Virus record (IMG/VR): IMGVR_UViG_3300045988_171958 | Coordinates: 192,001 to 256,000 of that record | Strand: one strand, 5' to 3' | From: a virus | DNA length: 64,000 nt | Shown here: piece by piece, positions 1 to 64,000 of the stretch | How the letters are laid out: each line of letters opens with the position of its first letter | Numbering within the stretch: position 1 is the stretch's first letter | Program-made: the position numbers and the translations under genes | The notes under the pieces: generated by a model | Told to the model about the DNA's origin: nothing | Seen by the model: only the letters and a program-made list of their open reading frames with translations | Databases searched by the model: none

Positions 1-437
1 AAGATTTGCTTTGGTTGCTTGATGAGAATGGTAAGCTCAAATATTTCAAAGACAGATATGAAGTTATCAGATATTTTGTAAATTGGAGATTGTCTGTTTA
101 TGTTGAGAGAAAGAAGAAGCTTGTAAAGATACTTGAAGAGAAATACAAGAACAATTCGGAATTGGTAAAGTTCATTGAACTTGTATGTAAAGGTAAGCTT
201 AAGATTCGTAACAGAAGTAAGGTTGATATCAAACCAGATATGGATGCACAACACTTACCAATGGCATTGTTAGCAACACCTATGTCAAAAGTAACTATAG
301 AAGAAAGAGATGAACTTTTGAAGCAGAATGAGGAAATTAAAAAGCAACTTGAATACATTAAGAATACAACAGAAAAGCAGATGTATATAAATGACTTGCA
401 GTCATTGAAGCAATCCTTGTTAAAGGATTTTAAATGA
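1..437 (+). CDS. Type IIA DNA topoisomerase, C-terminal fragment (gene starts upstream of window)
   Basis: The open frame runs from the window edge. The tail (LDENGKLKYF..RYFVNWRL..Y..RK, KGKLKIRNRSK, ..LLATPMSKVTIEERDELLKQNEEIKKQL) follows the pattern of the C-terminal dimerisation region of eukaryotic Topo II and T4 gp52-type enzymes. Confidence 0.65.
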   Translation, partial: DLLWLLDENGKLKYFKDRYEVIRYFVNWRLSVYVERKKKLVKILEEKYKNNSELVKFIELVCKGKLKIRNRSKVDIKPDMDAQHLPMALLATPMSKVTIEERDELLKQNEEIKKQLEYIKNTTEKQMYINDLQSLKQSLLKDFK

Positions 438-504
438 TTCAAGTTTATATCAATGACTTGCAGTCATTACGTAAATCAATTTTATTGGATATAAGATAAG
501 GTTC

Positions 505-592
505 ATCCTGGAAGCGCCTGGGTCACACAGGGAGCGGAAAAATACTTAGAAGTATAAATTATAACCTAAGAAAAATTTCCACTCCCTGTGTG
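505..592 (+). repeat. conserved structured element, copy 1
   Basis: The module gaagcgcctgggtcacacagggagcggaaaa is followed by a long arm that closes with ccactccctgtgtg. It lies just after the topoisomerase stop codon. Confidence 0.8.
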
Positions 593-594
593 CA

Positions 595-635
595 TAACTT
601 TAGTTCTTGAACAGAACTGAAAGAGATGTTCATTA
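595..635 (+). repeat. about 40-nt mini-element, intergenic copy
   Basis: taactttagttcttgaacagaac-tgaaaga-gatgttcatta shares 17-nt and 11-nt identical blocks with 48169-48207. Confidence 0.75.
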
Positions 636-660
636 TTTTATGGAAATTTTTTAAATTCAT

Positions 661-694
661 TTTGAAATTTTTAGAATTGATACTATTTTATATC
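661..694 (+). promoter_or_regulatory. promoter-like box (TTTGAAATTT ... TACTATTTTAT)
   Basis: A recurrent intergenic motif, TTTG(A)AAT followed after 12-15 nt by T(C/A)CTAT(A/T)TT, resembling the Bacteroidota -33 TTTG / -7 TAnnTTTG architecture. It lies upstream of 708-971. Confidence 0.5.
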
Positions 695-707
695 TGAACA
701 AAATAAT

Positions 708-971
708 ATGATTATGAGATTTATAATTTATAAGAACAGTAGAAAATATTCAAATATCAAATTTACAGATATTGATGAATGCAAGGAATTCATTAAGTTC
801 AATGGAGACCATGATGAAGCAGCATCAAAAGGATGGTACTTTGATTTTTATGAATATCCTTCTGGTAAGTTTGTAACACGTCTTGTAGTAGAAGATACTG
901 ATAAAGGTCTTGTATTTACGGAGAATTGCCCAGAAAAGACACCAAGAAACAGAAGATTCAATAATAAATAA
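708..971 (+). CDS. hypothetical protein (87 aa)
   Basis: ATG-initiated ORF directly downstream of a promoter-like box, co-oriented with its neighbours. Confidence 0.55.
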   Translation: MIMRFIIYKNSRKYSNIKFTDIDECKEFIKFNGDHDEAASKGWYFDFYEYPSGKFVTRLVVEDTDKGLVFTENCPEKTPRNRRFNNK

Positions 972-980
972 ACATATATT

Positions 981-1364
981 ATGACTAATTATTTCAATTT
1001 TGATATCAGTAAAGAAGCTTCAGTTTTTACTACAGCATTCTATATTGTTGGATATAGTGACTATCTGAAGAAATTGATGATGGATGATCCTAATGTTCTT
1101 CCTAATTATTCATCACTTCCGGTATATGTTCAAGATTTGGATATGGTAAACAATAAGCTTGAATTGAAATATCCTGCTTATTATATTACAGTCGAATGTA
1201 ATATGATTAATCGAGAAGAAGATGAAGAGTTCATTGTAAAATGTTGGCCAGTTATGGATAATGTTGGAATTCTGACAACACAAGGAAAGTCAACAAACAT
1301 GAACTTTAATGAATACAAGACATTCATATCAATGTTTGAAACAGATACTGATTATATTAGTTAA
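981..1364 (+). CDS. hypothetical protein (127 aa)
   Basis: ATG ORF tightly packed in the + strand block. Confidence 0.55.
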   Translation: MTNYFNFDISKEASVFTTAFYIVGYSDYLKKLMMDDPNVLPNYSSLPVYVQDLDMVNNKLELKYPAYYITVECNMINREEDEEFIVKCWPVMDNVGILTTQGKSTNMNFNEYKTFISMFETDTDYIS

Positions 1365-1379
1365 TTTAAAATTATAGAC

Positions 1380-2306
1380 ATGAAAAATAATATTCTTACA
1401 CCTATCAAATGGACTGGCTGCAAACGTACACAAGCAGATAGGATTATCAAACAGATGCCTAATGACATTACTTCTTATTGTGAATTATTTCTTGGTTCTG
1501 GAGCGGTAATGCTTAAGTTGTTGAATGACTTTCCTGAAAAACTAGCAAATTGCAAACATGTAATTTGTTCTGATACTAATGCTGATTTAATTATGATGTG
1601 GAAGCTCATTAAAGACAATCCAAATAAGTTAATTGACTTCTATACTAAAGAATGGAAAGAAAGAAATACATATCTTGGAAAACTTCAACCAGAGAATAAT
1701 GAAGGTGAAATGGTCAATCATCGTAATACACATTATTATGCTCTTCGTGATAAGTACAATACACATTATCTTAAAGGAACAGAAGATGGTGCAATGGAAT
1801 TGATGACATTGCTTGCATTTAATTTTAATGGACTAGTTCGTTATGGCAAGAAAGGATTTAATGCAGCTTGTATGCCTGTTGTTCCTGGAATGCACCCAGA
1901 TAACAAGAAAGAAATCATTATGAAGTGTAATGAATTGACTAAGAAATATAATGTCCAATTTGAAAATGCTTCTTATGACTCATTATATATTCCAATGAAT
2001 TCTACTATTTATTTGGATCCTCCTTATAAGATGTTCCTTAATGAAAATGCTTCTGGTATTTATAATTCTGATGAATTTAACCTTAAAAATTTCTATAATT
2101 GGTGTAATGAAACATCAAAGGATTGCAATATGCTAGTTAGTTTTGATGGTGGTACTGCAGGGGATGAAGGTTTTCCAGAATGTAATGGTTGGACAAAAAT
2201 TACTAATGATACTGGAACTAGCAAATTCAGACGTCAAATGTCTAAGACAAGAGAACCTAACAAGGTATTGAAAACAAAAGAATCATTATACGTTAAATTA
2301 AAATAA
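1380..2306 (+). CDS. dam: DNA N6-adenine methyltransferase (Dam-like, alpha class)
   Basis: N-terminal PIKWTGCKR (KWxGxK-like), SAM motif ELFLGSGAV (FxGxG) and catalytic DPPY (IYLDPPYKMF) occur in the order typical of Dam / T4 Dam. Confidence 0.85.
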   Translation: MKNNILTPIKWTGCKRTQADRIIKQMPNDITSYCELFLGSGAVMLKLLNDFPEKLANCKHVICSDTNADLIMMWKLIKDNPNKLIDFYTKEWKERNTYLGKLQPENNEGEMVNHRNTHYYALRDKYNTHYLKGTEDGAMELMTLLAFNFNGLVRYGKKGFNAACMPVVPGMHPDNKKEIIMKCNELTKKYNVQFENASYDSLYIPMNSTIYLDPPYKMFLNENASGIYNSDEFNLKNFYNWCNETSKDCNMLVSFDGGTAGDEGFPECNGWTKITNDTGTSKFRRQMSKTREPNKVLKTKESLYVKLK

Positions 2307-2314
2307 CTTAAGTC

Positions 2315-2836
2315 ATGACAGAAACTAGAAGATTAGAATATGATATTGTATACATGAACATGGCTTCATGTTTGAAGGATTTGAGTTTTGCGACAAGAAG
2401 TAAGGTTGGTTGTATTATTGTAAGTTCTGATGATCAGATTATTGCACAAGGATACAATGGTATGCCAAAGGGATTTCCAAATGAATGTGAACATCTTGAT
2501 GAAAATGGCAATCTTGTAACAAATGATGAAGTATTGCATGCTGAATCTAATGCCATTGCTAAATGTGCTAAGTGTTCTGAAGGTCAATGTAAAGGTGCCA
2601 CAGCTTATGTTTCATTGAGCCCTTGCTTGCAGTGTTCAAAGCTTATTATTCAATCTGGTATTAAGAGAGTTGTGTTTAGAGAAGAGTATCGAGATGTTAC
2701 TCCATTGATATTCTTATTGAAAGGTGGTATCGAAGTACAGATGCTTGATACTTTACATAAGAAGTTGATTGAATATACTTTTGACAAGGAAGTAGGAACT
2801 TTATATAAAGACTATTATGCATATTTAACTGTTTAA
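2315..2836 (+). CDS. cd: dCMP deaminase
   Basis: Zinc-binding motifs HAESNAI (HAE) and SPCLQCSKLI (PCxxC), with size and spacing typical of dCMP/ComEB deaminases. Confidence 0.9.
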   Translation: MTETRRLEYDIVYMNMASCLKDLSFATRSKVGCIIVSSDDQIIAQGYNGMPKGFPNECEHLDENGNLVTNDEVLHAESNAIAKCAKCSEGQCKGATAYVSLSPCLQCSKLIIQSGIKRVVFREEYRDVTPLIFLLKGGIEVQMLDTLHKKLIEYTFDKEVGTLYKDYYAYLTV

Positions 2837-2847
2837 TTTAATTATCT

Positions 2848-3492
2848 ATGTTCAATAAAGAAAAGAGTATACCAGAAGAGCAATTGCATTGTCCATATAT
2901 CAGCAATTATGGTTTTGTAATTGATTATACATTTGCAAGCAGATTATTTCATTTCTTGGCTAGAATGTATAAGGATGCTGCTACATTACCTCCTGGATAT
3001 GAAGAAGAATATGAATATCTTCTTAAGAGTGCAAGTAAGTTGAAAATATGGCAAATGGGAGTACCAAGTAAATTGAATGAAAATTATTTCAATAACTTGA
3101 AGTCTATCAAGATTGATCCAAACTTAATTAAGTACCTTTCAAATATCAATTGTCCTAATGCATTTGATGTTGATAAGTATTTGAACAAACCATCAGATGA
3201 TGATAAAACGGTACAACACAGATATGACCAAGCCTATATTGCTGTAAATGAGAATGGAGAGTATCGTGTTTTTGAAGGATATCCATATCGTCATACAGAA
3301 AAAGTATTTGTTGAAGATACTACTAAATGGGAAGAAGACTATTATGGTAAAGAACATCATCCTTATGTATGGAATGGAAAATTCAACAAATATTGGTCTT
3401 CTGCTAGTGGTAGAGGTGCTTATGTAAATAAAGAATGTTTACCAGCAGTTTATCAGAATATGAGTTGGGATGATGATCCTAAAGCTATGTAA
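2848..3492 (+). CDS. hypothetical protein (214 aa)
   Basis: ATG ORF in the + block. Confidence 0.55.
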   Translation: MFNKEKSIPEEQLHCPYISNYGFVIDYTFASRLFHFLARMYKDAATLPPGYEEEYEYLLKSASKLKIWQMGVPSKLNENYFNNLKSIKIDPNLIKYLSNINCPNAFDVDKYLNKPSDDDKTVQHRYDQAYIAVNENGEYRVFEGYPYRHTEKVFVEDTTKWEEDYYGKEHHPYVWNGKFNKYWSSASGRGAYVNKECLPAVYQNMSWDDDPKAM

Positions 3493-3495
3493 ATT

Positions 3496-3801
3496 ATGAA
3501 ATATCTTAAACTAGAAATAGGTAATGATCCATTTGATGAACCAAAACGAGTACTTACTTTTGGTAAGTTTAAAGGACACACTATAAAGGAAGTGTATGAT
3601 TACAACACATCAAGAAACAAGAATGGCTATCTTGAATGGTGCCTAGCTAATATTGATGGTTTCAAAGATGAGTTGAATGAAACAGAACTTGAAATAGCAG
3701 AATCAGATTACTTCCGAGGAGTTTCTGGTTATGGAAGAGATGATTGGGAAAGTCCTAGTCCTTGGTTTGGTCCAGAAGATGGATATATTTGTTGCATGTA
3801 A
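3496..3801 (+). CDS. hypothetical protein with FGKFKGHTIKEV..YLEWCL motif
   Basis: ATG ORF. The FGK(F/Y)KG..I.E....YL.W motif resembles the small DUF3820 / ExoX C-terminal-like domain common in phages. Confidence 0.5.
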   Translation: MKYLKLEIGNDPFDEPKRVLTFGKFKGHTIKEVYDYNTSRNKNGYLEWCLANIDGFKDELNETELEIAESDYFRGVSGYGRDDWESPSPWFGPEDGYICCM

Positions 3802-3832
3802 AATAAATAAGTTAATATTAATAAAATCCACT

Positions 3833-4474
3833 ATGAATCTTACAATTGCAATAACCGTCTTAAATGACAATACTCACAAGCTGATAGGTCCTTACAATGG
3901 ATGCCCTATACTTTATGTGAGAGATGAAGACAATCCTGATAAGAAGCAAGGTCTACGTACTGATGAGTTTTTCAACTATTTATATAAGAATGGATGTTTC
4001 AAAGAAGTAGAAGATTATATAGGAACAAAATTCTATTTGTCTTGGTTCAATATTATTGATGGACAAGAATTTACTGAATCTGATACTTGTACTTTACAAG
4101 ATATTTTTCCTTTATATATAGAAGGTTTTCCACAAAATTTTCATTATATAGAGGAATTAGATGAAGATCCTAGAGCGTTCTTAGTTTGGAACATCCTTCG
4201 TGACTGTTTCAATTACATATATAAAGCAAACTTTGATGAGATGATATCAGGAGTAGATATTGGATATCGTGGAAGTGTCAATACTAATAATACTAACGAG
4301 TTTGTCAATGTATATAGAAAAGTAAAGGAGAGGTTTGGAGCAAATGTTTCTAAAGAGAAATTCATTCAATCGATACAAGAAAGATTACAGAAAAGAGAAA
4401 AATGGAATCTGACAGAGAAGAATATCAATGGTGTTGTAAATATCTTACGTAACATATTAGAAAACGAACAATAA
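3833..4474 (+). CDS. hypothetical protein, paralog of 23386-23979
   Basis: I moved the start to the internal ATG (MNLTIAITVLND..) because the track ORF overlaps the previous gene. The N-terminus aligns with MNLTTAISIVNDGVLVGPHKGCPVLYIKDEDDPD of the paralog. Confidence 0.6.
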   Translation: MNLTIAITVLNDNTHKLIGPYNGCPILYVRDEDNPDKKQGLRTDEFFNYLYKNGCFKEVEDYIGTKFYLSWFNIIDGQEFTESDTCTLQDIFPLYIEGFPQNFHYIEELDEDPRAFLVWNILRDCFNYIYKANFDEMISGVDIGYRGSVNTNNTNEFVNVYRKVKERFGANVSKEKFIQSIQERLQKREKWNLTEKNINGVVNILRNILENEQ

Positions 4475-4502
4475 AACAATTAAGGGGAATTTTGAACTTT
4501 TG

Positions 4503-4533
4503 TTTGAAATTCCCTTGGTTTGTACTATATTTA
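4503..4533 (+). promoter_or_regulatory. promoter-like box
   Basis: tttgaaattcccttggtttgtactatattta upstream of 4569. Confidence 0.45.
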
Positions 4534-4568
4534 GATTGTTAATTAATGAACATTAAATATAGTATTTT

Positions 4569-6422
4569 ATGCCATATATTCTCAAACATACAAAATGGTT
4601 TTCTAACCGCCCTACTTATACTATCAATAAGTTTGGCATAAATCCATCTTCAAAGTTCATATATAAAGAAATGGAAATTGAAGCTTATAAGACTTCACCG
4701 GCATTGATGTCACAAGCTTTACTTTATGTTTCCAACCAAGTAACAGAAAATTCTGCACAGTTAGTTGCTAAGAAAAATTCTGATTCTTCTTATACAGATG
4801 GCAAACATATTGTTGTTGGTATGAATCCAATGAAGGAACATAAAGATGCTTATGATGGTATGGATATTGAAATGGGATTAGCTTGTCATGAAGCATGCCA
4901 TTGTGCTTTTACTGATTTCAAAAATTATGATTTGAAAATGGTAAAATATCCTATTGCTCATTGGCTTCATAATGTATATGAGGATGAATGCATTGAAGAA
5001 ATGTTAGGTATCAAAAAACCACAATGGATGTATTTTTTGAACCATGTATTGTCACATTACTTTTCTGAAGATAAATTCATCAATTCTATAAAGAAACTTG
5101 TTCTTTCTAACAGTAAGATAGATATTGTACAGTTTATGATATTGTATATGATTAGAAATTCAGAACTTTCAAATAGATTTCCTAAAGAATGGATTGATGA
5201 ATTTGGTCCAATGTTAGATGAGATATATGAAAAGGTTATTGTAAAAATTGAAGATCCAAATCAATTCAAATATACTCCTACAAAAAATACTGTTGTTGCA
5301 TGTCTTGATACTATAGAAATAATCAAGAAATATGTAAAGTTAGATGATCTCAATTCAAGATTATCTAAGCCAAATCTTGGTATGATAGGAAATTCTTCAA
5401 CTGAAGGTAATCCAAATCAGGATAAGAATTGTGGTCAAAATGGATTGTTTTCTCCTAATACAAGTGAAGGAAGAAATAAATCAAAGAATGCAATATCACA
5501 AAAATTCAACAATGCAAAAAATTCAGTAAATCAAGAAAATGATGCTCTTGGTAAATGTGATACTAATAAACCAGATAAATTATTTAATGGAGCAAAAGAA
5601 GAAATAGGAGCAGTAAAACCAAATAGTTCTGATGCCATTGCTTATAAGAAGATGATTTCTAAGTTATCAGAAGAAATAAAGATTGCTAAGAAAATAATCA
5701 TTCCTAACAATAAGAAAATTGAATTAGAAGATGATAAATTTCATAGAAATGGACAACTTATATCATCTCATCTTGTACAGGCGATTCAAGGAGTAAACTG
5801 TGTATATCATAGAAAGGTTATAAAGAAATCAGAAAGTCCAGATCCTAAATATGCATTTGTAATATCAATAGATGAATCTGGATCAATGAATTTTCCTCAA
5901 AATGGTGAATATTCTGCTAGAAATGTCGCATCAAAACTTGCTTGTATTTTTTATGAAGCAATGAAAAATTATGAGGGAATTGATTTGTATATTTATGGAC
6001 ATGGTGAAAATATTGTAAAATACATTACACCTAAAGATAAGAATCCTTATAAGTTAGGAAATCGATTATATCAGATGTCTCAAAATGATGCTAAGTCTTA
6101 TGATACTATATTGAAAGATGTAAAATTGCAGACAAATAAGAAAATACTCTTTTTGAATATTACTGATAGTTTATATTTGAGTAGTAAAACATCATTAATT
6201 AGAGTTATTGATAATTGGAAGGCACAAAATGTATTATTTGGACTACTTTGTATCAATTCATCAGATTATGAGTATCAAAATAATGAAAAGGAATATAAAG
6301 CAATCAATAACCAGTTATATGGGGATAATTGGGTAGGTGTATCTGATACAAAATCAGGAATGAAAGAAGCATTGATTAAATTTTCTAATATTATTAGAAA
6401 AAATTATGATAAGCTTAAATAA
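4569..6422 (+). CDS. vWA-domain protein with N-terminal HExxH metallopeptidase-like domain
   Basis: HEACH (GLACHEACHCAF) in the N-terminal third. MIDAS-like DxSGS (FVISIDESGSMN) in the C-terminal third. This architecture resembles the metallopeptidase-like + VWA proteins that usually partner MoxR/CobS-type ATPases. Confidence 0.65.
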   Translation: MPYILKHTKWFSNRPTYTINKFGINPSSKFIYKEMEIEAYKTSPALMSQALLYVSNQVTENSAQLVAKKNSDSSYTDGKHIVVGMNPMKEHKDAYDGMDIEMGLACHEACHCAFTDFKNYDLKMVKYPIAHWLHNVYEDECIEEMLGIKKPQWMYFLNHVLSHYFSEDKFINSIKKLVLSNSKIDIVQFMILYMIRNSELSNRFPKEWIDEFGPMLDEIYEKVIVKIEDPNQFKYTPTKNTVVACLDTIEIIKKYVKLDDLNSRLSKPNLGMIGNSSTEGNPNQDKNCGQNGLFSPNTSEGRNKSKNAISQKFNNAKNSVNQENDALGKCDTNKPDKLFNGAKEEIGAVKPNSSDAIAYKKMISKLSEEIKIAKKIIIPNNKKIELEDDKFHRNGQLISSHLVQAIQGVNCVYHRKVIKKSESPDPKYAFVISIDESGSMNFPQNGEYSARNVASKLACIFYEAMKNYEGIDLYIYGHGENIVKYITPKDKNPYKLGNRLYQMSQNDAKSYDTILKDVKLQTNKKILFLNITDSLYLSSKTSLIRVIDNWKAQNVLFGLLCINSSDYEYQNNEKEYKAINNQLYGDNWVGVSDTKSGMKEALIKFSNIIRKNYDKLK

Positions 6423-6432
6423 ACCAAGAGTC

Positions 6433-6517
6433 CCCTGTTAAGCGCCTGGGTCACACAGGAAACGGAAAATGGTCGAGATGATAAATTATATCTCTCGACC
6501 ATTTTTATTGTTTCAGG
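6433..6517 (+). repeat. conserved structured element, copy 2
   Basis: The module ttaagcgcctgggtcacacaggaaacggaaaa is followed by the arm aaaatggtcgaga..tctcgaccatttt and a T-run. It lies just after the stop of the vWA gene. Confidence 0.8.
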
Positions 6518-6527
6518 ATTGATTTTC

Positions 6528-7211
6528 CTAGTTGCTAGCTTCACCAGTGCTCATGTCCTCGTCCCAGAAGTCACTTCTAAATGTAACTGCTAATTTTGCA
6601 GGTTCATTATCAGTATAGTTCAATGTATCAAGACCAGTAACACTTGTAATCATTGTGTCATGGAATACATAGGCTCTGTAAATTGTACCATCTCTATTAG
6701 CTTCCGCAATTCTCATTACATCAGCAACATAGTCAGCCTTCAATGTACGAGTACCATCAGCAAGGTCATAACCAAGTTTTTCCCAAGCCTTGAAGATACG
6801 GAGCAACCAAGCATCTGACTTAGAACGGATGTTCAAATTAAAGTTCACTGTAACTTCAGCATAAGTGTTATCCAATGTTGGGTTTAAGAAGCTCACATCA
6901 ACACCGAAGAATTTCTGTGAACCAGCTTGTACTGTCTTCTGCAATGCATCCAAACCAGCAACATCAGTAACTTGTTCTGTCATAGTAGCGGCATCAGCAC
7001 CAAACATACCTTGCAACTGTGTAGGAAGTGTGAATGATACTTCAAACACAGCACGGTTCATTGGATCATGACGATTAGCACCAGCCTTAGTATTCATCAA
7101 ATGAGGAAGATGTGTCTTGCCATCATGGCCACGAGAAGCAAAATCACCTGTAGTTGCAGGAACTGATCCACCCCAATAAATGTTAGGCTTATTTTCTGTT
7201 ATTTTCTGCAT
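6528..7211 (-). CDS. tail tube protein (T4 gp19-like)
   Basis: 227-aa ORF immediately downstream of the sheath gene. Its size and beta-rich composition (FEVSFTLP.., VTVNFNLNIR.., LAVTFRSDFW) fit tube proteins. Confidence 0.6.
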   Translation of the reverse strand: MQKITENKPNIYWGGSVPATTGDFASRGHDGKTHLPHLMNTKAGANRHDPMNRAVFEVSFTLPTQLQGMFGADAATMTEQVTDVAGLDALQKTVQAGSQKFFGVDVSFLNPTLDNTYAEVTVNFNLNIRSKSDAWLLRIFKAWEKLGYDLADGTRTLKADYVADVMRIAEANRDGTIYRAYVFHDTMITSVTGLDTLNYTDNEPAKLAVTFRSDFWDEDMSTGEASN

Positions 7212-7252
7212 AAAACTTTCTTATATATAAGATTTGTTATTTTCCTTAGAAT

Positions 7253-7276
7253 GAGGAAGTCCTTAAGGACTTCCTC
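7253..7276. terminator. perfect palindromic hairpin between the sheath and tube genes
   Basis: gaggaagtccTTAAggacttcctc. Confidence 0.5.
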
Positions 7277-7284
7277 AATGTATT

Positions 7285-10200
7285 TTATTCTCCAAGAATA
7301 GTAGAATTCATCTGACCTGTACGATACAGAGTCAACTCATGTACCATCTTACCCATACCACGACCTGGTTCAATATGAGTAGACAAGATAGCCATCTCAT
7401 TATCAATAATATCAGGTGTGTTGTTAGAGTCATCCATGACATTCAAGTAAGCTTGAATACCACCATTAGCTTGAACTCTAGCACAGATAGAATCAGCACG
7501 ATCCTTAATCTTATTACGTACGGTTTGGTTGTTGAACTCCCATTGATAAGACTGAAGAATCTTCTCAACTTCATCCATGATGTAGATAACCAACTCACGA
7601 ACGTTAACAGAACTCAATGCTGACTTAGGTGTCTGCTTAGCAGTTTGGTTAGCATTGATGAATGTACCGAAGCTTGGGCGGTATACCATACAATTTACAC
7701 CAAAAGGTTCAATTATGTTGAGTTCATCACCACTATAATTGTAATCAGGACCAACAAGACCAGATACTGACATTGCACCATAGTTAGGACCAGCTACAAT
7801 TTCATAAGGAAGACGAGAATTGTACTTCTCCATGAACAAGTTAGATACAAGACCTGCAGATGGAACAACAGAATCAATAGTACCATCAGAAAGCTTCAAT
7901 GGAGTATAGAAAGCTGCAAAGCTAGCACCTTCATCATTTGATGGAAGAGAGAATGCTGTTGTATGAGCTTTCTTCTTATTGAATCCATCAACTACATATT
8001 GTACATTGAATACTCCCTTAGCATCAGTAAATGAACTGTATGGACACTTTACAAATGTCTTAACAGAAGGGAAGTTCAGAATAGCGAATGCATTTTGCTT
8101 CTGCTTAGCGAGATAAGAAAGTACCTTCTTAGCACCTGCATCAACATAAGTTTCGAAACCATCGATAACATATCTGAAGTCAATTTCTGACTTATTCAAA
8201 AGACCTGTACGAAGACCTTTGTATTCAGTCAAAGCTGATAACTGGAAGTTCTGCCATTCAAGCTTAGCACGTTGACCAACTCCATCTGGCTTTGGATGTT
8301 CGTAAGTATAACCCTTCAAGTATACAGGTTCCATAGTACCAATTTCTTGGTTCAAACCATTTTCAATACGAACAAGATACTTACCATAAGTTGTTGCATT
8401 TTGTGCGGCTTTCTTGATCCACTCATTAGTATTAGCTACCAATGTAGAATAACCAACTAAGTAATGACCAGTCTTTTTTGTACCATTTTCAGTATATTCT
8501 GCTGTAGTACTGTTATAAGCTGTCTTTTCAGAAGTAGAAAGCTTACCGTAATCTTCTACAGAAATTGGCTTAATCTTTTGATATTCAGCATTAGTATACA
8601 TAACTACTTCCTGACCAAAGTCAAATGTTGGATTAGTATACATTGCAACATAATATCCGATTTTATCAGTACCATCATGTTTCAAAGTAATGGTATTTGC
8701 AGTGATTTTGTTAGTATTATCTACCTTCAAATCAGGATTAGCAAAACCATCTACATAGAAAGTACCGTCATTTGTTAGAACTTCAATAGGTTTCTTAAGA
8801 CCATCTGCAGTAGCATTCAATTGTTTGATATCATCATAAATGAATGTATAAGAATCAAGTTCTACATATTTATAGTCTGCTTTTACATCACCAGTTTTAG
8901 TAGAATCAGGAAGAGCTTTATATGCTGCACCTGTTATATTGTCTTTACTTGGATCTGTTGTTGCAATCTTATGATAATGATAGTTCTTAGTACACATGTT
9001 ACGTGCATTAGCACTCAACAACATGTATTCTACACCGGTAACTTGCTTAGAAAATACGATAGCAGAAGATTTGAATCCATCTTTATTCTTTGCTACTTCA
9101 TAAGCTTCAGCAGTCAAAGTTCTAGGTCCTACATGGTTGTAAGAAACTGCCCAATTCTTAGGATTGTAGAGCTTCTGTTCTTCTGTATCAAGCAACTTGT
9201 ATTCACCATTAGAAATAGTTACGTCCTTGTCAGATTTGCTAGCACCTTCATAAGTAGCGATATTACCAGTGAACTTAATAGAGTATGTTTTAGGATTACC
9301 ATATTCATCAGTGATAGTTTCTGCTTCTTGAACATAACAAAGGTCATAATAACCGTTAATAACTTCATCAGAATAGTCACCATCACCATCCATATCAATC
9401 TTACCATCTACTGCTAAGAACTGATCACCCTTCTGAAGCATAGCAAGAATAGTAGTATCAGCTGTAGCAGGAGCAGTCAAATGATATGTATGTACAGCAT
9501 CTTCATCTTCTTCATCATATACATCAGCTGACAATGTCCAGTGTTCATTCAATGGAATGAATGTTACAGATGGGCCATATACATTCCAAGAAGCATACTT
9601 GTTAGTTGTATCAATCAATGTATCTGGGTTCAAATATTCTGTCTTTGTAGTAATGTAAACATCTTCGATGTTACACTTAACAACTTCAGAACTCAAGATT
9701 ACCATAGCGTCATTTGTACTATCCAAATCTCTAGAAAGAGAAGTAATCACTCTCTTAGGACCATCAACATTCTCAGGTTTATTATAAGCGTCCGTCGATG
9801 TGTAAACTGTACCAAGACCTGACTCAAATGAAACATAAGTAGTTTCACCATCAACTGTCTTCTTGTAAGCAGCACCAAGTTCATAAAGAACATAGTTTAC
9901 GTTTGGCTTATCAACCATACTTAAATCAATAGTGATACGTTGAGTTGAACCAACAGCACCAAGAATAATGCCTTTATCGGTCCAAGACTGAACATACATA
10001 TTACCACTGATCTTCTTGGTTTTCTTATAAGAAAGAGGATGCTTGATAGTATCTTCATCTGACCAGATGTTTGTACGGAAATGTGTCTTAGCAGAAACAA
10101 CTGGAGCACCAACATTACCAAGAAGTGATGTTAAAGCAGTACCCTTCCAAAGTCTGTCGATACAAACAATGCTAGTACCATACTGCTTGTAAATCTTAGC

Positions 10201-11256
10201 ACGATTGTGACCAACATCAGAACCATCACTTTCAACATGAGTATTGTCATAAGGAGTAGAATCCGAAGTAGAGATCCAACGAGCACCTGACATGTCGATG
10301 TTAGCAGTACCATATTCATAAAGCATATCTTCATTGAAGCTCATCATCATGTGGTGTGCATCAGAATCAAGATTGAATATGATATCAAGAGAAGCATAGT
10401 TGCCATTCTTATCCTTGAAATATGGGATCAAACAGCCCACATAATGACCAATAGCACCACTTGTCTCATCTTCAAAAAGATAATCAAGGGTATCATTGTA
10501 ATCACCAAAGCTGTCCTTTACATATTGACGAAGCTTCAACTTACCATTTTTATCTACAATAAAGTAATTCTTTAAAGTTTCAGAAGCAAGAACTTGATCA
10601 GCAGTAAACTTACCACTGAATACATAAACCTCAGCAAAGAATGCTGACATAAGTTCATTTTCATAACCTTCGAGGAATTCAGGAACAGCTTCACCTGCAT
10701 CCTTATACCAATCACTTACTGTAACATTATAAGAACTTACTTTGCTACCACTGGCCTTACGAATGAAGAAAGTACCAGAATTAGCTTTTACATCGGTAGT
10801 AGCGATATTAATATATTCTGATCCACGTACTTCATTAAGCTTTTCTGGGTCTAATGACCAGAAACGAGTAGTATCGTAAACATCTGCCACAGGAATCTGT
10901 ACTGTATCAATAGTATCCTTCGCATTGAAGTTAGTATTGATTTGAGCACCTGTAACATTTTCTGTATCAAACTTCTTCAAGTTCAAACAAAGAATAGGAG
11001 ATACACTCAACATCTGTAAAGCAGTACGGTGGAAGAAATTACCACGACGCTCTTGTGTCTTGTTGATATTACCGTACATTGCGATAAAATCAGCAGCACT
11101 TTGGATATAAGTAGGAATGTTGAATGGACCCTTATCAGAATATCCAACAAGTAAACGAAGAACATTTGTATCCTGGTTCAATACAGTTGACCTGTCAAAG
11201 ACAATTCTGTACAGCCCAGCCGCTTTTATATTTTGCAAATAAACTGGTATTGCCAT
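7285..11256 (-). CDS. contractile tail sheath protein, greatly expanded (1323 aa)
   Basis: The C-terminal about 200 aa (GVNCMVYRPSFGTFINANQT..ALSSVNVRELVIYIMDEVEKIL..FNNQTVRNKIK..ANGGIQAY.V.DDSNNTPDIIDNEMAILSTHIEPGRGMGKMV) match the conserved sheath C-terminal domain pattern. The N-terminus is sheath-like. Confidence 0.8.
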   Translation of the reverse strand: MAIPVYLQNIKAAGLYRIVFDRSTVLNQDTNVLRLLVGYSDKGPFNIPTYIQSAADFIAMYGNINKTQERRGNFFHRTALQMLSVSPILCLNLKKFDTENVTGAQINTNFNAKDTIDTVQIPVADVYDTTRFWSLDPEKLNEVRGSEYINIATTDVKANSGTFFIRKASGSKVSSYNVTVSDWYKDAGEAVPEFLEGYENELMSAFFAEVYVFSGKFTADQVLASETLKNYFIVDKNGKLKLRQYVKDSFGDYNDTLDYLFEDETSGAIGHYVGCLIPYFKDKNGNYASLDIIFNLDSDAHHMMMSFNEDMLYEYGTANIDMSGARWISTSDSTPYDNTHVESDGSDVGHNRAKIYKQYGTSIVCIDRLWKGTALTSLLGNVGAPVVSAKTHFRTNIWSDEDTIKHPLSYKKTKKISGNMYVQSWTDKGIILGAVGSTQRITIDLSMVDKPNVNYVLYELGAAYKKTVDGETTYVSFESGLGTVYTSTDAYNKPENVDGPKRVITSLSRDLDSTNDAMVILSSEVVKCNIEDVYITTKTEYLNPDTLIDTTNKYASWNVYGPSVTFIPLNEHWTLSADVYDEEDEDAVHTYHLTAPATADTTILAMLQKGDQFLAVDGKIDMDGDGDYSDEVINGYYDLCYVQEAETITDEYGNPKTYSIKFTGNIATYEGASKSDKDVTISNGEYKLLDTEEQKLYNPKNWAVSYNHVGPRTLTAEAYEVAKNKDGFKSSAIVFSKQVTGVEYMLLSANARNMCTKNYHYHKIATTDPSKDNITGAAYKALPDSTKTGDVKADYKYVELDSYTFIYDDIKQLNATADGLKKPIEVLTNDGTFYVDGFANPDLKVDNTNKITANTITLKHDGTDKIGYYVAMYTNPTFDFGQEVVMYTNAEYQKIKPISVEDYGKLSTSEKTAYNSTTAEYTENGTKKTGHYLVGYSTLVANTNEWIKKAAQNATTYGKYLVRIENGLNQEIGTMEPVYLKGYTYEHPKPDGVGQRAKLEWQNFQLSALTEYKGLRTGLLNKSEIDFRYVIDGFETYVDAGAKKVLSYLAKQKQNAFAILNFPSVKTFVKCPYSSFTDAKGVFNVQYVVDGFNKKKAHTTAFSLPSNDEGASFAAFYTPLKLSDGTIDSVVPSAGLVSNLFMEKYNSRLPYEIVAGPNYGAMSVSGLVGPDYNYSGDELNIIEPFGVNCMVYRPSFGTFINANQTAKQTPKSALSSVNVRELVIYIMDEVEKILQSYQWEFNNQTVRNKIKDRADSICARVQANGGIQAYLNVMDDSNNTPDIIDNEMAILSTHIEPGRGMGKMVHELTLYRTGQMNSTILGE

Positions 11257-11330
11257 GTAAATTATTTATGTTTTTATAAAAATAATGTATAAGTACTATT
11301 TTTAATTATAAATCTATATAATGCTTATAA

Positions 11331-12488
11331 ATGAAAACAAATCATGATAAAATTATAGTAAAAATTATTTGTGGACAAAATAAAGGAAATATTTCAAGAT
11401 TTAAAATATCTAAAATAAAAGATAATTATCCAAATATATTAAATTATATAAAAACTAGATATAAAGATAGTAATTCAATAAATGAAACTATTAATAGAAT
11501 GAAATTTGGTGGTCCAGAAATAGTACCAAAATGTCCAGTTTGTGGAAAACCAACAATTTATAAATATAAAAATATATATACATTATATTGTTCTCATGAA
11601 TGTGCTTATAAATCTAAAGAAGTATATGAAAAGAAAAAACAAACTTCATTAAAACATTATGGAGTATCTCACCCAATGAGATCAAAAGAAATAAAAGAAA
11701 AAGTAAAAAATACTAATATTGAAATTTATGGTGCAAAAACATTTGCTGAATCAAAACTTGGTAAAAAATATTTTGAGGAAAATAAAGAATTATTAGTTAA
11801 AAAAACAGAAGAAGGTATATTTAAAAAATATGGTGTTAAAAGTTATCAACAATCAAAAGAATATCAAAATAAAAAAGATGAAATATTAAAAAAAAGAAAA
11901 GAAACAAATTTAAAAAGATTTGGAGAAACTTCTTATTCAAAAACCAATGAATGGAAACAATCTTTTCAAAATAAAAAGCAAGAGATGTTGGAAAAAATGA
12001 AAGAAACATGCCTTAAAAAATATGGAAGAGAATGGTATTTTCAAACAGAAGATTCTAAACAAAAAAATTATATTACACAAAAGAAAAATGGTACATTTGG
12101 AAAATCTAAACCTGAAGTTGAACTTAAAAATTTTCTATTAAATTATTTTCCTGATTTAATATATCAATATAAATCAAAAGAATATCCATGGAAATGTGAT
12201 TATTATATTCCTACATATAAACTTTTTATAGAATTACAAGGTTCTTGGTGTCATGGAAATAAACCTTATGATCCAAATGATGAAGAATGCATTGAATTAG
12301 TTAATTTATGGAAATCAAAGCCAAATGGATTTTATAAAAGAGCATTATATGGATATACAATAGCTGATGTTAAAAAACGTAATTGGGTAAAAACTCATAA
12401 ATTAAATTTTATTGAAATTTTTGATTATTCTGATTTTAATAAAATTCTTAATAATATTAATACATATATCAAAATGCATCAAATGTAA
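11331..12488 (+). mobile_element. free-standing homing-endonuclease-like gene (zinc ribbon + K(K/H)YG repeats + Vsr/PD-(D/E)XK-like C-terminal domain)
   Basis: Lone + strand ORF between the - strand sheath and capsid genes. It has CPVCGK..CSHEC, repeated ..LK(K/H)YG.. modules, and the C-terminal motif CDYYIPTYKLFIELQGSWCHG. It is a paralog of 19321-20427. Confidence 0.65.
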
Positions 12489-12515
12489 ATATTTAAACTA
12501 TTTTGGAATATATAC

Positions 12516-12549
12516 AAAAAGAGAGATTCCTTAAGGAATCTCTCTTTTC
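12516..12549. terminator. bidirectional intrinsic terminator
   Basis: aaaaagagagattccTTAAggaatctctctttt sits between the convergent endonuclease and capsid genes, with an A-run and a T-run flanking it. Confidence 0.75.
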
Positions 12550-12566
12550 TATGTTTACATTTACCA

Positions 12567-14387
12567 TTAGAGCAAACCGAAGTCAGATGAAACAGTAAAT
12601 GTGTAATAACTTTTCTCTGGGAAGAAACCGATATCAGCAATAGCGTAACGGCTATTTACAAGCATCTTAGGTGCCATCGTGCCTTCCGCAATGAGCTGCA
12701 TTTGGTCCGCAAGGATATAAGGCATAAATACTACACCTGGTTCGTTACCAGAACCCTTACGACCAACACAAATACGAGTATCGTTCCAATCCATGTAAGG
12801 ATCTACATAAACCTGAAGACCTGCAATAGTACCAGCTTTGTAGAGGTTAGCAGTTACAGACTGTGTGAATGTATTCTGCATTGGAGCAACTACATACTGA
12901 GCGCAATCTTGAAGTGCTGTAACAACTTGAGTATTTGTAACAACCCAGTTAGCTGGACCACGTCTATTAGTTACCTGAATGAGGTTAGATGCTGCAAGTA
13001 CACGAGAAGCGATACGACGTTGACGAGTATGAAGGTTTTCAGCAGATGTGTTAACTTCTGAGTTCTTGATAGTACCCCAAGTAGCACGAAGATCGTTACC
13101 GAAGATATCTTTGTACTCCTTGATATTCATAGGAAGGTTAGCGAAGTCCTTATCAGCTGTACCCATGTAGAGGTTCAAGTCAACACCTTGATAGTTCTTC
13201 AAGTTCAATGCATTAGTAACACCAAGACGGAATACATGCTCAAGAATACGAGCGTTGATAGACTGGGTGATTTCGTTCTGCATTGCTTCCATAATCTTAG
13301 AAACAGCATTAACGCCGTACAATGGAAGATCCTGAAGTTGCTGACGAGTTACAGCACCTGTTACTTCATAACTACCTACTGTAATCCACTTAGAGAATAG
13401 ACGAAGACCGATAGTGTTACCAGTACCAGTTTCATTCTCAGCACGTGTCATAGGTTCCTTCTTACCAGTAGCGAAGTTAGCAAAACCATCGATGAAGTCA
13501 ACCATTGTCTGAGCGAAGTCAACCTGTACGGCTTTCTTTTCATCATCTGTAAAGTCAGCAATCATATCTGCAGTATCTGCAGTAAATACCGTCAAACCAT
13601 TAGCACCAGTACCAGTAAATGCCTCATTGATAGAGATATCCGTATCATCCTTCTTTGAATCGATAACCTGTACAAGAAGACCACCATCCATACGACCGAA
13701 GCCCTTGAAAATACCTCTTACAGTACCAGCAGCAGTTGTAAATACAAGCTGTGCATCTTCCTTCATTTCAGCATGCTTACGAAGCTTAGCAATTGCAGTA
13801 CCAGGGAGCAATACCTTGAAGTACATTGGCTTGTTCTCACGACCAGCACCAACACCATCAAGACCAGCAATTTCATTTCTACGACCCATCTTACCACCAG
13901 CATAAGGGAAGTCCATATAACTCAAGAGAGCCCAAGGACCCTTAGTAGGAATAGTTGGAACAAGCTCAAGACCAATAGTCATCAAAGCTACGTTCAAAGC
14001 CATAGGAAGTGTAGAAACTGGAATATCACCACTACCAGGAGTCTGATTGAAGAATGCACCTGGATTGATACCAGCTGTAGAACTACCACGACCATCAGCA
14101 CCGTGAGGACCACTAGGAGCGGCAATATTACCCATACCAAGAGTATTAGCTGGAGTAGCATACATAGGACCAACACCAGGACCACCACCAGGAGCACCAG
14201 CTGGAACTGTAACAGGGCTAACACCAGCAGGAGTAGCTACTGCATGAGCACCAAGGTTAGCTTCAAACATTGCGTGTGTTTGGGCATAATCAGATACCCA
14301 ATTCAACTTTTCATTATCTTCAACATGGAACTGCTCAGTAAGCATCTTAGTCCACATTGCTTTGTTCTGATTTTCTGTAATCAACAT
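12567..14387 (-). CDS. major capsid protein (T4 gp23-like, HK97 fold)
   Basis: 606 aa, directly downstream of the prohead protease/scaffold gene. Contains a segment typical of gp23-type capsid proteins (PMALNVALMTIGLELVPTIPTKGPWALLSYMDFPY) and a glycine-rich insertion. Confidence 0.75.
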   Translation of the reverse strand: MLITENQNKAMWTKMLTEQFHVEDNEKLNWVSDYAQTHAMFEANLGAHAVATPAGVSPVTVPAGAPGGGPGVGPMYATPANTLGMGNIAAPSGPHGADGRGSSTAGINPGAFFNQTPGSGDIPVSTLPMALNVALMTIGLELVPTIPTKGPWALLSYMDFPYAGGKMGRRNEIAGLDGVGAGRENKPMYFKVLLPGTAIAKLRKHAEMKEDAQLVFTTAAGTVRGIFKGFGRMDGGLLVQVIDSKKDDTDISINEAFTGTGANGLTVFTADTADMIADFTDDEKKAVQVDFAQTMVDFIDGFANFATGKKEPMTRAENETGTGNTIGLRLFSKWITVGSYEVTGAVTRQQLQDLPLYGVNAVSKIMEAMQNEITQSINARILEHVFRLGVTNALNLKNYQGVDLNLYMGTADKDFANLPMNIKEYKDIFGNDLRATWGTIKNSEVNTSAENLHTRQRRIASRVLAASNLIQVTNRRGPANWVVTNTQVVTALQDCAQYVVAPMQNTFTQSVTANLYKAGTIAGLQVYVDPYMDWNDTRICVGRKGSGNEPGVVFMPYILADQMQLIAEGTMAPKMLVNSRYAIADIGFFPEKSYYTFTVSSDFGLL

Positions 14388-14473
14388 GTTTATTACTAGA
14401 AATATGATTTTGTTATAATTCTTTTTCTTTTAGAATTTAGTAAAAATAAATTGTTCCTCCACCTTTTAGACAT

Positions 14474-16051
14474 TTAACGTAAAGCCATCATCTGAGCAGC
14501 GATACTAGACATATAGCTATCTACAGGGTTTTGGTTATGATTCTCGTTGATATTCTGTACTGGCTTCTCATTGAAATCAATACCAGCCCAGAAGCTTTCC
14601 ATTACACCAGTCTTAGTAAAGTCATAAGCACGAGACTGTAGAGCTATTTCATCCTTCTTTTGCTCGCTCAATCCTTCGAACATTGGACGGTACTCATTTG
14701 GCATGTTTACAATAGCATAGCAAGTTGCATACTTACCAAGATTCTTCTCTTGCTGTTCCTTCAACATCTGAATCTCATTTTCTTTAGAACCTTGACCACT
14801 TTCAAGCATCTCAAGCATTCTATCGATATTGTCGAACTTGTCATTAGACTTAGATTCGATATATTCAGAAACATTCTCATTAATCTTGTTACTCAATTCT
14901 TTACCAAATTGCTCAGTAATCCAATTCTGTAGTTCATCAGAGTAATTTTCAACAATCCACTTCTGAACCTCAGGAGAATACTGCTCTACAATCCACTTCT
15001 GAACCTCAGATGAATAATTTTCAACAATCCACTTCTGAACCTCAGGTGAATACTGCTCTACAATCCACTTCTGAACCTCAGGAGAATAATGTTCTGTTAC
15101 CCACTTCTGAACTTCTGGAGAATATTGCTCTACTACCCACTTCTGTACTTCAGGAGCAAACTGTTCACATACCCAATTCTGAACAACTGGAGCAAACTCT
15201 TCACTTACCCATTTCTGTACACCATTTGCCATTTCTTGGCTAAATTCAGGTTTGAATTCTTCCTTAATCCAAGATTCAATAGCATCATAGTTAGTAGGCT
15301 TGAATTCAGAAACTTGTTCAGTAAGAGCTTGGATTTGCTCATCCTTTTCGTTGATAGATTCCTTAGCTACATGGAGTTCTGCCTCAAGGCTTTCTACCTT
15401 TTCACTAAGCTTATCAACTGCTTCTTTCAAGTCTTTCATATTTGTTTTATCTTTGTCTTTATCTTTGTTCTTATCTGGATCATCATTCTTGTCGTCTTCT
15501 CCTTCAAGAATTACTGCACACATGGATTCATTCAATGATTCAAACTTCTGATTTTCATCTAGATGTAGACTTGCTTGTGAGAAACCAGGTGTACCAACCA
15601 AGTCATAAGTCTTAAGCATAGTAAGTGTTACATTACCAGATTCATCGATAGAACCAAGAGCACGAGAACTGATATACAAAGGTACACCAGCTTCTACAAT
15701 AGCCTTAGCATTACGACCCTTCTCAGTATCAAGCAGTACAACAGTACCAGTAATAGTACCATCTTCATGCATCTGAACACTTTCGATCTTATGGCTTACA
15801 TTGTTTAAGTTTATGTTCATTGAATTTGGATGTTCAAGTTCACCAAGACAACCTTCTGTTGCTATTGTCTTTTGCAAACTTTCTACCATCTGACCATAAT
15901 TCTCCTTACTATATATTCGATTGTTTCCATTCTTAATACCACAAACACCGAATACACCAGAAAGGCGAATTTCATTGTTGTCAAGAGACTCCTTAACCTT
16001 CATTGCAGTTATGTTGCCAAGTGTCTCATATACTAGACATTTCTTTGCCAT
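14474..16051 (-). CDS. prohead core protease (T4 gp21-like) fused to acidic/coiled-coil scaffold-like region with 12-aa tandem repeats
   Basis: The N-terminal 160 aa align by eye with T4 gp21: NGNNRIYSKENY.. versus NRNKRLYPKRIL, CLGELEHP versus ALGELNHP, YISSRALGS versus GVSSRGLGS. The remainder is a KD-rich linker, a coiled coil, then about 9 x VQKWIVEQYSPE. Confidence 0.85.
   Translation of the reverse strand: MAKKCLVYETLGNITAMKVKESLDNNEIRLSGVFGVCGIKNGNNRIYSKENYGQMVESLQKTIATEGCLGELEHPNSMNINLNNVSHKIESVQMHEDGTITGTVVLLDTEKGRNAKAIVEAGVPLYISSRALGSIDESGNVTLTMLKTYDLVGTPGFSQASLHLDENQKFESLNESMCAVILEGEDDKNDDPDKNKDKDKDKTNMKDLKEAVDKLSEKVESLEAELHVAKESINEKDEQIQALTEQVSEFKPTNYDAIESWIKEEFKPEFSQEMANGVQKWVSEEFAPVVQNWVCEQFAPEVQKWVVEQYSPEVQKWVTEHYSPEVQKWIVEQYSPEVQKWIVENYSSEVQKWIVEQYSPEVQKWIVENYSDELQNWITEQFGKELSNKINENVSEYIESKSNDKFDNIDRMLEMLESGQGSKENEIQMLKEQQEKNLGKYATCYAIVNMPNEYRPMFEGLSEQKKDEIALQSRAYDFTKTGVMESFWAGIDFNEKPVQNINENHNQNPVDSYMSSIAAQMMALR
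14897..15220 (-). repeat. 36-bp in-frame tandem repeat (about 9 units) inside the protease/scaffold gene
   Basis: The repeating DNA unit caatccacttctgaacctcaggagaatactgctcta is visible on the + strand. It encodes VQKW(I/V)VE(Q/N)YSPE units. Confidence 0.9.
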
Positions 16052-16173
16052 TTCGTATTTGATAGGATAAATTTTGACCTATATATTAAATTAGGTTAAT
16101 GTTACTTTTAAAAATAACAGAAGAAAGTAAAGCCTCTATCAAATTACATTTAATTAATAATAAAACAAAATAA

Positions 16174-16203
16174 AAAAGGACAGTAGTTAACTACTGTCCT
16201 TTT
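16174..16203. terminator. bidirectional-type hairpin terminator
   Basis: aaaaggacagtagTTAActactgtcctttt lies downstream of 16206-16487 on the - strand. Confidence 0.65.
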
Positions 16204-16205
16204 GT

Positions 16206-16487
16206 TTAGAATTTAGGAATAGAAATTTTAGGCATAGATGGAGCTGACATCTTAGGCATACTAGGCATCTTAGGCATCATGCCATTGTATCTCTTATCCT
16301 GATCTTTCTGTTCTTTTTCTTCTTTCTTTTGGATATCTTTTATGTTAGCAAGATACTCTTCATATATCCAATAAGGCATTCTAAGTATTTCACTAGGTTG
16401 TATGTGATATTCCCTACAAATAAATAAACTATTTCTTACCGAATTTACGACGCTTACTTTGTATATGGAATAGACCGCTGACTCCAT
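16206..16487 (-). CDS. small hypothetical protein with MPKMPSMPKMSAPSMPK tail (start uncertain; the internal ATG would give 16206-16379)
   Basis: The maximal ORF overlaps the upstream gene by 59 nt, and an alternative Met lies at aa 37. Its position upstream of the protease resembles small prohead-core genes of T4-type phages. That comparison is inference. Confidence 0.4.
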   Translation of the reverse strand: MESAVYSIYKVSVVNSVRNSLFICREYHIQPSEILRMPYWIYEEYLANIKDIQKKEEKEQKDQDKRYNGMMPKMPSMPKMSAPSMPKISIPKF

Positions 16488-17565
16488 TGGGAAATCTGAT
16501 ATCTGAAGTTACCTCCTCTCCACAGCTTGGGCATTTAGTAAGTAATTTAGTCTTAGGAGTAACAATAATATTCTTAAGAACTTCATCCATGAATTCAAAC
16601 TGATCAATAGAAAGAGAATCAAATGCAGTCTTAAGCTGTTTCATCTGTCTCTTACTGATTTCATCATCCTTAGAAATCTTAGGTGTCATCCAAGAAACAA
16701 AACGAATAAATACTGGATCTATCTTTGCATTTCTGTTTTCTTGGAGCTTACGAATCATCCAAGCCTTGATGTTTGCATCCTTTTCCAAAGTTGGTACATA
16801 CAAAGTAATAGGATCACCTTCTACTTCATATTCTGATGGATCAATAGCCCAAGTACGAGAAGTCTGGTCATAATATGAAATTACTTCTTCATCTGGCATA
16901 TCATACATCAATGCATCAGAAGTCAAGTTGAATTCTACTGGAGTTTCACACTCAGGACAATCTTCATAATATGAAATATTTGACTCACCATCTTGGAATG
17001 TGTATTCTCTTACAAGAAGTAAGAAGAAGAATCTGTCCCAAGAGCAGATGTTGTGCCATGGAATAGGACGATCTGTGCTATCCTTAATCTGCAAACAAGT
17101 CTTCAATACCTCATTAAATACTTCATCGATACTATTGCCATTCTGATCATCAATCATAGACCAGTTACGAATAGCTTCTACTGTTGCTGGACGAATATAG
17201 AATGACCAATCTGATGGATAGAAAATATCACGTTCACCTAACAATGTTCTATCAACTGGGAGCCATCCTTCACGAACTCTTGTAGTATCTCCAATTTTCT
17301 GACCAATTCTTGAAAGATTCTGTGATTTGATGAATTCTTTATCACGTTCTCTCTCTTCATTTGACATAGCACCAGGAAGTCTGTTCAACTTCTTTCCTAT
17401 CATTTGAGTAGCCATATTAGTAGAAGGAGCTTCTTCAGCTACATCATATACTTCTTGCTGTACTCCTCCATCTGCTTCAATATTCAAATCATTACCAAGA
17501 TCACCAATTTGTGAAGCTAATGTTTGTTCTGTTTCTTCTTGTGTTTGTTTTCTACGTATTGCCAT
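16429..17565 (-). CDS. hypothetical protein with two CxxC zinc-ribbon knuckles
   Basis: 378-aa ORF with CPECETPVEF and CPSCGEEVTS about 130 aa apart. Function not recognised. Confidence 0.6.
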   Translation of the reverse strand: MAIRRKQTQEETEQTLASQIGDLGNDLNIEADGGVQQEVYDVAEEAPSTNMATQMIGKKLNRLPGAMSNEERERDKEFIKSQNLSRIGQKIGDTTRVREGWLPVDRTLLGERDIFYPSDWSFYIRPATVEAIRNWSMIDDQNGNSIDEVFNEVLKTCLQIKDSTDRPIPWHNICSWDRFFFLLLVREYTFQDGESNISYYEDCPECETPVEFNLTSDALMYDMPDEEVISYYDQTSRTWAIDPSEYEVEGDPITLYVPTLEKDANIKAWMIRKLQENRNAKIDPVFIRFVSWMTPKISKDDEISKRQMKQLKTAFDSLSIDQFEFMDEVLKNIIVTPKTKLLTKCPSCGEEVTSDIRFPNGVSGLFHIQSKRRKFGKK

Positions 17566-17624
17566 ATTTATTAATCAAATTTGATTTTATTTCCTCACTT
17601 AAAAAATAAAGTTATTTTGTTTAG

Positions 17625-19334
17625 TTAAAAGACTTGTTCATATTCGGATGCATGTACTATTACTTGACCCGTACATAAACTTTTCTTAATGTTTTCTTTA
17701 TTGATTTTCTTATTCTTTACACTTACTCTTATCTTATGGTCAAATCTGTCATCAGGCATAGGACCATGATTGATAATTATGATAGTTCTGTTGTTTGCCA
17801 TAGAAGTTTGAAGCATTTCCAACATCATATCTTTCATATTGTCATCCATATTTGAAAAGAGTTCATCAAGTCCTATTATATTAAAATTAACATTTGCAAT
17901 AACATTCTGAAGAATTCCAAATATAATACAAATATCTAAGGTCTTCTTCTGACCAGTTGATAAGTCTTTATATGAAATTTCTTTTTCATTATTATCAATG
18001 AATATGTGGCACTTGAATTCCTGGTCAAACTTGACAGAATAGTTTTGTTCAAGCTTATTGAGATACTTAGATATTGAATTGTTGATATGAGGTATCATAG
18101 AATCAAGCAACTTGTATCGTAATGACTTAGTGAACAATTCTGACAAATCATTCCATTCACCTTGTTCTAATTCATTATCTAATGATTCTTGTTGTAATCT
18201 CTCTAACTTGTCTTTAGCTTCTGATATCAAATTATCAAAATTATCTTTCATTAACTTAAGATTAGAATTGTAAGTTGATACTTTAGTATCAATAGAATGG
18301 ATTTCAGATTTGATATCAGAAATCAATGTATCATATTTCTTGTTTACTATATCTATCTTATCATTTATAGATAGAATTTCTTTAGATACTTCTTCTATCT
18401 TATCATTCCAATCATGCCAAACTTTAGCATAATCATTCATTTTATTGAGATATTCATCTATTTTTGATTTCTCAATATCATGACCACATGTAGGACATTT
18501 ACCTGATTTGAATTTCTCATACATCTGTTTCTGTTGCTTTCCTAAAGTAGCTGCTTCTGTACGCTTATCAACAAATTCAGATTTCTTTTTCTCTAATTCT
18601 CTTTTTTGCTCTACTATTGTATCAACTTTTTGCTTATGTTCTTCTTTTACAGATTTTCCTTGTTCAATCAAGTCATTTCTTCGCTTGTCCAATCCTGTTA
18701 TATCTATTGATGTAGCAAGTTTCTGTTGCTGATTTTCTTTCTTCTTTTTTAAAGATTCTATCTGATTAGAAGTTTCTTGTATCAATGCTTGCAATTCTGT
18801 TCCTCTTTTTGCAACATCTCTTCTTTCTTCAACTACTTCATCATTATAAGTAGTAAAAGTCTTAAAACCAAATACATCATCCAAAAAGCATTTTGTTTGA
18901 AATGGGTTCATGCTTGCTAATGACATAAACTGGTTGAACGATATGATGCACATTCTTTCTATTGCAATTCTTGGTACATCATAATATTCTTCTAGGATTT
19001 TCTGATAATCATTCTTAGATGGTGCTTGCAAATCCTTTCCGTCTATTTTTGCTACCATTTCAGAATAACAAGATCTAGAAATATAAATATCATGCTTTCC
19101 AGAAGTAAGCCATAATTCAACTTTATAGTCTTTAGTATTCCAAGCAATCAAATTTGGGTTCTTATGATCTTTTATGGTACCATAAAGACCAAATAGAATA
19201 GAATTTAATAGCATGGTTTTTCCACTTCCAATAGGACCAGAAAGCTTAATCATTCCCTTTAATTCATTAAAATTAAATTCATGAACCCCATATAAAGATC
19301 CAAAATTTTTTATTCTTATTTTATTTATTATCAT
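17625..19334 (-). CDS. SbcC/Rad50-like recombination ATPase (T4 gp46-like)
   Basis: Walker A GPIGSGKT, a long central coiled coil with zinc hook CPTCGH, signature LSTGQKKT, and Walker B IIGLDELF. Confidence 0.8.
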   Translation of the reverse strand: MIINKIRIKNFGSLYGVHEFNFNELKGMIKLSGPIGSGKTMLLNSILFGLYGTIKDHKNPNLIAWNTKDYKVELWLTSGKHDIYISRSCYSEMVAKIDGKDLQAPSKNDYQKILEEYYDVPRIAIERMCIISFNQFMSLASMNPFQTKCFLDDVFGFKTFTTYNDEVVEERRDVAKRGTELQALIQETSNQIESLKKKKENQQQKLATSIDITGLDKRRNDLIEQGKSVKEEHKQKVDTIVEQKRELEKKKSEFVDKRTEAATLGKQQKQMYEKFKSGKCPTCGHDIEKSKIDEYLNKMNDYAKVWHDWNDKIEEVSKEILSINDKIDIVNKKYDTLISDIKSEIHSIDTKVSTYNSNLKLMKDNFDNLISEAKDKLERLQQESLDNELEQGEWNDLSELFTKSLRYKLLDSMIPHINNSISKYLNKLEQNYSVKFDQEFKCHIFIDNNEKEISYKDLSTGQKKTLDICIIFGILQNVIANVNFNIIGLDELFSNMDDNMKDMMLEMLQTSMANNRTIIIINHGPMPDDRFDHKIRVSVKNKKINKENIKKSLCTGQVIVHASEYEQVF

Positions 19335-20427
19335 GATTAATAAAATGTTTTACTTCATCTAAATTAAAAAATTCAATGTAATTCAAATGATTTATTTTTG
19401 CAACTTTTCTTTTATATGGATCTCTTTCTGTCCATATTTGTATTGCATTCTTATATAGAATTTTATTTTCATTTTCATATTTATATTTCCATTTATTAAC
19501 AATGTTACTATCTTCTTCCGATTCAGGATTATAAATATGGTCGCCATGTGTCCAATATCCATTGAATTCAATAAACAAATCTTCACTAGGAATATAAAAG
19601 TCACAATTAAATGGATATCGATTACTATTATATTGTCTTATTACATCCTTATATTTTAATTTTAATAATTCAAAACATTTATCTTCTTTTTTAGATCTTT
19701 TATAAGATCCATTTTTTATTTTAGTTTGAATTATTTTATTTTGTACTTCCGGATCAGATAATTTAATTCTTAAATTTTCTCTTGCTTTAGGACATTGATT
19801 ATAATATTCATATCCGTATTTAATTAAATTGGTTTGTTTAGTTTTTTCTTTACATTTTTCAGATGATAAAGATATTTGGGCTTTTTTCCTTATATCTTCA
19901 TCACAAAAGAAATTTGCATAGCCATATTTTCTAAGTCTTGTTTCTTCTGATTTCTTTTGAATTTCTTTGGAAGAAAGAACACATTTTACTCCATATTTTT
20001 TTAAACAAGTATTTTCTTTTTTATTTTTGATTTCTTTTAATTGGAATGGATTTTCTGTACCATATTTATTCTGCCAAGTCATTTTCATCTTGGTAATTAT
20101 ACCTGGTATACCTTTACCATATTTTTTTAACCTTGTTTCTGCAATATGAATACCAACTAAATTAGATTTTTTCTTACAATCATTAGAACAATATGTCAAA
20201 TATACTAATCCAGGATGTCCATTAAATTTACAATTTTTACCACATACTGGGCACTTTGGAATTTCTTCTATATTATATTTTATTCTATATACAGTTTCTT
20301 TATAAGAGTTAAATTCTTTAAATCTATTCTTTAAATATTTTTTAACTTCATCTGTAAAAGATTTCTTATTTAATTTTAATCTTTTTTTAAAAAATTCATT
20401 AATTATATATTCATCATTGATTTCCAT
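19321..20427 (-). mobile_element. free-standing homing-endonuclease-like gene between the gp47-like and gp46-like genes
   Basis: Paralog of 11331-12488 with CPVCGKNC..CSNDC, LKKYG repeats and CDFYIPSEDLFIEFNGYWTHG. Its stop overlaps the start of the gp46-like gene by 14 nt. Confidence 0.65.
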
Positions 20428-20459
20428 GTAGTATATATTCTAATATAGATGTTTTACAT

Positions 20460-21488
20460 TTAAAAATAATCCTTTTTAATTAATTTGTTCTTCACTATTT
20501 CATACTTACTATATAGATTCTTTGGAATGTTGCTATCAATATATTTCTTTATATCTTGGTTCATATCAATTCCAACTTCATCATCATTTATCATCATCTT
20601 ATCTATTGCTACTACTCTTATAGATATTCCAGGATTATTCAGTTTCAGTTCTTTTACTTTCTCAATGTATTTTGCTTTATTGATTAAGTCTTTATCAATG
20701 TATAGCTGAACAAAGCAATTATCAAAATTAGTAAGATTAAAGATTTCTTCATTAAAATATCTGTAAAACTGATAAGTTTCTTCATTTTCAAACTTACGTA
20801 CTATTTCTGTACCTCGTAACAAATATACATATCTCTTGTCATTTACATCATTGAAGTTCAATGGTAATGCTGCACCAAGATTATAAAGCTTATGTTCTTC
20901 ATCTGTCCATGGTGTATGAATGTGTCCACTATATACTGGACTTCCATTCATATTCTTTATCATATCTATATCCCAAGTACATAAATCAGAATGACAGAAT
21001 ATTCTCTTTATAGATTCTCCTTTAAAGTGTTCTATTGTTTGTCCAAACAATTCTTTATCTTCTGTAAAGAACCAAGGCAAATATAAGTCACCATCATTAT
21101 CAAGATATGGGGTTTCAGTATAGAAGTGTACATTATCATGTTCTTTCATGAATTCAGAACCAAAAACCATTTCATAAGCATTGTAATGCATATCTTCTTT
21201 CTTAGGAGAATAGTAGTCATGATTACCAGCAAGAAAATTGAAACTCTTTACAGGATTTCTTTCTATCATTTCTCTTACCATGTCTTTTACTTTGATGCCA
21301 ACTAAAGTGTTTATAGAATATCTTACATCAAACAAGTCACCTAGGAAAATTACTTTCTGCACACCATTTGATATTATCAAACTCTCAATTTCTACAAAAT
21401 AATTTTCCATTTCTTCAAGCCATTGTACAGAATTTGTCTTGGTTCCAAAATGGAAATCACCTATCACTAAAGTATCTTTTTCGTTCAT
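20460..21488 (-). CDS. SbcD/Mre11-like nuclease (T4 gp47-like)
   Basis: Calcineurin-like phosphoesterase motifs in order: VIGDFHFG, FLGDLFD, AGNHD, SGHIH. Confidence 0.85.
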   Translation of the reverse strand: MNEKDTLVIGDFHFGTKTNSVQWLEEMENYFVEIESLIISNGVQKVIFLGDLFDVRYSINTLVGIKVKDMVREMIERNPVKSFNFLAGNHDYYSPKKEDMHYNAYEMVFGSEFMKEHDNVHFYTETPYLDNDGDLYLPWFFTEDKELFGQTIEHFKGESIKRIFCHSDLCTWDIDMIKNMNGSPVYSGHIHTPWTDEEHKLYNLGAALPLNFNDVNDKRYVYLLRGTEIVRKFENEETYQFYRYFNEEIFNLTNFDNCFVQLYIDKDLINKAKYIEKVKELKLNNPGISIRVVAIDKMMINDDEVGIDMNQDIKKYIDSNIPKNLYSKYEIVKNKLIKKDYF

Positions 21489-21507
21489 AAAATAATGTTT
21501 ATACTAA

Positions 21508-21544
21508 ATTAAAATAGAAATAAAATAATTGCAATTTCAAAATA
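21508..21544 (-). promoter_or_regulatory. promoter-like box for the gp47-like operon (divergent with 21561-21592)
   Basis: The reverse complement reads attttgaaattgcaattattttatttctatttta. Confidence 0.4.
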
Positions 21545-21560
21545 TTTTATTTGTATTTAT

Positions 21561-21592
21561 TTTGAAATTTATTTTGTTTATTCTATATTTTA
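21561..21592 (+). promoter_or_regulatory. promoter-like box
   Basis: tttgaaatttattttgtttattctatatttta upstream of 21618. Confidence 0.5.
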
Positions 21593-21617
21593 TCCGAACA
21601 AAATAAATATTAAAATT

Positions 21618-22133
21618 ATGGATATGAATACAAACAAGATTTATGATGATGCTCCAATGATGGATATGGTTAAATTTAACCAAGTAGAAGGTATTGATTT
21701 GAACCTCATAGATGGAGAAAAATTGAATTTTTACTATACATTATCACAAGTTATTTGGGTTACTGAAATACATCTTACAGAAAATAATGAAATAGCATAT
21801 AACTACATCTGTCCTTATGTTGTTGTAAAAGTCAACAACAAGTATTTTCTTAGAAATCGTACTAATGCATATACTTATGCTCATTATGATGTAAAATTTA
21901 AAGAATATGAGTTTGAAAATATAATGGGTAACTTTGCTCTTCCAGTTAATGTACATGCTTCTACTTCTTATGAATATATAAACAGATATAGGCATGAAGA
22001 GTACAAGAAGTTAGTACTTCAGAAAGAAGAAAACAAGTCAACTAACAAATTTGAATTTACTTTAAAGCAAGCTAAAGAAGCTCTTGCAGAAAAATATGGA
22101 TATAATATAGAAAATATTTGTATTAAGCTATAA
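21618..22133 (+). CDS. hypothetical protein (171 aa)
   Basis: ATG ORF downstream of a promoter-like box. Confidence 0.55.
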   Translation: MDMNTNKIYDDAPMMDMVKFNQVEGIDLNLIDGEKLNFYYTLSQVIWVTEIHLTENNEIAYNYICPYVVVKVNNKYFLRNRTNAYTYAHYDVKFKEYEFENIMGNFALPVNVHASTSYEYINRYRHEEYKKLVLQKEENKSTNKFEFTLKQAKEALAEKYGYNIENICIKL

Positions 22134-22138
22134 TATAT

Positions 22139-22264
22139 ATGGATATATCAAAAGTAAGAAGAGAAGGACATTACTATATATTCAGTGTACAAGAAGTACA
22201 GGATATCATTAGTAAAGCTTTAGAAATTGATCCAAGATTAGTAGTTATTGAAACAAAATATTGA
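22139..22264 (+). CDS. possible small protein (41 aa, MDISKVRREGHYYIF..)
   Basis: A short ATG ORF fills the gap between two genes. It is not in the supplied track. Confidence 0.3.
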   Translation: MDISKVRREGHYYIFSVQEVQDIISKALEIDPRLVVIETKY

Positions 22265-22278
22265 AGCAAAATATTGGA

Positions 22279-22635
22279 ATGAAAACAGATTATAAATTTA
22301 GTGAACTAGTAAAGATGATAAAGAAGCATTATGTTGATTCTTTATCAAATGATGTTCTTGATATGCAACAAGAAATTGAAAGATTGGGAACTGAAGTAAT
22401 GGACTTGAAGTCAAGAAATGAATCATTGAAGAAAACTATTGAGAATGACAAATTCAATGTCGAGAATGATCCTTCTTATATATTAGGAAAAGCAGTTGCA
22501 AAGTATGTGAAAGATACAATCAAGACTGATGTAATGAAGAATTTGAATGTTGAAGTAGATTCTGAATGGGACCCTTATTCTGGCCAACGAGACCATAATC
22601 ATACAACAGAAATTTCTTGGAATGAAGATGAATAA
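22279..22635 (+). CDS. hypothetical coiled-coil protein
   Basis: The track ORF starts at TTG 22261. I used the first ATG at 22279. Confidence 0.5.
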   Translation: MKTDYKFSELVKMIKKHYVDSLSNDVLDMQQEIERLGTEVMDLKSRNESLKKTIENDKFNVENDPSYILGKAVAKYVKDTIKTDVMKNLNVEVDSEWDPYSGQRDHNHTTEISWNEDE

Positions 22636-22637
22636 AA

Positions 22638-22670
22638 TTTTGAAATTTTATAATTTTATTCTATATTTTA
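22638..22670 (+). promoter_or_regulatory. promoter-like box
   Basis: tttgaaattttataattttattctatatttta upstream of 22692. Confidence 0.5.
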
Positions 22671-22691
22671 TTCGAACAAAAATAAAATGAT

Positions 22692-23366
22692 ATGACATAT
22701 ACGGTAACATTATCAAGTACATTAGCTAAGTTATCAACTCTTAAGGAAAAGAGCAAGTACACTAGATATCTTATGGATCTCTACTGTACTGAAGAAGAAA
22801 CTATTCATAATGCATTATCTGGCTTATTCAAGACAAAGGTATTGTTTCAGAAGAAGTACAACATCTTATGGGTTGTGAATATTTCTGCTAAGAATAACAG
22901 AATTGTTACAGATAATATCATCCCTATATTTGTAAGTAAGGTAAAGTATGGATATCGAATGACACCTATCTATTATCCTTTCCTAAAGGATATGTATCGT
23001 GTTAAGGATGCAAAGTATATGGCTTATGTAATTGGTAAGCATGGTATTGCTGATTTTACTTTGACTGATGAGAATGATTTTCCTGTATTTGAAGAAAATG
23101 ACAATCTTGATAATGCAATAATCTTTACTCAGTATGAAGATGCTATTAAGTACAGAAGCTTGTTCATTGAATATACAAAGGAAAAGAAGAAGAAAACTGA
23201 TGAACGACATGCAAATGGTATCTTCACTATTGATGAAATTGCAAAGAAGCTTGGAATTTCACCAACCGATTTGAAGATCATTAATGATGAAGATGATGAT
23301 TACATGTATTATGAAGGTACTAGACCGGAAGATTTTGGTGAACTTGGGGATGGTTATATGATTTAA
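22692..23366 (+). CDS. hypothetical protein (224 aa)
   Basis: ATG ORF downstream of a promoter-like box. Confidence 0.55.
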   Translation: MTYTVTLSSTLAKLSTLKEKSKYTRYLMDLYCTEEETIHNALSGLFKTKVLFQKKYNILWVVNISAKNNRIVTDNIIPIFVSKVKYGYRMTPIYYPFLKDMYRVKDAKYMAYVIGKHGIADFTLTDENDFPVFEENDNLDNAIIFTQYEDAIKYRSLFIEYTKEKKKKTDERHANGIFTIDEIAKKLGISPTDLKIINDEDDDYMYYEGTRPEDFGELGDGYMI

Positions 23367-23385
23367 TTTTATTTAATTTAGAAAT

Positions 23386-23979
23386 ATGAATTTAACAACA
23401 GCTATATCAATTGTAAATGATGGTGTGCTTGTTGGTCCACATAAAGGTTGTCCAGTCTTATATATTAAAGATGAGGATGATCCAGACCAGTTTCAAGCAC
23501 TGAATACAAAAGAATTCTATGAATATCTTAAGAAACAGAGAATATTCAGAGATGTATCAAGTTATTGCAGAACTGCATTCTACCTATCTTGGTTCTATAT
23601 AGATGATAATGGAGAAGTAAAGACAGATAGTGCATCAATAACATTGCAAGAAGCTTATCCATTATCTAAATTGCAATATGATGATACAGTTCATGATATG
23701 TATGTTTGGAATATTCTTAGGAATGGGTTGAAATATATTTGGACAGCAAGTTTTCCAGATGAAGAGTTTCCTATGGAATATTCTGGTGACTTACATGATG
23801 ACTTGCAACAGATATACGGAGTATACGAGAAAGTACAGAGCAAGTTTGGTGAGAAGCTTGATAAGTCTACATTTATTCAAGCTGTAAACAGTAAGTTGCA
23901 AAAGCGTGAGGTATATGACTTTACAGAAGAGAATATTGAATACGTAATAGATTATTTAAGAAACATTTTAGAAAAGTAA
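23386..23979 (+). CDS. hypothetical protein, paralog of 3833-4474
   Basis: Shared N-terminal and internal motifs: GCP(I/V)LY(V/I)(R/K)DED(N/D)PD, FYLSWF, VWNILR, FIQ(S/A)..(E/S)(R/K)LQKRE. Confidence 0.6.
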   Translation: MNLTTAISIVNDGVLVGPHKGCPVLYIKDEDDPDQFQALNTKEFYEYLKKQRIFRDVSSYCRTAFYLSWFYIDDNGEVKTDSASITLQEAYPLSKLQYDDTVHDMYVWNILRNGLKYIWTASFPDEEFPMEYSGDLHDDLQQIYGVYEKVQSKFGEKLDKSTFIQAVNSKLQKREVYDFTEENIEYVIDYLRNILEK

Positions 23980-23983
23980 AATT

Positions 23984-24655
23984 ATGGTAGCTTATAAGAA
24001 ATTTACAAAAGCAGAAAGAGAAGGTGTAGTTCGTGCAATGACTAAAAATGTTGTTGAGAAAGAATACAAACCAATCATGTCTAATGTGGAAAATGAACTT
24101 ACATCATTATTCATGAAGGATATTCCAAATGAAGTATTTGAGTTTGAAAAGAAGTATCCTCACCTTATTGATAAGGGTGATGTGTCATTATATGGATATG
24201 ATTTCTTGACAAAAGAAGATAAAGAAAAGTATGATGTTTGGAGTAGATGGAATCATACTTATCCTTGCTTCCATGTAAATAATATTTACAACAAGATGAT
24301 TGATGGTGTTAGTATTCATGGTTTTCATCTTGATGATACTTTAGTAAAATACATTAAGAAGAATGCACCAGAGATTGCAGAGAAAATCAAAGCAATTACT
24401 ATAAAGAGATTAGACTTGCAAGATTGGTCTGATAAGCTTTCTTGTACATTAGGCGCCATTACAACTATCAACAAATTGAAGGAAGAGTTTCCTGAAGCTT
24501 ATACTATCTATGTGAAGATATATGGTGAACCTGGTTCACCTTGCAAAAGTGTAAAAGATGACAAGGGTAACGAGACTTCTATGTGTGACAATATTGAGAA
24601 GTTGCGAGCAGAGTATAACAAGGTAGTAGATAGTAAGGAAGTAGAAAAGAAGTAA
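23984..24655 (+). CDS. hypothetical protein (223 aa)
   Basis: ATG ORF in the + block. Confidence 0.55.
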   Translation: MVAYKKFTKAEREGVVRAMTKNVVEKEYKPIMSNVENELTSLFMKDIPNEVFEFEKKYPHLIDKGDVSLYGYDFLTKEDKEKYDVWSRWNHTYPCFHVNNIYNKMIDGVSIHGFHLDDTLVKYIKKNAPEIAEKIKAITIKRLDLQDWSDKLSCTLGAITTINKLKEEFPEAYTIYVKIYGEPGSPCKSVKDDKGNETSMCDNIEKLRAEYNKVVDSKEVEKK

Positions 24656-24665
24656 TTTATATATT

Positions 24666-25283
24666 ATGAAGAAATATAATTTGAAGTTTGAATTTTGGAA
24701 TATCAATGTTGATCCTATTAAAGAAAAGGAAGCTAACAAGATTATTTGGATTCTTTCACAAACCAGACATGTAAAAGATATTTCATTTGCCAATTATGGT
24801 GAGATGACATTTGACCTTGCTGATGATAAGCATTGGAATCCTATTGTAGAAGATTTGATGGTATTCAACAGAAGAAAGTCAAATTGTATGGTATTTGATA
24901 TCCATCTTACTAAAGGAATTGATTATTATGATAAGCTTTTCTTGTATCATAGCAACAACAAGAGAATTGGAAATTGGGGATATGTTTTATACAATACCAA
25001 GACAGGAAAATCAAAGCACACATATTTCATTTATGATGATTTGAATGACTTGATTGGACATATCAACAAAGCATTGAATTCAATGATGAGAAAAGACAAT
25101 TTCAGTATGGCACATTATGAGTCAAGGGGAAAAATTGTTGGTCTAGATAAGTCTGATTATACTAACTGGTTGACCGGGCATCTTAGTGTCAATGATTGGT
25201 GTCGTAAGGAATATGCCGATCTTCCTAAGATCTTTGTTGACAAGTTGGTTTATCGAAACAATAAGAAATTCATTGAAATGTAA
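24666..25283 (+). CDS. hypothetical protein (205 aa)
   Basis: ATG ORF in the + block. Confidence 0.55.
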   Translation: MKKYNLKFEFWNINVDPIKEKEANKIIWILSQTRHVKDISFANYGEMTFDLADDKHWNPIVEDLMVFNRRKSNCMVFDIHLTKGIDYYDKLFLYHSNNKRIGNWGYVLYNTKTGKSKHTYFIYDDLNDLIGHINKALNSMMRKDNFSMAHYESRGKIVGLDKSDYTNWLTGHLSVNDWCRKEYADLPKIFVDKLVYRNNKKFIEM

Positions 25284-25315
25284 ATTATGTAAAATATTAG
25301 TTCAATAAAATAATA

Positions 25316-25555
25316 ATGGGTAAAGTAAATGAAGAATCCTCTACTGGTGGGATGGGAATTCCTAATCCTCTTAGTATTAAATATGAGGATGAAGAATATG
25401 TAAAAGAAGTTGCAAAATCATTATTTGCTAATGCTACTCTATCCGAAATTGATAGTAATGGTAATATTGTTAATTTAGGTGATGGAAAAGTTAAAGCAAT
25501 AGCAGATAGGTGTGTAAAATACGCTAGAATGTTATTAAAGTCATTAAATTCATGA
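25316..25555 (+). CDS. hypothetical protein (79 aa)
   Basis: ATG ORF with an ATGA stop/start overlap with the next gene. I regard the antisense track ORF 25297-25575 as spurious. Confidence 0.5.
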   Translation: MGKVNEESSTGGMGIPNPLSIKYEDEEYVKEVAKSLFANATLSEIDSNGNIVNLGDGKVKAIADRCVKYARMLLKSLNS

Positions 25556-25917
25556 AAAATAAAAAATTGATTCATGTGATATTTCTAAATATCTACTTAG
25601 TAATATTGTGTTTTGTATATACATCATGTATTACATCAAATGTACCTATTGAAACAACATATCATACTCAAGTAGTTTATGAATATTATGACTATTGGTA
25701 CAAATATCATAAACCATATTATCCCCCAATTCCAAAGAGACCAGTTTATGTTTGTCCTCCACCAAGAGATCCTTACCATCCTATTTGGATTCAACACCCA
25801 TCATATAAACCAAGACCTAATTGGTTTGGTAATATGCGAAAGGATGTGAAAGTACCTAGTAGAGTAGACGGTAGACCTATTTATCCAAAGAATAAAAATT
25901 TTGGTGGTAGACGATGA
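25552..25917 (+). CDS. putative lipoprotein, Pro/Tyr-rich
   Basis: N-terminal hydrophobic segment ending ..CFVYTSC (lipobox-like Cys). The mature part is rich in P, Y and K. Confidence 0.5.
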   Translation: MKNKKLIHVIFLNIYLVILCFVYTSCITSNVPIETTYHTQVVYEYYDYWYKYHKPYYPPIPKRPVYVCPPPRDPYHPIWIQHPSYKPRPNWFGNMRKDVKVPSRVDGRPIYPKNKNFGGRR

Positions 25918-26013
25918 ACTTTTTAATAGAAATATTCTATTATTAATCTTGAAACGATATTAATATTCGTTTCATAATAACATAATTTAATAACAATATA
26001 AATTTAAAAGAAA

Positions 26014-26175
26014 ATGAAAAAGATTTTGGTAGTATTTGCCGCTATTGTGGCAATTAGTTTTGCTTCTTGTGGCAATTCAACTAAGTCAACTGCATCTGTA
26101 AATGACTCAGATACAGTAGTTGTTGACACTGCTGCAGATTCTGTAACAGTTGACTCAGCCGTTGTAGCAAAGTAG
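26014..26175 (+). CDS. small putative lipoprotein (53 aa; not in ORF track)
   Basis: MKKILVVFAAIVAISFASCGNST.. is a classic signal peptide plus lipobox Cys. A hairpin and T-run follow. Confidence 0.5.
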   Translation: MKKILVVFAAIVAISFASCGNSTKSTASVNDSDTVVVDTAADSVTVDSAVVAK

Positions 26176-26207
26176 AATCAGTTTAACTAATTCAATTTAA
26201 ACACAGA

Positions 26208-26237
26208 TGCAGGATTCAAAAGATCCTGCATTTTTTG
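26208..26237 (+). terminator. intrinsic terminator
   Basis: tgcaggat-tcaaaag-atcctgca followed by tttttt, after the small lipoprotein ORF. Confidence 0.7.
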
Positions 26238-26268
26238 TTTGAAATTTATCTAAAGTTTACTATATTTA
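26238..26268 (+). promoter_or_regulatory. promoter-like box
   Basis: tttgaaatttatctaaagtttactatattta upstream of the rnh-like gene. Confidence 0.5.
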
Positions 26269-26303
26269 TAAAGTACAAACAAATAAATTAAATGTAGTAG
26301 ACT

Positions 26304-27374
26304 ATGTCGAATAAGAAATCTATAATGACCCTTGTGGTCGACGGTAACTGGTTGTTGATGTCTCGTCTTTCTATTCTTAGAATGAGAATTAAAGATGAAG
26401 ATACTTTGGTTAAAGAAGTAAAGTTGATGATGATTAAGTCAATCAACAAGTTGCTTCGAGATATTCCACAGATTGATAATGTGATTTTTGTTGCAGATGG
26501 TGGATCATGGAGAAATAAGATAAGTATTCCAGAATTCTTGAAGAAAGATCATATTACTTATAAAGGTAACAGAGAAAAAGATAAAGATCTTGATTGGGAC
26601 AAAATTTTCAAGGGATATGACGAGTTTATTGATATATTGAAAGAAACTGGAGTATGTGTTTCTAGAGAGAAAGGTGTAGAAGGAGATGATTGGTGTGCTT
26701 ATTGGAGTAAGTTATTGAATAGTAAAAATACTAATTGCCTTATCTGGTCAGCTGATAGAGATTTGACTCAATTAGTTAAGATTGATTCAAAATCTAAATG
26801 CTTTACTGCTTGTTGGAAAAAGGATGCTATTGTAATTGAATCTGTTGACCATACATCAGATAATGAAATGGATTTCTTCTTCAATAGTTATGATTCAAAT
26901 GAGAATCAGAAATTGTTAGAAACTCTTTGTATGAAAGCAAAGAAAGTTGAAGAAATTCATCCTATGGATATTGTAATAGATAAGACTATTAGAGGAGATC
27001 TTGGTGATAATATTTTACCAGTAGTTTACAAAAAGGCTAAGAATCCAAATTCTGACAAGATATTCAGAGTAAGCAACAAGGAATTAGATTTGTCTATTGA
27101 TATTACAAATGTTGATGAAGTGAAGGCTTATTTCGAAGATTTGTTGAATAAGAAAACATGGAAAGATAAAGCCATGTCAACATTAGATGAGATAATTGAA
27201 CACTTCTTTTACAATGAAAGATTAGTATGGTTGGATCCAATTCAATATCCTAATGAAATTCTCGAAAAGATGACAAAATATTCTATTCCTGTCATTAATA
27301 AGGATTTGAGTTTAGCAGAGCAGAAAATCCAAGCAGAAAAGAATGACGTTTATGATGTTCTTGAAGAAATTTAA
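26304..27374 (+). CDS. rnh: 5'-3' exonuclease / flap endonuclease (T4 RNase H-like)
   Basis: PIN/FEN acidic motifs LVVDGNWLL, FVADGGSWRN, GVEGDDWCAYW, WSADRDLTQL. Confidence 0.85.
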   Translation: MSNKKSIMTLVVDGNWLLMSRLSILRMRIKDEDTLVKEVKLMMIKSINKLLRDIPQIDNVIFVADGGSWRNKISIPEFLKKDHITYKGNREKDKDLDWDKIFKGYDEFIDILKETGVCVSREKGVEGDDWCAYWSKLLNSKNTNCLIWSADRDLTQLVKIDSKSKCFTACWKKDAIVIESVDHTSDNEMDFFFNSYDSNENQKLLETLCMKAKKVEEIHPMDIVIDKTIRGDLGDNILPVVYKKAKNPNSDKIFRVSNKELDLSIDITNVDEVKAYFEDLLNKKTWKDKAMSTLDEIIEHFFYNERLVWLDPIQYPNEILEKMTKYSIPVINKDLSLAEQKIQAEKNDVYDVLEEI

Positions 27375-27391
27375 GAAAAATTTAAATAAAT

Positions 27392-27422
27392 TTTGAAATT
27401 TTAAGAATTGGTTCTATATTTA
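27392..27422 (+). promoter_or_regulatory. promoter-like box
   Basis: tttgaaattttaagaattggttctatattta upstream of 27468. Confidence 0.5.
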
Positions 27423-27467
27423 GTATGTTAAATATTAAATGTAGAACCAATTTAAGTAATAAGTATT

Positions 27468-27848
27468 ATGATTATGGTAAATATGGATAATTTGAAAAAG
27501 GTAAAGAATTCAGTAATGAATATGATTAATGTTGAATTAATGAAAGAAAATCGTCTTTCTGATGTTTCTTCAATTAACATTAAGATTAAGTTTGAATGTA
27601 GTGATGTTTGTTCTCTTTATCCATTAACTTGGCTAGAAGATCCGTATGATGAATTTATTATTGAACATTTTATCAACAGAGTACCAGAAAAATATCGTTA
27701 TCATCTTATTGGGTTTAAGCTTGAAGATTTCAATACTTGGTGGCCAGTTTTCGATGATGATGAATTAAATCAGAAGTTTGTTGATGAAACTAATGATTAC
27801 ATCAATAAGAAAGCTGAAATGTTAGATAAATGGAATATGTATGATTAA
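27468..27848 (+). CDS. hypothetical protein (126 aa)
   Basis: ATG ORF downstream of a promoter-like box. Confidence 0.55.
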   Translation: MIMVNMDNLKKVKNSVMNMINVELMKENRLSDVSSINIKIKFECSDVCSLYPLTWLEDPYDEFIIEHFINRVPEKYRYHLIGFKLEDFNTWWPVFDDDELNQKFVDETNDYINKKAEMLDKWNMYD

Positions 27849-27859
27849 GATTTATAATT

Positions 27860-28255
27860 ATGATGACAGATAGATTAAATCAACCTTTGAATATTTATGA
27901 CTTAGTATTGATTTCTCATCCTAAGACTTCTGTATTGCTCAGATGTATGGTTGTAAAGATTATGACAAAGACAGTAAAAGTTGTTGTACTTCCAGAGTCT
28001 GAATTAGAAAATGAAACTGCTCAATATTGTCAGAAAACTATGGCTGATGTAGGTGATGGTAAATGGCATGGAAATGTATATAAGTCAAAAATTGGTTTCA
28101 ATAGAAAACCTGAAGAAGTTATAAAGATTGGTCATACTGAAGTTCCTTGTGATTTATCTGAAACAGAAGAAGCAGTAGCTACAGAACTTGTGGATGTTAA
28201 GATTGGTGATCCTAACCTTTGGGTTAACAGAAAGAATTTGAATTATCACATTTAA
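27860..28255 (+). CDS. hypothetical protein (131 aa)
   Basis: ATG ORF. Its N-terminus (NIYDLVLISHPKTSVLLRCMVVKIMTKTVKV) resembles that of the next gene. Confidence 0.55.
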   Translation: MMTDRLNQPLNIYDLVLISHPKTSVLLRCMVVKIMTKTVKVVVLPESELENETAQYCQKTMADVGDGKWHGNVYKSKIGFNRKPEEVIKIGHTEVPCDLSETEEAVATELVDVKIGDPNLWVNRKNLNYHI

Positions 28256-28269
28256 ATAATTTTTAAAAT

Positions 28270-28494
28270 ATGGAAACATTAGTTACAACAGATATTACTA
28301 ATAAAGAAGTAAGAATTGGTGATATAGTATTAGTTGCACACACAGATAGCAATAATCTTTTTCATGCTAAAGTAATTAACATTAGACCTAAGAGAATGAA
28401 ATGTATGATTTTTGATGCACCTAAGAGTTATCGTTATATGAATGATACAGTTGTTCAGAGATTACCAGAACAAGTAATTAAAATATCAGATTAA
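28270..28494 (+). CDS. hypothetical protein (74 aa), possible paralog of 27860-28255
   Basis: RIGDIVLVAHTDSNNLFHAKVINIRPKRMKC follows the same pattern as the preceding gene. Confidence 0.5.
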   Translation: METLVTTDITNKEVRIGDIVLVAHTDSNNLFHAKVINIRPKRMKCMIFDAPKSYRYMNDTVVQRLPEQVIKISD

Positions 28495-28500
28495 GAGACT

Positions 28501-29172
28501 ATGAAAGTAATATACGATGAATTATACCCTGATGAGTTTTTCAATTATGGAGGTATTGTAACAGTAGGTAGTTTCAATTTTGAAATCAAGAATATTGTTG
28601 AATGGAAGAAAAGTACTAATGCTCCTAATTGGACATTCGACTATATCAATACTGTAAAAGGTGGTGATGCATGCATTGGTATCATGCACTTCAAGTTTGA
28701 TGATGAAAATGGCTGGTTCAAATATACAGGTAATCTTCCAAAACTTGAACCTAAAGATCCTTATGGTATCAATAATGTAAACTTTTCATTGATTAGTCAA
28801 GACCATCCAAAATGGGATAAGTTTACAAAACAGAGATTAGAGTGTGGATTTGATGATTCTGAAATATGGAATCTTGACCTTACTATTGCAAAGTTCGTCC
28901 TTCCACGTGTTGAAAGATTGAAAAAAACTTTTGCTGGGTACCCTGCATTTTTAAAGAGTGAAGATGAATGGAAAGCTATTCTTGAAAAGATGTGTAAGGC
29001 ATTTCGTTTGTATATTAATTGTGACAATGATTGTATCGAAAATGTAAGAACAATAAAAATGTTACATGAAAGTGATGATCCAAAAAAATTAATGGATATT
29101 TTGAAAGATCATGAAGATTATGAAGAAGGAATGAATCTCTTTTTCAAATATTGGAAATGGCTTGGTGATTAG
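28501..29172 (+). CDS. hypothetical protein (223 aa)
   Basis: Last ATG ORF of the + block. The conserved structured element follows it. Confidence 0.55.
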   Translation: MKVIYDELYPDEFFNYGGIVTVGSFNFEIKNIVEWKKSTNAPNWTFDYINTVKGGDACIGIMHFKFDDENGWFKYTGNLPKLEPKDPYGINNVNFSLISQDHPKWDKFTKQRLECGFDDSEIWNLDLTIAKFVLPRVERLKKTFAGYPAFLKSEDEWKAILEKMCKAFRLYINCDNDCIENVRTIKMLHESDDPKKLMDILKDHEDYEEGMNLFFKYWKWLGD

Positions 29173-29181
29173 TTAGATTCT

Positions 29182-29268
29182 CTAGGATGGCGCCTGGGTC
29201 ACACAGGGAGCGGATAATTATGATTCAGTATATTCTATCAGTTGAGATAATTTTAACGTTTCCTAGTG
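29182..29268 (+). repeat. conserved structured element, copy 3
   Basis: ggatggcgcctgggtcacacagggagcggataatt.. About 85 nt are nearly identical to copy 4. Confidence 0.85.
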
Positions 29269-29281
29269 AATTTTACAAAAA

Positions 29282-29305
29282 GAGCTCTGACTTAAGTCAG
29301 AGCTC
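29282..29305. terminator. palindromic hairpin at a convergent junction
   Basis: gagctctgacTTAAgtcagagctc preceded by aaaaa. Confidence 0.6.
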
Positions 29306-29313
29306 ATATTGTT

Positions 29314-29589
29314 TTAAATAAACAGTACTTCATTGTAATAATCTGGATCCAAGTTGTTCTTGACATATTCCTTTGCATCCAAAAGAGATTGTGATTCATT
29401 TACACAGCCATCTCCAGCTTGTAATGTAATATCACCATTTTCGGTAAGTTCAAGATCAACATTAAAATTCTCTTTCAAAAAAGAACTTGTTTTAATTATG
29501 CTAGAATCATAATTTACTACTCTCTTTACGAAGTCTTTACATTCTTTAGTTTCAAATACTTTATCATTCTTAAATTCCATTTTAAACAT
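29314..29589 (-). CDS. hypothetical protein (91 aa)
   Basis: ATG ORF, last gene of the - strand block. Confidence 0.5.
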   Translation of the reverse strand: MFKMEFKNDKVFETKECKDFVKRVVNYDSSIIKTSSFLKENFNVDLELTENGDITLQAGDGCVNESQSLLDAKEYVKNNLDPDYYNEVLFI

Positions 29590-29600
29590 TAAACATTAAT

Positions 29601-30389
29601 TTATATTCCAAAATCAGGATCCATCGTTGTATCAGTTGTACCATCAGTGTCAGGATTAGTTGGTTCTTGAATAACTGGTTCCTTCAACTTATATGTTTCA
29701 GTCAATACTTTCTTAAGATAAGAAATTACCTTTTCTGGTGTATAGTAATTCTGATATAAGTAGATAGCTATATCCTCAATGTGTACACCAAAAATATCAA
29801 TAAGCATCTGTAACTGATTCAATGGTGCATTCTTTATTGTCAATGTCGAACCACAAGTTACTTCAGGTACAGGATTTACTTTACTGAATACATCAGTTAC
29901 CATATTCATGTGCTTCTTCTCAACATCTACTGGACACTCAGGACGTGGCTTAGGTGGACACGGTGGTACTGGATGATGAGGTGGACGTGGTGGCATTGGC
30001 TTATCATGGCATCCACAATCAAATGGAGGTGGTGGCAATGGATGATGATGGTGTGGTGGTTGACACTCACCAGGACCTGGATTGTAAGGAGGTACTGGTA
30101 CTGGATTATTTCCATCAGCCTTACCAATAATGTTTCCATTTGAATCATAGATATCATCAGAAATCTGATAGAATTCTGTACTGAATTCGTTCATATCAAT
30201 CATGCGACCATCAGAAAGCATTACTGACATTCCATTTTCTGCAATGATGCAATCTCTTACTTGTACTTCAGCACCAGTCTTCTTAGATATCCAAGTACCC
30301 TTTATTTCTGGTGCACCAGGACCACCTGGCATGTCCATACAAAAACCACCACCACCCATAGGTGAATAGTTATTTGGCATATTATTCAT
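29601..30389 (-). CDS. hypothetical protein with Pro/His/Cys-rich central linker
   Basis: The ATG ORF contains ..GECQPPHHHHPLPPPPFDCGCHDKPMPPRPPHHPVPPCPPKPRPECP... Confidence 0.55.
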   Translation of the reverse strand: MNNMPNNYSPMGGGGFCMDMPGGPGAPEIKGTWISKKTGAEVQVRDCIIAENGMSVMLSDGRMIDMNEFSTEFYQISDDIYDSNGNIIGKADGNNPVPVPPYNPGPGECQPPHHHHPLPPPPFDCGCHDKPMPPRPPHHPVPPCPPKPRPECPVDVEKKHMNMVTDVFSKVNPVPEVTCGSTLTIKNAPLNQLQMLIDIFGVHIEDIAIYLYQNYYTPEKVISYLKKVLTETYKLKEPVIQEPTNPDTDGTTDTTMDPDFGI

Positions 30390-30417
30390 TTATTTATAAA
30401 TACATGTATTTTTACAA

Positions 30418-30451
30418 TAAAATATAGAAATTCATTATTATTTATTACAAA
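30418..30451 (-). promoter_or_regulatory. promoter-like box for 29601-30389
   Basis: The reverse complement reads tttgtaataaataataatgaatttctatatttta. Confidence 0.35.
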
Positions 30452-30485
30452 TTATTTAACTTAAATAATGTTAATTAAAGTTAAA

Positions 30486-31022
30486 TTAATTGTATTCTTT
30501 TAATATTTCTTTTCTACCTTCGAAATCAGACTTAAGATATTTAGAAATACAATTTGCTATAGTAGTATAATCATCTTCTTTTCCAAAATAAAGCATATTG
30601 TATTGTTTAGAAGACTTCATAAAGTCATTCACTTCATGCATCATTCTCTTATCCTTTATAACAGAAGAATCTATCCAACAAATAGTAATTCCTTTAATAT
30701 ATCTACTTGACACACTATTGAACATATCAAATGTCATTGGTATTATATCGGAATTAGACATTTCTTCCTTTGTTATACCTTCAGATATTTGGTTGTCATC
30801 AGTATGTACACATAATAATGCATTGTTTTTGAATGCTAAATATAAGTCATCATTATCCATATAGTATTTCCATTCCTTTATATCTGAATCCTTTTTTAGG
30901 ATATCAGTACTGAAAGTTCTGGCCACTTTGATTTCTTCATTCAAAGTGTTCAAAGTAGCCAGAACATCTACTTTTTTCTGATTGTCATAAGTTACAACAA
31001 TTATCTTATTTTGATTGTCCAT
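30486..31022 (-). CDS. hypothetical protein (178 aa)
   Basis: ATG ORF immediately downstream of the giant gene. Confidence 0.55.
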   Translation of the reverse strand: MDNQNKIIVVTYDNQKKVDVLATLNTLNEEIKVARTFSTDILKKDSDIKEWKYYMDNDDLYLAFKNNALLCVHTDDNQISEGITKEEMSNSDIIPMTFDMFNSVSSRYIKGITICWIDSSVIKDKRMMHEVNDFMKSSKQYNMLYFGKEDDYTTIANCISKYLKSDFEGRKEILKEYN

Positions 31023-31030
31023 TTGTATAA

Positions 31031-34000
31031 CTAACTTTCTTTTGATTTTCTTACAAATTTTATAACTGCATATTGATTTTCTCCATCTGGTTGCTTATTA
31101 GGAGTTATCCTCCAAGTCTCTGTTATCTCGGAAGCAACTTTCTTAGCTTCTGTAGTTTGATGTACTCTATATCTCTTTGTAGTATTATTGTCAGAAATAT
31201 TTTCAAGTATAGATTCAAAATATGTAGAACGTTGTCCATCAGGGTGATCTTCACCATATTTCAATGCTGTACATCCTACCCAGTATTTAAGACCAGATGT
31301 ATTTTGCCAATCGACGAGATTTTCGTAATATGAAGTTACATTATAGAATCTTTCATTAATATCATCAAACTTATAATTGAATTCAATTCCTCTTCCAGAA
31401 ATATTACCATCATCTGTTGTTGACCAAGTAGTAAATGTATATTTTACTGATTTTTTAAAAGTATATGTACCTTTAAGCTTGATAATTAATTCTTCTTGGT
31501 CTTCATTTGATATCTTAATGTTTCCTTCTATAGATTCTTTAAAAGACTTCAACATATCTTTTGTAACATTCCATTCTAGTTTATAAACATTAGTATTATT
31601 AGTTTGTACCATTGTAAATGTATACTTAGCTAATTTAGAGTATTTATCTATTGATAACTTTGGATGACAAGATTCTATTTGATACGTTTTACCTTCAGTT
31701 GTTGCTTTCTCATCATATACCCATTCATTACCGACTATCTTATATTCTTTATTGTAAATCTTATCATAACAAATAACATATATGTTTTCCAATCCATCAG
31801 TTTGTAAACCTACATAATTATCATTATCTAATTTACCAGTAGTATTAGACCAATCTACTGTATACAATCTGTATATTTTATTCAGCATTTCCTCAAGATC
31901 GGTTTTATTATAAGATGTTCCATTAGCATCTCTACAAAGTTCACAAACTCTTACACGTAACTTACCAGATGGTTTGTTTGCATCAGTAGCTGGTTCTTTA
32001 TGATATATATCAGTTAAAGATTTATCTGGTTCTGATGGGATCAACTTATCTGGTTGAATATTTATATCTTTGAACTTGTTGTAATCTTTTTCATAATTAT
32101 CATAGAACTGAGGTATTGTGTTATTAGACAACAATTCTCTTACATTGACATAACGATAAGATAAGCTGTATTCTTGAGGAATAATCACTTCACCATAATA
32201 TGAGAACTTGCTTGATTTATCATATCCAGGTTTATCATTAGTAGGACCAGGTAAATCAGTGAGCATTTTCCAACCACTATATGGCTTTCCATCTACACTA
32301 TATCTGTTAAGTACTTCCCAGTAGGTGTTTACTTCTTTTACACCAACATTATAGAATTGCTTTGTTCCTTCTCCATCAACATAATTTACCATTATTTCTC
32401 TAGATCCAACAGAATATGACATTGAGTATCCTTTAGGTAATTTAGGAGAATTCTCATGTATATATTCTTCTTGTGTAGGACATAATATGTTTCTTCCAAT
32501 ATATACATAAGAAGCTAATATATCATCATTATTATCATACTTTACAACATGTTGGTTTTTATTCAACACATATCTTGTACCATCAAGATCTTTACCTATT
32601 GTAAGAATACCAAGTAATGTGTTTTCATTTTCTACAGATATTTCAGATACTGGAATAGGTTCATAGGAAGGATAATATGAATAAGTAACATATTTGTAAG
32701 AATTACCAGATTCATCTGTATTATATCTTTCTACTCGTCTACGATATACAGTAGTTTTCTTATTCATGTATGATATAGGATCTTCATTGTATGTACAAAT
32801 GAAATTACCATAACTCAATAAATAAGATCCCTGTACTTTAGACTTTGTACATGTTTGAATCATATTGCATGAATATTGTGAACACTTTTCACATCCATCA
32901 CAAGTCCATATTTCATTATAAGAGTAGTTGGCAAAATCATCCGGTAAGATATATTTACCATTCTCATATTTCAACTTATATCCACCTTTTGGACTTTTAG
33001 TTCCATCAACATAAGCATAAGTATATATTCTCTTTACTGAAGATACATCAAAAGTACCAGTATAAGATCCTGGAACATCCATATATGAAAGAACTACTGG
33101 ATTTCCAACAATAAAATTAACACTCTTATCATTGCCAATAATATTTTCATTATCATTCAAATCAGTACTCAATTCAAGATAGTTTGCTGATTCATATAAT
33201 GGCAATCCTTCTGTAGATACATAAGGTTCATCAGTTATCTTCTTTGACCAACCAGCTTCTGGTATCTTCATCCATTTTTCTTCTATAGGTTCAGTAGAAG
33301 ATGTTCTGTTTTTCTGACAAAGTACATATTCTTCATTTCCAATCAACTTATACTTATTGCCATAAGGATTGATCTTTATATATTCTTTATAATCTGATAA
33401 TAGGTTTTGAAGTTTACCTTCCCAATCTTTTTCACCATTACTATAATTGTCAAGCAACCAGTTGTACCATTCTTCATTTGGATTTCCTGCACCACTTAAT
33501 ATGTTTCCTTTATTCAATATTACTAAATCATATAAAGTACAGAATACTCCATGTGATCCATTTTGTATCTTTATTAGGTCAATTACCTTTTCTATATCAT
33601 CATTTTTCTTATAACGTTTAGACAATCTAGAAGAATCTCCTAAGAATATAGTTCCAAAATCTGTAACAACATGATTTTCTTCTAACAACTTAGTAAGATT
33701 CAAATATGATACAGAATAATTACCATCATAATTGTCATAATATCTAGTATTGTATCTTTTATTCTTTCCATCATTAGTTACAGATAAAGTATGGAATAAG
33801 TAATTTTCTACATCTATCTTTGGATCTGAATAAGACTTGAACAAATTATCTTTTTCAGTAATATCAAAATCAGTCATATCAACTCTACTAGTCTTATGAC
33901 TACCTATAGGTGTTACTATAGTACTATATGCACATAATTGCTTGTTTCCACCATTTATATAATGAGCTTCCCAAGATGCATTATTTGTAAACAAATGACC

Positions 34001-37000
34001 TTTGACATTTACATCACCATTAATATTAGTATATGACATGTCAATATCAAATGTATCCATCGGAGTAAGCTTACATTGAGACGGATTATGTACCATTGTT
34101 GTAGTACCTAGGTTTGGATTGACATTACTACTACCTATCTTAAGTCTTGATTTGTCATCAGTATCATGTGCAACACCAAAGTATGCATTCCACAGTATAG
34201 TAGAAATATCTGTTCCATTGAATGATTCTCTACCAATACCCATGATATTGTATCTGTTGAGAGTTGTGAGATTCTTTGCTAATACTTCAGCTAAGTCAAA
34301 TATTGGATATTGATAACTGTCTGTGGATGAAACATCATCATTAGCATTATAAATAGAGTTAGGAACATATTCCTTAGGATACTTTGTATAAGGTATTGAT
34401 TTTGGGATAGTACCATATCTCTTATATACAGTTTCTGAATCAACTTTTACAACTTTGTTACCATTGTTATCTATGGAAATATAAGATATTGGGTTTCTAG
34501 TAACTACAACTTCATCATTTATGTCAAAGTGTCTATTGTCATAAGTATTCTCTGTTCCTTCGATCTTTCCTTGTATGCTATCTGTAAATTCTAGAGAGAA
34601 ATTGAGATTGTTCTTATATTGTTCTACATCTTTCTCTACAGAATTTCCTAAAGATCTAGAATAAGAACCAGTAATAGCAGTAAAGTAGTCAGAATTATGA
34701 TTTCTGATTACAGGATATACTGCATTAGAAGAATCATGACTGTTATTCTTTAAGTCATTGTTTACTTTAGAAAATACTACCCATCTATGTTGATAATTGT
34801 CAGGACTATATTGAGCATTAGCATAATGAGAAATCATGTTCTCTAAACTCATCATATAAGAGAGATCTAAAGCAGCAATACCACCAGGTCTCTTGAGATA
34901 AGTCATTTCATGCTTCTTTACACCATTCTCTTCATATTCATAACAAGTCCAGAAAGAAGTAACAAGAGTATCCTTACCAAGAAGATAAGACAATGAAGTT
35001 GCTTTCTTATCTATTCGATATATGTAAGAGTTGTTAAGTATATCTTCATTCTTAAAGAATCTATAGTTAGTCCCTTCAAAAGAATAAGTAGTTAAGTAAG
35101 TATTCCAGGTATCGGTGTAAGTATCATATTTGCATATATACTTATTTTCTGTAGAATCCTTCTCCATGGTATCTACATAAGAAGAACATACAAGTAGAGA
35201 ATTGCTTATATATGAATAGTCATCAGTAGTAGCTATAGTATTCAACCACTCATTAGATGGTACCCAAGCATATACAGAAACAACAGAATCTCCTCCAACA
35301 TTAGAATCACTATCCATATAGTTAGCAGCAAATTCTTTCAATTCCCAATTTACCTTATCCCAGTTCTTTACCGTTTCTGGTCCATATATGATAGAAGAAC
35401 TTGGATCAAAATTGTTTGGATCAGTATCTTGCTTTATTATGATTCCACTACCATTTGAACTAATCGCTCTAGCATACTGATCTGTCTTTACACCATTTAT
35501 GATCCAATAACCATCTGTACCGATATAAGGTACTATAAATGACTGGTACCAATCAATAGAAGATATGATATTGTCATTTACATAACTGATTATGAAATCA
35601 TATAATATAGTCTTCTGTTCAGTACCATGGGCTAATATTACTTGTTCATTATCAGCATCTGTATAATTGCAGATTTTCTGTAGATATTTGAATATTCCTT
35701 TACCAGGTTTCTTATCTGTTCCAAGTTGTATGAAATTTACTTGTAAAGAAGAAAGAGAATTATATATAATAGAAGAATCATTAGAGTTGTAAGTAAAGTT
35801 CACTTCAAAATCTAATGGCATGATTATGCTATAAGAATCTTCAACTTCTACAGATTTTGCTCCATATTGTGTACTTGCTTCTTCTTTTGCAGATAGTAAA
35901 AGTTGAGCAATTATTTGTCTCTTTATCTTTATATTAGTTGAATCCCTGTACATGATATCATCATATACAGAAAGTACTATAGGGAAAAGTTGTGAAGTAT
36001 CATTTACAAAATATTCAAGCTTTTCTTCTATCATAGTTTGATCGTCCTGATCATCCATATACCATTCACCAACACCTACTGAATTGCAAATTTCATTATT
36101 GACTATAGGTGCAAAGCTTGCTACTGACCATCCAACATTAGTTTCAGTATTCTCATCTACTTGCAATGTGTACTTCTTTGTAAAGAGAGGAGATCCATCA
36201 TCAGTAAATACATAAGTATTTTCTGTCATTAAGTTGCATAATGAATCAATCAACTCTGATGGAGTTAAGCTACCATCTGCGTCATAAGTATCAGATATCT
36301 TTTTCCATAAGTCATCTTCATAATCATAATTTACGGAGTCTACTCTTGTAAAGTCTCCTAAATCTATCTTAGTAGAATTGCACTTGTATGCTTCTAACAA
36401 CCATTTGTGTTCATTATTTGTGTTAGTAATATAATAGTTTGGATTCTTCTTAAGTCTGATCAATACTAACTTTTCATACTCGTTAGGATTGACTTCTGTT
36501 GAAGCATCATTGGTCAAAGTAGCATCTTCTGGTAACATCAAATTAGATTCATTAGACATGAATACTCTGAAACCATCTACAAATTCACCATCTACTGTTA
36601 TTTCTTCACAAATATATTCGTTATCATAAGGACCATACTTACCAGAATCATGATGCCCTACAACTTTATAGATAAGAACATCTTTACCAATAGTCTTATC
36701 ATGTGTACGTGCAATAATAGCAGAATTTCTATGCCAATATGATGAACCATTTATACCAGTGGAATCATTAAGATAAATCTCAGAACCATACTGATCTTTA
36801 GTAATGTTCTTAAGAATGTTATTTGATGATTCTATAGTAAACTGTGAATTAGCATTACCATTTATGTTTGAATTCACTTCATCATATCCAACTGGAACTC
36901 TAGTTCCTGACTTGTCACTAGTTTCCTCAGCATCTACTTCAACTATCTTACCAACTATGCTGTTTGAAGATTTTGTCCAAGTAAATTCAGCTGCTATATT

Positions 37001-37198
37001 TGATTGACTGAAATCACCAAGATAATTTGGAAATAAATCAGAAATGATGAAACTGTCATTCTTTATAGAATCTCCTTTAGTTGAAAGTCTTTGGCCAAGG
37101 TTAGCCAAAGACTGTTTCAAATAAGGATCAGTATAGTTGCTTAAGTAATTAGCATTGCTTACTCGTGACTCAAATGAGTTTATATTGATTATTGACAT
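31031..37198 (-). CDS. giant protein (2055 aa), presumed virion (baseplate/fiber) component
   Basis: Uninterrupted 6.2 kb ORF in the - strand block. It is rich in N, Y, D, S and T. I recognised no catalytic motifs, and a search for a DxDGD RNAP motif found none. Confidence 0.6.
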   Translation of the reverse strand: MSIININSFESRVSNANYLSNYTDPYLKQSLANLGQRLSTKGDSIKNDSFIISDLFPNYLGDFSQSNIAAEFTWTKSSNSIVGKIVEVDAEETSDKSGTRVPVGYDEVNSNINGNANSQFTIESSNNILKNITKDQYGSEIYLNDSTGINGSSYWHRNSAIIARTHDKTIGKDVLIYKVVGHHDSGKYGPYDNEYICEEITVDGEFVDGFRVFMSNESNLMLPEDATLTNDASTEVNPNEYEKLVLIRLKKNPNYYITNTNNEHKWLLEAYKCNSTKIDLGDFTRVDSVNYDYEDDLWKKISDTYDADGSLTPSELIDSLCNLMTENTYVFTDDGSPLFTKKYTLQVDENTETNVGWSVASFAPIVNNEICNSVGVGEWYMDDQDDQTMIEEKLEYFVNDTSQLFPIVLSVYDDIMYRDSTNIKIKRQIIAQLLLSAKEEASTQYGAKSVEVEDSYSIIMPLDFEVNFTYNSNDSSIIYNSLSSLQVNFIQLGTDKKPGKGIFKYLQKICNYTDADNEQVILAHGTEQKTILYDFIISYVNDNIISSIDWYQSFIVPYIGTDGYWIINGVKTDQYARAISSNGSGIIIKQDTDPNNFDPSSSIIYGPETVKNWDKVNWELKEFAANYMDSDSNVGGDSVVSVYAWVPSNEWLNTIATTDDYSYISNSLLVCSSYVDTMEKDSTENKYICKYDTYTDTWNTYLTTYSFEGTNYRFFKNEDILNNSYIYRIDKKATSLSYLLGKDTLVTSFWTCYEYEENGVKKHEMTYLKRPGGIAALDLSYMMSLENMISHYANAQYSPDNYQHRWVVFSKVNNDLKNNSHDSSNAVYPVIRNHNSDYFTAITGSYSRSLGNSVEKDVEQYKNNLNFSLEFTDSIQGKIEGTENTYDNRHFDINDEVVVTRNPISYISIDNNGNKVVKVDSETVYKRYGTIPKSIPYTKYPKEYVPNSIYNANDDVSSTDSYQYPIFDLAEVLAKNLTTLNRYNIMGIGRESFNGTDISTILWNAYFGVAHDTDDKSRLKIGSSNVNPNLGTTTMVHNPSQCKLTPMDTFDIDMSYTNINGDVNVKGHLFTNNASWEAHYINGGNKQLCAYSTIVTPIGSHKTSRVDMTDFDITEKDNLFKSYSDPKIDVENYLFHTLSVTNDGKNKRYNTRYYDNYDGNYSVSYLNLTKLLEENHVVTDFGTIFLGDSSRLSKRYKKNDDIEKVIDLIKIQNGSHGVFCTLYDLVILNKGNILSGAGNPNEEWYNWLLDNYSNGEKDWEGKLQNLLSDYKEYIKINPYGNKYKLIGNEEYVLCQKNRTSSTEPIEEKWMKIPEAGWSKKITDEPYVSTEGLPLYESANYLELSTDLNDNENIIGNDKSVNFIVGNPVVLSYMDVPGSYTGTFDVSSVKRIYTYAYVDGTKSPKGGYKLKYENGKYILPDDFANYSYNEIWTCDGCEKCSQYSCNMIQTCTKSKVQGSYLLSYGNFICTYNEDPISYMNKKTTVYRRRVERYNTDESGNSYKYVTYSYYPSYEPIPVSEISVENENTLLGILTIGKDLDGTRYVLNKNQHVVKYDNNDDILASYVYIGRNILCPTQEEYIHENSPKLPKGYSMSYSVGSREIMVNYVDGEGTKQFYNVGVKEVNTYWEVLNRYSVDGKPYSGWKMLTDLPGPTNDKPGYDKSSKFSYYGEVIIPQEYSLSYRYVNVRELLSNNTIPQFYDNYEKDYNKFKDINIQPDKLIPSEPDKSLTDIYHKEPATDANKPSGKLRVRVCELCRDANGTSYNKTDLEEMLNKIYRLYTVDWSNTTGKLDNDNYVGLQTDGLENIYVICYDKIYNKEYKIVGNEWVYDEKATTEGKTYQIESCHPKLSIDKYSKLAKYTFTMVQTNNTNVYKLEWNVTKDMLKSFKESIEGNIKISNEDQEELIIKLKGTYTFKKSVKYTFTTWSTTDDGNISGRGIEFNYKFDDINERFYNVTSYYENLVDWQNTSGLKYWVGCTALKYGEDHPDGQRSTYFESILENISDNNTTKRYRVHQTTEAKKVASEITETWRITPNKQPDGENQYAVIKFVRKSKES

Positions 37199-37244
37199 AG
37201 ATATTTGTTTGATATTCTAAACTTTCAATCAGGATTAAGCATTT

Positions 37245-40200
37245 TTATTTCAAAACAAATTTGTAATGAATTTTATATAGCTTGTCAGAATTAAGTGAAT
37301 TCAACTTCATCGGTGTTGACGTCACTTTATAATCATACCTGTTGAATAAAAATAATTTTTGATCTTCATTCATATCATCAATCAACGTACCCCTGTTCAA
37401 CATTAAGAATATTGCATAGGCTTGTTCTTCAGTTGATCTATTGACAACTTCATTATAAGAGTATAGCTTATTAGTAGACCATTCTAATGTATCATCACAA
37501 TATACAATTGCAGAATCATTAAAATGCTTTTGTTCCAACAGCTTTATTCTTATTTCTTGTCCATTCTTATCTTTCTTTCTATTGTTGTAATCTTTTATGA
37601 CATTATTTTTTGATGGTACATATATTGGTGTTGAATTTCTCATATCCAACTGTAACGATGTTTTATATATTACACTATCACCTATAGATGGATATTTTCC
37701 AGTTTCTACAATTCTGTTAGTATTCTCTATTGTATCTTTGAATTTCAACAGCCATTGATCAGATACAGAAGTTACTCTGTTTATTAATGGTACTATGTTC
37801 CCAAAATATCTGTTATATTGCAGATATGTGTTTGACTTAGCTATAGTTACATCAGTTTCTGATACTTCTACATTAGGGTCATCAACAGTACAGTTAGATT
37901 CTTTATATCTCATTATAAATCTAAAGTTTGATGGCTTAGTTATCGTAATCAATCTGTCAAATATTACAGATGGTTGCACTTTAAAGAATGGAAGCATTTG
38001 TTTGAACACTTTGAATATGTAATCCTTTCTCACATTTATATCAACTCCATTAACATATTTTATAAGTTTTATCTTATTGTCATAAGTATATGTAGGAATA
38101 TCCGGAACATTTGATATATTATATTGAGCTATCACATTGAATGTACTTGTTGTATTGTCAGCATCTATATTTATTATCCAAAAACCATAGTTTGTTCCAT
38201 CTTTCTTTATTGTACCGAAATTTTCAATTCCATATCCTAAATCATCATACCTAAAGTTATCTAACTGAACATTCACACTATCATAATTTGAATATATTAT
38301 TGGGTCTCCATAAAGTTTTTTCAAATTATTTACAGTTTGCTCATTTATCTCTATCATCCAATTTACATTGTTTGTATTGTATCTGTATAGGTACCAAGTA
38401 TCACCCTTTTTATTTACTTTAGTCTTCATTAAGTCATTAAGCAAATAATGAGCATATATTATTGTATCTTCTTTTTCTTGAGCATATATGTCGTTGAATA
38501 ATGGGATAAGTACATGACCAACTGGATCACATTCTTCTACTTTGGTCTGAACATTATAGGATATCTTATATTCAGAAGACAACATATTTCTTTCCCACTC
38601 ATCCGTCTTCTCTAATCTATATAGATAGATATCTCTGTATTCAGAACTGTCATCCTTTTCTATTTTCATTACTTTATCATAGATGGTATCATCAAGTCTA
38701 GTAACATTTATGCTAAATACTATTTCATAAGAATTCACATCAAAGTCATCTTCATCACTATGGCGGAACTTCCATATTCCATTTCCTTTATATTCTATTC
38801 TGTCATAGAAATAGTTGAATATTCTATAAGGGTTGTCAACTTTTTTACCTGAAATAGTTATCTGCTCTTCCATTCCATGAATGTTCTTCAACTTGGTATA
38901 TGCATCTACTATCTGTATCTTATCATCAGAATCATTGGCCATAATTCTTTGCTTTACATACAAATAATCATACCAATTTTCTATTATATCAACCGGATAG
39001 TCATAATTATAGTCTTTACACAATTCATTATACCACCAATAAAGATGTTCTTTATTCAAGAACTTAGCCTTCATTCTTTTTATATAAGACAATCTTTCTT
39101 GAACCTTATCTTCTGATATGCCACTTTTTAACAATACTCTTCTGAAATTGTATACATCACACCATATTACATCAATATCCTTATCCTTATCTTCATCATT
39201 CATTGTATCTCCATAAAAGTTCAATTCTGGATCTTTCTTTATGAATATGTTTGTTGCACATACTTCATTATCACCATATACTACTGGCATGAATGTATAT
39301 TTTGACTTAGAAGAGAGATGTTTTGTAAGATAATAACTAGTGTCTTTATATATGTTTTTCAATGCCATTCTGAAATTGTAAGCAGGTTTTCCTACAACAT
39401 TGAAATATGTTAAATCATAATTGTCTGCTTTTGAATTGCTTTTCAATCCAGTAAGATAGTAATAAGCTATCTGGTCGGTATCAGTAGCATCCAGCATCTT
39501 AATCCATTTTTCATTGAAGAATTCACCTTCTCTATATAAGTTGAATCCATATTGTGTATTTATTAGGGATGATGGTTGCAACAATATGTATGAGTAACTG
39601 AAACCTTCTCTTCTATGAGATTCTATGTTTTCTTCAGGAATATAATAAGTGAACCCTACTTGATTTCTTATTTTCTTATCATTCTTAGAGGATATGCAAA
39701 TCTGCTTTACCATTGGATCTTGCCATATATCAAAATCAGTATACTGATACCAGTAGTAACTGTAAGGATTTTCCTTTTCTATAGAATATGTAGAAGTACT
39801 TCCAGTAATGTAATTCTCTAATGTATATGATAAGAATTTCTTGTTTGGATCAGTTATCAGATCATAAGTTGATATATCATATCCAGGAGCAAAAACATAA
39901 GATTGGTAATTCTTTCCATTTACAAAATCATCATTGTATGGATCTATAGGTGAACTTCCATTATGAACTTTGATACCATATTTGTAAGAAACATAGCTAA
40001 GTGGACCACCAATCTTAATGTATGACAAATAAGATGAAGTGTCATCCACCATCATCTTCAATATGTGGATTGGGAGCATTTCATAGGAACTTGCTTTATA
40101 AGTGTTGATAATATCATCTATAGAATCAGAAGTAGTCAACTTATATATATTTTCACTTTTAAATAAATTGAATGCATCATTGAAAGTAGTATTTGCAATT

Positions 40201-42167
40201 TCATGATTATATGAGAAATGAGCATAAGACAATTCATAAGATAATACATTTTCTAATTCTCTTATTGTATCATCATAATTATACCAGCTATTTATGTCAT
40301 CCATTGTAAACCCATAATCATTAATGTTCACATACCATTTTGAATATGAATATGAATTGTTAGGATCTATCTTTATGAATGTATCATTTAACGACATTAC
40401 TGCATTCTTTTCACTATCTGATGGATTTGTTGAAGTAAATGCTTCACAAGAAGCTTTAGCAATAGCATCACTATATAGCATTGAAGGCATGATTACAGTA
40501 TTGAACTTACAATTAGTTTCAAACTGGCTAGCCATGCTTGTAGATACAGTATAGTTAGCATGCTTCATGACATCATTAGCTACTGAAGTCTTTACAGAGA
40601 ATCTTGGATTTACAAATACCCCAAACTTATCTATTTTTTCATTATCTTTAGTAAGTGCTTTATATATATGAGCAAGATTATGTAGAATGCCATTATAATA
40701 GCATTCATCATTCATTACATTTTCCCAATGAGCACTATCTATCCAAGAACTATCATTTTCTGATATCTTACATAAGCTAAACCAATTATAACCATACTTA
40801 TTCATTATGTTTTCATAATTAGTTGTTATGTTTGAATATCTGTCATTATATTTGTCAATATCTTTTCCTAAAGGAAATATGAGTGAATAATCTTCTGCTA
40901 CAGATGATTTGCCAGATGATACTGTTTCACATATTCCTGAAACAGTATATGATGGTGTAGGAAATTCTCTATATAAGAGATTAGAATACTGGTTGTCGGA
41001 AAATGCAAAAGCAAGATTTATGATGTATGGATTTTCATCTGATGATGCTTGTAACTTCCATCTAGAATACATTTTGCTTATCTTATTAGACAAAGAATAT
41101 TTTTGCATTCTTGCTTCATGTAAGCTAGGATATTTGCTGTCCATTATATTTGGAACATTTCCAGGTATGTAGTTCATCAATCCGGTATTCTTATCCATTC
41201 TAAGGATACTCTGATTTAGTGTATCATAGTCACAACTCCAATCATACCAAGATATTCTGTTTCCATTTGATATGTAATATCCAGATACTTCAACTTGTGC
41301 ACCTTTATATAATGTTTTCTCTGATTGGTCAAGTACTTTATCTAAATCAATACTGAAACACAATGGCAATACTTGTTTCATTGCAATATTCTTTCTTTTG
41401 AATTGTAATCCTAAAGAAAGATCAAAAAGATTTATAGTTGACATAGAGGATAGCATGTTACCTATTTCATTAGATATCGCGGTAGCTATGCCACCATGGT
41501 TCAAATCAATTCCATTGTATGTTGCATTTTTATTGTCAGCTGAAATATTTGCTACTTTAGAATCAATACAAGATTTATAAGAATCAAGATAATGGAATAG
41601 ATAGTTTCTCTTATCTTTTGAGTGATCCATTATATTGACTTTCATTCTCTTATACAGTTTTTTGTCTTTGTTGATGAATATCATATCTATAATGAATGCA
41701 TCAGGTAAGTCATTTGGATCATCTACATATATAGGTGCAAAAAATTCAAATTTATGGTTATTCTTCACATTCAATACTCTACTGCAACCCATTTCCAAAT
41801 CTATGTTTCTATCATAAATTGGATTTAACTTATCAAAATTCTGAACATTGGTTTCATCAAAAGACATTCCATTACTGAAGAAAACATTATTGTAATATTT
41901 ATAGTATTCTTTCAGGTCATAAGAGTAGTTTGAAGATAGAAGATTAGCTTCTATTTTCTTATCATATATTGTATGAGACAATGGAGACAGCACAGCACCT
42001 CTTACAAAGCAATCATATACATCATATTCTTTATCTGTTGATTTGATATAATCTGATGTTGTGCAAACTATTTTGACATTTCCACTATATGTAGGAATGA
42101 CTCTTATTAATGGCTTTATCATTAAAGTAGGACAATATTTGTTTTTCTGATATTTAAAAATTGACAA
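37245..42167 (-). CDS. giant protein (1640 aa), presumed virion (baseplate/fiber) component
   Basis: Uninterrupted 4.9 kb ORF. The annotated start is TTG (MSI.., like the MSI.. start of the downstream giant gene). The first ATG would be at 42122. Confidence 0.55.
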   Translation of the reverse strand: MSIFKYQKNKYCPTLMIKPLIRVIPTYSGNVKIVCTTSDYIKSTDKEYDVYDCFVRGAVLSPLSHTIYDKKIEANLLSSNYSYDLKEYYKYYNNVFFSNGMSFDETNVQNFDKLNPIYDRNIDLEMGCSRVLNVKNNHKFEFFAPIYVDDPNDLPDAFIIDMIFINKDKKLYKRMKVNIMDHSKDKRNYLFHYLDSYKSCIDSKVANISADNKNATYNGIDLNHGGIATAISNEIGNMLSSMSTINLFDLSLGLQFKRKNIAMKQVLPLCFSIDLDKVLDQSEKTLYKGAQVEVSGYYISNGNRISWYDWSCDYDTLNQSILRMDKNTGLMNYIPGNVPNIMDSKYPSLHEARMQKYSLSNKISKMYSRWKLQASSDENPYIINLAFAFSDNQYSNLLYREFPTPSYTVSGICETVSSGKSSVAEDYSLIFPLGKDIDKYNDRYSNITTNYENIMNKYGYNWFSLCKISENDSSWIDSAHWENVMNDECYYNGILHNLAHIYKALTKDNEKIDKFGVFVNPRFSVKTSVANDVMKHANYTVSTSMASQFETNCKFNTVIMPSMLYSDAIAKASCEAFTSTNPSDSEKNAVMSLNDTFIKIDPNNSYSYSKWYVNINDYGFTMDDINSWYNYDDTIRELENVLSYELSYAHFSYNHEIANTTFNDAFNLFKSENIYKLTTSDSIDDIINTYKASSYEMLPIHILKMMVDDTSSYLSYIKIGGPLSYVSYKYGIKVHNGSSPIDPYNDDFVNGKNYQSYVFAPGYDISTYDLITDPNKKFLSYTLENYITGSTSTYSIEKENPYSYYWYQYTDFDIWQDPMVKQICISSKNDKKIRNQVGFTYYIPEENIESHRREGFSYSYILLQPSSLINTQYGFNLYREGEFFNEKWIKMLDATDTDQIAYYYLTGLKSNSKADNYDLTYFNVVGKPAYNFRMALKNIYKDTSYYLTKHLSSKSKYTFMPVVYGDNEVCATNIFIKKDPELNFYGDTMNDEDKDKDIDVIWCDVYNFRRVLLKSGISEDKVQERLSYIKRMKAKFLNKEHLYWWYNELCKDYNYDYPVDIIENWYDYLYVKQRIMANDSDDKIQIVDAYTKLKNIHGMEEQITISGKKVDNPYRIFNYFYDRIEYKGNGIWKFRHSDEDDFDVNSYEIVFSINVTRLDDTIYDKVMKIEKDDSSEYRDIYLYRLEKTDEWERNMLSSEYKISYNVQTKVEECDPVGHVLIPLFNDIYAQEKEDTIIYAHYLLNDLMKTKVNKKGDTWYLYRYNTNNVNWMIEINEQTVNNLKKLYGDPIIYSNYDSVNVQLDNFRYDDLGYGIENFGTIKKDGTNYGFWIINIDADNTTSTFNVIAQYNISNVPDIPTYTYDNKIKLIKYVNGVDINVRKDYIFKVFKQMLPFFKVQPSVIFDRLITITKPSNFRFIMRYKESNCTVDDPNVEVSETDVTIAKSNTYLQYNRYFGNIVPLINRVTSVSDQWLLKFKDTIENTNRIVETGKYPSIGDSVIYKTSLQLDMRNSTPIYVPSKNNVIKDYNNRKKDKNGQEIRIKLLEQKHFNDSAIVYCDDTLEWSTNKLYSYNEVVNRSTEEQAYAIFLMLNRGTLIDDMNEDQKLFLFNRYDYKVTSTPMKLNSLNSDKLYKIHYKFVLK

Positions 42168-42249
42168 TACTGTTTATTAATATTATTTAACATTTAAAAT
42201 ATGTCTGGTATCTATTTTTGTCTTTATTTTAATATAAGAAAATTAAAAT

Positions 42250-42486
42250 TGAACTTTAAATGAAGTCACTCAAACTACATAGCGTCTCATCAGTGAAACA
42301 ATCTTTTGGTTGCTTCTTATCTTGGTGCGGCAGTATGCCTTGTGGGTTTAGACATTCATAGTAAAGTTCGTGATAGAGGAATTGTATCTGATCACGAATT
42401 AGTGAACGGAACAATTCTTATTTTATTAGATGAATATTGATTGAGAAGAAGTTCCGTATACAATTAGGAATTTTTTCTCATTTTTT
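42250..42486 (+). ncRNA. candidate structured non-coding RNA upstream of the tRNA operon promoter
   Basis: No credible ORF. Stems are ttcgtgat/atcacgaa (42367-42398), cggaac/gttccg (42407-42456) and tgagaa/ttctca, followed by T6 (42442-42486). Confidence 0.3.
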
Positions 42487-42497
42487 GTATATAAAAG

Positions 42498-42528
42498 TTT
42501 GAAATATTCCTTATAGATTCTATATTAT
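42498..42528 (+). promoter_or_regulatory. promoter-like box heading the tRNA array
   Basis: tttgaaatattccttatagattctatattat lies about 150 nt upstream of tRNA-Phe. Confidence 0.5.
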
Positions 42529-42676
42529 ATATGTAATTACTTAATAAACAATTACAATACATGAAATAAGATCCAGAACTTAATACTTCTGAGTTGGTAG
42601 GTGACCAATAGCTTAAGGATATAAAGCAATTCATGCTAACAGGATTTTCTAGAGATCCGTAATTTGTTTATTAATT

Positions 42677-42749
42677 GGGTAAATAGCTCCAATGGTAGAG
42701 CACTAGATTGAAGATCTAGGTGTTGTTGGTTCGAATCCATCTTTACCCA
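42677..42749 (+). tRNA. tRNA-Phe (GAA)
   Basis: Hand-folded: acceptor gggtaaa/tttaccc, anticodon stem ctaga/tctag, loop ttGAAga, T-loop ttcgaat. Confidence 0.85.
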
Positions 42750-42761
42750 CAAAAATTATTT

Positions 42762-42835
42762 GGTTCTATAGCTCAGATGAATAGAGCAGGATTCTTCTAA
42801 AATCCGGGTCATGGGTTTGAATCCCATTGGAACCA
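42762..42835 (+). tRNA. tRNA-Arg (TCT)
   Basis: Acceptor ggttcta/tggaacc, D arm gctc..gagc, anticodon stem ggatt/aatcc, loop ctTCTaa. Confidence 0.85.
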
Positions 42836-42865
42836 CTAATTAAGTTCTTTGAAATATTTATTTAA

Positions 42866-42951
42866 GTTCCATTAGCTCAGTTGGTTCCGTAAGGCTAGAG
42901 AGCATCCGACTTTTAATCGGAGGGTCACGGGTTCGAGCCCCGTATGGAACA
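42866..42951 (+). tRNA. tRNA-Lys (TTT) with enlarged 21-nt D-loop
   Basis: Acceptor gttccat/atggaac, anticodon stem tccga/tcgga, loop ctTTTaa, T-loop ttcgagc, genomic CCA follows. The D-loop agttggt[tccgtaaggc]taga carries about 10 extra nt. Confidence 0.8.
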
Positions 42952-43276
42952 CCATGGTAGTCAAGAGATCTCTGCTGAGAATGAATAAAGAATGAGAAGC
43001 TCATCATCATTAACATCTGGATAATCAACAGATTTATGTGAATACCTCTGTTGGTCGTATGTAAGAGGTTTAATTTGGACAAGACCAAGAATTACATAGA
43101 CAACTTTGCATGGGCACCGGAAAAAGATCGAGAGATAATTAATGATGAATAACAAAGTTATTTAAACAAACCGTCCTAATTTGTTTGGTAACAGGTTGTT
43201 ATTGTTGAATCATATCATTGAAGTAGCTAATCAATTGAAGAAGGGAACAGCAATTGAAATACCAAATCCCTTGTAT

Positions 43277-43361
43277 GGAAGTATGGGTGAGTGGTTTAAA
43301 CCAGCACACTGCTAACGTGCCGAACCTAAAGGTTCCGAAGGTTCGAATCCTTCTGCTTCCG
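43277..43361 (+). tRNA. tRNA-Ser (GCT)
   Basis: Acceptor ggaagta/tgcttcc, loop ctGCTaa, long variable arm cgaacctaaaggttccg, T arm gaagg-ttcgaat-ccttc. Confidence 0.8.
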
Positions 43362-43377
43362 CGAGAAATTTATGATT

Positions 43378-43465
43378 GGAAGTTTGGTAGAGTTGGTTTA
43401 ATACATCAGTCTTGAAAACTGACGAACTGTAAAAAGTTCCGCAGGTTCGAATCCTGCAGCTTCCG
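43378..43465 (+). tRNA. tRNA-Ser (TGA)
   Basis: Acceptor ggaagtt/agcttcc, anticodon stem tcagt/actga, loop ctTGAaa, long variable arm, T arm gcagg-ttcgaat-cctgc. Confidence 0.85.
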
Positions 43466-43480
43466 CAAATGTATATATAA

Positions 43481-43551
43481 CTGCCATTGTCCGAGTGGTT
43501 AGGTGTAGGTCCGCAAAATCTACAACATTGGTTCGAATCCAATATGGCAGT
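43481..43551 (+). tRNA. tRNA-Cys (GCA)
   Basis: Acceptor ctgccat/atggcag, anticodon stem taggt/atcta, loop ccGCAaa (C33 is unusual), T arm attgg-ttcgaat-ccaat. The D arm is weak. Confidence 0.7.
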
Positions 43552-43558
43552 CATTACA

Positions 43559-43759
43559 TACAAGAACCAATAATGACATTGAAGTTCATTGAAAGAGATT
43601 GATACGTCGAGTGGACACCATATTCGCGATATAATGTTGCTCTCCTCAAATAGAAATATTAAGTGGATATATGCTGCAGTAAATATACCCAGTATAAGTT
43701 TTCTATGTTGTCTATAGATATCGATGGCTAAAAGGTCTATAGAAACTCTCGTTCTTGTA
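43559..43759 (+). ncRNA. candidate structured inter-tRNA RNA (between tRNA-Cys and tRNA-Val)
   Basis: 201-nt spacer closed by the 9-bp stem tacaagaac/gttcttgta. No ORF and no tRNA fold. Confidence 0.3.
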
Positions 43760-43763
43760 TTTT

Positions 43764-43838
43764 GGTTCAATAGCTCAGTTGGTTTAGAGCGTCTGTTTTA
43801 CAAGCAGAAGGTCCAAAGTTCGAATCTTTGTTGAACCA
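43764..43838 (+). tRNA. tRNA-Val (TAC)
   Basis: Acceptor ggttcaa/ttgaacc, D arm gctc..gagc, loop ttTACaa, T-loop ttcgaat. Confidence 0.85.
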
Positions 43839-43911
43839 CATAATAAACCGGAGAACTAGCAGTGCCGTGAGAATAAGATCCGATTGCAAAGTCAACCCGG
43901 TTATAGTATAT

Positions 43912-43984
43912 GCAGATGTAGCTCAATGGTTAGAGTGCTTCCTTGCCATGGAAGAAGTTGTGAGTTCGATCCTCATCATCTGCT
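43912..43984 (+). tRNA. tRNA-Gly (GCC)
   Basis: Acceptor gcagatg/catctgc, anticodon stem cttcc/ggaag, loop ttGCCat, T-loop ttcgatc. Confidence 0.85.
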
Positions 43985-43994
43985 CAATATATAT

Positions 43995-44072
43995 GCATCA
44001 GTGGTGTAGTTGGTGGTGCACATCTGGCTTCCAACCAGAAGGCTTTCGCGAGTTCGAATCTCGTCTGATGCT
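43995..44072 (+). tRNA. tRNA-Gly (TCC), 8-nt variable loop
   Basis: Acceptor gcatcag/ctgatgc, anticodon stem tctgg/ccaga, loop ctTCCaa, T arm gcgag-ttcgaat-ctcgt. Confidence 0.8.
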
Positions 44073-44079
44073 CTAATAT

Positions 44080-44167
44080 CTAGGTGTACTCTAATTGGTC
44101 AGAGCCTTGATTTGGGATCAAGTGGATACTGATAAAGTGGATGCAGGTTCGAGTCCTGTCACCTAGA
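44080..44167 (+). tRNA. tRNA-Pro (TGG) with 20-nt variable region
   Basis: Acceptor ctaggtg/cacctag, D arm ctct..agag, anticodon stem cttga/tcaag, loop ttTGGga, T arm gcagg-ttcgagt-cctgt. The variable region tggatactgataaagtggat contains a tggat direct repeat. Confidence 0.7.
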
Positions 44168-44173
44168 CTATAT

Positions 44174-44247
44174 ACACCGATCAGTCAATTGGTTTAGGCT
44201 AGCAGTCTCCAAAATTGCTAATATTGGTTCGATTCCAGTTCGGTGTG
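44174..44247 (+). tRNA. tRNA-Trp (CCA)
   Basis: Acceptor acaccga/tcggtgt, anticodon stem gcagt/attgc, loop ctCCAaa, T-loop ttcgatt, genomic CCA follows. Confidence 0.85.
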
Positions 44248-44277
44248 CCAGTGTTTAATTTTAAATGTTGTTAATAT

Positions 44278-44682
44278 ATGAGTAACATGAGAAATAGAGC
44301 TTGGAGAAGAAAGAAGACTGAATCAAAATGGAATTCTCGTTGTAAGAAGTTCATGTTTGATAGTATTTTTAGAGATGGTGATAAAGAATATTCATTCAAC
44401 ATAAGTGAAGGTAATGGCAAGAAAATCAGACGTACAATAATGATTCCTAATTTGAGAAGACCAACTTCATGGAAAGAAATGAAGAAACTTGATCCGTGGG
44501 CTAGGTTTTTGAAGAATGGTTCTGGATATCGTACTTATATATCAGACCAGATGGATGCTAAGCGAAAAGTTAAGTTGCAACGTATCAACAACAAGAAACT
44601 TATCAATGAAGGAATTCAGGAATATGATGACATATATGATGAAACTTTAGAAGATAATTTCTATCTTAATAATGTAGCATAA
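44278..44682 (+). CDS. small highly basic protein embedded in the tRNA array
   Basis: The ATG ORF has an N-terminus MSNMRNRAWRRKKTESKWNSRCKK.. and lies between tRNA-Trp and tRNA-His. Confidence 0.55.
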   Translation: MSNMRNRAWRRKKTESKWNSRCKKFMFDSIFRDGDKEYSFNISEGNGKKIRRTIMIPNLRRPTSWKEMKKLDPWARFLKNGSGYRTYISDQMDAKRKVKLQRINNKKLINEGIQEYDDIYDETLEDNFYLNNVA

Positions 44683-44693
44683 ATTATGTACAT

Positions 44694-44766
44694 GGGTTCT
44701 TTCGTTCAATGGTAGGACAGGAGGTTGTGGTTCTCCTTATTAGAGTTCGATTCTCTAAGGAACCCC
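44694..44766 (+). tRNA. tRNA-His (GTG)
   Basis: Acceptor gggttct/ggaaccc, anticodon stem ggagg/tctcc, loop ttGTGgt, T-loop ttcgatt. Confidence 0.8.
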
Positions 44767-45149
44767 AAACGTGATCAGAATATACTGGTGATTGGACAAA
44801 AACAATGTAGCTGAGAAGAGTAATGCAATAATACGCGTAAATAATTGCATGAAACATATAATAAGCGCGGATGAAAAAAGCCTTACCTATGGCCGCCTCC
44901 CTACATTTGTATTTTGAATGTCAATGAAACAATAAGTATAAGGTTTGGTAACGCTTATTAAATTAATTGGTTCATTCAAGTTCACTATGCAGTCTGGGCT
45001 TTATAGAGCCTTGTAGTTTAAAGCATCGTAAAACATTCTGGTTATAAGAGAATATATCACCCAAGCGAATTGTCATGAGATTCGTACACCTGCTTAAGAT
45101 GGTTGAATTATGTGGGAAGTAATTCTATAAAATAGGGCATGCCCACAAT

Positions 45150-45223
45150 GGCGTAATAGCTCAGTTGATTAGAGCGCATCATTCATGCTGATGAGGTCGT
45201 TGGTTTGAGTCCATCTTACGCCA
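45150..45223 (+). tRNA. tRNA with CAT anticodon (Met or Ile2; identity not resolvable by eye)
   Basis: Acceptor ggcgtaa/ttacgcc, D arm gctc..gagc, anticodon stem catca/tgatg, loop ttCATgc. Confidence 0.8.
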
Positions 45224-45303
45224 CAGCTTAAACGGACCGAACTTAGTCTTTTATGCATCTTTTCTCTAGGGTAAGGTGTTAAACACCAAAAGAAAAGGCA
45301 CCA

Positions 45304-45386
45304 GGGAATATGCTGTAATTGGTAGCCAGGCCAGACTTAGGATCTGGTGCTTCAATAGCGTGTGGGTTCGAGTCCCACTATTCCCA
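45304..45386 (+). tRNA. tRNA-Leu (TAG)
   Basis: Acceptor gggaata/tattccc, anticodon stem ccaga/tctgg, loop ctTAGga, long variable arm, T arm gtggg-ttcgagt-cccac. Confidence 0.85.
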
Positions 45387-45649
45387 CAATCGTTGAAGTA
45401 ATGTAGTTTATGAAAGTCTAACATTAGTAATGGAAACCTAATGGCCCTCTATGTTATCCTAAAGAGAATAAAGTACGATTAGTAAATGAGTTATGGATCT
45501 GTTTAAACAGATCGCTTCAGAACTTCTAAAGAAGTCAGTAAGTTAGATGAAACCACCATAATATAATATCTGGATAACTATATGTATGGATAGGAATGAA
45601 GTTTTAGGTGCAGACACCGGTAGCGTCACCTTTTGTAATTCCTAGTATT

Positions 45650-45735
45650 GCTCCGATGTTGGAATTGGTAGACAAGATGGACTTAAAATCCATTGGTCAG
45701 TGATGACCGTACGGGTTCGATCCCCGTTCGGAGTA
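45650..45735 (+). tRNA. tRNA-Leu (TAA)
   Basis: Acceptor gctccga/tcggagt (G1.U72), anticodon stem atgga/tccat, loop ctTAAaa, variable arm tggtcagtgatgaccgt, T-loop ttcgatc. Confidence 0.8.
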
Positions 45736-45736
45736 C

Positions 45737-45904
45737 AAATTGATAGCAATCCTGAATAGAGAAGGAAGAAAGACGAGTTATGAAGGTAAGTATGCTTAAA
45801 GCTGCACGTATAATGCAGTGCATACCAAGGATAAATAACTAAAACACACCATATAAACTCTACACGAAGGTCTGATGCAGGAAGTGCGCACTTGCTATCA
45901 ATTT
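45737..45904 (+). ncRNA. candidate structured inter-tRNA RNA (between tRNA-Leu TAA and tRNA-Leu CAA)
   Basis: 168-nt spacer closed by the perfect 13-bp stem aaattgatagcaa/ttgctatcaattt. Nested inside are the helices gtatgc..gcatac and ctgca..tgcag. Confidence 0.35.
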
Positions 45905-45913
45905 ATTTTTATT

Positions 45914-45997
45914 GCTTTCATGGCGGAATTGGTAGACGCAACTGTCTCAAAAACAGCTGATAGAAATATCATGAAGGTTCGAGTCCTTCTGGAAGTA
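45914..45997 (+). tRNA. tRNA-Leu (CAA)
   Basis: Acceptor gctttca/tggaagt (with G.U pairs), loop ctCAAaa, variable arm tgatagaaatatcat, T arm gaagg-ttcgagt-ccttc. Confidence 0.75.
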
Positions 45998-46031
45998 CTT
46001 ATTATTCAATTAAACAATTATTTTATTTTAC

Positions 46032-47033
46032 ATGAGATTACCTTTGGTGCCACTTTCAGAATGGGTATTGAATAGACAGAATGAATTTGAATTAAAATTA
46101 TTTGAATCATTCAGACAAGAATTCAATATAAGAGACAATGAAGAATTTAATATTTGTGAAAGATATGGGTCTTATGATGGACAAATGAAATTCTGTAGAG
46201 ACTTTGCAACAATGTTGTCAGAAGACATACAAGACAATCTTAATATGACTGATTTTAGATATGACTTAAATAAAGAAGAAATTAAAGATTATTATAAAGG
46301 ATTGTTTTTTGACAATATTCACTTGATATGTAATACAATGTGTCAGACAGGATATCAAGCAAGAAAATCTGAATATAATCCAAAAACCCTTACATTTAAA
46401 GATGTATATATCTATATAAACATCAAGGAATACAATAAAGAAAAGGACATTACTGTTGCACTTACTCATGAGCTTACACATGCTTATGATGATTGGAACA
46501 GACACTCAAAAGAAGGAGTTGAAACATTACTTGATATTGAGAAAAACACAGGATATGATAAATTAATTGATAAGATAAAGTCAAGTGATTTCAATGAAAA
46601 GATTGCATCTGAAATGATTTATACATTCACTTCAGTAGAAAAGAATGCTTACATGTCAGAATTGACCGCTGAAATAGAAAGTATAGGGGAAAAAATCAAA
46701 GATTATACATATATGGATGCGTTAAAAATATTTAAGAATTCAGATACATGGAAAAGATTCAATCAATTCAAAGAATATTTTATGTTGATGAATAATGAAG
46801 AAAAGAAAGTATTGTGTGATGTATACAGAGAAATAAAGAAATCAAGCAATACAGACAATAAGATATTAAAACAATTGAAATATGATATACAAGAAACATT
46901 TGATAAGATGTGTACTATCATACCAAAGATTTACTATTATTACAAAGAAAAGTATTCAAATAAAGAAATAAAGAAAGAAAAAGTAAGTGAATCAAGATTA
47001 AATAGAATAAAGAAAAGATTTAACATAATTTAA
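46032..47033 (+). CDS. hypothetical HExxH protein embedded in the tRNA array
   Basis: The ATG ORF contains a zinc-metallopeptidase-like HELTH motif (ALTHELTHAYDDW). Confidence 0.55.
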   Translation: MRLPLVPLSEWVLNRQNEFELKLFESFRQEFNIRDNEEFNICERYGSYDGQMKFCRDFATMLSEDIQDNLNMTDFRYDLNKEEIKDYYKGLFFDNIHLICNTMCQTGYQARKSEYNPKTLTFKDVYIYINIKEYNKEKDITVALTHELTHAYDDWNRHSKEGVETLLDIEKNTGYDKLIDKIKSSDFNEKIASEMIYTFTSVEKNAYMSELTAEIESIGEKIKDYTYMDALKIFKNSDTWKRFNQFKEYFMLMNNEEKKVLCDVYREIKKSSNTDNKILKQLKYDIQETFDKMCTIIPKIYYYYKEKYSNKEIKKEKVSESRLNRIKKRFNII

Positions 47034-47096
47034 CTAAATAATATTGTCCACTTTACTATTTATATATTATATTTAAATGAATAAATGAATAAAACA

Positions 47097-47210
47097 ATGA
47101 GAACTATCACAAATACATATTATCAAATAATTGATGAACAGGCCATTGATAATCAACGAATGGTTTGCTCTTGTTTTGGTATATGTGAAAGTGATGAGAT
47201 TGACTTTTAA
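47097..47210 (+). CDS. possible small protein (37 aa, MRTITNTYYQIIDEQ..CSCFGICESDEIDF)
   Basis: Short ATG ORF not in the track, followed by a hairpin/T-run at 47254-47286. Confidence 0.25.
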   Translation: MRTITNTYYQIIDEQAIDNQRMVCSCFGICESDEIDF

Positions 47211-47253
47211 ATACGTCCTCCACTGTTTAAACATTCAACAATACAATCAAGAC

Positions 47254-47286
47254 AAGAGCAATACAGAAATGTGTTGCTCTTTGTTG
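47254..47286 (+). terminator. hairpin + T-rich tail
   Basis: aagagcaa-tacagaaatgtg-ttgctctt followed by tgttg. Confidence 0.4.
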
Positions 47287-47358
47287 ATTTAGCTTCAGCT
47301 GTACTGAAGCATGAAGTACTAAAAAAGTTGATAAAAAATGAAAATTTTTTGAAAGATC

Positions 47359-47390
47359 TTTGAAATACTGATAAATCAAATCTATATTAT
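47359..47390 (+). promoter_or_regulatory. promoter-like box
   Basis: tttgaaatactgataaatcaaatctatattat upstream of 47435 and the second tRNA sub-cluster. Confidence 0.45.
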
Positions 47391-47434
47391 ATATGTAAGT
47401 TATATAAAATATCACATTTAAAATTATAATTATT

Positions 47435-47656
47435 ATGACAAGATTAGAATCAAACATTAAGATATTGAATATTATAAAGCAACTTGCCTATATGTTTCCA
47501 GATATGAGATTCATTCAGTTGCTTACAACTGTTGATGCAATTCTTGGTACTGATCAGTTCTATGAGGAATCGGAAGTTACATTGAATAGAATCAAAGAGA
47601 AAATTGAATATCAACAAAGAAGATATGGTAAGTTGACTGATATTGATATTAATTAG
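47435..47656 (+). CDS. hypothetical protein (73 aa)
   Basis: ATG ORF downstream of a promoter-like box within the tRNA region. Confidence 0.5.
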   Translation: MTRLESNIKILNIIKQLAYMFPDMRFIQLLTTVDAILGTDQFYEESEVTLNRIKEKIEYQQRRYGKLTDIDIN

Positions 47657-47666
47657 ATAATATAAA

Positions 47667-47741
47667 TGGCGCGTTCGACAAGTGGCCTAAGTCGCCAGTT
47701 TTTCACGCTGGTATTCACCGGTTCGAATCCGGTACGCGCTA
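47667..47741 (+). tRNA. tRNA-Glu (TTC)
   Basis: Acceptor ggcgcgt/acgcgct, anticodon stem ccagt/gctgg, loop ttTTCac, T arm accgg-ttcgaat-ccggt. Confidence 0.8.
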
Positions 47742-47752
47742 CGATAAATATT

Positions 47753-47835
47753 GGGTAGATAGATAAGTGGTTAAAATGGTTTGACTGTAAATCAAATGGC
47801 TTCGGCCTTCGGGAGTTCGAATCTCTCTCTGCCCA
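47753..47835 (+). tRNA. tRNA-Tyr (GTA)
   Basis: Acceptor gggtaga/tctgccc, anticodon stem tttga/tcaaa, loop ctGTAaa, long variable arm (bacterial type II Tyr), T-loop ttcgaat. Confidence 0.85.
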
Positions 47836-47984
47836 CCGGGTCAAAAGAGCAAATGATAATCATGACAAAGTGATGTGTGAACAATTTAGATATAATCAAC
47901 GCTTTACGTTGCTTGCAACTAAAGTTATTGTGAAAGCCACATAGGAGATTGATGTGCAGCTAACTGAGACTTTAATCAGTATTT

Positions 47985-48061
47985 GGAGTATTAAGCCCTG
48001 TTGGTAAGGGAACTAGACTGTCACTCTAGTAAAACTAAGGGTTCGAGTCCCTTATGCTCCG
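47985..48061 (+). tRNA. tRNA-Asp (GTC)
   Basis: Acceptor ggagtat/atgctcc, anticodon stem ctaga/tctag, loop ctGTCac, T arm aaggg-ttcgagt-ccctt. Confidence 0.85.
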
Positions 48062-48070
48062 CAAATAGAT

Positions 48071-48142
48071 TGGACTATGGTGTAACTGGAAACACTACAG
48101 ATTTTGGTTCTGTCATTCGGAGTTCGAACCTCCGTGGTCCAA
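48071..48142 (+). tRNA. tRNA-Gln (TTG)
   Basis: Acceptor tggacta/tggtcca (U1-A72, as in bacterial tRNA-Gln), anticodon stem acaga/tctgt, loop ttTTGgt, T arm cggag-ttcgaac-ctccg. Confidence 0.85.
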
Positions 48143-48148
48143 CAATTT

Positions 48149-48259
48149 AGGTGGTTATATCAGTTGGTTAACTTAGTTCTTGAACAGAACATAAGTGATG
48201 TTCATTAGATAGCTTGCCTGATAAGCAAGAGGTCATAGGTTCAAGTCCTATATCACCTA
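48149..48259 (+). tRNA. tRNA-Ile (GAT) interrupted by a 36-nt insertion in the D-loop
   Basis: Acceptor aggtggt/atcacct, D stem tatc/gata, canonical D-loop agttggttaa followed by a 36-nt insert, anticodon stem cttgc/gcaag, loop ctGATaa, T arm atagg-ttcaagt-cctat. Removing the insert restores a normal 75-nt tRNA. Confidence 0.7.
48169..48207 (+). repeat. about 40-nt mini-element, copy inside the tRNA-Ile(GAT) D-loop
   Basis: taacttagttcttgaacagaac-ataagt-gatgttcatta. Confidence 0.75.
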
Positions 48260-48267
48260 CAAGATTC

Positions 48268-48300
48268 TTTGAAATTTTGGATATAGTTATTCTATATTTA
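48268..48300 (+). promoter_or_regulatory. promoter-like box inside the tRNA array
   Basis: tttgaaattttggatatagttattctatattta upstream of tRNA-Ile(TAT) and the endonuclease gene. Confidence 0.5.
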
Positions 48301-48312
48301 ATATAAATAAAT

Positions 48313-48386
48313 ACTCCAGTAACTCAGTTGGTTAGAGTGCTCGGCTTATACCCAAGTGGTCGGGGGTTCAAGTCCCTCCTGGAGTA
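48313..48386 (+). tRNA. tRNA-Ile (TAT)
   Basis: Acceptor actccag/ctggagt, D arm actc..gagt, anticodon stem ctcgg/ccaag (one C-A mismatch), loop ctTATac, T arm cgggg-ttcaagt-ccctc. Confidence 0.7.
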
Positions 48387-48397
48387 CTATTAAATGT

Positions 48398-49021
48398 ATG
48401 GATTTAATAAAAAGTTATGCAAGTAAATGTTGTACAGGGCAAAAGAAAATAGCTTATTGTGTAGATTGTGGGAAAGAACTTATAATTTATAAAAGAGCTT
48501 CTTCAAAAACTTGTAGATGTGATAATTGCAGAAAAAACCGCATTAGACAAAAAAGACTACAATATAGATTAAATTTTTTAAATAATGATTATGAAATTCA
48601 TTTTGGTAGAAAATATTCAAAAGAAAGCTGGCTAGCATTACATAATGGTGGTTGTAAAGGAATACAACATCAAGGTGATTTAAGACGTAGTAAAAATGAA
48701 ATAGAATTTTGTAAATTATGTGAAGAATATTTTAATAATGTTAAACATAATGAATGTATATTTAATGGATGGGATGCAGATATAATAATAGAAGATATAA
48801 AATTCGCGGTATTATGGAATGGTCCATGGCATTATAAACAAATTACGAAATCTCATTCAGTTAAGCAAATACAAAATAGGGATAAAATAAAGATAAAAGA
48901 AATTAAAGAATCTGGTTGGACACCTTATATTATAAAAGATATGGGTAAGGCAAATAAAGATTTTGTTAAAGAAAAATTTGATGAATTCTTGAAATATTTA
49001 AAAGAAAATACTATTATTTAA
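48398..49021 (+). mobile_element. homing-endonuclease-like gene (zinc ribbon + Vsr/PD-(D/E)XK-like domain) inside the tRNA array
   Basis: I set the start at ATG 48398 because the track ORF start lies inside tRNA-Ile. Motifs are CVDCGK..CRCDNC and WDADIIIEDIKFAVLWNGPWHY. Confidence 0.6.
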
Positions 49022-49037
49022 ATAGTTAATTATATAT

Positions 49038-49119
49038 CGTGGGTGAGTGAAACGGATATTTATAAATCACGTCGGTCTCATAAGCCGTACAATAGTGGGT
49101 TCGACTCCCACACCCATCA
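49038..49119 (+). tRNA. second CAT-anticodon tRNA (Met/fMet/Ile2-like) with 16-nt D-loop and 1:72 mismatch
   Basis: Acceptor cgtgggt/acccatc (C1xC72), D stem gtga/tcac, loop ctCATaa, T arm gtggg-ttcgact-cccac. Confidence 0.6.
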
Positions 49120-49143
49120 CTAACAAAGAAATTCTAAACTTAA

Positions 49144-49216
49144 GGATCGATAGCTCAGTTGGTAGAGCAACTTGCTGTTAACAAGAAGGTCGTCAGTTCG
49201 AATCTGGCTCGGTCCG
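49144..49216 (+). tRNA. tRNA-Asn (GTT)
   Basis: Acceptor ggatcga/tcggtcc, D arm gctc..gagc, loop ctGTTaa, T-loop ttcgaat. Confidence 0.85.
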
Positions 49217-49413
49217 CAAACGGCAACGATTATTTAGAGGCGGCTTAACTGCTACTCGAATGTGATATGGGTTGGATAATCACCAACATGGTCAAGGACA
49301 TGCACACTTCTTGATATTGACGCGACAAAACAAGATGAAGCCTAATATTACGGTGAAAGTCGAACTCTTTCTTGAATTCATCCTCTTTGTCAATTGATAG
49401 AATCCTTGAATTT

Positions 49414-49488
49414 GGGGTCAATAGCTCAGTTGACTAGAGCACTTGATTTGCATTCAAAAGGTCCAGGGTTTGAATCCCTGTGGCTCCA
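49414..49488 (+). tRNA. tRNA-Ala (TGC)
   Basis: Acceptor ggggtca/tggctcc including the G3.U70 Ala identity pair, loop ttTGCat, T arm caggg-tttgaat-ccctg. Confidence 0.85.
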
Positions 49489-49630
49489 CAAGTAATAGAG
49501 AGGACCTAGCATTTAACTAGGTGGTTGTTAGAGGTGTCAGTGCAATCTACAGGTACTCCTGATAGCTCAATGTATTACGAGAATATGGTCATGATAGTTT
49601 GCACATCTGATGCCATATTTGATTTTATAT

Positions 49631-49703
49631 GCCATTATAGCTCAATTGGTAGAGCATCTGTCTTGTAAACAGAAGGTTATCGGATCATACCCGGTTAATG
49701 GCT
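49631..49703 (+). tRNA. tRNA-Thr (TGT), non-canonical T-loop
   Basis: Acceptor gccatta/taatggc, anticodon stem tctgt/acaga, loop ctTGTaa, T-loop atcatac (A54 instead of T54). Confidence 0.75.
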
Positions 49704-49726
49704 CAAATTATTTATGGAAAAGAAAA

Positions 49727-49748
49727 AGAGCATTCTTAAGAATGCTCT
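49727..49748. terminator. bidirectional terminator at the end of the tRNA array
   Basis: aaaaagagcattcTTAAgaatgctcttt sits between tRNA-Thr (+) and 49759-50616 (-). Confidence 0.7.
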
Positions 49749-49758
49749 TTATTTGTAT

Positions 49759-50616
49759 TTATTTATATGTATAAAATTGTACCCATTTATCTTTATCTTT
49801 CTTAACTTCTTCTATCAAATCCATAGCTTCATCAACCGCTTTGTTTATTGCTTTTGACAATTCTTTTGTCTCTAATGATTTATATGGGTCATCATCGTAG
49901 CTAGCTGAACCTGGTTTACCAATATAAAGCTGCCAATCTCCATTTTCTTTCTTTTTACCTATTAAGAAATCTATTTCTATTCCAGCTTTCTTGTCCCTAT
50001 GTACATATTCTATCTTAAGATATTTCTCACCTTCTTTCAAGTCTGTTACTTGCTTATCTGGGGCAGTAAATATCTTAAATTGAATCTCAGAACGTTGCTT
50101 AGCTTTAGCATCATCTTTTGCTCCATCTTGACCTAATGCCGGACTACTATTATTTTCAGTATTTCCATCATCTCCTGTATCTGATGTTTCTTCTGAAGCC
50201 GCATCATCCATACCTTGACCTTCTTCTTCCTCTCCTTCTTCTAATACATACTTTATCTTATCTTTCCACGTCTTTCCTTCAACCATAGGGATCATTGTTA
50301 TCAAATTTATGGCTTCACAATATAATTTAGGATTCTCAATTATATTTTCTACTTTACTAGAAAGACTTTTCACTTTCTCTATATAATCATTATTCTCTAC
50401 AGTAAGTAGTATTGTAGAATCTGGGTTCACATAACACTCCACTGTAATAGAAGGACTATCATCATCTGACAAATACTTTAAATATTTGCCTTCATCTAGT
50501 ATTCCTTCATATATAGTAGATCCAAACTTTTTCAATATGCAATTATGCTCCGTCATATATTTCCATATAGATGGAGCATTGTCATGTACATAACGTAATG
50601 ATACAAAATTTCTCAT
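49759..50616 (-). CDS. hypothetical acidic protein (285 aa)
   Basis: ATG ORF with a terminator hairpin just downstream at 49727-49748. Confidence 0.55.
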   Translation of the reverse strand: MRNFVSLRYVHDNAPSIWKYMTEHNCILKKFGSTIYEGILDEGKYLKYLSDDDSPSITVECYVNPDSTILLTVENNDYIEKVKSLSSKVENIIENPKLYCEAINLITMIPMVEGKTWKDKIKYVLEEGEEEEGQGMDDAASEETSDTGDDGNTENNSSPALGQDGAKDDAKAKQRSEIQFKIFTAPDKQVTDLKEGEKYLKIEYVHRDKKAGIEIDFLIGKKKENGDWQLYIGKPGSASYDDDPYKSLETKELSKAINKAVDEAMDLIEEVKKDKDKWVQFYTYK

Positions 50617-50816
50617 AGTGTATTTTATATTCTATTTAAAAATTGCTAGACAATTTAGACTTTTGATTTCAATCAAATTAAAAATAAATTTATCGGTACA
50701 ATTGACCTACATCAATTAATTATGCGGTTTTCAAAAAATTCCTTTATTTTTATAACTGTTTTTTAAATTCAAATCTATATTTAATTTGAATGATAAATAT
50801 ATCTAATGTGTTAATC

Positions 50817-50915
50817 ATGAAGATATTAAAGAAAATAGGAGATATCTATTTGAGAGTAATTGCATTATCAATATGTTACCCTTCAAATGAGATGAATTAT
50901 AAAAACAAAACATAA
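50817..50915 (+). CDS. possible small protein (32 aa)
   Basis: Short ATG ORF MKILKKIGDIYLRVIALSICYPSNEMNYKNKT, not in the track. Confidence 0.25.
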   Translation: MKILKKIGDIYLRVIALSICYPSNEMNYKNKT

Positions 50916-50919
50916 AAGG

Positions 50920-51018
50920 ATGAAAACTATGAAGAAGTTAATTAAGAAATTTTGGGATTCATATAAAGAAGCTATGTCCCTCTATGGTGAAGCAATCATC
51001 ATGTCAAAATCAGTTTAA
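50920..51018 (+). CDS. possible small protein (32 aa, MKTMKKLIKKFW..)
   Basis: Short ATG ORF whose N-terminus resembles that of the next small ORF. Confidence 0.3.
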   Translation: MKTMKKLIKKFWDSYKEAMSLYGEAIIMSKSV

Positions 51019-51032
51019 ATTTAAATTAAAAA

Positions 51033-51143
51033 ATGAGAACTATGAAGAAAATTCTAAATGCTATCAAAAGAAACATGAAGGTATCTGCAGAACTTGGTTT
51101 GATGAACTGCACTGGATCTATACCTTTGTGGGCAACAAAGTAA
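51033..51143 (+). CDS. possible small protein (36 aa, MRTMKKILNAIKR..)
   Basis: Short ATG ORF followed by the hairpin/T-run at 51199-51227. Confidence 0.3.
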   Translation: MRTMKKILNAIKRNMKVSAELGLMNCTGSIPLWATK

Positions 51144-51198
51144 CATTCGACATTTGAGATCCAAAATGCCAAAGGGGAATGGCTCCTTTGGTTGATGC

Positions 51199-51227
51199 TG
51201 ACAGGACATTAAGTTCTGTCATTTTTT
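51199..51227 (+). terminator. intrinsic terminator
   Basis: tgacaggacaTTAAgttctgtca followed by tttttt. Confidence 0.65.
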
Positions 51228-51269
51228 GTATATTTCGAAGATTTTTATATAGATATTTTAACTTAAGGT

Positions 51270-51713
51270 ATGGACTTTTCTAAAATGACTGTATATATAA
51301 AGAAAGCAATAAAAGGTAATTTCTTCAGTAAGCTCATTCAACAGAATTCAGGATATAGCAGCAAAAGCTTCTTTCTAGTTGTTGTTACATTCATAGGTAC
51401 TCTACTGCTTGCTGTACCAATATTCTCTCTTACTATAGAAGCTTGGTACAACCATACTATAACTACTGACTTGACAGCAATGGCAGCTTATATAACAGCA
51501 GTAGCAGCTGTATTCACATCAGTAGGTCTTACAAAAGTGTGGTCAGAAAAATATGAGCATAAACTTCCTGGTCCTGATGGAAAATTTGGAACAAATGATG
51601 ATATTATCATAAATGTTACAGATGAAGAATATAATAAAATATTAGATGTAATGAATAAGCAATGCAATCACCAGGATGGCGGCTGGGATGGCCAGGGAGC
51701 GGATAATTGCTAA
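51270..51713 (+). CDS. membrane protein (two predicted TM helices)
   Basis: Hydrophobic segments FFLVVVTFIGTLLLAVPIFSLTI and AAYITAVAAVFTSVGLT. The last 15 codons lie inside copy 5 of the conserved structured element. Confidence 0.55.
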   Translation: MDFSKMTVYIKKAIKGNFFSKLIQQNSGYSSKSFFLVVVTFIGTLLLAVPIFSLTIEAWYNHTITTDLTAMAAYITAVAAVFTSVGLTKVWSEKYEHKLPGPDGKFGTNDDIIINVTDEEYNKILDVMNKQCNHQDGGWDGQGADNC

Positions 51714-51757
51714 TAAGTATAATTTATCAGATGACCAAATTATCCGCCATCCTGGTG
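51669..51757 (+). repeat. conserved structured element, copy 5 (diverged, overlaps CDS end)
   Basis: ggatggcggctgggatggccagggagcggataatt.. It is closed by the perfect 14-bp stem caccaggatggcgg/ccgccatcctggtg. Confidence 0.75.
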
Positions 51758-51781
51758 AATATTTTATATCAAGAACTGAAG

Positions 51782-54580
51782 TTAGTTGAATTGCCTGAAT
51801 CTAGCTCTCAATGGATCTTGGTTATATTGTCCAGGCATATCATATATGCTTGGTTCATTTCCATATCCATTAGGTGATCCATAGAAATCATTCATAGATG
51901 GCAATCCTTGTTGCATACCTGTATTGTACATTGTATACATGTTAGGTATACTGGTACTTGCATTACTTTGTGTTTCTCTATATATACTAGAAGATTCTGC
52001 AGCAGCAGTAGGTAAATTTCTGTTATCCAATGATACTGTTATCTGTTTCTCTTCTTTCTTCTTTTGCAATACATTAGACATCATATCTGCTATCTTCTTA
52101 AGCATATCTAGTTTCTTCATTTCTGATTCTTCCTTTTCTATTTGTTCCCATTGTCCAGTAGCTTTCATCTCTATCTCCCACTCTTCCATGAAATCTTTAT
52201 ATTTTGTAGTATTCTTAAGAAGTGGAAGTTGTACAAAAGTCATTATCAAATCATCATGGCCGTATGCAGCAGCATAACTGCCATTTCCATTCTTATCTTC
52301 AAAATTCTCAAGCTCTGAAACAGTAAGCAAGTCTGTTATTATGACATCAAACTTCTCTAACATCATCTTAAGCAATGCACATGCAGATATCTTAGTAGCA
52401 TGACTCAATCTGATACCTGGAATTGTCTTGCTGTTTTTGAATCCATTCAAATTAGCAATATTGTCTTCTTGACTGCCTTTCTTGTATCTTATCAAATTAG
52501 CCAAGTCAAATTCACCTAATGGATTTACTTGCCATCTCCAACTTGCCTCTGGCATATATTCAGGTTCATTCAAATTCTTAAGATAGTTGTAGAATAAAGC
52601 ACCATAAGTATTCCATTCTACTGACACTATAGTCTTATTAGGATTGAATAACTGTCCATACAATACCCAGAACTCTAAGCTAGCTTGTTCCAAATCTATA
52701 GTATTGCAATGCCAATATCCTATTTGTTCAAACTTATCTTTTCCTATTACTTCTATTATGTTGAATGTTGTAAAGTCATTACCACCACCTTCTGCTAAGT
52801 CAACTAATATGATGAACCATCCAATCTTCAAATAATGCAAGTCATAATCTTTCTTGAACTTAAATTCTGTCTTATGTAAGCTGAAATACCAACTATCATC
52901 TGTAGGTGTCTCAAACAAGTAAGTCAAGTCTCTTATCTTTCCTAAGCATTCTCTTGATACAAGACATTTATCAGATGCAGAGAATTGTGTACCATATTGA
53001 TAGTAGAAAGCTTCTTCTGAACCTAAGACACCAACCATCATAGCTTTCCAAGCATTATCTCTCTTCTTCCAAATATGATTGTCAGGATCCCATTGAGGAA
53101 CTTGCCACCAATCTACTTTAAATGGAGCATACATAGACTTTCCTGTTTCTGCGGCATGCCATAGCTTATAGAACAAATTGAATCCATTTTGTGTTGACAT
53201 GATACATATATTAGAGCTTGTATCTGCAGTAACAGTAGGAAGAATGTTGTTGTAGAACAATTCAACATCATTAGGTGGACACCAAGCAAACTCATCAAGT
53301 ATCAAGAAGTTTATTGTCTTACCAAGACCGGCAGTAGGAGAGAAAGCTTCAGTAGATATTGTAGAGTTGTTGTCAAAAGCTATCTCTGACTGATTCCACT
53401 TCAAAGTACCAAGCTTCAGATGGTAAGGAAGATACAGATACATATCTTTTATCTTCTTTATCAAATCTTGTCCTGCTGGACCAGACTTAGAAAGTATCAA
53501 TGCATTTCTATCATTTCTGAACAATACTGACCAAAGACAGAATATTGCTGTAGTTGTTGAGTTGTGACTCAATATTCCATTAGTATAATATCTGTGATAA
53601 GGATGTTCTACTGAAACATCACACATAGATACTTTTGTTTTAGATACTGAAACAGACTTTACCATAGATGGTCCTCTATCTGTCATTATTTTAGATAGGT
53701 TTTCAACAAGTTTATCAGCATATATTATATCTAAGTTTTCATCAAACAACATGTGTTTGTCTGCACATTCTATAGAATACCCATTTTCAAGGATTACCTT
53801 ATATATTGCAAATGGCTTAGTATTGTAAATGTATGATATTGGTTGATATCCAACATCTGTCAATACTTTTATCCTATATTCAGAAATATCTATTTCTTTA
53901 GTGGTTTTACAGTTATCTAAAAGTTCCTTATGAAATACAAAATTGTATTCTAACCAATCAACAACTTCTACTGCTTTATAGTTTTCTTTTTTATATAGAT
54001 AATATTTCAGTTTCCAGAAAGCAGAGTTATCAAACAAGTTTTGAAATTCATAAAAAGGCAATTCAAACAAATAGTCAGATCCACTTTTTACATATTTGAA
54101 ATTCTTAAAAAGATATGTGAATTTTTGTTTACCAAACTGAATACCATAATTGTTTATGAATGCATTAGTAAACAAAAACTTCACCGTTGTATTTTGTAAA
54201 AGGCACTTTCCACTTTGTCTGCAACTTAAAAACAGGCTGAATCTGTTTTGTTGAAGATGTCTCATGTAATCTTCCTGATAGTCACGGAGTATTACTGGTT
54301 GCAAACCAGTTGGGGTCATAAGATAGCATTTGGTAGCAAAGTACAATGGATCTTCCATACAATGCATATAATCTTCTATCTCTTCTTGTGTACGCTTGAA
54401 GACCAGATCTGGCTTCAATAACTTAGTATTCTTACCAATAAAAGGGTTTGCTTTCAATGGCAAACCCTTCTTCATAGCATCTACAGCTTTCTCAAGTACT
54501 GAACAGCTCCAGATAACTGCTTCTGCCTCTTTTCCTCCTTTATCTCTCTTTACTGGATCAAATTCAAATTCTTTAGCCAT
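51782..54580 (-). CDS. terminase large subunit (T4 gp17-like) interrupted by an intein
   Basis: The Walker A motif is split as ..LSCRQSGK / intein / STTTAIF... Downstream ATPase and nuclease regions (FLILDEFAW, ..) are present. Confidence 0.85.
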   Translation of the reverse strand: MAKEFEFDPVKRDKGGKEAEAVIWSCSVLEKAVDAMKKGLPLKANPFIGKNTKLLKPDLVFKRTQEEIEDYMHCMEDPLYFATKCYLMTPTGLQPVILRDYQEDYMRHLQQNRFSLFLSCRQSGKCLLQNTTVKFLFTNAFINNYGIQFGKQKFTYLFKNFKYVKSGSDYLFELPFYEFQNLFDNSAFWKLKYYLYKKENYKAVEVVDWLEYNFVFHKELLDNCKTTKEIDISEYRIKVLTDVGYQPISYIYNTKPFAIYKVILENGYSIECADKHMLFDENLDIIYADKLVENLSKIMTDRGPSMVKSVSVSKTKVSMCDVSVEHPYHRYYTNGILSHNSTTTAIFCLWSVLFRNDRNALILSKSGPAGQDLIKKIKDMYLYLPYHLKLGTLKWNQSEIAFDNNSTISTEAFSPTAGLGKTINFLILDEFAWCPPNDVELFYNNILPTVTADTSSNICIMSTQNGFNLFYKLWHAAETGKSMYAPFKVDWWQVPQWDPDNHIWKKRDNAWKAMMVGVLGSEEAFYYQYGTQFSASDKCLVSRECLGKIRDLTYLFETPTDDSWYFSLHKTEFKFKKDYDLHYLKIGWFIILVDLAEGGGNDFTTFNIIEVIGKDKFEQIGYWHCNTIDLEQASLEFWVLYGQLFNPNKTIVSVEWNTYGALFYNYLKNLNEPEYMPEASWRWQVNPLGEFDLANLIRYKKGSQEDNIANLNGFKNSKTIPGIRLSHATKISACALLKMMLEKFDVIITDLLTVSELENFEDKNGNGSYAAAYGHDDLIMTFVQLPLLKNTTKYKDFMEEWEIEMKATGQWEQIEKEESEMKKLDMLKKIADMMSNVLQKKKEEKQITVSLDNRNLPTAAAESSSIYRETQSNASTSIPNMYTMYNTGMQQGLPSMNDFYGSPNGYGNEPSIYDMPGQYNQDPLRARFRQFN
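53561..54205 (-). mobile_element. intein (215 aa) inserted in the TerL Walker A motif
   Basis: It starts with Cys right after SGK (CLLQNTTV), has a block B-like GYSIECADKHMLF, a block F/G-like VSMCDVSVEHPYHRYYTNGILSHN, and is followed by Ser+1. Excision restores RQSGKSTTT. Confidence 0.8.
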
Positions 54581-55517
54581 TTGGTGATATTCCTAATTTT
54601 CCTGCAAGCTTGAACAACTGTTTTTGAACAGCTGTCTTAGCTTTTTGTTTTGTCTTATTTGTTGATGTTCCTAGATCATTATATTGCTCTTTAGCTTTTT
54701 CTAATGTTGGATCAATAAGCTTTTTCTTCATTGTTGTAGCTGCAGCATAAGCAGAATTATTTACGGCCTCATCATAATGCTTCTGAACATCTTCCATCTT
54801 TTTGTCTGCATAATCAGACATATATGTTTTAGCACTATCAATAGCACTGTTTATTTGATTGTTTACCCATCCCGGACCTTGTATCATTAAAGCAGATATA
54901 TCTTCACAATCTTTTTGAATAGATGATAATGTCTTATCTTTGAATTCATTAGCATCTTTAACAGCTTTCTTACACCAAGCTATTGCTTTCTTTGTTTTAT
55001 TTTCTTTTTCCTTTTCTGCTTCTTTTTGAGCATGCTCTTCTGCTGGAGTACCCATCATTTCTTTCAAACGTTGTTGAAGTTCTTCTTTACATTGTTCTGC
55101 AGCTATAGCAGTAGCTTTCTTAGTAACTTGTGCAGGAAATGATGCAACCATTCCAACTATCTTAGTACCCATTTTAGTAGTAAGTTGAACTCCATACGTT
55201 GTAAGTTCTCCAACTGCTTGCTTAGCAACATCTGCTGTTTGAAAAGCTCCTTGCATAGCAGCTAATCCAGCACCAACTAAGCTACCAGCCATGCCACCTA
55301 TCTGACTTCCAACTTTAGTTACTTCTTTAGTAGCAGTACTTTTGAGATCAGAGACCATAGACATAGTCTTGTCTTGTACAGCATCTGCCAACTGTTTCAA
55401 ATTGCCAGCTTCTATATCAATACCAGTAGCTGCAATAACTGAAGTTGCTTGTCCGGTCAAGAAATTCTGTCCATAATCAATGCATTTTGCTTGCATCTGT
55501 CCTGGTATTGCTCCCAT
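54573..55517 (-). CDS. hypothetical Ala/Lys-rich helical protein (314 aa)
   Basis: ATG ORF whose stop overlaps the TerL start by 8 nt. No recognisable motif. Confidence 0.55.
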   Translation of the reverse strand: MGAIPGQMQAKCIDYGQNFLTGQATSVIAATGIDIEAGNLKQLADAVQDKTMSMVSDLKSTATKEVTKVGSQIGGMAGSLVGAGLAAMQGAFQTADVAKQAVGELTTYGVQLTTKMGTKIVGMVASFPAQVTKKATAIAAEQCKEELQQRLKEMMGTPAEEHAQKEAEKEKENKTKKAIAWCKKAVKDANEFKDKTLSSIQKDCEDISALMIQGPGWVNNQINSAIDSAKTYMSDYADKKMEDVQKHYDEAVNNSAYAAATTMKKKLIDPTLEKAKEQYNDLGTSTNKTKQKAKTAVQKQLFKLAGKLGISPNG

Positions 55518-55519
55518 AT

Positions 55520-56209
55520 TTATTCACTTACAAATGATGTTTTTGAATTCATTTCATCTATGGTATCTGATATCGCTTTAGAACACTTCAATATAGATGG
55601 ACATAAACTTACAGTATAAGGATTTCCATTAGCTGCATTATTCAATTCATCTAATCCAGCCTTCAAATCTGACAACAATTTGTATAGTTTATTTCCTCTA
55701 ACTATTGGGTCTTCACATTTTTCTGTTAAACCAACAAATACTTTTGACCCTCTTATAGATATTTCAGTACCATTAGATTTGCTTTCTATATCCCCGGCTT
55801 GATTTATCTGGGTTTGAGCATGTTCGCCTATTCTAGTTACAAATCCTTGGTTGCCTGTATAGAACATCTGAGCACCAACACTCTTACCAGATCTTGACAC
55901 TAATACATCATAATCAAAATCTTGTTGAGCAGCAGTAGTATTGATGTTTGTTTCCCACATTGTAATATAATAATATTCATATTCATTTGTGGAATCATGC
56001 AATATCCATACTTTTTGTCCCTCTATGCATTTAGAGACACGTTGATATCCTGATCCACTTGTAAATGGAGCAATCCAAAACATATCTTCTTCATGCATAG
56101 AGGCATTATTAAACCAACCAGGAACTACAGCTTTGATTCGACCCATTTTCTTTGGATCATCAGCAGTCACTACAACTCCAGGTCTTATTTCACAATTACT
56201 CAGTTTCAT
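55520..56209 (-). CDS. baseplate hub/spike-like protein (gpV / gp5 OB-fold-like N-terminus)
   Basis: The N-terminus IRPGVVVTADDPKKMGRIKAVVPGW......FWIAPF......Q.V....EGQKVWILHD follows the pattern of Phage_base_V / gp5 N-terminal OB domains. Confidence 0.45.
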   Translation of the reverse strand: MKLSNCEIRPGVVVTADDPKKMGRIKAVVPGWFNNASMHEEDMFWIAPFTSGSGYQRVSKCIEGQKVWILHDSTNEYEYYYITMWETNINTTAAQQDFDYDVLVSRSGKSVGAQMFYTGNQGFVTRIGEHAQTQINQAGDIESKSNGTEISIRGSKVFVGLTEKCEDPIVRGNKLYKLLSDLKAGLDELNNAANGNPYTVSLCPSILKCSKAISDTIDEMNSKTSFVSE

Positions 56210-56930
56210 CTGATAAATTATCTATATCATCTTTAGAGAAGATAATGGTAAACTTACCCTTTTCCATTTTCTCTTTATATCTATTTTGTCCAAATGTTTT
56301 ATCACAACCAAGACATACTGCTTTGACAACTTTCTTACCAACAACAAACAATGATGGGAAAAGTGTTACTGTATCACCTTCATTATCATAAATGAACCAA
56401 GAATCTCCTTCATCAATTGCTGCATTAAATTCTTTTTCAAATTTACCACATATATCTTTTACTTGATCTATAACATCATCTGTTATTCCAACTTTCTTAA
56501 TATATTCATTCTTTGATATTTCAGCCTTCATGTGTGCCTTGAACATACCAATAATTTCTTTTGGATCTTTATTAGACCAATTTTCTTTATTGAATATTTT
56601 ATGGAAATCAGCATTTGATGATGCATAATCTATAGGGGTTATTTCAAACAAATCTTTTGTATTGCGAACTCCTCTTCTTCTTATCTGTCCATTATCTATA
56701 ATCTTGGATAAAGCTTCCAAGTTAGATTTTTCAGTACCAGTTGTTGAAATCACATATAATGACTTGTTAGTACCAAGTACTTTCTTTACGGATCTGTTCC
56801 ATTTTGTGATTCTTGTCTTCTTCAAACCAATGTTTGTAAATATTGGTGTTAAATCACCTACTTCTTTTGCATTTCCTGTAATATCTGACTTAGATATTGA
56901 TTCTTCTATAAATTCTACTAATGATTTCAT
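56196..56930 (-). CDS. hypothetical protein (244 aa)
   Basis: ATG ORF that overlaps the next gene by 14 nt. Confidence 0.55.
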   Translation of the reverse strand: MKSLVEFIEESISKSDITGNAKEVGDLTPIFTNIGLKKTRITKWNRSVKKVLGTNKSLYVISTTGTEKSNLEALSKIIDNGQIRRRGVRNTKDLFEITPIDYASSNADFHKIFNKENWSNKDPKEIIGMFKAHMKAEISKNEYIKKVGITDDVIDQVKDICGKFEKEFNAAIDEGDSWFIYDNEGDTVTLFPSLFVVGKKVVKAVCLGCDKTFGQNRYKEKMEKGKFTIIFSKDDIDNLSDETE

Positions 56931-56945
56931 TTGACTTTTTATATT

Positions 56946-58730
56946 TTACATTTCTCCAGATCCGCCTTCAGCTGAATTGTCCGGTTGTACATCTCCCATC
57001 ATTTCTGAATCTCCTCCAGCATCTTCTGATCCATCATTTTCCATTCCTGCATCTTCTGAATCTGAATCCATTCCTGACATTTCTTCTTCACCATTCTCTT
57101 CTTCCTCAGATTCTGCATCACCCTTTTCTTGCTTCTCTAACCATTTGCATTTTTGGTTGTATTCAAAATCAGCATCAGACATCTTCAGATATCTTTCAAG
57201 TAAGAATCTCATAGAGAAATAGCTATCTTCATTTCCTTCAGCATCAGTTGTAGTGAATGTATCTTTAAGCATACCAATTGTTTCAAGACGTTTGTTGGTA
57301 ACTTCAAGATCCATCATTTCAGTAAATTGATTGTAAGAATTGTATCTGAATATGATAGCATCCAATACTCTCTTGTCATTCTTCATCTCTGGAATTGAGA
57401 GAGCAACTTGAATCTGAATAGGTTTGATGATTACCATAGAGAATACATTTCTAAGTCTGTCAACAAATCTACCAAAGTTTATTTCATCTCTAAGAGTTTG
57501 AGTTGGATCAGTTCCAAACCAAGCAGCAGCATTTTCTTTGTCAAATCTGCTTTCTGGTATCTTAGACATCTTATATAGCTTAGAAAGATAGTACTTAAGC
57601 TGTTCACTATCATTAAGGCTTGGACCTTGGTCAACAAGTGTCTCTATTTCCGGCTTACCATTTTCATTTTCAGGCATCCAATATTCTTTATTGAATGGAA
57701 GATTAGTTCTGCCATTTACTTTAAGTTCACCAGTTTCTGTATTGAAGTCTATATCTTCTTTATATCTAGCCATAGCAGAATTCAGAGTCTGCATACCTTT
57801 TGCTCTGTTCATACCAGCTACAGGTATAGTGAACATTGTCTTAAAGCTGGCTTGAGTTACAGTCCAGATAAGTTGTGCTTGCTCTATGATTCTGTATATG
57901 TTGAATGGTCGAATCAGACGTTCAAGATATGATTGTCTATCTATTACTCCACTATCTTCATACTTGATATATATTACTTGAGAATCAAGCATGATACGTT
58001 CCTGTCCAATCACATCTTTGAACTGTACCCAATATTGTATGCCATTGTCAATAACACGAGTAATAGTAGCTGGATCTATAGGAATGATACCAATGATTGT
58101 ATGAGGGTTTTCTATGTTGTCATATACAATTTCATAAGCTATTACTCCATCTATCAGCCATCTTTTGAATTGGTCCCAAGCTTTGTTTTTCCAATCAAGA
58201 AGCATATATATCTTATAGAAGGTTGTATCTACACAGTTCTTTATCTCTTCTATATGATTTTCATTCAATTGTTGCAGTACACTTGGTTCAATATAAGGTT
58301 CTCCAATATAGACATCATTATCATCATAAACTATACATTCGTTAGCCATGATATCCAATATATCTTCTATTTCTGGATTCATAGCCATCTTTCTCAGAAC
58401 ATCTCTTTTCTGTTCAAGAGTCTTTTCTCTAAATGGTTTGTCTTCTTCTGGCTTCTGCTTCCAGTTATCCATTATACCAGCATACAAGTTAGAAGTCATT
58501 ACTCCAATATCTTTAGGTTGCATCAACTTGTCTGCTGGTACCGCTTTCATGTTCTTTATAACATCAGAAGTCCAGTTCATACCATAATGACTGAGCTTAT
58601 ACAGAATTTTTGCAAGATGACCAGGTTCTCTTACCTGCATCTGGTTTTGCTGTATAGGCATCATATCATTAGCTTGTTCATATATAGTTTTATTTCCTTC
58701 TAATACGTTACTTAAGTTACCAAATATCAT
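56946..58730 (-). CDS. portal protein (T4 gp20-like)
   Basis: The central segment YLERLIRPFNIYRIIEQAQLIWTVTQA..FTIPVAGMNRAKGMQTLNSAMARYKEDIDFNTETGELK....N.....EYWMPE aligns by eye with T4 gp20 ([54 protein letters not shown]..). The C-terminal tail is acidic. Confidence 0.8.
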   Translation of the reverse strand: MIFGNLSNVLEGNKTIYEQANDMMPIQQNQMQVREPGHLAKILYKLSHYGMNWTSDVIKNMKAVPADKLMQPKDIGVMTSNLYAGIMDNWKQKPEEDKPFREKTLEQKRDVLRKMAMNPEIEDILDIMANECIVYDDNDVYIGEPYIEPSVLQQLNENHIEEIKNCVDTTFYKIYMLLDWKNKAWDQFKRWLIDGVIAYEIVYDNIENPHTIIGIIPIDPATITRVIDNGIQYWVQFKDVIGQERIMLDSQVIYIKYEDSGVIDRQSYLERLIRPFNIYRIIEQAQLIWTVTQASFKTMFTIPVAGMNRAKGMQTLNSAMARYKEDIDFNTETGELKVNGRTNLPFNKEYWMPENENGKPEIETLVDQGPSLNDSEQLKYYLSKLYKMSKIPESRFDKENAAAWFGTDPTQTLRDEINFGRFVDRLRNVFSMVIIKPIQIQVALSIPEMKNDKRVLDAIIFRYNSYNQFTEMMDLEVTNKRLETIGMLKDTFTTTDAEGNEDSYFSMRFLLERYLKMSDADFEYNQKCKWLEKQEKGDAESEEEENGEEEMSGMDSDSEDAGMENDGSEDAGGDSEMMGDVQPDNSAEGGSGEM

Positions 58731-58770
58731 GTATCTTACATTACTATTGCTTATATAAAAATATAGAGAA

Positions 58771-58800
58771 TTGAAATTACAACCTATTGATTTCTATATT
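58771..58800 (+). promoter_or_regulatory. promoter-like box
   Basis: ttgaaattacaacctattgatttctatatt upstream of the NTase-like gene. Confidence 0.4.
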
Positions 58801-58837
58801 ACTTTATATTACAAAACAAATAATATATCATAATAAA

Positions 58838-59734
58838 ATGAGTGGAAATTTATTTCAACAAGGAAAATATAAAGCAGAACCTATCAAATCAGAAGTAGCA
58901 CCATTATTACAACAATTAGTGATAAAAGAATTGTTAGATAATTATCCTGATATGGAATACTGTTGCATTGGATCCATAGGTAAGAAGAAAGATGGAGAAT
59001 ATAATGGAGATATAGATATTGCTATAAAAACAGAAAGTATAGAAGAACTAGAAAATATGATAACCAAAGTATTCTCTTATACAGAAAGTGTTACAAGCAA
59101 ATCTTATTTCATAGTATCTATGCTTTATCCTTATAAGGACCCATTAGATGATGACAAGCTAAAGTTTGCTGCAGTTGACTTTATGATGATGAAAGACAAA
59201 GAATACACTGAATTCAGATATTACTGTCCTGATTATAGAAAAGATGAGTCAAAGTATAAAGTTGGTGTAAAGATAATGTGGGCAAATACTATATTGAACC
59301 ATACAAAAGAGAGATTGAATGGAGTAGATTTGTCAAAGAACCAAATGGGTTCATTCAGATTTGTACCAACTGGATTATATCAAACGATATTCAATGTTGA
59401 TACATTTGAAGTAATATCAAACAAATTCATTACAACAAATGTTGATGAAATAGTAAATATGGTTTTTGATGATAGTGATAGAAGTCATTTCAACTCAGTA
59501 GAAACCTTATGGGAAGGTATTCATTCAGAACATTATAAATATCCAGAAGAAGTAAAAATTCTAGAAGCTAGATTGATGATAAATAGCTATAGAAAGGGAT
59601 GGAAAGAGATTATAGATTCAGGAGATTTCAAAATGAAATATTGGACTAAAGAAGATATTTATAAGATGATAGAACCTTATAAATTGGAAAGAAACATAAA
59701 CAAATATTTAGATGTAAAGAATGGAATCCTATAG
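58838..59734 (+). CDS. Pol-beta superfamily nucleotidyltransferase-like protein
   Basis: I moved the start to ATG 58838. The minimal NTase motif hG(G/S)x9-13Dh(D/E)h is present as CIGSIGKKKDGEYNGDIDIAI. Confidence 0.5.
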   Translation: MSGNLFQQGKYKAEPIKSEVAPLLQQLVIKELLDNYPDMEYCCIGSIGKKKDGEYNGDIDIAIKTESIEELENMITKVFSYTESVTSKSYFIVSMLYPYKDPLDDDKLKFAAVDFMMMKDKEYTEFRYYCPDYRKDESKYKVGVKIMWANTILNHTKERLNGVDLSKNQMGSFRFVPTGLYQTIFNVDTFEVISNKFITTNVDEIVNMVFDDSDRSHFNSVETLWEGIHSEHYKYPEEVKILEARLMINSYRKGWKEIIDSGDFKMKYWTKEDIYKMIEPYKLERNINKYLDVKNGIL

Positions 59735-59744
59735 GATTCCATTC
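59719..59744. terminator. bidirectional terminator
   Basis: gaatggaatcctataggattccattc followed by ttttt. It overlaps the 3' end of the NTase-like gene and is convergent with 59754-60482. Confidence 0.65.
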
Positions 59745-59753
59745 TTTTTGTAT

Positions 59754-60482
59754 TTAATCATAAGAAGAGTCCTCTTTATCTTGCCAATCATCAGGTAAGT
59801 TTAAAATATCTGTCCAACCAAGCATTATATCAATAATACTACTACCAGGACCATCCCAATAAAGATCATCATCTGTGTATTCATCATTCATTACATTATC
59901 CATGAATTCATCACTATCATAGAATTTCTCACCACTTTTTCTAGCATATTTTACAGCATCTTTAATATTGTCAAATGATTTAACTATATAGCTAGCATCA
60001 AAGTCTTCATAGTCAAAATACGCAGAACCTAAAAGACCAAGCAAGTCTGATAGTGTACCAATATGCAAACATTGATGATATTCATCTTTGTAAATATAGA
60101 ATTTTGCCTTAGGAACTTTGACATCTTTCCATTTTACAAATTTAAATGCTCCATCATCACTGCCACTTGTAATTTGTTTTAATACTGGGAATTTGATTGT
60201 ACTTACTTTAGAAGCTGGTTCCGCTTTTGCAAGAGCTTTCATAGCTGGATTATTAGCTGTCATATCTTTGACAGTAGCAACTACTTTACCACAGTTCTTA
60301 GCATCAGGACCAGGTTTCCAACCTTTAAGCTCCTTTTCAAGAGCCTTACCAGCAGCAACAGCAAATCGGTTTGCTTGTGAATTTCTACCTTTCTCTCTGG
60401 CAGCCTTTGAAGCACGACCAAGCAATTCAGAACTAAGCTCCATAATCAATGCTTCATTCAAATACTGACTTAAATTTTTCAT
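59754..60482 (-). CDS. hypothetical protein (242 aa)
   Basis: ATG ORF convergent with the NTase-like gene. Confidence 0.55.
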   Translation of the reverse strand: MKNLSQYLNEALIMELSSELLGRASKAAREKGRNSQANRFAVAAGKALEKELKGWKPGPDAKNCGKVVATVKDMTANNPAMKALAKAEPASKVSTIKFPVLKQITSGSDDGAFKFVKWKDVKVPKAKFYIYKDEYHQCLHIGTLSDLLGLLGSAYFDYEDFDASYIVKSFDNIKDAVKYARKSGEKFYDSDEFMDNVMNDEYTDDDLYWDGPGSSIIDIMLGWTDILNLPDDWQDKEDSSYD

Positions 60483-60569
60483 TATGAATTTTTGTTTATA
60501 TAAACTTTATAAATAATAATAAGTTTTTTGAAATTTTTTATGTTTGTTCTAAATTTATTTGCAACAAGA

Positions 60570-60598
60570 TTGAAATAAATCAAGATTGTTCTATATTA
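60570..60598 (+). promoter_or_regulatory. promoter-like box
   Basis: attgaaataaatcaagattgttctatatta upstream of 60638. A second weaker box lies at 60527-60557. Confidence 0.4.
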
Positions 60599-60637
60599 GA
60601 TTCGTTCAAAATAAGAAGTTTAATTTAAATATTGATA

Positions 60638-61024
60638 ATGATTATGAAGAAGTTTTTTGTTACTTTTATTTTCTGTGTAGTATCTGTTATATCATTTGCT
60701 AACACTCCTACATATTTTGTAAAGAACATTGATACAGAAAATATGCCTATCATGGATCTTGAATCACAAGAAAATACAGAATACTGGGTATCAATGTTCA
60801 AATTTGTTCAAGCTGCACAGAAATCAAATGCAACTAAAATGGTAATCAAATATGATGGAAAATGGAAGTATGTAATTCCATCTTCTGAAGCCCTTATTCA
60901 GTTGGATATCATTATTTCTCATTTATGTTCTGGTAGTTCCGTTAAGAATGGTACATTTGAAAAAGGAATGAAAGAAGCTTTTGAAATAGCAAAGAAGGAT
61001 AAATTGATTATTTCTGTACGTTAA
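60638..61024 (+). CDS. secreted/periplasmic hypothetical protein
   Basis: Signal-peptide-like N-terminus MIMKKFFVTFIFCVVSVISFANT. I chose the first ATG because the track start is TTG 60632. Confidence 0.5.
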   Translation: MIMKKFFVTFIFCVVSVISFANTPTYFVKNIDTENMPIMDLESQENTEYWVSMFKFVQAAQKSNATKMVIKYDGKWKYVIPSSEALIQLDIIISHLCSGSSVKNGTFEKGMKEAFEIAKKDKLIISVR

Positions 61025-61054
61025 CTTAATGCATTCACTAGGTTCTATAGGGTT

Positions 61055-61143
61055 CTCCTGTTAAGTGCCTGGGTCACACAGGGAGCGGATAATTATGATT
61101 CAGTATATTCTATCAGCTAAGATAATTTTAACGTCCCTGTGTG
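61055..61143 (+). repeat. conserved structured element, copy 4
   Basis: ttaagtgcctgggtcacacagggagcggataatt..acgtccctgtgtg. It lies just after the stop at 61024. Confidence 0.85.
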
Positions 61144-61199
61144 AATGTTTTTGTTCAACATCTATTGAACTATTTTTAAATAACCAAAGAAATACGAAC

Positions 61200-62468
61200 A
61201 TGAATTATTCATTTTTAAATAATTTTCAACCATTTGTTGTAAAGTTCATAGATGATATTTGCATACCTAAATCTTGTAGAGGAAAATATCTTCTATGTAT
61301 AAATGCAATGGGTATCAAATGGTTTGAAGAAAATTACATAACACTAGAATACGGTGATGGTTTTATTGAAGGTGAGGTTCTAGGTCCTAAGTATCTGATG
61401 CTTGAGGATAGTGGAGCTAACAAGTTTGACATGCCTAGAATTTATGTACCAATTACAAAGGAGTTGATTGATAATGATACTTCAGAATTAGGAAAATTCT
61501 TAATTAAAGCACTTACAGACAATAGTGTATATGGTACTGGTATAGAAGGTTTTAGACCTAGTAAAAACTATTACTTGAATGAAACATTATACAAATGGTG
61601 TACTAGAACAAAAGACCATACTGGTAATGATATTCAATCATTAGCAGAAGAAGATGATGACATATATTTACCCGACTATCTCTATTATGATAGAGAAAAT
61701 GACAAACCTAAAATAACATCATATTTTGAAGAATTGTCTGATAATGAGAAGAAAAGCATTGACTTGAATTTCTTCTTCAATAAGAATGAAATATCAGATT
61801 TGAAGTTTACTGAAGATGATTTCTATTTCTTTCCACAAACTTTCTTCAAAATCATATTAAAGTATACAACTATAACAGAAGAAAACAGACAGGCAGTACC
61901 AAATAATGTTTATGATGTTGTACAGAAGTATTTTGTTAATCATAAAAATGATGAAGCAACAAAACTGTTACAGACTATCATGAATACCAGTACAGATGGT
62001 ACTGATTTGCCTTCTACTATTTCTACTTGCAATTCTTGTACTAACCAATATAATCTATTAAGTGGAAGTTCAAATATAGGTGAAAAGAGTTGTCTAGAAA
62101 AGTATAGAGATGCTATGGATTCATGGTTGAAGATCATGTTGGGTGATTTAGTATATTACAATTCTTGGATGACAGTAAATGAGAACAATACTAAATATCC
62201 TAATTATGATTTGATAGATTTGTTGATAGAATTTCTGAATGAATATATCAAGTACAACAACTTCCCATCCAAAGAACAGAATAGCATAACTAATTTCAAT
62301 TGCCCATCATTAGATAGTTCTTATGATGATAGTGATTGTATTAAAAGTACAATCATGAACTATATTAAAGTTCTAGAATGGGTAAAGAAATGTGAAACTG
62401 TAAAGAACAGAAATAAAATAAAGGTATATGGTAGAGATTTTGCTAATTACCTTTTAACATATTTTTAA
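61200..62468 (+). CDS. hypothetical protein (about 422 aa)
   Basis: I moved the start to ATG 61200 (MNYSFLNNFQ..) because the track start at 61065 lies inside the conserved structured element. Confidence 0.55.
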   Translation: MNYSFLNNFQPFVVKFIDDICIPKSCRGKYLLCINAMGIKWFEENYITLEYGDGFIEGEVLGPKYLMLEDSGANKFDMPRIYVPITKELIDNDTSELGKFLIKALTDNSVYGTGIEGFRPSKNYYLNETLYKWCTRTKDHTGNDIQSLAEEDDDIYLPDYLYYDRENDKPKITSYFEELSDNEKKSIDLNFFFNKNEISDLKFTEDDFYFFPQTFFKIILKYTTITEENRQAVPNNVYDVVQKYFVNHKNDEATKLLQTIMNTSTDGTDLPSTISTCNSCTNQYNLLSGSSNIGEKSCLEKYRDAMDSWLKIMLGDLVYYNSWMTVNENNTKYPNYDLIDLLIEFLNEYIKYNNFPSKEQNSITNFNCPSLDSSYDDSDCIKSTIMNYIKVLEWVKKCETVKNRNKIKVYGRDFANYLLTYF

Positions 62469-62490
62469 ATTAACGTTAATTAAAACATAT

Positions 62491-62880
62491 ATGAAAAGTT
62501 TAGTAGAAACATTGAATGAATCACTAAATATCAATGAAAGTAAAGAAAAGATGCTTAGATTCGAATTTGGTGACCTAGATCATGCAGATGAGACTATCAA
62601 ATCTATTGAAGATCTTGCTAATAAGAATTCTGTGTATTCAGAAAAAATTGATGGTGGTATCAAGATTAAAGCTAATGATTCCAATAAGGATAAGTTAGAT
62701 TCTATCCAAGATGTACTTCAACAATATGTACAGAAAATGCAGGATGATGATAAAGCAAATCAAGATGATGTAAAGTCATTAGCAAATCAATTGAATAAGT
62801 TGAGTGACTTTATTGAATCAGAAGATGACGATGATAAAGAAGATAAAGAAAATAAAGAAGATAATGAAGAAGGAGAATAA
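62491..62880 (+). CDS. hypothetical acidic protein (129 aa)
   Basis: ATG ORF followed by a terminator hairpin. Confidence 0.55.
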   Translation: MKSLVETLNESLNINESKEKMLRFEFGDLDHADETIKSIEDLANKNSVYSEKIDGGIKIKANDSNKDKLDSIQDVLQQYVQKMQDDDKANQDDVKSLANQLNKLSDFIESEDDDDKEDKENKEDNEEGE

Positions 62881-62900
62881 GAATTAAAATATTCAAAATG

Positions 62901-62934
62901 AAAAATGGGAAGAACTTAAGTTCTTCCCATTTTT
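62901..62934. terminator. bidirectional terminator
   Basis: aaaaatgggaagaacTTAAgttcttcccattttt sits between convergent genes. Confidence 0.75.
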
Positions 62935-62936
62935 AT

Positions 62937-63986
62937 TTATTTTTTACTTTCATCACTTTCGATAATGAATGTTGTTTTATCATCTTTATCAGATTTTGCT
63001 ATATTTTCATATTTAGTCATATTACCACTCCAAAGATAAGATATATCTTTAGATGTTGAACCAGTTCGGTTCAATACATAAGGTAAATTATTCAACTTAC
63101 TTACTGTTTTCAGTAAATAAGAAAGCTTTTTTAATATTGAAGCAGAATCTTCAAGTTTTTCTCCTTCATTCCAAACATAAGAAGTATTAGGAAATTCTGT
63201 TGATTTCCAATTTTTCAATTTATCTACTTCATCTAACAAATATTCAAATGATACAGGAATATATTCATAATTGTATTCATCATCATGTGTTATGCTAGGA
63301 TCCAAATATTTATTTACATTGCCAATCTGAGCTTTGTATGACAAAACACCTTTAGGACTAACTTTGTCCATTTTTCCAACAAAATATAATGGTCTTGGAT
63401 TTGGACCACTTACTTTTTTACTAGCTCTAATAAAATATGTTGTTTTATCATAATCAATAACTATTGGTGTATATGTATAACCAATTGTTTCTACATATTT
63501 ACCAAGGTCACTAAATTGTGTACTGAAATTTTTAGATAGTGTAAGTGATCTTGAATGACAATAATCTCGATATCTTGATGGAATATCTGAACTGATATCA
63601 AAATAATTCTTATCAATATCATTAAATGGTGGAGTCAATGCAACTGGTATACCATAAGCATCTGTAGCTACTAAGTCAAATTCACCAGTATCTTTATATG
63701 CATTAGATGAAGTATATACATAAGTGTAAGCGTTATTGTACAATTGTGTATCCCCATAACTATACTGTCCATTATTATCTCTATCTATATAAGCAACATT
63801 AGCAATGTAATTGTAAGTTGTATATTCATCAGGTATTTGAGGGGCACATATCATGAATGAGTTTGCAATCTTAGTACCCATTCCATTATTTGTAGCAGTT
63901 GTAGTACCATTTCCACCTGTATCTGAACTTCCAGTACGATATATCTTATCTAATGATGATAGCAACTTAAACGGAGCATTTGTCAC
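62937..63986 (-). CDS. hypothetical protein (349 aa), probably structural; start is GTG or lies beyond the window
   Basis: Long ORF ending at 62937. There is no in-frame ATG before the window edge. Confidence 0.5.
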   Translation of the reverse strand: MTNAPFKLLSSLDKIYRTGSSDTGGNGTTTATNNGMGTKIANSFMICAPQIPDEYTTYNYIANVAYIDRDNNGQYSYGDTQLYNNAYTYVYTSSNAYKDTGEFDLVATDAYGIPVALTPPFNDIDKNYFDISSDIPSRYRDYCHSRSLTLSKNFSTQFSDLGKYVETIGYTYTPIVIDYDKTTYFIRASKKVSGPNPRPLYFVGKMDKVSPKGVLSYKAQIGNVNKYLDPSITHDDEYNYEYIPVSFEYLLDEVDKLKNWKSTEFPNTSYVWNEGEKLEDSASILKKLSYLLKTVSKLNNLPYVLNRTGSTSKDISYLWSGNMTKYENIAKSDKDDKTTFIIESDESKK

Positions 63987-64000
63987 TATTACATTAAAGT

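Follow-up and report, generated by a model that had tools for sequence, protein, structure and literature searches.

The 64,000-nt stretch of viral DNA analyzed here (the window; positions 192,001 to 256,000 of IMG/VR record IMGVR_UViG_3300045988_171958) contains five copies of a structured intergenic element of about 100 bp, all located on the + strand. The phage encodes a tail sheath, a tail tube, a major capsid protein, a portal, TerL, and an SbcC-like protein together with 25 tRNA genes, a gene content that places it among the jumbo myoviruses. The identity of its capsid protein to those of the PAU-, pT24- and Lak-type huge phages does not exceed 36%, and neither similar DNA nor a close relative was found among 50,697 deposited phage genomes. 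Three of the five copies lie at convergent junctions, as the sequence-only reading had recorded: copy 2 faces a tail-tube-like gene (6528-7211), copy 3 an ORF of 91 aa, and copy 4 the TerL gene (51782-54580), all on the minus strand. Annotation of the proteins flanking the elements with PHROG and Pfam revealed no functional theme and no recognizable function. The Rfam scan of the window at the gathering thresholds returned the 25 tRNAs only, and scans at E<=10 around copies 1, 4, and 5 and around a related element from a second phage clade (L222) gave only miRNA/snoRNA hairpin noise far below threshold; a match of the element to an Rfam 15 covariance model, named beforehand as grounds for giving up the idea of a new element, did not appear. 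The elements form a genuine, previously uncatalogued family with a well-supported architecture and an unusual evolutionary pattern, while their function is likely of a known kind, that of a terminator or a regulatory cassette.

A covariance model built from 49 family members and run on the whole window with filters off gave exactly five full-length matches on the + strand, with scores of 64-99 bits, and these are the five copies originally proposed. The next-best sense match scored 10 bits, and the minus-strand matches were partial mirror images of the hairpins. The 28-nt conserved module described in the sequence-only reading is present without mismatches in copy 1 (514-541) and copy 3 (29190-29217), with one mismatch in copy 5 (61065-61092), and with two in copy 2 (6442-6469), the chance expectation for such matches being none. 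Copy 4, first delimited as 51669-51757, is a diverged variant (GGCGGCTGGGATGGCCAGGGAGCGGATAA) that nonetheless aligns with the others without gaps. The starts of the elements had to be moved ~5-12 nt upstream of those first proposed, because a conserved segment found there, (G/A)TTC-YC(C/T)AGG, is part of the element.

Beyond the window, at least 112 distinct copies were collected from related phage contigs of 167-292 kb after removal of chance matches in G+C-rich DNA, with ~10-15 copies per genome. The 112 copies align over 117 columns with a single gap, and their flanks divide them into 27 locus groups, some of which represent one locus with different flanking modules. Scans with exact and degenerate patterns identified the family in eight IMG/VR contigs of 167-283 kb from one sample; further members came from metagenome contigs of the human gut (up to 292 kb) and from contigs assigned to MAGs labelled 'uncultured Romboutsia'.

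The general anatomy of the element comprises a 5' hairpin (CCAGG-N6-CCTGG), a hairpin of ~70 nt with an A/T-rich apex (TATAAATTATA), and usually a T run. Based on the 117-column alignment, the following segments were defined: U (columns 10-20), M5' (GCGCCTGGG), M (TCACACAGGGAGCGGA), a variable arm with the apex (A)GTATA(A/T)(A/T)T..AT, D (CGTCCCTGTGTGA), and the tail. Two arrangements prevail in minimum-energy folds. In type A (80 of 112 copies), D pairs with M to close a ~72-nt hairpin, in front of which U and M5' often form a small hairpin, CCAGG/CTAGG-N6-CCTGG. In type B (24 of 112 copies, copy 4 included), D pairs with U and the fold is a three-way junction, the 5-nt loop of its side hairpin being variable even between near-identical orthologues. 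In copy 2 and the L068/L109 type, these arrangements give way to a strong inner hairpin, after which the T run comes. The closing stem is G+C-rich and 11-15 bp long, and the folds are considerably more stable than those of shuffled sequences (z about -4.2). The stacked stems total ~25-30 bp in the types of copies 1, 2, and 4 and of L109, consisting of a 12-bp base, an internal loop, and an upper arm; in the commonest variant the upper arm is poorly paired.

Copy 1 (501-599, + strand; 86.6 bits; orthologues in locus group 5) belongs to type A. Its 5' segment GTTCATCCTGGAAG (501-514) leads into the conserved GCGCCTGGG (514-522), the closing stem joins 523-534 (TCACACAGGGAG) with 582-593 (CTCCCTGTGTGC), the apex AGTATAAATTATAAC occupies 551-565, and the tail, CATAACTTTAG, has no T run. 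Copy 2 (6429-6527, + strand; 64.1 bits; orthologues L098, L172, L173, and L189) carries the module GCGCCTGGGTCACACAGGAAACGGA and a degenerate 3' strand; its strong inner hairpin, formed by 6466-6479 and 6490-6505, has the loop GATAAATTAT and leads into TTTTTATTGTTT, which places the T run after the inner hairpin. Copy 3 (29177-29275, + strand; 92 bits; clade-2 orthologue L216:8313-8411) is again of type A, with a 5' hairpin of CTAGG (29182-29186) and CCTGG (29193-29197) that includes one U-G pair; the pairing of its strand M (29199-29210) with the 3' strand GTTTCCTAGTGA (29258-29269) is weakened and depends on G-U, and the tail, ATTTTAC, contains four T. Copy 4 (51666-51764, + strand; 71.4 bits; clade-2 orthologue L222/L196) represents the three-way junction of type B: a perfectly paired outer stem (51668-51682, TCACCAGGATGGCGG, with 51744-51758, CCGCCATCCTGGTGA), a side hairpin (CTGG 51683-51686 with CCAG 51692-51695) with a hypervariable loop, an inner arm (51699-51708 with 51738-51747), and the tail ATATTTTAT with a T4 run. 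Copy 5 (61052-61150, + strand; 98.6 bits; locus group 10), of type A with the alpha 5' variant TTCTCCTGTTAAG, has a closing stem of 61074-61085 with 61133-61144 (GTCCCTGTGTGA) and the tail ATGTTTTTG with a T5 run. The 3' strand CGTCCCTGTGTG, previously attributed to copy 4, is in fact that of copy 5, the 3' strands of the two copies having been swapped. The more general proposal that the 3' strand pairs back onto the CACACAGGGAG part of the module is backed by covariation, but it does not extend to copy 2, where this strand is degenerate, or to copy 4, where it pairs with the upstream strand and not with the module, so that the fold becomes a three-way junction.

The search of related contigs with a covariation test, suggested in the sequence-only reading, thus yielded homologues, and the covariation of their closing stem exceeds that of shuffled alignments. 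In an alignment of 49 sequences from two clades, 79.8% of the cells of the 5' hairpin and closing stem are paired, compared with 29-54% when the partners are slid against each other. The covariation score of these helices is 0.253 versus 0.141 for shuffles, a value reached by none of 500 shuffles, and six pairs change on both sides. Between the clades the closing stem is fully compensated (TCACACAGGGAG/CTCCCTGTGTGA versus CGCTGGCGGCC/GGCCGCCAGCG), and compensated variants also occur within clade 1: TCACACAGGCAACTT / AAGTTGCCTGTGTGA in L102, the replacement of G39-C92 by U-A in L175 and L178, and that of A-T by C-G in the type B stem of L075. The loop of the 5' hairpin contains an invariant G.

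One-sided changes in the helices are mostly to G-U on the sense strand, and of the two strands it is the sense strand that forms the more stable fold in 88 of the 112 copies and at 23 of the 27 loci; after control for composition by dinucleotide shuffling the excess is modest (-12.6 versus -11.0 kcal/mol, p=0.03). Both strands fold far better than shuffled sequence, and the inverted element still forms a hairpin (z about -3.6). Taken together, there is moderate evidence that selection acts on the sense-strand RNA. Such an RNA might also be a substrate for processing, in which an endoribonuclease of the RNase III type would cleave within the long hairpin, separate the cistrons, and leave a protective 3' stem. 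Phage T7 early mRNAs carry conserved intercistronic RNase III hairpins. The elements resemble the hairpins of phages T7 and SP82 as several similar intergenic structures in phage transcripts, with a 3' stem that would be left on the upstream message, and their long, irregular, intercistronic hairpin has ~25-30 stacked bp, such sites having ~20 bp or more. They lie between genes, also inside operons where a T run is missing, and the inverted element would still offer a hairpin. As a precedent, conserved sites in the early mRNAs of Bacillus phage SP82 are cleaved by host RNase III, according to references 19 and 20 as quoted in PMC4838370. However, the enrichment of T runs after the stem (see below) favors termination over processing, the upper arm of the commonest variant is poorly paired, and a single-stranded 5' module and a conserved apex are atypical as RNase III determinants; these last two features and the association with T runs distinguish the element from the T7 and SP82 hairpins. 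We consider processing by RNase III improbable.

Relatives of the phage were fetched via TerL. In a second clade, represented by a 148-kb contig with a TerL 75% identical and a G+C content of 37-39%, the small gene preceding copy 4 has an orthologue, after which comes a related element that is likewise convergent with terL, and this version of the element is itself multi-copy. Its consensus reads AGATG(A/C)CGCCAGGAGTCGCTGGGCG-CCGCTGGCGGCC-GCGAAAT...TATAAATTATAT...ATTTT.AA-GGCCGCCAGCG-TCA(A/T)TTT. The fold is alike, with a 5' hairpin (CCAG-N6-CTGG) and a long hairpin directly after it, and the closing stem is entirely different in sequence yet fully complementary. The sequences kept across the clades are the 5' hairpin, the GCG..GAAAT segment, and the apex, whose similarity between the window copies had already been pointed out. 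In more distant relatives (TerL identity of 55-62%), no element was found downstream of terL.

At least six of the 10 clade-2 copies are located at junctions orthologous to those of clade-1 copies, as judged from flanking proteins that are 50-80% identical and lie on the same side and the same strand; the junctions of copies 2, 3, and 4 are among them, as is one antisense locus. The elements are therefore older than the divergence of the two clades and have been kept ever since, a history that speaks against junk or mobile DNA of recent spread. Because each clade has one stem sequence and this sequence differs between the clades, the copies evolve in concert within each clade, which could mean either gene conversion or co-evolution with a common reader. 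The family offers a clean natural case of concerted evolution, in which the closing stem was replaced while position, 5' hairpin, and apex were kept.

The loci are also mosaic. Orthologous loci carry swapped arms and 5' variants, loop variants are common to several loci, a 470-bp indel adjoins one element, and a clade-2 copy (L215) joins the orthologue of the gene upstream of copy 2 to the orthologue of the gene downstream of copy 5. A second repeat module, X, itself a hairpin, flanks elements at many loci, in direct orientation when upstream and inverted when downstream; next to copy 1 it is found at 596-640 (+ strand; ACTTTAGTTCTTGAACAGAACTGAAAGAGATGTTCATTA in the reverse complement present here). 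These features raise the question of whether the element is a selfish or structural DNA repeat of the MITE, REP, or BIME kind, or a recombination hotspot, that serves no function of its own as RNA; gene conversion, or a cognate DNA-binding enzyme recognizing the inverted repeats, would then maintain the similarity of the copies. The perfect 15-bp terminal inverted repeats of type B copies, the occurrence of both orientations relative to genes, the mosaic loci with module X, the rearrangement and indel joints at elements, and the joint change of the stem sequence in all copies of a genome would all fit. The E. coli REP, Neisseria Correia, and pneumococcal BOX/RUP repeats are similarly short, palindromic, modular, mosaic, and intergenic, are found in both orientations, and are able to stabilize upstream mRNA or terminate transcription. 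In contrast to such repeats, no cognate transposase or RAYT was seen for the element, it resides in a phage genome of the virulent type at conserved orthologous positions, and neither target-site duplications nor empty sites were found among 108 flank pairs and in close relatives. The retention of orthologous junctions across the clades, the G-U bias on the sense strand, the orientation bias of ~3:1, and the T run on the element's own strand, correlated with unit ends, also speak against a repeat without RNA function, and we regard this reading as quite unlikely.

Relative to genes, 72 of the 112 copies come after a co-directional gene, in most cases 1-9 nt past its stop codon, and 21 of these 72 face a convergent gene. 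The earlier statement that every copy begins within a few nt of a stop codon holds for most of the family but not for copy 4, since the ORF upstream of it (51270-51713) extends 48 nt into the element. The further generalization that the copies always mark the 3' ends of + strand gene blocks had to be abandoned: 23 copies (~20%) are antisense between two co-directional genes, one such locus being common to both clades, and some sense copies are operon-internal (groups 0 and 4) and have no T run. At least four T within the 14 nt after the stem were found at 18 of the 27 loci versus 8.4% of random positions, with a mean T count of 8.2 of 14 versus 4.8, and antisense loci, too, have the run on the strand of the element itself. 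Copy 1 and nine of the 27 loci have no proper T run.

Downstream of the elements, a promoter-like motif, TTGAAA-N15-19-TAnnnT, occurs at a distance of 18-67 nt in 11 of the 27 loci, and only six of the 27 reach 10 of 12 consensus positions. The motif is a relaxed version of the TTTG..N19..TAtaTTT sequence recurring upstream of + strand genes of the phage; its representative downstream of copy 1 is TTGAAA-N16-TATTTT (662-689, + strand), before the gene at 708-971. It is absent at convergent and inverted loci. A T run is present in nine of the 11 loci with this motif (the exceptions are groups 5 and 8) and absent in two sense loci where a promoterless gene follows ~30 nt downstream. The T run thus tracks the transcription map. 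The phage also possesses ordinary terminators, which are unique palindromes, often bidirectional, with a TTAA loop. One of them (AAAAAGAGCTCTGAC-TTAA-GTCAGAGCTC, 29277-29316, no strand assigned) directly follows copy 3 and is outside the family, and others are found at 7252-7277, 59716-59747, and 62901-62934. The element, being conserved and structured, is indeed a class distinct from these, as proposed at the outset.

The presence of the T run on the element's own strand at antisense loci, together with the TATAAT-like hexamers that two of the locus groups, 15 and 23, have directly before the element, could be taken to mean that the copies are independent small RNA genes. However, most copies begin 1-9 nt past a stop codon and share no promoter, and no sRNA or ribozyme of Rfam was matched, the latter including the hammerhead, twister, twister-sister, pistol, hatchet, and HDV-like classes. 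A self-cleaving ribozyme, the other form of an autonomous RNA and one of the functions considered initially, is further disfavored by the wholesale replacement of the paired sequences from one clade to the other, after which little is left that could form a catalytic core. Both possibilities are very improbable.

The explanation that we favor, with a confidence about evenly balanced between acceptance and doubt, is a regulatory RNA hairpin cassette whose likeliest task is to end or insulate transcripts and that would act as a terminator with a 3'-protective stem where a U run is present and would otherwise be structural, its copies being kept alike by recombination. According to this model, which is derived from sequence comparison, the transcript of the upstream gene would fold into the long hairpin on the sense strand. 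Where a U run follows, at unit ends and convergent junctions, RNA polymerase would terminate, and the stable hairpin left at the 3' end would protect the upstream mRNA. An element with no U run, or an inverted one, as inside operons, would form an intercistronic hairpin only. Recombination or gene conversion would keep the copies alike within a genome, and the elements would themselves be substrates of recombination and mark its joints, as the PeSL (promoter-early stem-loop) cassettes of T4-type phages do. To read the element as a specialized terminator or 3'-end signal, as first suggested, is therefore reasonable in view of the T-run excess after the stem (18 of 27 loci versus a background of 8%). 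The comparison itself demonstrates the family and its anatomy, the covariation of the closing stem, the excess of T runs, the retention at orthologous junctions, and the mosaic make-up; actual termination and stabilization, and any role of the conserved 5' hairpin and apex, are inferred from these patterns.

The element shares with intrinsic (Rho-independent) terminators a G+C-rich closing stem, a U run in two thirds of the loci, and, in most cases, a position just past a stop codon, at unit ends or convergent junctions. It differs from them by a sequence conserved in all copies, an additional conserved 5' hairpin, and a very long interior; moreover, a third of the loci have no U run and ~20% are inverted relative to genes. 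The element is not a plain terminator everywhere, as indicated by the antisense copies, the operon-internal copies with no T run, and the ordinary terminator directly after copy 3. Nor does the terminator model explain the conserved 5' hairpin, the GCG..GAAAT segment, and the apex; intrinsic terminators need no conserved sequence, and the conservation of sequence across the clades therefore counts against it. The retained inverted copies and the T5 run of copy 5 before a gene with no visible promoter are also unexplained by this model.

These gaps keep alive a conditional terminator, or attenuator. In this model, a trans-acting factor on the 5' module would choose between the terminator helix M:D and an alternative, U:M or U:M5', and read-through into downstream or convergent genes would be timed during infection; this proposal is unlikely in our estimation. 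Two mutually exclusive, switch-like folds had been envisaged in the sequence-only reading. Alternative pairings do exist, although the one named at that time (CCTG-GGTCACA-CAGG) is not kept in clade 2, where its middle pair is T opposite T, and U:M5' (the 5' hairpin) and U:M are better candidates. When the RNA is truncated before D, U:M forms in 58 of 110 clade-1 copies (mean of 4.0 pairs versus 2.3 with U shuffled), and clade 2 has a perfect 8-bp equivalent (GCCGCCAG/CTGGCGGC). In their arrangement, the three segments correspond to the 1:2, 2:3, and 3:4 pairings of classical attenuators. As in the BglG/SacY RAT-terminator and PyrR attenuator systems, the ~28-nt module overlaps the 5' strand of the terminator and exclusive helices can be drawn; in contrast to those systems, the element is located after genes and not in 5' leaders, and its alternative helix has no covariation support. 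The conserved 5' hairpin with its invariant loop G and the likeness of the copies within a genome would fit a single recognizing factor. Copy 5 precedes a promoterless gene, no promoter motif being found between it and the next + strand gene (start at 61200), and a second terminator class in a phage that also has ordinary terminators invites a special role.

On the other hand, the U:M helix, with 70% of its cells paired versus at most 51% when slid, has a covariation score of 0.113 versus 0.099 for shuffles, and slides by +2 and -2 score the same. Because this is not above the controls, the switch-like behavior is conjectural. The type B copies have no U:M option, the full-length fold favors the terminator in most copies, and a promoter right after the element at many loci makes regulated read-through unnecessary. 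It is accordingly with little confidence that we suggest a new class of phage riboregulators, sequence-specific conditional terminators in which a factor encoded by the phage or the host would read the 5' hairpin and its loop, and perhaps the apex, to switch between the U:M antiterminator and the M:D terminator. If this class exists, it would gate all ~10-15 gene-block boundaries of a jumbo phage at once during infection, and a switch read by one factor would explain why there is one stem sequence per genome, changing together between the clades.

For the favored terminator or 3'-end hairpin cassette, the closest known analogue appears to be the PeSL cassettes of T4-type myoviruses, which are multi-copy intergenic sequences of ~100 bp with a stem-loop terminator or attenuator, often beside an early promoter, and which occur at indel and rearrangement joints as substrates for homologous recombination (PMC2839356, PMC4122927). 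The element is likewise a conserved intergenic motif of ~100 bp with a stem-loop, is present in ~10-15 copies per myovirus contig of 167-292 kb, often adjoins a promoter motif, and is found at indel and rearrangement joints. There is no sequence similarity between the two, and several differences separate them: the conserved part of the element is the hairpin with the 5' hairpin module and not a promoter, the promoter motif being present in only ~11 of 27 loci; at ~70 nt its hairpin is far longer, and some copies of it are branched; and the element is kept at orthologous junctions between the clades, whereas PeSL cassettes are concentrated around ORFans in hyperplastic regions. Transcription in uncultured gut jumbo phages is almost unknown, and the element provides a handle on their operon structure as well as a defined RNA for tests of termination, processing, or factor binding. 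If the conserved module is a factor-binding site, it would belong to a new regulatory system; if not, the concept of PeSL, regulatory cassettes that drive modular shuffling, would extend to a distant group of myoviruses.

Several other ideas about the element were examined and rejected. A small peptide was suggested by the gapless alignment and by the alternation of ATG and TAA at one column; no more than 18 of the 112 copies have an open frame, the majority being interrupted by one to six stops. A late promoter in the apex (T4-like TATAAATA) was dismissed, as no such motif was found upstream of the structural genes. An inverton does not agree with the constant orientation of the apex in all copies or with the antisense matches of the model, which are only partial mirror images. 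Possible likenesses to ANTAR hexaloops, the PyrR binding loop, T7 primase sites, and the tetraloop receptor carry no weight in the interpretation. The counts of Chi sites (AGCGG) are unremarkable, and the restriction-modification sites CCWGG are not depleted: 51 are present in the window versus ~27 expected by our own calculation.

Two loci suggest a link between the elements, structured intergenic repeats of about 100 nt, and genome recombination. In the more distantly related phages of clade 2, a single element copy (L215:512-610) lies between two genes, the upstream one orthologous to the 617-aa gene that precedes copy 2 in the window and the downstream one to the 422-aa gene that follows copy 5; judged from these flanks, this is a genome rearrangement with its joint at an element. 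In the window, the topoisomerase II-like ORF at 6-437, with the C-terminal end ...DVYINDLQSLKQSLLKDFK before its stop codon, is followed directly 5' of copy 1 by a 21-codon ORF at 435-499 (MIQVYINDLQSLRKSILLDIR and stop), which repeats the final ~20 codons of the former (region 380-499). Related genomes have a single such ending, and the doubled ending looks like a recombination scar at copy 1. The block downstream of copy 1 includes a + strand gene for a D12-class N6-adenine DNA methyltransferase (1380-2306).

Variation was also observed within the elements. In type B copies, which form a three-way junction with a side hairpin, the 5-nt loop of this hairpin (window 51688-51692) differs among otherwise near-identical orthologues (L046-L057, L072, L073, L097, L143 and L156), the variants being ATGGC, ATGCT, ATGGT, ATGCG, ATGGG and GCGGT. 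Identical variants recur at a second locus, group 15 by its flanks, and together these observations suggest patchy gene conversion or a locally raised mutation rate.

Besides the elements, another repeat lies between genes: module X (TAATGAACATCACTTACAGWTCTGTTCAAGAACTTAAG; window 596-640), which folds on itself as a hairpin and is present at many loci (e.g. L005, L009, L077 and L082), in direct orientation 5' of elements, inverted 3' of them, and at times in tandem. Hairpins that are perfect palindromes, closed by a TTAA or a TATA loop, occur at four sites (7252-7277, 29277-29316, 59716-59747 and 62901-62934); each is unique in sequence, is flanked by A and T runs and resembles a bidirectional terminator.

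The TerL ORF (51782-54580, - strand) encodes 932 aa, with a weak Terminase_6N match at residues 341-481 as its sole Pfam match, whereas the equivalent residues require coding DNA for only ~590-710 aa in relatives at 55-75% identity (L195 and L196-L210 compared); in L195 the equivalent stretch takes up 3991 nt. These span differences suggest that terL in the window phage's clade carries at least one insertion, which could be an intein, an intron or an extra domain.

The motif TTTG(AAAT)-N19-TAtaTTT(t) recurs 5' of + strand genes in the window (650-704, 21540-21617, 22640-22691, 26230-26303, 27400-27467 and 60560-60631); the stretches ahead of start codons are A-rich and lack a Shine-Dalgarno. 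This combination resembles the -33/-7 promoters of Bacteroidota; on this likeness, the host may be a Bacteroidota species, and the 'uncultured Romboutsia' labels of MAGs holding some element-bearing contigs may be a binning artefact. The + strand also carries 25 clustered tRNA genes (42677-49703) with small ORFs in between.

Follow-up and report, generated by a model that had tools for sequence, protein, structure and literature searches.

A stem-closed candidate RNA module in the Leu-Leu spacer of a tRNA operon from a clade of human-gut jumbo phages

A 168-nt element (positions 45737-45904) fills the spacer between the genes for tRNA-Leu(TAA) and tRNA-Leu(CAA) in the 64,000-nucleotide stretch of viral DNA analysed here (the window). 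This element is probably a structured non-coding RNA module that is restricted to one clade and represents an undescribed family, and it is carried in the tRNA operon of a human-gut jumbo phage of ~290 kb. Judged from sequence comparisons, it appears to be a real non-coding RNA module, structured and confined to a single clade of jumbo phages that are prevalent in the gut. Its kind is already known, in the form of small RNAs embedded in phage tRNA operons, and its family is new. The original prediction had offered three readings of the spacer, namely a small RNA like species 1 and 2 of phage T4, an RNase III processing module and a MITE-like insertion, and of these a small structured RNA is the best supported.

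The phage, known from human-gut samples and not cultured, is a common jumbo phage with a genome of roughly 290 kb. An ORF of 333 aa just downstream of the element (46032-47033), which has no clear family, was used as the query to reach relatives of the window. A protein of identical sequence occurs in 175 blocks of the assembly collection, and for this reason we regard the phage clade as common. Among the matches listed, contigs with the exact protein are 216-296 kb long and come from the human gut wherever record names give a source. When cultured phages were searched with blastn, the tRNAs were the sole matches and nothing close was found. A large terminase of the T4 type is encoded on the minus strand at 51782-54580, with a best match of 32% identity in an uncultured 462-kb phage. 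At 932 aa this protein is unusually long for a T4-type terminase, and residues 218-292 give a weak match to an intein splicing domain (E = 0.0022, below the Pfam cut-off); because of its length and this match, the terminase may contain an intein or another insert. Also on the minus strand, a 1640-aa ORF adjoining the tRNA operon (37245-42167) has 0 matches in Pfam and 0 in PHROG.

The operon comprises 25 tRNA genes (42677-49704), all on the plus strand, and the element has the same orientation as all of them. On its upstream side, tRNA-Leu(TAA) was placed on the plus strand at 45650-45735/6 by ARAGORN and at 45650-45735 by the Rfam tRNA model (53.8 bits). The acceptor stem of this tRNA ends at 45734 and is followed by the discriminator A45735; CCA is not encoded, and the 3′ side reads ...TCGGAGT-A-C, then AAATTG. 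In all haplotypes the element begins one base (C45736) past the discriminator, which corresponds to an offset of 0-1 nt from the 3′ end of the tRNA. Downstream, a T-rich linker of 9 nt on the same strand (ATTTTTATT, 45905-45913; ATTTTATT in haplotypes B′ and C) leads from the element to tRNA-Leu(CAA), which was identified by both ARAGORN and Rfam at 45914-45998 on the plus strand. Most tRNAs in the operon are spaced by 5-15 nt without a comparable closing stem. Terminator-like sites are present in the window at 47254-47281 and 49725-49750, and no promoter or terminator consensus was found inside the element.

Comparison of the operon of the window (42677-49704) with those of L001, L002, L004, L005, L009, L034, L049 and L057, from genomes that are 91-99% identical, reveals a mosaic in which gains and losses of whole tRNAs, and of segments that bear ORFs, coincide exactly with tRNA boundaries. 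The tRNAs concerned are Gly-GCC, Gly-TCC, Pro, Ser-GCT, Leu-CAA and an extra Met, and the tRNA-Leu(TAG) allele of L001 and L002 has an identity of only 78.6%. The 79-nt spacer between tRNA-Met and tRNA-Leu(TAG) (45225-45303) carries a hairpin, CTTTTCT...AGAAAAG, and then GCACCA, which resembles an acceptor 3′ end with CCA; L002, L034 and L057 have a 6-nt gap in place of this spacer. In L007, a more distant relative, ARAGORN also calls a tRNA of the cluster whose anticodon has four bases (ttat; 5480-5552), and in L034 it calls one whose anticodon has two (11204-11275). Both of these tRNAs could be of a frameshift type or degenerate.

The two ends of the element pair with each other to form a closing helix, P1, in which the 5′ arm AAATTGATAGCAA (45737-45749) and the 3′ arm TTGCTATCAATTT (45892-45904), both given on the plus strand, are 100% complementary and are separated by 142 nt. 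This perfect 13-bp stem, present just as originally described, did not arise in any of 2000 shuffled versions of the spacer. The nested helices described with it are also present, with GTATGC (45790-45795) and GCATAC (45820-45825) enclosing CTGCA (45802-45806), cgtataa and TGCAG (45814-45818). Neither ARAGORN nor Rfam RF00005 gives a tRNA fold in the element, in agreement with the earlier description. The region was also rightly called less AT-rich, as its G+C content is 0.40-0.42 (150-nt windows) compared with 0.32 for the whole window, and the non-tRNA stretches neighbouring the element have values of 0.16-0.30. The claim that there is no ORF needs amending, in that an ATG frame of 20 codons lies at 45780-45842; the region nevertheless is not coding, because the length of this frame differs between haplotypes (20, 9 or 17 codons). 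A coding reading of the minus strand was rejected, the 46-aa ORF there overlapping a tRNA. The minimum free energy is -37.7 kcal/mol for the plus strand (z = -2.7) and -40.9 kcal/mol for the minus strand (z = -3.5).

A consensus fold computed with RNAalifold on 10 haplotypes consists of the 13-bp P1, a 9-nt bulge, a 5-bp P2, three weak central helices and an apical P6/P7 hairpin, and all of its parts are given here on the plus strand. In P2, TCCTG (45750-45754) pairs with CAGGA (45878-45882); this helix is missing from the single-sequence fold and was recognised only after its covariation had been seen. The purine-rich 5′ strand of the central region (AATAGAGAAGGAAGAAAGACGAGTTATGAAGGTAA, 45755-45789) is nearly invariant and is mostly unpaired or engaged in the weak helices P3-P5, and the A/C-rich 3′ strand (45826-45877) holds the nearly invariant block CCATATAAACTCTACAC-GAAGGTCTGATG. 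The apical hairpin (45790-45825) is formed by P6 (GTATGC/GCATAC), a 5-nt bulge, TTAAA, and P7 (GCTGCA/TGCAGT), and is capped by a variable loop that reads CGTATAA, TAAA or GGTAAA.

Mostly within the bulge between P2 and P1 lies a 12-nt palindrome, AAGTGCGCACTT (45882-45893), whose core AGTGCGCAC (45883-45891) constitutes the 9-nt bulge. The palindrome changes symmetrically to AAGTACGTACTT in haplotype C, where pairing of the two changed bases within one hairpin is impossible. Such a symmetric change could mark a site of RNA-RNA dimerisation or a DNA site for a dimeric protein, or it could be a template-switch mutation.

The substitutions that distinguish the haplotypes support the predicted folding of the plus strand as RNA. 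Standard pairs account for 99.3% of 430 pair cells, compared with 30-44% after displacement of the 3′ partners by 1-3 columns. Changes on both sides affect nine cells, a number reached in 0 of 500 shuffles, and the count of pairs with a change on both sides among the 10 sequences is not significant (155 of 500 shuffles). Three pairs are compensated, including a G-C / G·U / A-U series. In P2, columns 16/145 change from C-G to U-A in four haplotypes. The same change affects columns 69/79 of P7, in which columns 67/81 and 70/78 undergo wobble changes. In P6, columns 58/85 are occupied by G-C (7), G·U (L077), A-U (L078) and A·C (L009), and U-A gives way to U·G at columns 57/86 (L076).

P6 and P7 were already predicted from the single sequence, and P6 had been named in the original prediction. 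In simulations that took the single-sequence minimum-free-energy pairs as the prior, a compensated double hit had a probability of P = 0.044 given the eight changes on the branch that separates A from B/C and of P = 0.0014 given the two changes of the L078 lineage; taken together, these two hits at pairs predicted a priori have a chance of about 6e-5. Because the haplotypes are closely related, no compensation represents more than one event. The closing stem, when checked in relatives that carry the element, proved to be conserved: P1 is invariant in 10 of 10 haplotypes, with variation in 0 of its 26 columns versus 26 of 143 columns elsewhere (Fisher p = 0.015). Because it never varies, P1 yields no covariation evidence, and none was found for P3-P5 among the 10 haplotypes. 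Two pairs are broken in L009, one of them in P3-P5.

The pattern also depends on the strand. There are 22 G·U cells, which become A·C on the other strand, and pairing accordingly falls from 99.3% on the plus strand to 94.4% on the minus strand. Since the G·U cells pair on the plus strand only, the fold appears to be selected on the strand that carries the tRNAs.

Searches with nhmmer located the element at 21 loci, representing 10 distinct haplotypes, always immediately 3′ of tRNA-Leu(TAA) and only in a tight clade of human-gut phage contigs of 216-296 kb. An intact tRNA-Leu(CAA) follows it in the window, L001, L044 and L049. In L009, L010, L034 and L057 this tRNA is truncated or absent and the element is kept, and in two of these four the 333-aa ORF is missing as well. 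Because the downstream content varies in this manner, the element is tied to the 3′ side of tRNA-Leu(TAA) and not to the downstream tRNA or ORF. A link to the 333-aa ORF was rejected, as L009 and L010 have the element without the ORF and L004 and L005 have the ORF without the element. After the element in L010 (553-580) there is a 20-nt remnant, GCTTACACAGTTAAGAGTAC, that corresponds to the first four and the last five bases of tRNA-Leu(CAA), and this sequence suggests that the tRNA may have been deleted internally while the element was retained.

In L002, whose DNA is ~92% identical, 262 nt corresponding to 45737-45998 are missing, comprising the element and tRNA-Leu(CAA), and the gap falls exactly between two tRNA ends of the form ...AGTAC. 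The element is also lacking in L004, where 11 nt separate the two leucine tRNAs (AATTTATCTAT) and the neighbouring protein has 86% identity, and in L005, where the neighbouring protein is 79% identical. Its absence from these three loci indicates that it is dispensable for the operon. Because two outgroups are without it, parsimony favours its gain in a recent ancestor of the clade, and the element is probably a recent gain, although a precise loss across the base of the hairpin explains its presence and absence too. The natural strains that lack it (L002 and L004) are ready-made controls.

Known families were not encountered. Rfam 15 produced 0 matches to 45730-45915 on both strands at E <= 10, and in the 8.5-kb tRNA region it matched tRNAs only, with YrlA hits of E ~ 2 that fall on tRNAs elsewhere. 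A blastn comparison of the element with 50,697 phage records (E <= 10) returned only chance matches of 19-32 nt, and a remote copy was not found when nhmmer and the covariance model R1 were applied to the relatives without the element. SRP/4.5S RNA, 6S RNA, Y-RNA-like RNA, T-box, hammerhead and HDV were considered as candidates and rejected, as there was no model match and the motifs checked by hand were missing. Apart from a 21-nt match at 49392-49412, the element shows no similarity to other long spacers. The search for antisense targets in the window gave complementary matches of 12-15 nt at best, with E values of at least 2.8.

We propose that the element is co-transcribed within the polycistronic tRNA precursor. 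By general tRNA processing, an endonuclease of the RNase Z type would cut the 3′ end of tRNA-Leu(TAA) after A45735, this type of 3′-end enzyme being proposed because no CCA is encoded, and a cut by RNase P at 45913/45914 would form the 5′ end of the tRNA that follows. The RNA freed by these two cuts would be about 178 nt long. P1 would clamp both of its ends, shielding it from exonucleases, and would also keep the inserted 142 nt folded on themselves, leaving the folding of the neighbouring tRNAs undisturbed. The module would most likely end up as a small RNA that is a stable by-product of processing.

A different possibility is that a MITE-like or small site-specific cassette was inserted into the short spacer between the two leucine tRNAs, and that its RNA fold is a functionless by-product of the inverted ends. 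On this reading the ends would be an 8-bp TIR (GATAGCAA/TTGCTATC) bordered by AATT, a palindrome duplicated over 4 bp. We consider such an insertion unlikely. Of the MITE-like insertion originally suggested, the inverted ends and the presence/absence pattern stand, whereas there is one copy per genome and none at another locus in IMG/VR or in 185,579 bacterial and archaeal species genomes. An insertion would agree with the lack of the element in L002 and L005 and with the greater parsimony of gain that the outgroups imply, and invariance of P1 is expected of ends that are bound by a transposase. In addition, the 11-nt gap of L004 (AATTTATCTAT) resembles the right end of the element in the window plus the linker (AATTT-ATTTTTATT), and a sequence like joined ends, TTGTC-AATT-GATAG-AATCCTTGAAT, is present at 49387-49412. 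However, the L004 spacer is too diverged for reliable alignment as an empty site, a precise deletion across the base of the hairpin gives the same pattern of presence and absence, and the AATT ‘duplication’ belongs to the palindrome or inverted repeat.

The copy number of the element also argues against insertion. No second copy was found within the 64-kb window with blastn, nhmmer or covariance model R1, no 13-mer enrichment was observed there, and related contigs of 244-283 kb have one match to the element each. A gapped pattern made of the two 10-nt ends matched, in IMG/VR, the orthologous locus in three related contigs and five unrelated sites by chance. When IMG/VR was scanned with exact blocks, four patterns led to three related contigs from one sample and a 17-mer gave 15 chance matches, and a metagenome scan with a 19-mer gave 4 true and 32 chance matches. 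In 185,579 bacterial and archaeal species genomes (GTDB), the 13+13 pattern and an internal 20-mer had 0 and 0 matches. Moreover, no transposase or recombinase was recognised nearby, and the compensated pairs and G·U intermediates in the internal helices are not predicted for a passive insert. MITEs and repeats of the Correia, ERIC and RUP types are like the element in their size of 100-200 bp, their TIRs, their hairpin-forming transcripts and their presence or absence between strains. These families are defined by many dispersed copies, whereas the element is a single copy at one locus only.

It is quite unlikely, although compatible with the preferred reading of a structured RNA module and not exclusive of it, that the element serves as an RNase III module in which a cut in the P1+P2 duplex separates the two halves of the tRNA precursor and the interior is discarded. 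The stems flanking 16S and 23S rRNA are RNase III processing sites. In the present case the two spacer ends form a composite helix of 18 bp, P1 is invariant, the element abuts both tRNAs, and a second spacer of the operon has a similar end-to-end stem. A typical bacterial RNase III substrate extends over about two helical turns, however, and an arrangement of 13 bp, a one-sided 9-nt bulge and 5 bp is shorter and more interrupted than that. Nor would processing by RNase III account for selection on the P6/P7 hairpin at the apex, which lies 45 nt away from this helix. Furthermore, most tRNAs in the operon, 5-15 nt apart, do without such a stem, and relatives that lack the element keep both tRNAs.

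The element could instead be neutral spacer DNA in which local inverted duplication or quasi-palindrome correction produced the inverted repeat and the hairpins while selection did not act on the RNA, but we judge this very unlikely. Its substitution rate equals that of the neighbouring spacer, and higher conservation than in the flank was not found (90-96% for the element versus 91-98% for the unstructured spacer at 45388-45649). Independent events are few, and the symmetric change of AAGTGCGCACTT, which cannot pair intramolecularly, looks like template switching. Compensation in short-range hairpins can also be produced by quasi-palindrome template switching in DNA. The compensation in P2, however, is long-range, acting between positions 127 nt apart, and the G·U intermediates are strand-specific. 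Neutrality is also difficult to reconcile with the joint chance of about 6e-5 for the a-priori compensated hits and with the 13-bp terminal stem, which shuffling failed to reproduce.

We attach little credence to the idea that the element is an active RNA and not a passive by-product. The observations are compatible with two versions of this idea, one being an undescribed self-cleaving or RNase P-guiding element that sets the 3′ end of tRNA-Leu(TAA) and would match theta ribozymes in function but have a new fold, the other a regulatory RNA that is released by processing and pairs with its own copy via the palindromic bulge (GUGCGCAC/GUACGUAC). An active RNA would fit the fixed one-base offset, the lack of variation in P1 and in the unpaired blocks, and the symmetric change of the palindrome. 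The symmetric covariation of the palindrome resembles that of retroviral dimerisation sites.

Theta ribozymes are HDV-like RNAs that neighbour tRNAs in gut phages and are proposed to process their 3′ trailers (PMC10879173). Like theta ribozymes, the element immediately follows a phage tRNA in human-gut Caudoviricetes, the fixed offset of 0-1 nt from the tRNA 3′ end holds in all haplotypes, and the element has long invariant unpaired blocks, yet it is extremely improbable that the element is an analogous self-cleaving RNA that generates the 3′ end of tRNA-Leu(TAA). The element alone matches no ribozyme family of Rfam 15 at E <= 10, the HDV-type covariance models of that release included. In an HDV-like fold, which is a nested double pseudoknot, P1 begins at the cleavage site and its 3′ strand is succeeded by P4 and the 3′ strand of P2. 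HDV-like topology is excluded for the element because its nucleotides 1-13 pair with its very last 13 nt, which are separated from the next tRNA by only 9 nt. The element is also about three times longer than theta ribozymes, its CUGAUGC lacks the hammerhead A9, and the 24 other tRNAs of the operon manage without such an element.

The closest parallels to a structured RNA module of this kind are found in T4. The T4 RNAs C (species 1) and D (species 2) are stable non-coding RNAs of 119-139 nt whose role is unknown (PMC3014915, PMC9697503). The T4 rnaD and rnaC genes follow tRNA-Arg with a 1-nt gap, and like the element they belong to a phage tRNA cluster, share the orientation of its tRNAs and start 1 nt past one of them; the T4-type large terminase of the window phage adds to this likeness. 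Of the resemblance to species 1 and 2 that was originally proposed, the plus-strand fold under selection and the similar placement are borne out, whereas homology and a T-arm are not. A search of the T4 locus (L067) with covariance model R1 gave no hit, and T4 rnaC has a tRNA-like T-arm (CCGGGTTCGAATCCCGG), whereas the element has no T-arm of the GGTTCGA type. In addition, the element is closed by its 13-bp end-to-end helix and lies between two tRNAs, whereas the T4 RNAs are at the end of their cluster.

A functional RNA is also derived from the tRNA precursor glyW-cysT-leuZ of E. coli, whose 3′ETS acts as a sponge for RyhB and RybB (PMC6191717). Both this RNA and the element are non-tRNA parts of a polycistronic tRNA transcript, and release of the element by processing is predicted. 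The 3′ETS is an external 3′ spacer that ends in a terminator and base-pairs with Hfq-bound sRNAs, whereas the element is a longer, stem-closed internal spacer with no notable antisense match in the window.

A second stem-closed module occupies the 211-nt spacer between tRNA-Cys and tRNA-Val (43553-43763). Its perfect 10-bp stem is formed by ATACAAGAAC (43558-43567) and GTTCTTGTAT (43751-43760), with p about 5e-4. This spacer is 96-100% identical among relatives, L002 included, and has a consensus fold of several hairpins in which one U-A / U·G / C-G series occurs; it has no sequence similarity to the element in the leucine spacer. Because the stem-closed layout is shared, the tRNA-Cys–tRNA-Val spacer suggests that stem-closed spacer RNAs may be a recurring feature of this tRNA operon, which, going by sequence, would hold at least two structured spacer RNAs of this form in a common phage clade. 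If the spacer RNAs accumulate during infection, the decades-old observation of T4 RNA C and RNA D would be extended to uncultured gut jumbo phages, and the spacer RNAs would offer a compact candidate, supported by covariation, with which to study the role of such RNAs in phage tRNA operons.

Elsewhere in the operon, the sequence TTGTCAATTGATAG-AATCCTTGAAT (49387-49412) stands directly 5′ of tRNA-Ala. Aligned with the first 21 nt of the element, it shows 19 identities and 2 gaps (z = 4.5 against shuffles), and it looks like the ends of the element joined at AATT, plus the next 11 nt. This sequence is conserved in L001 and L010, and the corresponding spacer differs in L002, which is also without the element.

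What the first reader, a model, noticed from the sequence alone, without database searches (positions are those of the whole stretch)
48149..48259. tRNA-Ile(GAT) carries a clean 36-nt insertion in its D-loop that is a copy of an intergenic mini-element
Without positions about 48172-48207 the gene is a canonical 75-nt tRNA (D arm tatc-agttggttaa-gata). The insert, with its left flank, reads TAACTTAGTTCTTGAACAGAAC-ATAAGT-GATGTTCATTA. It matches 595-635 (TAACTTTAGTTCTTGAACAGAAC-TGAAAGA-GATGTTCATTA): a 17-nt block and an 11-nt block are identical with the same spacing. The element folds as GTTCT-TGAAC-AGAAC, and TGAACA can alternatively pair with the downstream TGTTCA. Bacterial and phage tRNA introns are normally group I introns in the anticodon loop. 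A short D-loop insertion shared with a non-tRNA locus is not a described class. It could be a mini mobile element, a processed non-canonical intron, a regulatory protein-binding site, or an inactivating insertion.
Basis: seen in the sequence. Interest (0 to 1): 0.8.

Follow-up and report, generated by a model that had tools for sequence, protein, structure and literature searches.

The report
Tiny mobile hairpin element splits tRNA
A 35-base hairpin-forming DNA element that jumps between TA sites in a group of giant human-gut phages has landed inside this phage's tRNA-Ile gene, most likely disabling a gene the phage can live without.

Summary
tRNA-Ile(GAT) at 48149-48259 carries a 37-bp insertion at 48171-48207: a 35-bp element plus a duplicated TA. 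Related phages have the uninterrupted gene (…GGTTA|GATAGC…).

The insert belongs to a repeat family of 35-37 bp plus TA, with about 100 copies in related human-gut phage contigs. It is always intergenic, lies in every orientation relative to genes, and often forms tandem arrays of 2-5 units.

Six independent filled/empty site pairs all show the same structure, TA-[element]-TA. This makes it a mobile mini-element, not a promoter, terminator or intron. Its hairpin and a loop-to-tail pairing both covary.

No transposase was found among about 190 ORFs scanned. The element is absent from bacterial genomes apart from mis-binned phage contigs.

The interrupted allele is not a one-off. It occurs in 13 independent assemblies on diverged backgrounds, next to a variable, probably selfish ORF. 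Sister lineages carry a 37-nt internal deletion of the same tRNA or lack it, so the gene is dispensable.

Whether the 111-nt RNA is still processed or charged cannot be decided computationally.

The element is below the usual MITE size and has no terminal inverted repeats. I rate it a new variant of a known kind, of moderate to high interest.

The parts
48149..48170 (+). 5' part of tRNA-Ile(GAT): acceptor strand AGGTGGT, U8-A9, D-stem TATC and D-loop AGTTGGTTA. The target TA is at 48169-48170.
   Evidence: Identical to the uninterrupted gene in L004, L283 and L287. A full tRNA is called once the insert is removed.
48171..48205 (+). 35-bp mini-element ACTTAGTTCTTGAACAGAACATAAGTGATGTTCAT. Hairpin H1 has arms at 48171-48180 and 48186-48196 (A48191 bulged) and loop TGAAC at 48181-48185. 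The tail GATGTTCAT is at 48197-48205; its GTTCA is complementary to the loop.
   Evidence: Absent from empty alleles. nhmmer E = 9.6e-11 against the family profile. Covariation of H1 and of the loop-tail pairing.
48206..48207 (+). Second copy of the target TA (target-site duplication, or a shared core dinucleotide).
   Evidence: All six filled/empty pairs read TA-[element]-TA against a single TA in the empty site.
48208..48259 (+). 3' part of tRNA-Ile(GAT): D-stem GATA, anticodon arm (GAT), variable loop, T arm, acceptor strand and A73.
595..635 (+). Intergenic copy of the family: TA + 37-bp element (597-633) + TA. It lies between a structured GC-rich module and a promoter-like site.
   Evidence: Orthologous sites in relatives hold 1-3 tandem units.
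500..592 (+). GC-rich structured module (short hairpin CCWGG-N6-CCTGG plus a long hairpin CACACAGGGAG...CTCCCTGTGTG) directly upstream of the intergenic copy. It recurs at several loci, usually with an element beside it.
   Evidence: alignment of contexts; fold z = -4.9. No Rfam family.
47292..47310 (.). Unoccupied target: hairpin GCTTCAG-CTGTA-CTGAAGC. The TA at 47302-47303 carries a 35-bp element of the same subfamily in L003 and L237.
962..963 (.). Unoccupied target TA next to the stop codon of ORF 708-971. It is occupied in L239.
22649..22650 (.). Unoccupied target TA in the loop of an AT-rich hairpin. It is occupied in L242, L258, L259 and L267.
3804..3805 (.). Unoccupied target TA. It is occupied in L236.
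48398..49021 (+). Variable 207-aa ORF 190 nt downstream of the interrupted tRNA: a zinc ribbon plus a C-terminal D...IIIED...WNGPWH motif. It is probably a free-standing homing-endonuclease-like gene.
   Evidence: Absent from L004, L283 and L287. No Pfam, PHROG, PDB or NCBIfam assignment; the nuclease reading is an inference from the motif. Every genome with the identical protein carries the filled allele.

Best explanation
The insert is one copy of a family of ultra-small, non-autonomous mobile DNA elements. These are specific to a clade of roughly 250-300 kb, distantly T4-like phages of the human gut.

The unit is 35-37 bp. It has an 11-bp interrupted hairpin (H1) and a 9-nt tail whose GTTCA is complementary to the hairpin loop. 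It has no terminal inverted repeats. It inserts at TA dinucleotides, preferring T-TA, and ends up flanked by TA on both sides.

One such event put it between A21 and G22 of the D loop of the phage's only tRNA-Ile(GAT) gene. The interrupted gene most likely gives no normal tRNA, or a poorly functional one. This is tolerated because the gene is dispensable in this clade.

The interrupted haplotype then spread by recombination to diverged genomic backgrounds, possibly dragged along by the adjacent selfish ORF.

Shown:
- the insertion and its empty site
- the family, with identical boundaries and TA flanks at six independent sites
- covariation of both helices
- population frequency of the filled allele
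- loss of the tRNA in sister lineages

Inferred:
- DNA-level transposition by an unidentified, probably phage-encoded enzyme. The tiny size and the lack of terminal inverted repeats argue for a single-strand or site-specific mechanism rather than a classical DDE cut-and-paste.
- loss of tRNA function
- hitch-hiking with the neighbouring ORF
For: Empty alleles are seen in L001-L005, L237, L283, L287, L295, L303-306, L308, L309 and L312.

Six filled/empty pairs all have the structure TA-[ACTT...GTTCAT]-TA.

The family:
- About 100 copies, never inside an ORF apart from one 9-codon C-terminal extension, and in all four orientations relative to flanking genes.
- Tandem arrays of 2-5 units, with copy number differing between genomes at the same site.
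- Target preference: T at position -3 in 17 of 23 unique sites.

Covariation: 6 pairs show changes on both sides, 0 of 500 shuffles reach the observed score, and slid controls score far lower.

The element is found only in this phage clade. The metagenome hits are human-gut assemblies. The only 'genome' hits are phage contigs binned into two Romboutsia MAGs, 92-98% identical to the phage loci. Nothing is found in deposited phage genomes.

The filled allele occurs in 13 independent samples with an identical insert. Backgrounds 1 kb away are 90.9-100% identical. The nearest empty haplotypes differ by 0-1 mismatch per flank.

A 37-nt internal deletion allele occurs in 8 assemblies, and the gene is absent at this position in six loci (L297-L302) from three or more genomes.
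Against: - No transposase or recombinase family was found in 40 window ORFs plus 148 further clade ORFs, so the mobilising activity is unknown.
- There are no RNA data. Secondary-structure energetics do not show that the insert destroys the cloverleaf: cloverleaf+H1 is -23.3 against an MFE of -27.9 kcal/mol, while the uninterrupted gene is -15.8 against -18.0.
- The filled allele is common. One variant (L285) carries an acceptor-stem change, G6·U67 to A6-U67, that improves pairing. This fits continued selection on the tRNA equally well.
- The exons show no decay, although the divergence available is too small to expect any.
Confidence: 0.72

Rival explanations
1. The element is an intervening sequence at the RNA level. 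The 111-nt transcript would either be tolerated as a tRNA with an extra arm in the variable part of the D loop, or have the insert removed by a protein endonuclease and RNA ligase. Either way the phage keeps a working tRNA-Ile(GAU).
For: - The TTA duplication lets the RNA keep a native U20-U20a-A21 next to the D stem. The insert folds on its own as H1, and cloverleaf+H1 is only 4.6 kcal/mol above the MFE, against 2.2 for the intact gene.
- The filled allele persists in 13 samples with intact exons, plus one pairing-improving acceptor change.
- Family members also sit in 5' leaders downstream of promoter-like sites.
Against: - No ribozyme or intron family matches, and 35 nt is far too short for self-splicing.
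- Bacteria have no tRNA splicing endonuclease (established knowledge).
- Copies lie in both orientations relative to transcription, and the flanking TA duplication is a DNA-level signature.
- The same tRNA is deleted or missing in sister lineages, so no rescue is needed.
- Of 101 copies, only this one lies in a tRNA.
Confidence: 0.1
2. The element is primarily a cis-regulatory or structural module of the phage: a protein-binding site, a 5'-leader or processing hairpin, or part of a PeSL-like promoter/terminator cassette. On this view it is copied around by the phage's very active homologous or microhomology-mediated recombination rather than by a dedicated transposase. The tRNA copy would be an accident of that process.
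For: - The phage is T4-like: Gp23, Gp20 portal, gp46/47-like and topo II. T4-type phages carry conserved intergenic promoter + stem-loop cassettes that shuffle genes (PMC2839356, PMC4122927).
- Several copies keep a fixed distance of 11-12 nt from a TTGAAA-N16-TATATT promoter-like site, or directly follow a conserved terminator-like module.
- No transposase was found.
Against: - The six polymorphic insertions are at unrelated sites that share only TA, with identical element boundaries. Homologous recombination needs flanking homology, and template switching would give variable ends.
- The promoter-like hexamers lie outside the element.
- Orientation relative to genes is not constant.
Confidence: 0.13
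3. The insertion is maintained because it protects the genome from the neighbouring homing-endonuclease-like ORF, by splitting that enzyme's recognition site in tRNA-Ile(GAT). This would resemble 'collaborative homing' of ORF-less introns with free-standing endonucleases.
For: - All 10 genomes with the identical 207-aa protein are filled, and the 3 genomes lacking the ORF are empty.
- The ORF is 190 nt from the interrupted gene.
Against: - Genomes whose ORF is 95-96% identical (P0068, P0087) have the empty allele or the deletion allele. L003 and L237, with a related 222-aa ORF, are empty.
- Physical linkage within 250 bp explains the association.
- The nuclease nature of the ORF is only inferred.
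Confidence: 0.05

Closest known systems
Bacterial MITEs with TA target duplication (IS630/Tc1-mariner-derived elements, e.g. Neisseria Correia elements)
   Same: Non-autonomous, multi-copy and intergenic. Inserted at TA and flanked by TA on both sides. Insertion polymorphism between close relatives. Folds as a hairpin.
   Different: 35-37 bp, against 50-800 bp for prokaryotic MITEs (PMC11602168). No terminal inverted repeats: the inverted repeat is internal and followed by a 9-nt asymmetric tail. No parent IS or transposase found. Confined to a phage clade, whereas MITEs are rare in viruses (PMC11602168).
REP / REPIN elements mobilised by RAYT (Y1 HUH) transposases, and IS200/IS605-derived PATEs
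   Same: Size range (about 20-40 nt). An imperfect palindrome with a bulge. Extragenic and clustered. No terminal inverted repeats. An asymmetric unit in which pairing between an internal segment and the end could guide cleavage.
   Different: Direct tandem arrays rather than inverted doublets. No GTAG-type 5' tetranucleotide. A TA on both flanks, whereas IS200/IS605 leave no duplication and need a 4-5 nt target. No Y1 transposase found in about 190 ORFs. Phage rather than chromosome.
PeSLs (promoter-early stem-loop cassettes) of T4-type phages
   Same: T4-like phage. Conserved intergenic stem-loop repeats associated with sigma70-like promoters and terminators. Located in hyperplastic regions, including the tRNA cluster, where genes are swapped.
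   Different: PeSLs are about 100-bp composite promoter+terminator cassettes that move genes by homologous recombination (PMC2839356). Here the promoter-like site lies outside the element, and the element itself inserts precisely at unrelated TA sites.
tRNA introns (bacterial and phage group I introns in the anticodon loop; archaeal BHB introns, some in the D loop)
   Same: An intervening sequence within a tRNA gene whose removal restores a canonical tRNA. The D-loop position is known for some archaeal non-canonical introns (own knowledge).
   Different: No group I fold or size, and no BHB motif by inspection. The host domain lacks the splicing endonuclease. The insert is a member of a DNA repeat family with a target duplication.
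Rickettsia palindromic elements (RPEs)
   Same: Small palindromic mobile repeats that can sit inside functional genes, including RNA genes, without necessarily destroying them (own knowledge).
   Different: RPEs are about 100-150 bp, chromosomal, and typically in-frame in protein genes.

Membership tests
MITE | Flanking target-site duplication of 2-10 bp | tested here: met
   TA on both sides in six filled/empty pairs. Definition from PMC11602168.
MITE | Terminal inverted repeats of at least 10-15 bp at both ends | tested here: not met
   The left arm of H1 is terminal, but the right arm ends 9 nt before the right end. The two termini (ACTTTAGTTC... / ...GATGTTCAT) are not inverted copies of each other (sequence inspection; alignment A1).
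MITE | Length 50-800 bp in prokaryotes | tested here: not met
   35-38 bp without the TA.
MITE | A related autonomous element or transposase that mobilises it | tested here: inconclusive
   No transposase family in 40 window ORFs plus 148 clade ORFs. Perhaps half of the roughly 290-kb genome was not examined.
REP/REPIN-RAYT | Short imperfect extragenic palindrome in many copies | tested here: met
   H1 hairpin with a bulge. All copies intergenic. About 6-10 copies per genome found with restrictive patterns.
REP/REPIN-RAYT | Inverted doublets (REPINs) and a cognate Y1 (RAYT) gene | tested here: not met
   Arrays are head-to-tail direct repeats with a 39-bp period. No Y1_Tnp hit. The RAYT part is inconclusive because genome coverage is incomplete.
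PeSL | Contains a sigma70-like early promoter together with the stem-loop | tested here: not met
   Promoter-like sites (662-689; 48269-48298) lie outside the element. The element occurs upstream of, downstream of, and away from such sites.
PeSL | Spreads by homologous recombination between cassettes | tested here: not met
   Precise insertions at six unrelated sites that share only TA.
Group I tRNA intron | Conserved group I core, more than 200 nt, anticodon-loop position | tested here: not met
   37 nt, in the D loop. No Rfam intron or ribozyme match at E <= 1.
Archaeal-type (BHB) tRNA intron | Bulge-helix-bulge at the exon-intron junctions, cut by the splicing endonuclease | tested here: inconclusive
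   No BHB-like pairing of the two junctions by inspection or in the predicted folds. No dedicated BHB search was run. Absence of the enzyme in bacteria is from established knowledge.
IS200/IS605-derived element (PATE) | No TIR, no TSD, subterminal hairpins, insertion 3' of a fixed 4-5 nt target, Y1 TnpA | tested here: inconclusive
   No TIR, and a hairpin is present: met. The target is only (T)TA, and TA is present on both sides. No TnpA found.

The most novel reading that the evidence does not exclude
The family may be a previously unrecognised kind of ultra-small (35-bp) phage transposable element. It would move as a single-stranded hairpin and use pairing between its own loop and its 3' tail to define the cleavage site. 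Its copy in the D loop would then be either tolerated or removed at the RNA level, so that the phage still makes a working tRNA-Ile. That would be the first intervening sequence in the D loop of a bacterial-virus tRNA.
Probability: 0.1. Interest if true: 0.9.

Novelty: new variant of a known kind. Interest (0 to 1): 0.6.

Why it matters
Transposable elements are rare in virulent phage genomes. The smallest accepted prokaryotic MITEs are about 50 bp and have terminal inverted repeats.

This is a 35-bp, asymmetric element with clear signs of recent transposition: six polymorphic sites, copy-number-variable arrays and a hit inside a tRNA gene. It occurs in an abundant, uncultured clade of human-gut jumbo phages. 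It therefore points to a mobilising activity that has not been identified, and that probably works on very short, structured DNA.

The locus also gives a natural series for asking what phage tRNA genes are for. Intact, interrupted, internally deleted and absent tRNA-Ile(GAT) alleles all circulate in one phage population. It also bears on how selfish genes in tRNA clusters drag neighbouring alleles through populations.

Tried and rejected
1. **Promoter.** TTGAAC...CATTA inside the element looked like -35/-10 hexamers. However, the scan places the promoter-like sites outside the element, the spacing varies by 11-13 nt, and orientation relative to genes is inconsistent.

2. **Terminator.** No T-run follows H1, and none was called.

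3. **Preference for hairpin loops.** The tRNA D loop, the 47292-47310 hairpin and the 22.6-kb hairpin suggested this. Over 23 unique sites against 3,026 control TA sites it is not significant: Mann-Whitney p = 0.38, and stems of at least 6 bp occur at 5 of 23 sites against 10% of controls.

4. **H1 and H2 as a classical pseudoknot.** Rejected on sterics: a 2-nt linker would have to span an 11-bp stem. This is inference. The two are alternative or intermolecular pairings.

5. **Known RNA family or ribozyme.** None found for the element, the module or the tRNA region.

6. **Host-derived MITE.** The element is absent from 185,579 species-representative genomes, except for phage contigs binned into two Romboutsia MAGs.

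7. **'The filled allele is unique to this genome.'** This was my interim conclusion. Exact-protein look-ups overturned it.

8. **Immunity to the neighbouring endonuclease-like ORF.** Weakened by many ORF-positive genomes with the empty allele.

9. **Thermodynamic folding as a test of tRNA function.** Not discriminating, because even the intact gene's cloverleaf is not the MFE.

10. **Transposase hunt.** About 190 ORFs were scanned against Pfam and PHROGs. Only nuclease-type domains turned up: TnsA-like N in L248:7256-7729, endonuclease-I-like in L308:1503-2231, LAGLIDADG, and two DUF7487 ORFs.

11. **The full-text paper library searched.** No paper in it contains the element sequence.

Full report
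**1. The observation**

The window holds a 25-gene tRNA cluster at 42.6-49.7 kb. At 48149-48259 both ARAGORN and the Rfam tRNA model recognise only a truncated tRNA-Ile(GAT), from 48193 onward, at 35 bits. Neighbouring tRNAs score 45-73 bits. The Rfam alignment borrows AAGUGAU from the insert as a surrogate acceptor strand.

Deleting 33-41 nt from the D loop restores a full-length call that begins at 48149. Five IMG/VR relatives carry the uninterrupted gene ...CAGTTGGTTA|GATAGCTTGCC....

Comparison of the two forms gives an insert of 37 bp at 48171-48207. This is a 35-bp element, ACTTAGTTCTTGAACAGAACATAAGTGATGTTCAT, plus a second TA. Because TTA both precedes and ends the insert, its phase is ambiguous by up to 3 nt.

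It is far beyond chance.

**2. What the insert is**

Pattern scans of IMG/VR, JGI/ENA metagenomes and GTDB genomes, followed by a profile search, recovered about 100 copies (profile searches). All are in one clade of 130-300-kb phage contigs from human-gut samples. The consensus is TA-ACTTTAGTTCTTGAACAGAACTGAAAGTGATGTTCAT-TA.

The only 'bacterial genome' hits are contigs binned into two uncultured Romboutsia MAGs. These are 92-98% identical to the phage loci, so they give a weak host hint at most.

The phage itself:
- It is distantly T4-like, with Gp23 capsid, Gp20 portal, prohead protease, baseplate, gp46/47-like nuclease, topoisomerase II, dCMP deaminase and Dam.
- Its portal is at most 36% identical to those of any deposited phage.
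- The window is 100% identical to GCA_902729945.1 contig CACVDK010000001.1, 293,853 bp.

Copies never lie inside an ORF, apart from one that extends a 1311-aa ORF by nine codons. They occur between co-directional, convergent and divergent genes in both orientations. Sigma70-like TTGAAA-N16-18-TATATT sites are separate from the element, lying either downstream of it or just upstream of its reverse complement. The element is therefore neither a promoter nor a terminator.

Copies are often arranged as head-to-tail arrays of 2-5 units that share the TA. Copy number at the same site differs between genomes.

**3. Mobility**

Reconstructed empty sites were searched in all loci held. Six independent insertions have an unoccupied counterpart in a close relative, and four of those counterparts are in this window:
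- the tRNA D loop (filled here)
- the loop of the hairpin GCTTCAG-CTGTA-CTGAAGC (empty at 47292-47310; filled in L003 and L237 by the same 35-bp subfamily)
- the TA at the stop codon of ORF 708-971 (empty at 962-963; filled in L239)
- an AT-rich hairpin at 22649-22650 (filled in L242, L258, L259 and L267)
- 3804-3805 (filled in L236)
- the stop codon of a 1311-aa ORF (filled in L006)

In every case a single TA in the empty site corresponds to TA-[ACTT...GTTCAT]-TA in the filled one. In two cases the base before the left TA differs from the T before the right TA, so the repeat is exactly TA.

Across 23 unique sites the base before the TA is T in 17. Identical boundaries at unrelated sites argue for a dedicated cutting and joining activity. 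They argue against homologous recombination or template switching.

An apparent preference for hairpin loops did not survive a control.

**4. Structure of the element**

In an alignment of 37 distinct copies, two pairings covary.
- The hairpin H1 (11 bp with one bulge) shows T-A to A-T in one subfamily, and A-T to G-C and T-A to C-G in distant copies.
- The pairing between the loop TGAAC and the tail GTTCA shows G-C to A-T in four sequences and C-G to T-A in one. It is 98% paired overall.

Six pairs have changes on both sides. None of 500 shuffles reaches the observed score, and slid controls are far lower.

The two helices cannot coexist as a standard pseudoknot, because only 2 nt link them across an 11-bp stem (inference). 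They are alternative or intermolecular pairings, or are used within a nucleoprotein complex. This recalls how HUH transposases read their cleavage sites by internal base pairing, but that is an analogy only.

No transposase, HUH, DDE, serine or tyrosine recombinase family was found in 40 window ORFs and 148 further ORFs of the clade. Only small nuclease-type genes appeared.

**5. Consequence for the tRNA**

The interrupted gene is the only tRNA-Ile(GAT) in the cluster.

Secondary-structure prediction is not decisive. The MFE pairs CUUGAAC of the insert with the T arm, but a cloverleaf with H1 as an extra arm is only 4.6 kcal/mol worse. The intact gene's cloverleaf is itself 2.2 kcal/mol above its own MFE.

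From what is known of tRNA architecture, a 37-nt extension next to G18-G19 sits at the elbow used by RNase P, the ribosome and other partners. Impairment is therefore likely, but this is inference.

The population data are more informative. Exact-protein look-ups with two neighbouring genes and with diverged variants of the adjacent ORF gave the following:
- **Interrupted allele:** 13 independent samples, with an identical insert.
- **Intact allele:** at least 15 samples.
- **Internal 37-nt deletion:** 8 samples. It removes the D and anticodon arms, leaving AGGTGGTTA|GTCATAGGTTCAAGTCCTATACCACCTA.
- **No gene between tRNA-Gln and tRNA-Ile(TAT):** six loci (L297-L302) from three or more further genomes.
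- **Gene at a different position:** in L001 it sits at a different place in the cluster.

The gene is therefore dispensable and mobile as a cassette, so a null insertion would be tolerated.

On the other side, one filled variant (L285) changes the acceptor pair G6·U67 to A6-U67. That is what selection for a working tRNA would favour. It is a single transition, and the same polymorphism exists among intact alleles (L002).

**6. Why the interrupted allele is common**

The nearest intact haplotypes (L287, L283) differ from the window by 0-1 mismatch in the 271 nt to the left and 1 mismatch in the 187 nt to the right of the insert. The insertion is therefore recent and arose once.

Yet it sits in genomes whose tRNA-Asn to tRNA-Thr region, 1 kb away, is only 90.9-99.5% identical to the window, and whose gene content nearby differs. 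The haplotype has thus been moved between backgrounds by recombination.

Directly downstream, at 48398-49021, lies a variable 207-aa ORF with a zinc ribbon and a C-terminal motif reminiscent of Vsr/PD-(D/E)xK nucleases. It has no database assignment. It is absent from some relatives, where a tRNA gene sits instead.

Every genome with the identical protein carries the insertion. Hitch-hiking with a selfish gene is a plausible driver, but it is not shown. The alternative, that the insert protects against this enzyme, is weakened because genomes with 95-96% identical ORFs carry intact or deleted alleles.

**7. Comparison with known systems**

The element behaves like a MITE: it is non-autonomous, multi-copy and TA-flanked. 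It fails two defining features, terminal inverted repeats and the 50-800-bp size range (PMC11602168).

It resembles REP/REPIN and IS200/IS605-derived elements in size, asymmetry and hairpin. It differs from them in forming direct arrays, in having TA on both flanks, and in having no detectable Y1 transposase.

It shares its habitat with the PeSL cassettes of T4-type phages (PMC2839356, PMC4122927). Unlike them it carries no promoter and inserts at unrelated sites.

It is not a group I intron, and it shows no archaeal-type splice motif. No paper in the full-text library searched contains its sequence.

**8. Verdict**

The D-loop insert is a recent transposition of a 35-bp phage-specific mobile hairpin element into a dispensable tRNA gene, now circulating at appreciable frequency.

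I rate it a new variant of a known kind, with interest 0.6. The mobilising enzyme and the fate of the 111-nt transcript remain open. The latter decides whether the more exotic intron-like reading (about 10%) holds.

Noticed in passing
window 500-592 (also L016, L098, L119, L122, L032, L054, L180, L209): A GC-rich structured module in an AT-rich genome: a short hairpin CCWGG-N6-CCTGG followed by a long hairpin (CACACAGGGAGCGGAA...TTCCRCTCCCTGTGTG) with a conserved ATATAAWTTAT-like apex. It recurs after several unrelated genes (topoisomerase subunit, a 1311-aa ORF and others), in either orientation, nearly always with a mini-element beside it. Fold z = -4.9 and no Rfam family. It could be a terminator cassette or an unknown structured RNA or DNA.
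   Followed up: partly
L289-L294, L296, L307 (position homologous to window 48149-48259): A sister lineage carries tRNA-Ile(GAT) with a 37-nt internal deletion that removes the D and anticodon arms. What remains is an acceptor/T-arm minihelix, AGGTGGTTAGTCATAGGTTCAAGTCCTATACCACCTA. The deletion has the same length as the insertion here, probably by coincidence.
   Followed up: partly
window 48398-49021: A 207-aa ORF with an N-terminal CxxC...CxxC zinc ribbon and a C-terminal DADIIIED...WNGPWH motif. It shows presence/absence and domain-swap polymorphism (207-aa and 221-aa forms with unrelated N-terminal halves). More than 1,400 near-identical variants occur in gut metagenomes. It is probably a free-standing homing endonuclease in the tRNA cluster, but it is unassigned in Pfam, PHROGs, NCBIfam and PDB sequences.
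   Followed up: partly
window about 49035-49125: A tRNA-like sequence between the 207-aa ORF and tRNA-Asn. It has a good T arm (GTGGG-TTCGACT-CCCAC), a 6-bp acceptor, a CAT 'anticodon' in a poor stem, and an oversized D region (GTGA-16 nt-TCAC). Neither ARAGORN nor Rfam calls it. It is conserved in L003.
   Followed up: no
window 11331-12488 (+) and 19321-20427 (-): Two paralogous DUF7487 ORFs with a zinc finger, repeated ...KKYG... modules and a C-terminal CD(Y/F)YIP...FIE(L/F)(Q/N)G.W.HG motif (Vsr-like by eye). They are wedged next to the major capsid gene and between the gp46-like and gp47-like genes. These are probably further free-standing endonuclease genes.
   Followed up: no
L001 2271-2345 versus window 47282-47330; L283 and L287 downstream of tRNA-Ile(GAT): tRNA genes behave as cassettes. 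In L001 tRNA-Ile(GAT) sits between tRNA-Leu(TAA) and tRNA-Glu, exactly where the window has a hairpin-containing spacer. In L283 and L287 a tRNA(CAT) replaces tRNA-Ile(TAT) behind the same promoter-like sequence. In L004 a tRNA-Met occupies the place of the 207-aa ORF.
   Followed up: partly
window 51782-54580 (-); L284 and L273: The large terminase ORF is unusually long (932 aa). In some relatives it is called as two ORFs (392 + 738 aa), which suggests an intervening element (intein, intron or endonuclease) in some alleles.
   Followed up: no
window 48192-48198: The tail of the insert (AAGTGAT) can replace the true 5' acceptor strand, pairing 6 of 7 with ATCACCT. This is why tRNA finders report a D-arm-less 67-68-nt 'tRNA' starting inside the insert. 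It is probably coincidental, but it could give an aberrant RNase P substrate.
   Followed up: no
L248:7256-7729 (-): A 158-aa ORF with a TnsA-like endonuclease N-terminal domain (Pfam E = 1.8e-14). It lies 1.2 kb from a mini-element copy in a related contig. It is the only transposon-associated domain seen in the clade and was not found in the window.
   Followed up: no

Follow-up and report, generated by a model that had tools for sequence, protein, structure and literature searches.

A diverged copy of a gene-end hairpin repeat of human-gut jumbo phages, partly overrun by the upstream open reading frame

The DNA analysed here, which we call the window, is a stretch of 64,000 nt corresponding to positions 192,001 to 256,000 of the IMG/VR virus record IMGVR_UViG_3300045988_171958. 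At the locus under study, the gene for a small protein of 147 amino acids (aa) and the gene for the large terminase (terL) converge, leaving 68 nt between their stop codons. Nearly the whole of this gap is occupied by a hairpin-forming repeat element of about 100 nt, which is the sole structure in it. We refer to the element as copy 5. It is contained in both direct-repeat families D2 and D6 obtained by repeat detection in the window, is in sense orientation and overlaps the end of the open reading frame (ORF) 51270-51713. The features of the locus are as follows.

51270..51713, plus strand: gene for a small protein of 147 aa with two hydrophobic segments; 563 homologues
51666..51765, plus strand: copy 5, the whole repeat element of ~100 nt; matched by covariance model R1 over model positions 1-100 (45.7 bits, E 8e-8)
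51669..51682, plus strand: 5' arm of the closing helix (X1), CACCAGGATGGCGG; an ordinary class-A 5' flank of the family, encoding His134 to Gly138
51683..51695, plus strand: side hairpin CTGG-GATGG-CCAG, a branch off the 5' arm (arms 51683-86 and 51692-95), predicted in the minimum free energy (MFE) fold
51699..51708, plus strand: 5' arm of the inner stem, GCGGATAATT, pairing with AATTATCCGC (51738-51747)
51709..51737, plus strand: apical region with the ORF stops TAA TAA (51711-51716) and the conserved loop motif GTATAATTTATCAG (51717-51730)
51738..51757, plus strand: continuous 20-nt 3' arm, AATTATCCGCCATCCTGGTG, non-coding and clade-specific; exact reverse complement of 51669-82 plus 51703-08
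51758..51769, plus strand: T-rich tail AATATTTTATAT, directly 3' of the stem
51782..54580, minus strand: terL, convergent

The sequence originally quoted for copy 5, GGCGGCTGGGATGGCCAGGGAGCGGATAATT, is found at 51678-51708. Two long-range helices had been described for it, and each of them pairs as claimed: CACCAGGATGGCGG (51669-51682) is fully complementary to CCGCCATCCTGGTG (51744-51757) over 14 bp, and the inner stem forms as listed above. However, the two helices are not independent, as CCGC at 51744-47 takes part in both and is contested by two GCGG motifs, one at 51679-82 and the other within 51699..51708. Since the helices have CCGC in common, the 3' side is to be seen as one 20-nt arm (51738-51757). 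Its reverse complement is CACCAGGATGGCGG followed by ATAATT, two parts that are separated on the 5' side by 20 inserted nucleotides (51683-51702) containing the small side hairpin. Of the 24 claimed pairs, 20 can be formed simultaneously, with little difference in energy between the 14+6 and 10+10 registers (-33.3 vs -34.2 kcal/mol). The predicted fold of copy 5 has an MFE of -39.4 kcal/mol (z = -4.18), which was equalled by none of 200 dinucleotide shuffles.

Membership in the repeat family was assessed with the covariance model R1, based on 50 standard copies from other phages and including neither window sequences nor copy-5-type sequences. In the window, R1 finds exactly five copies, all on the plus strand (starting at 501, 6429, 29177, 51666 and 61052). 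Copy 5 is matched over its full length, in agreement with the original prediction that it is a diverged copy of the repeat. The remaining four copies are listed below.

501..600, plus strand: copy 1, standard form (3' arm paired with the core); R1 90.6 bits, fold computed
6429..6529, plus strand: copy 2, with a degenerate 3' arm; R1 39.2 bits, fold -33.5 kcal/mol
29177..29276, plus strand: copy 3, which like copy 5 closes its 3' arm (TTTCCTAGTGAAT) on the 5' flank; R1 70.6 bits, fold computed
61052..61151, plus strand: copy 4, standard form; R1 98.6 bits

The hallmark of the family is a core of 23-25 nt, GCGCCTGGGTCACACAGGGAGCGGA, that is identical in nearly all paralogues, whereas the 3' arm drifts. 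This core occurs four times in the window (none expected), 40 times in IMG/VR, across seven contigs of 167-283 kb, and at 63 loci in human-gut metagenomes. In the family alignments A1 and A2, the loop positions AGTATA..T..A..A are near-invariant as well. Our collection of variants comprises 121 distinct sequences, which on average fold with z = -4.2. In copy 5 the core is not intact: the 23-nt version carries six substitutions (column 20 and columns 26-30), and a core search allowing three mismatches misses this copy. Nonetheless, copy 5 is a genuine but diverged member of the type I family of ~100-nt repeats. The carriers of the family are a clade of 170-300-kb jumbo phages of the human gut, in which repeats with conserved primary sequence occupy more than 15 sites per genome. 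Visibly decayed copies also persist at orthologous sites (L078, L093 and L012 groups). None of the Rfam families matches the element; the gathering score is reached only by 25 tRNAs, and permissive Rfam scans of copies 5 and 1 return only sub-threshold noise of miRNA and snoRNA hairpins. A nucleotide search of a phage database gave no match, and the protein search gave only a distant T4-type terminase.

Members of the family differ in what their 3' arm pairs with. Standard copies pair their 3' arm (..CGTCCCTGTGTGAAT, or TTTTCCGCTCCCTGTGTG) with the core sequence TCACACAGGGAGCGGAAAA, and their 5' flank (e.g. TCCAGG-ATGGCG-CCTGGG) makes a small hairpin of its own. Since this 5' flank, X1 (..TCACCAGGATGGCG), resembles the core, X2 (..TCACACAGGGAGCG), the 3' arm can close on either of them after a few changes. 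Among the 121 variants, its partner in the MFE fold is X2 in 94, X1 in 16 and some other segment in 11; copy 5, window copy 3 and the L075 group belong to the X1 class. All forms nevertheless follow a common plan, in which the 3' arm is unbroken and the 5' arm is split by a hairpin of ~20 nt. The three parts of the 5' arm are ATTC, the hairpin TCCAGG-ATGGCG-CCTGGGTC and ACACAGGGA in standard type I copies; CACCAGGATGGCGG, CTGG-GATGG-CCAG.. and ATAATT in copy 5; and TGACGC, CAG-GAGTCG-CTG.. and CTGGCGGCC in the type II elements of a sister lineage. Type II elements occupy sites orthologous to copies 3, 4 and 5. Their helix (CGCTGGCGGCC/GGCCGCCAGCG) is wholly different and so is their core, but the architecture is the same. 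When RNAalifold is applied to all type I copies jointly, nothing more than the three invariant pairs of the local hairpin emerges, as the register of the long helix differs among copies.

Copy 5 was originally thought to preserve its fold by compensatory changes, the local hairpin being retained with different bases and the closing helix having changed on both strands. The alignments contradict both statements. In a gapless family alignment of 42 sequences, the hairpin columns C21-G33, T22-A32 and G23-C31 are identical in all 42, copy 5 included; for three of the four pairs of its hairpin, both the bases and their columns agree with those of standard copies, with the register slid by one. As to the closing helix, its 5' strand is the usual class-A flank aTTCACCAGGATGGCG, which L003, L030 and L124 share without pairing it with the 3' end, and only the 3' arm differs from standard copies. 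What distinguishes copy 5 from standard copies is a switch of the pairing partner, from the core to the 5' flank, and not a helix altered on both strands. Moreover, among close orthologues, of seven independent substitutions in the 14-bp helix, one (A13G) results in a G-U pair, and six break a pair without compensation (G18A, G19A, G19T together with G94A in the 3' arm, C9A, A10T and G22C). In deeper orthologues there is one true compensated pair: between the window and L189, A51670-T51756 is replaced by C-G, which turns His134 into Pro. The 3' arm (51738..51757) is almost invariant among orthologues, with the loop and the downstream flank being variable, and the near-invariance of this arm despite its being non-coding fits a constraint on it.

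A clearer view of the constraint comes from three lineages (the window clade, L188 and L189) that have the same translated 5' half, QDGGW(D/G)GQGAD, and three different 3' arms. In the window clade, the partner of the arm CCGCCATCCTGGTG is the inner part of X1. The arm of L189, TCCTGGGGACTTTT, pairs with AAAAGTCCCCAGGA in the outer part of X1 and has TTTTTAT behind it, and that of L188, AATCCGCTCCCTG (standard AATCCGCTCCCTGTGTGAAT), pairs with the core sequence CAGGGAGCGGATT. In each of the three the closing stem is perfect and 13-14 bp long. Across 14 orthologues of copy 5, 93% of the alignment cells are paired, two pairs have changed on both sides (31 of 500 shuffles reach this), and the covariation score is matched by seven of 500 shuffles. 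For the 50 standard copies, covariation does not exceed that of shuffles (87/500); their outer helix is invariant apart from a single double change, a compensated one in L089, where CACACAGGTAGCGG pairs with CCGCTACCTGTGTG. Between types the helix is replaced entirely, but this amounts to only 3-4 independent events. Thus, the closing stem is clearly maintained, with modest statistical support from covariation. The idea of selection on structure therefore stands insofar as the long closing stem is kept in deeper orthologues, but the evidence initially offered for it fails. Counts of G-U versus A-C mismatches, which might tell the RNA from the DNA level, involve too few independent events to discriminate. 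It should also be kept in mind that many bases differ at once between the 3' arms of the window and L188, a pattern for which hairpin-templated replacement seems no worse an explanation than stepwise compensation. Likewise, we infer that the perfect 20-bp complementarity of copy 5 could equally be the product of a single templated (hairpin-copied) mutation or of stepwise selection.

The first half of the element is, as stated in the original prediction, translated as the last 15 codons of ORF 51270-51713: the ORF ends in ..NHQDGGWDGQGADNC followed by TAA TAA, and codons 51669-51710 lie inside the element. Two explanations had been put forward for this overlap, dual coding or an ORF that has extended into the element, and the comparison with orthologues favours the latter. 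The 563 homologues of the protein share a conserved N-terminal part of ~130 aa, and neither the protein nor its tail matches any family in Pfam or PHROG. At the orthologous loci of L043, L190, L191 and L192, the ORF stops before the element or within its first bases, and the tails are unrelated (..ENANDTSFS, ..DMGQFDDCCNNQ, ..CGPEDPPQHF and ..GDSFDDNINN, in turn). A more distant relative, L044, has a protein of 95 aa and no element downstream. Within the window clade, 13 of the 16 tail residues vary, compared to 44 of the 131 residues of the body, and Gly141, whose codon lies in the loop of the side hairpin, is the most variable residue of the protein. The alternative, that NHQDGGWDGQGADNC is a functional C-terminal peptide which itself constrains the nucleotide similarity to the repeat, might be suggested by the retention of QDGGW(D/G)GQGAD in three lineages with protein bodies ~75-85% identical. 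However, the nucleotides encoding the tail are equally conserved in all non-coding copies, so that nucleotide constraint alone explains the conservation. In addition, a tail that is about three times as variable as the body, lacks a family or domain match, is unrelated and preceded by earlier stops in the four other lineages and is naturally truncated from within (..QDGG*, ..QDGGCDC*, ..WDGQ*) hardly looks like a conserved domain, making dual coding very improbable. Judging by these comparisons, the tail is an overrun of the ORF into the element in one sub-clade, a by-product and not a domain.

The position of the repeats with respect to genes is highly regular. In about 90% of copies, a same-strand stop codon lies 0-65 nt upstream, and the downstream neighbour is either a co-directional or a convergent gene; three of the five window copies, including copy 5, are located between convergent genes. 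Two sites are exceptional, being apparent antisense insertions between co-directional genes (one was checked in sequence, the other is judged from ORF context only), a setting in which a terminator would be harmful. A T-rich tail follows 45 of the 56 distinct 3' ends of the family (80%), as opposed to 17% in the background. In copy 5, a terminator-like scan flags 51745-51757 together with the tail AATATTTTAT, and a stable GC-containing stem, 20 bp in full, directly precedes a T/U-run, as is characteristic of intrinsic terminators. Textbook terminators are found as the central hairpin in copy 2, where an ordinary terminator hairpin (AAAATGGTCGAGA..TCTCGACCATTTTT) comes after the core, and in the L075 group. 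The orthologous stem of L189, AAAAGTCCCCAGGA..TCCTGGGGACTTTTT, lies between an A-run and a T-run, the arrangement expected for a two-way terminator. Taking into account the gene-end position, the T-runs, the textbook hairpins, the A- and T-runs of L189 and the 68-nt gap, we read the family as intrinsic-terminator or 3'-end hairpins. The element is thus probably a gene-end repeat of jumbo phages that serves as an intrinsic terminator, as a stem-loop protecting 3' ends, or as both.

Based on these features, we infer the following role in termination or stabilisation. In the transcript, the element would fold into a long hairpin, with the continuous 3' arm paired to a 5' arm that is interrupted by the side hairpin, and with a U-rich tail behind it. 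Such a hairpin may act as a factor-independent terminator and/or protect the 3' end. The 3' arm would close on the core X2 in standard copies or on the 5' flank X1, the option used by copy 5, which may in this way insulate the convergent 147-aa gene and terL from each other. In one sub-clade, the upstream ORF would have lost its earlier stop and so come to read 15 codons into the 5' arm. A ribosome stopped at 51711-13 would then cover the 5' arm, and this could weaken termination if transcription and translation are coupled.

Not everything about the family is expected of a plain terminator, which would leave unexplained both the 25-nt identity of the 5' part GCGCCTGGGTCACACAGGGAGCGGA next to a drifting 3' arm and the fact that the core at orthologous sites differs from one phage lineage to the next. 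A T-run is missing from about 20% of the copies. Furthermore, copy 2 and the L075 group carry a complete terminator upstream of a still-complementary 3' arm; since the terminator precedes this arm, the terminated RNA would never include it. The lineage-specific cores could reflect either homogenisation within genomes or co-evolution with a factor. One may therefore think of a dedicated structured RNA, a three-way junction whose invariant core is recognised by a phage or host factor and whose resemblance to a terminator is secondary, possibly with X1:3'-arm and X2:3'-arm pairing toggled to regulate read-through. Such an RNA would account for a 25-nt core that is invariant across paralogues with variable flanks, for the recurrence of two alternative pairings and for the split 5' arm common to type I, copy 5 and type II, and the lineage-specific cores might then point to a trans-factor that co-evolves with them, if not to homogenisation. 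Yet there is no Rfam match even at permissive thresholds, covariation statistics are weak, many visibly decayed copies persist at orthologous sites, and no candidate partner was seen among the proteins examined (about 13 window proteins), which leaves us regarding this reading as unlikely. Its most elaborate version, a regulatory three-way junction with the lineage-specific 25-nt core read by a co-evolving phage factor, with the choice of pairing setting termination versus read-through at more than 15 gene ends at once and, in copy 5, with translation of the 5' arm feeding into the switch, is quite unlikely.

Another way to view the family is at the DNA level, either as selfish or semi-selfish palindromic elements akin to miniature transposable elements (MITEs) or REPs, or as recombination linkers that shuffle modules in the manner of the PeSL cassettes of T4-type phages, with the perfect stems resulting from hairpin-templated repair. 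Gene-order breaks and insertions do adjoin the elements, and one upstream gene may be joined to up to four different downstream sequences. For example, L124 carries an inserted 2-kb gene precisely at the 3' arm, and L053 has a 1.1-kb gene inserted after the copy-3 site. In L052, an element links a relative of the gene lying upstream of copy 2 with the gene that lies downstream of copy 4. Within a lineage the core is homogenised, and the 3' arm change from L188 to the window comprises many bases together, as in a templated event. On the other hand, none of the insertions seen is flanked by two elements, the flanks of 46 copies show no target-site duplication, and the conserved 5' part is not enclosed by any clear terminal inverted repeats. 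The sites are stable and orthologous between lineages with ~77% identical proteins, no transposase turned up among the proteins examined (about 13 window ORFs scanned), and the strong bias for sense orientation and T-runs points to a role in the transcript. As the principal explanation we find the DNA-level view doubtful, but it is compatible with the terminator explanation, the two not being exclusive.

To place the terminator reading in context, we compared the repeat with known systems. The PeSL (promoter-early stem-loop) cassettes of T4-type phages are conserved intergenic motifs combining a terminator and a promoter (Arbiol et al. 2010, PMC2839356; Comeau et al. 2014, PMC4122927). Their stem-loops were shown experimentally to terminate transcription, and PeSLs are also points of recombination (PMC2839356, PMC4122927). 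The repeat resembles them in being a conserved intergenic motif of ~100 bp present in many copies in a large phage with a T4-type terminase, in forming a stable stem-loop after genes and in being placed at boundaries where gene content differs between relatives. As for recombination, insertions and rearrangements adjoin the elements here too, but in L124 only one side of the insertion bears an element. Downstream of some copies there is also an AT-rich stretch, together with a conserved promoter-like motif, TTTGAAAT-N-TAnnTTT. With the strict pattern, it occurs in eight of ~87 downstream classes and in nine of 117 distinct downstream flanks (0.4% in the background); copy 5, whose downstream neighbour is convergent, lacks it. 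In contrast to PeSLs, the conserved part here is the hairpin, with its invariant 25-nt core, branched stem and partner-switching 3' arm, and not a sigma-70 promoter, and there is no sequence similarity between the repeat and PeSLs. The element may functionally correspond to the stem-loop half of a PeSL, but we do not class it as one. With intrinsic (Rho-independent) and two-way terminators it shares a GC-rich stem, a T-run directly after it, a place just after the stop codon and the sense orientation; it differs in a stem that is far longer and branched, in sequence conservation and, for copy 5, in the partly translated 5' arm.

REP, BIME and REPIN sequences and the Correia-type MITEs are short palindromic repeats at the 3' ends of bacterial genes, and their long RNA hairpins can terminate or stabilise transcripts. 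Like these, the repeat is built from similar direct and inverted units (X1, X2 and the 3' arm). However, it resides in a phage genome in which no RAYT was identified among the roughly 13 window proteins scanned, and its sites, as noted, are stable and without target-site duplication. Its conserved 5' part lies outside the inverted repeat, which together with the unduplicated flanks sets it apart from a Correia-like MITE. In phage T7, RNase III hairpins are repeated between genes in sense orientation and have an irregular duplex of ~20 bp with an internal bubble. The repeat likewise forms intergenic sense-oriented hairpins many times over, with a duplex of similar length and irregularity and a bubble inside it, but its stem is followed by T-runs, and it has no sequence or Rfam match.

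Several other identities were considered and rejected. An integron attC site needs RYYYAAC on the 5' side and GTTRRRY on the 3' side; here the order is inverted whichever strand is read, with GTTAAGC only in some 5' flanks and TTTTAAC at the 3' side, and copy 5 has neither. A signal for stop-codon recoding or read-through was dismissed given that the stops are mostly TAA and that there is no suppressor among the 25 tRNAs of the phage tRNA array. The loop sequence TATAAATT is reminiscent of the T4 late promoter (TATAAATA), but the motif is not enriched upstream of window genes. Mimicry of a CRISPR repeat was discarded because an exact-match search finds the core in no bacterial genome save two 'Romboutsia' metagenome-assembled genomes (MAGs) with phage-like contigs. 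These contigs look like mis-binned phage, and the 'Romboutsia' host label is probably a binning artefact. The copies are far too numerous, and located at unrelated genes, for a DGR hairpin. They are not targets of mobile endonucleases either: genes for DUF7487/Vsr-like proteins have inserted beside elements in L124, L136 and L053, but ~40 other paralogues lie 1-10 kb from any element. Window genes lack Shine-Dalgarno sequences, and their promoters resemble the Bacteroidota -33/-7 type, which is a weak hint as to the host.

Taken by itself, the locus is fairly ordinary, consisting of a variant gene-end hairpin and an ORF that overruns into it. The family, in turn, is an unannotated and abundant repeat of widespread human-gut jumbo phages. 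As it marks both gene ends and module boundaries, it could aid the annotation of transcription units in these phages. Finally, one 5' half combined with three closing arms provides a natural series for asking whether such stems owe their perfection to selection or to hairpin-templated mutation.

The related phage sequence L190 carries a third sequence type of the roughly 100-nt gene-end repeat at its orthologue of the copy-5 site; this element starts with a perfect 11-bp hairpin, AAGTCTCCAGG-AAGCCG-CCTGGAGACTT. The repeat family thus comprises at least three lineage-specific versions. At two sites in relatives, unlike about 90% of copies, the repeat is apparently antisense between two co-directional genes.

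L190 1145-1240: third element type
L009 7034-7133, also L002, L007 and L022: apparent antisense repeat, first site (L009 checked by sequence)
L011/L031: apparent antisense repeat, second site (from ORF context only)
Window 384-435 and 446-497: 62-nt sequence duplicated in tandem, immediately 5' of copy 1

Each unit of the duplication contains the palindrome AATGACT-TGC-AGTCATT. A second conserved module, AACTTTAGTTCTTGAACAGAACTGAAAGAG, holding the hairpin AGTTCT-TGAACA-GAACT, is found at window 599-628 and also 3' of several repeat copies in L007, L017, L019, L028, L034, L075 and other relatives; the repeat copies that precede it differ, as do their upstream genes.

The window and its relatives also contain a multi-copy family of DUF7487 genes, which additionally give weak matches to Vsr endonuclease and zinc ribbon.

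Window 11331-12488 (+) and 19321-20427 (-): DUF7487-family genes
L124 9757-11676, L136 10991-11992 and L053 8499-9524: DUF7487-family genes in relatives
Window 51782-54580 (-): large terminase gene, 932 aa
Window 14838-15233: tandem repeat of a 36-nt, 12-codon unit present at least 8 times
Window 42677-49704 (+): array of 25 tRNA genes

Presence or absence of DUF7487-family genes differs by site among relatives, and the family behaves like free-standing homing-endonuclease genes. Insertions of this family follow the copy-2 site in L124 (2 kb) and the copy-3 site in L053 (1.1 kb); the majority of paralogues do not adjoin the repeat. The large terminase looks like an intein-containing protein, with some relatives having the apparent intein and others lacking it: residues 218-292 weakly match an intein-splicing family (Pfam), and the 932-aa length is common to the window, L038 and L040-L042, whereas the protein has only 720-750 aa in L039, L043, L183, L188 and L190, which include both close and distant relatives. 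The 36-nt units lie inside a 525-aa ORF (14474-16051, -). Most amino acids are represented in the tRNA array, and none of its 25 genes encodes a suppressor tRNA.

A family of promoter-like sequences, TTTTGAAATTT-N(~17)-TTCTATATTTTAT..GAACAAAA, is conserved upstream of + strand gene blocks in the window.

Window 647-713, 21547-21613, 22625-22691, 27378-27437, 42491-42530 and 60526-60579: promoter-like sites, 5' of + strand gene blocks

Taken with the absence of Shine-Dalgarno sequences, this family suggests that the promoters are of the Bacteroidota -33/-7 type and that the phage has a Bacteroidota host, which is at odds with the 'Romboutsia' label of two metagenomic bins whose core-bearing contigs resemble the phage itself.
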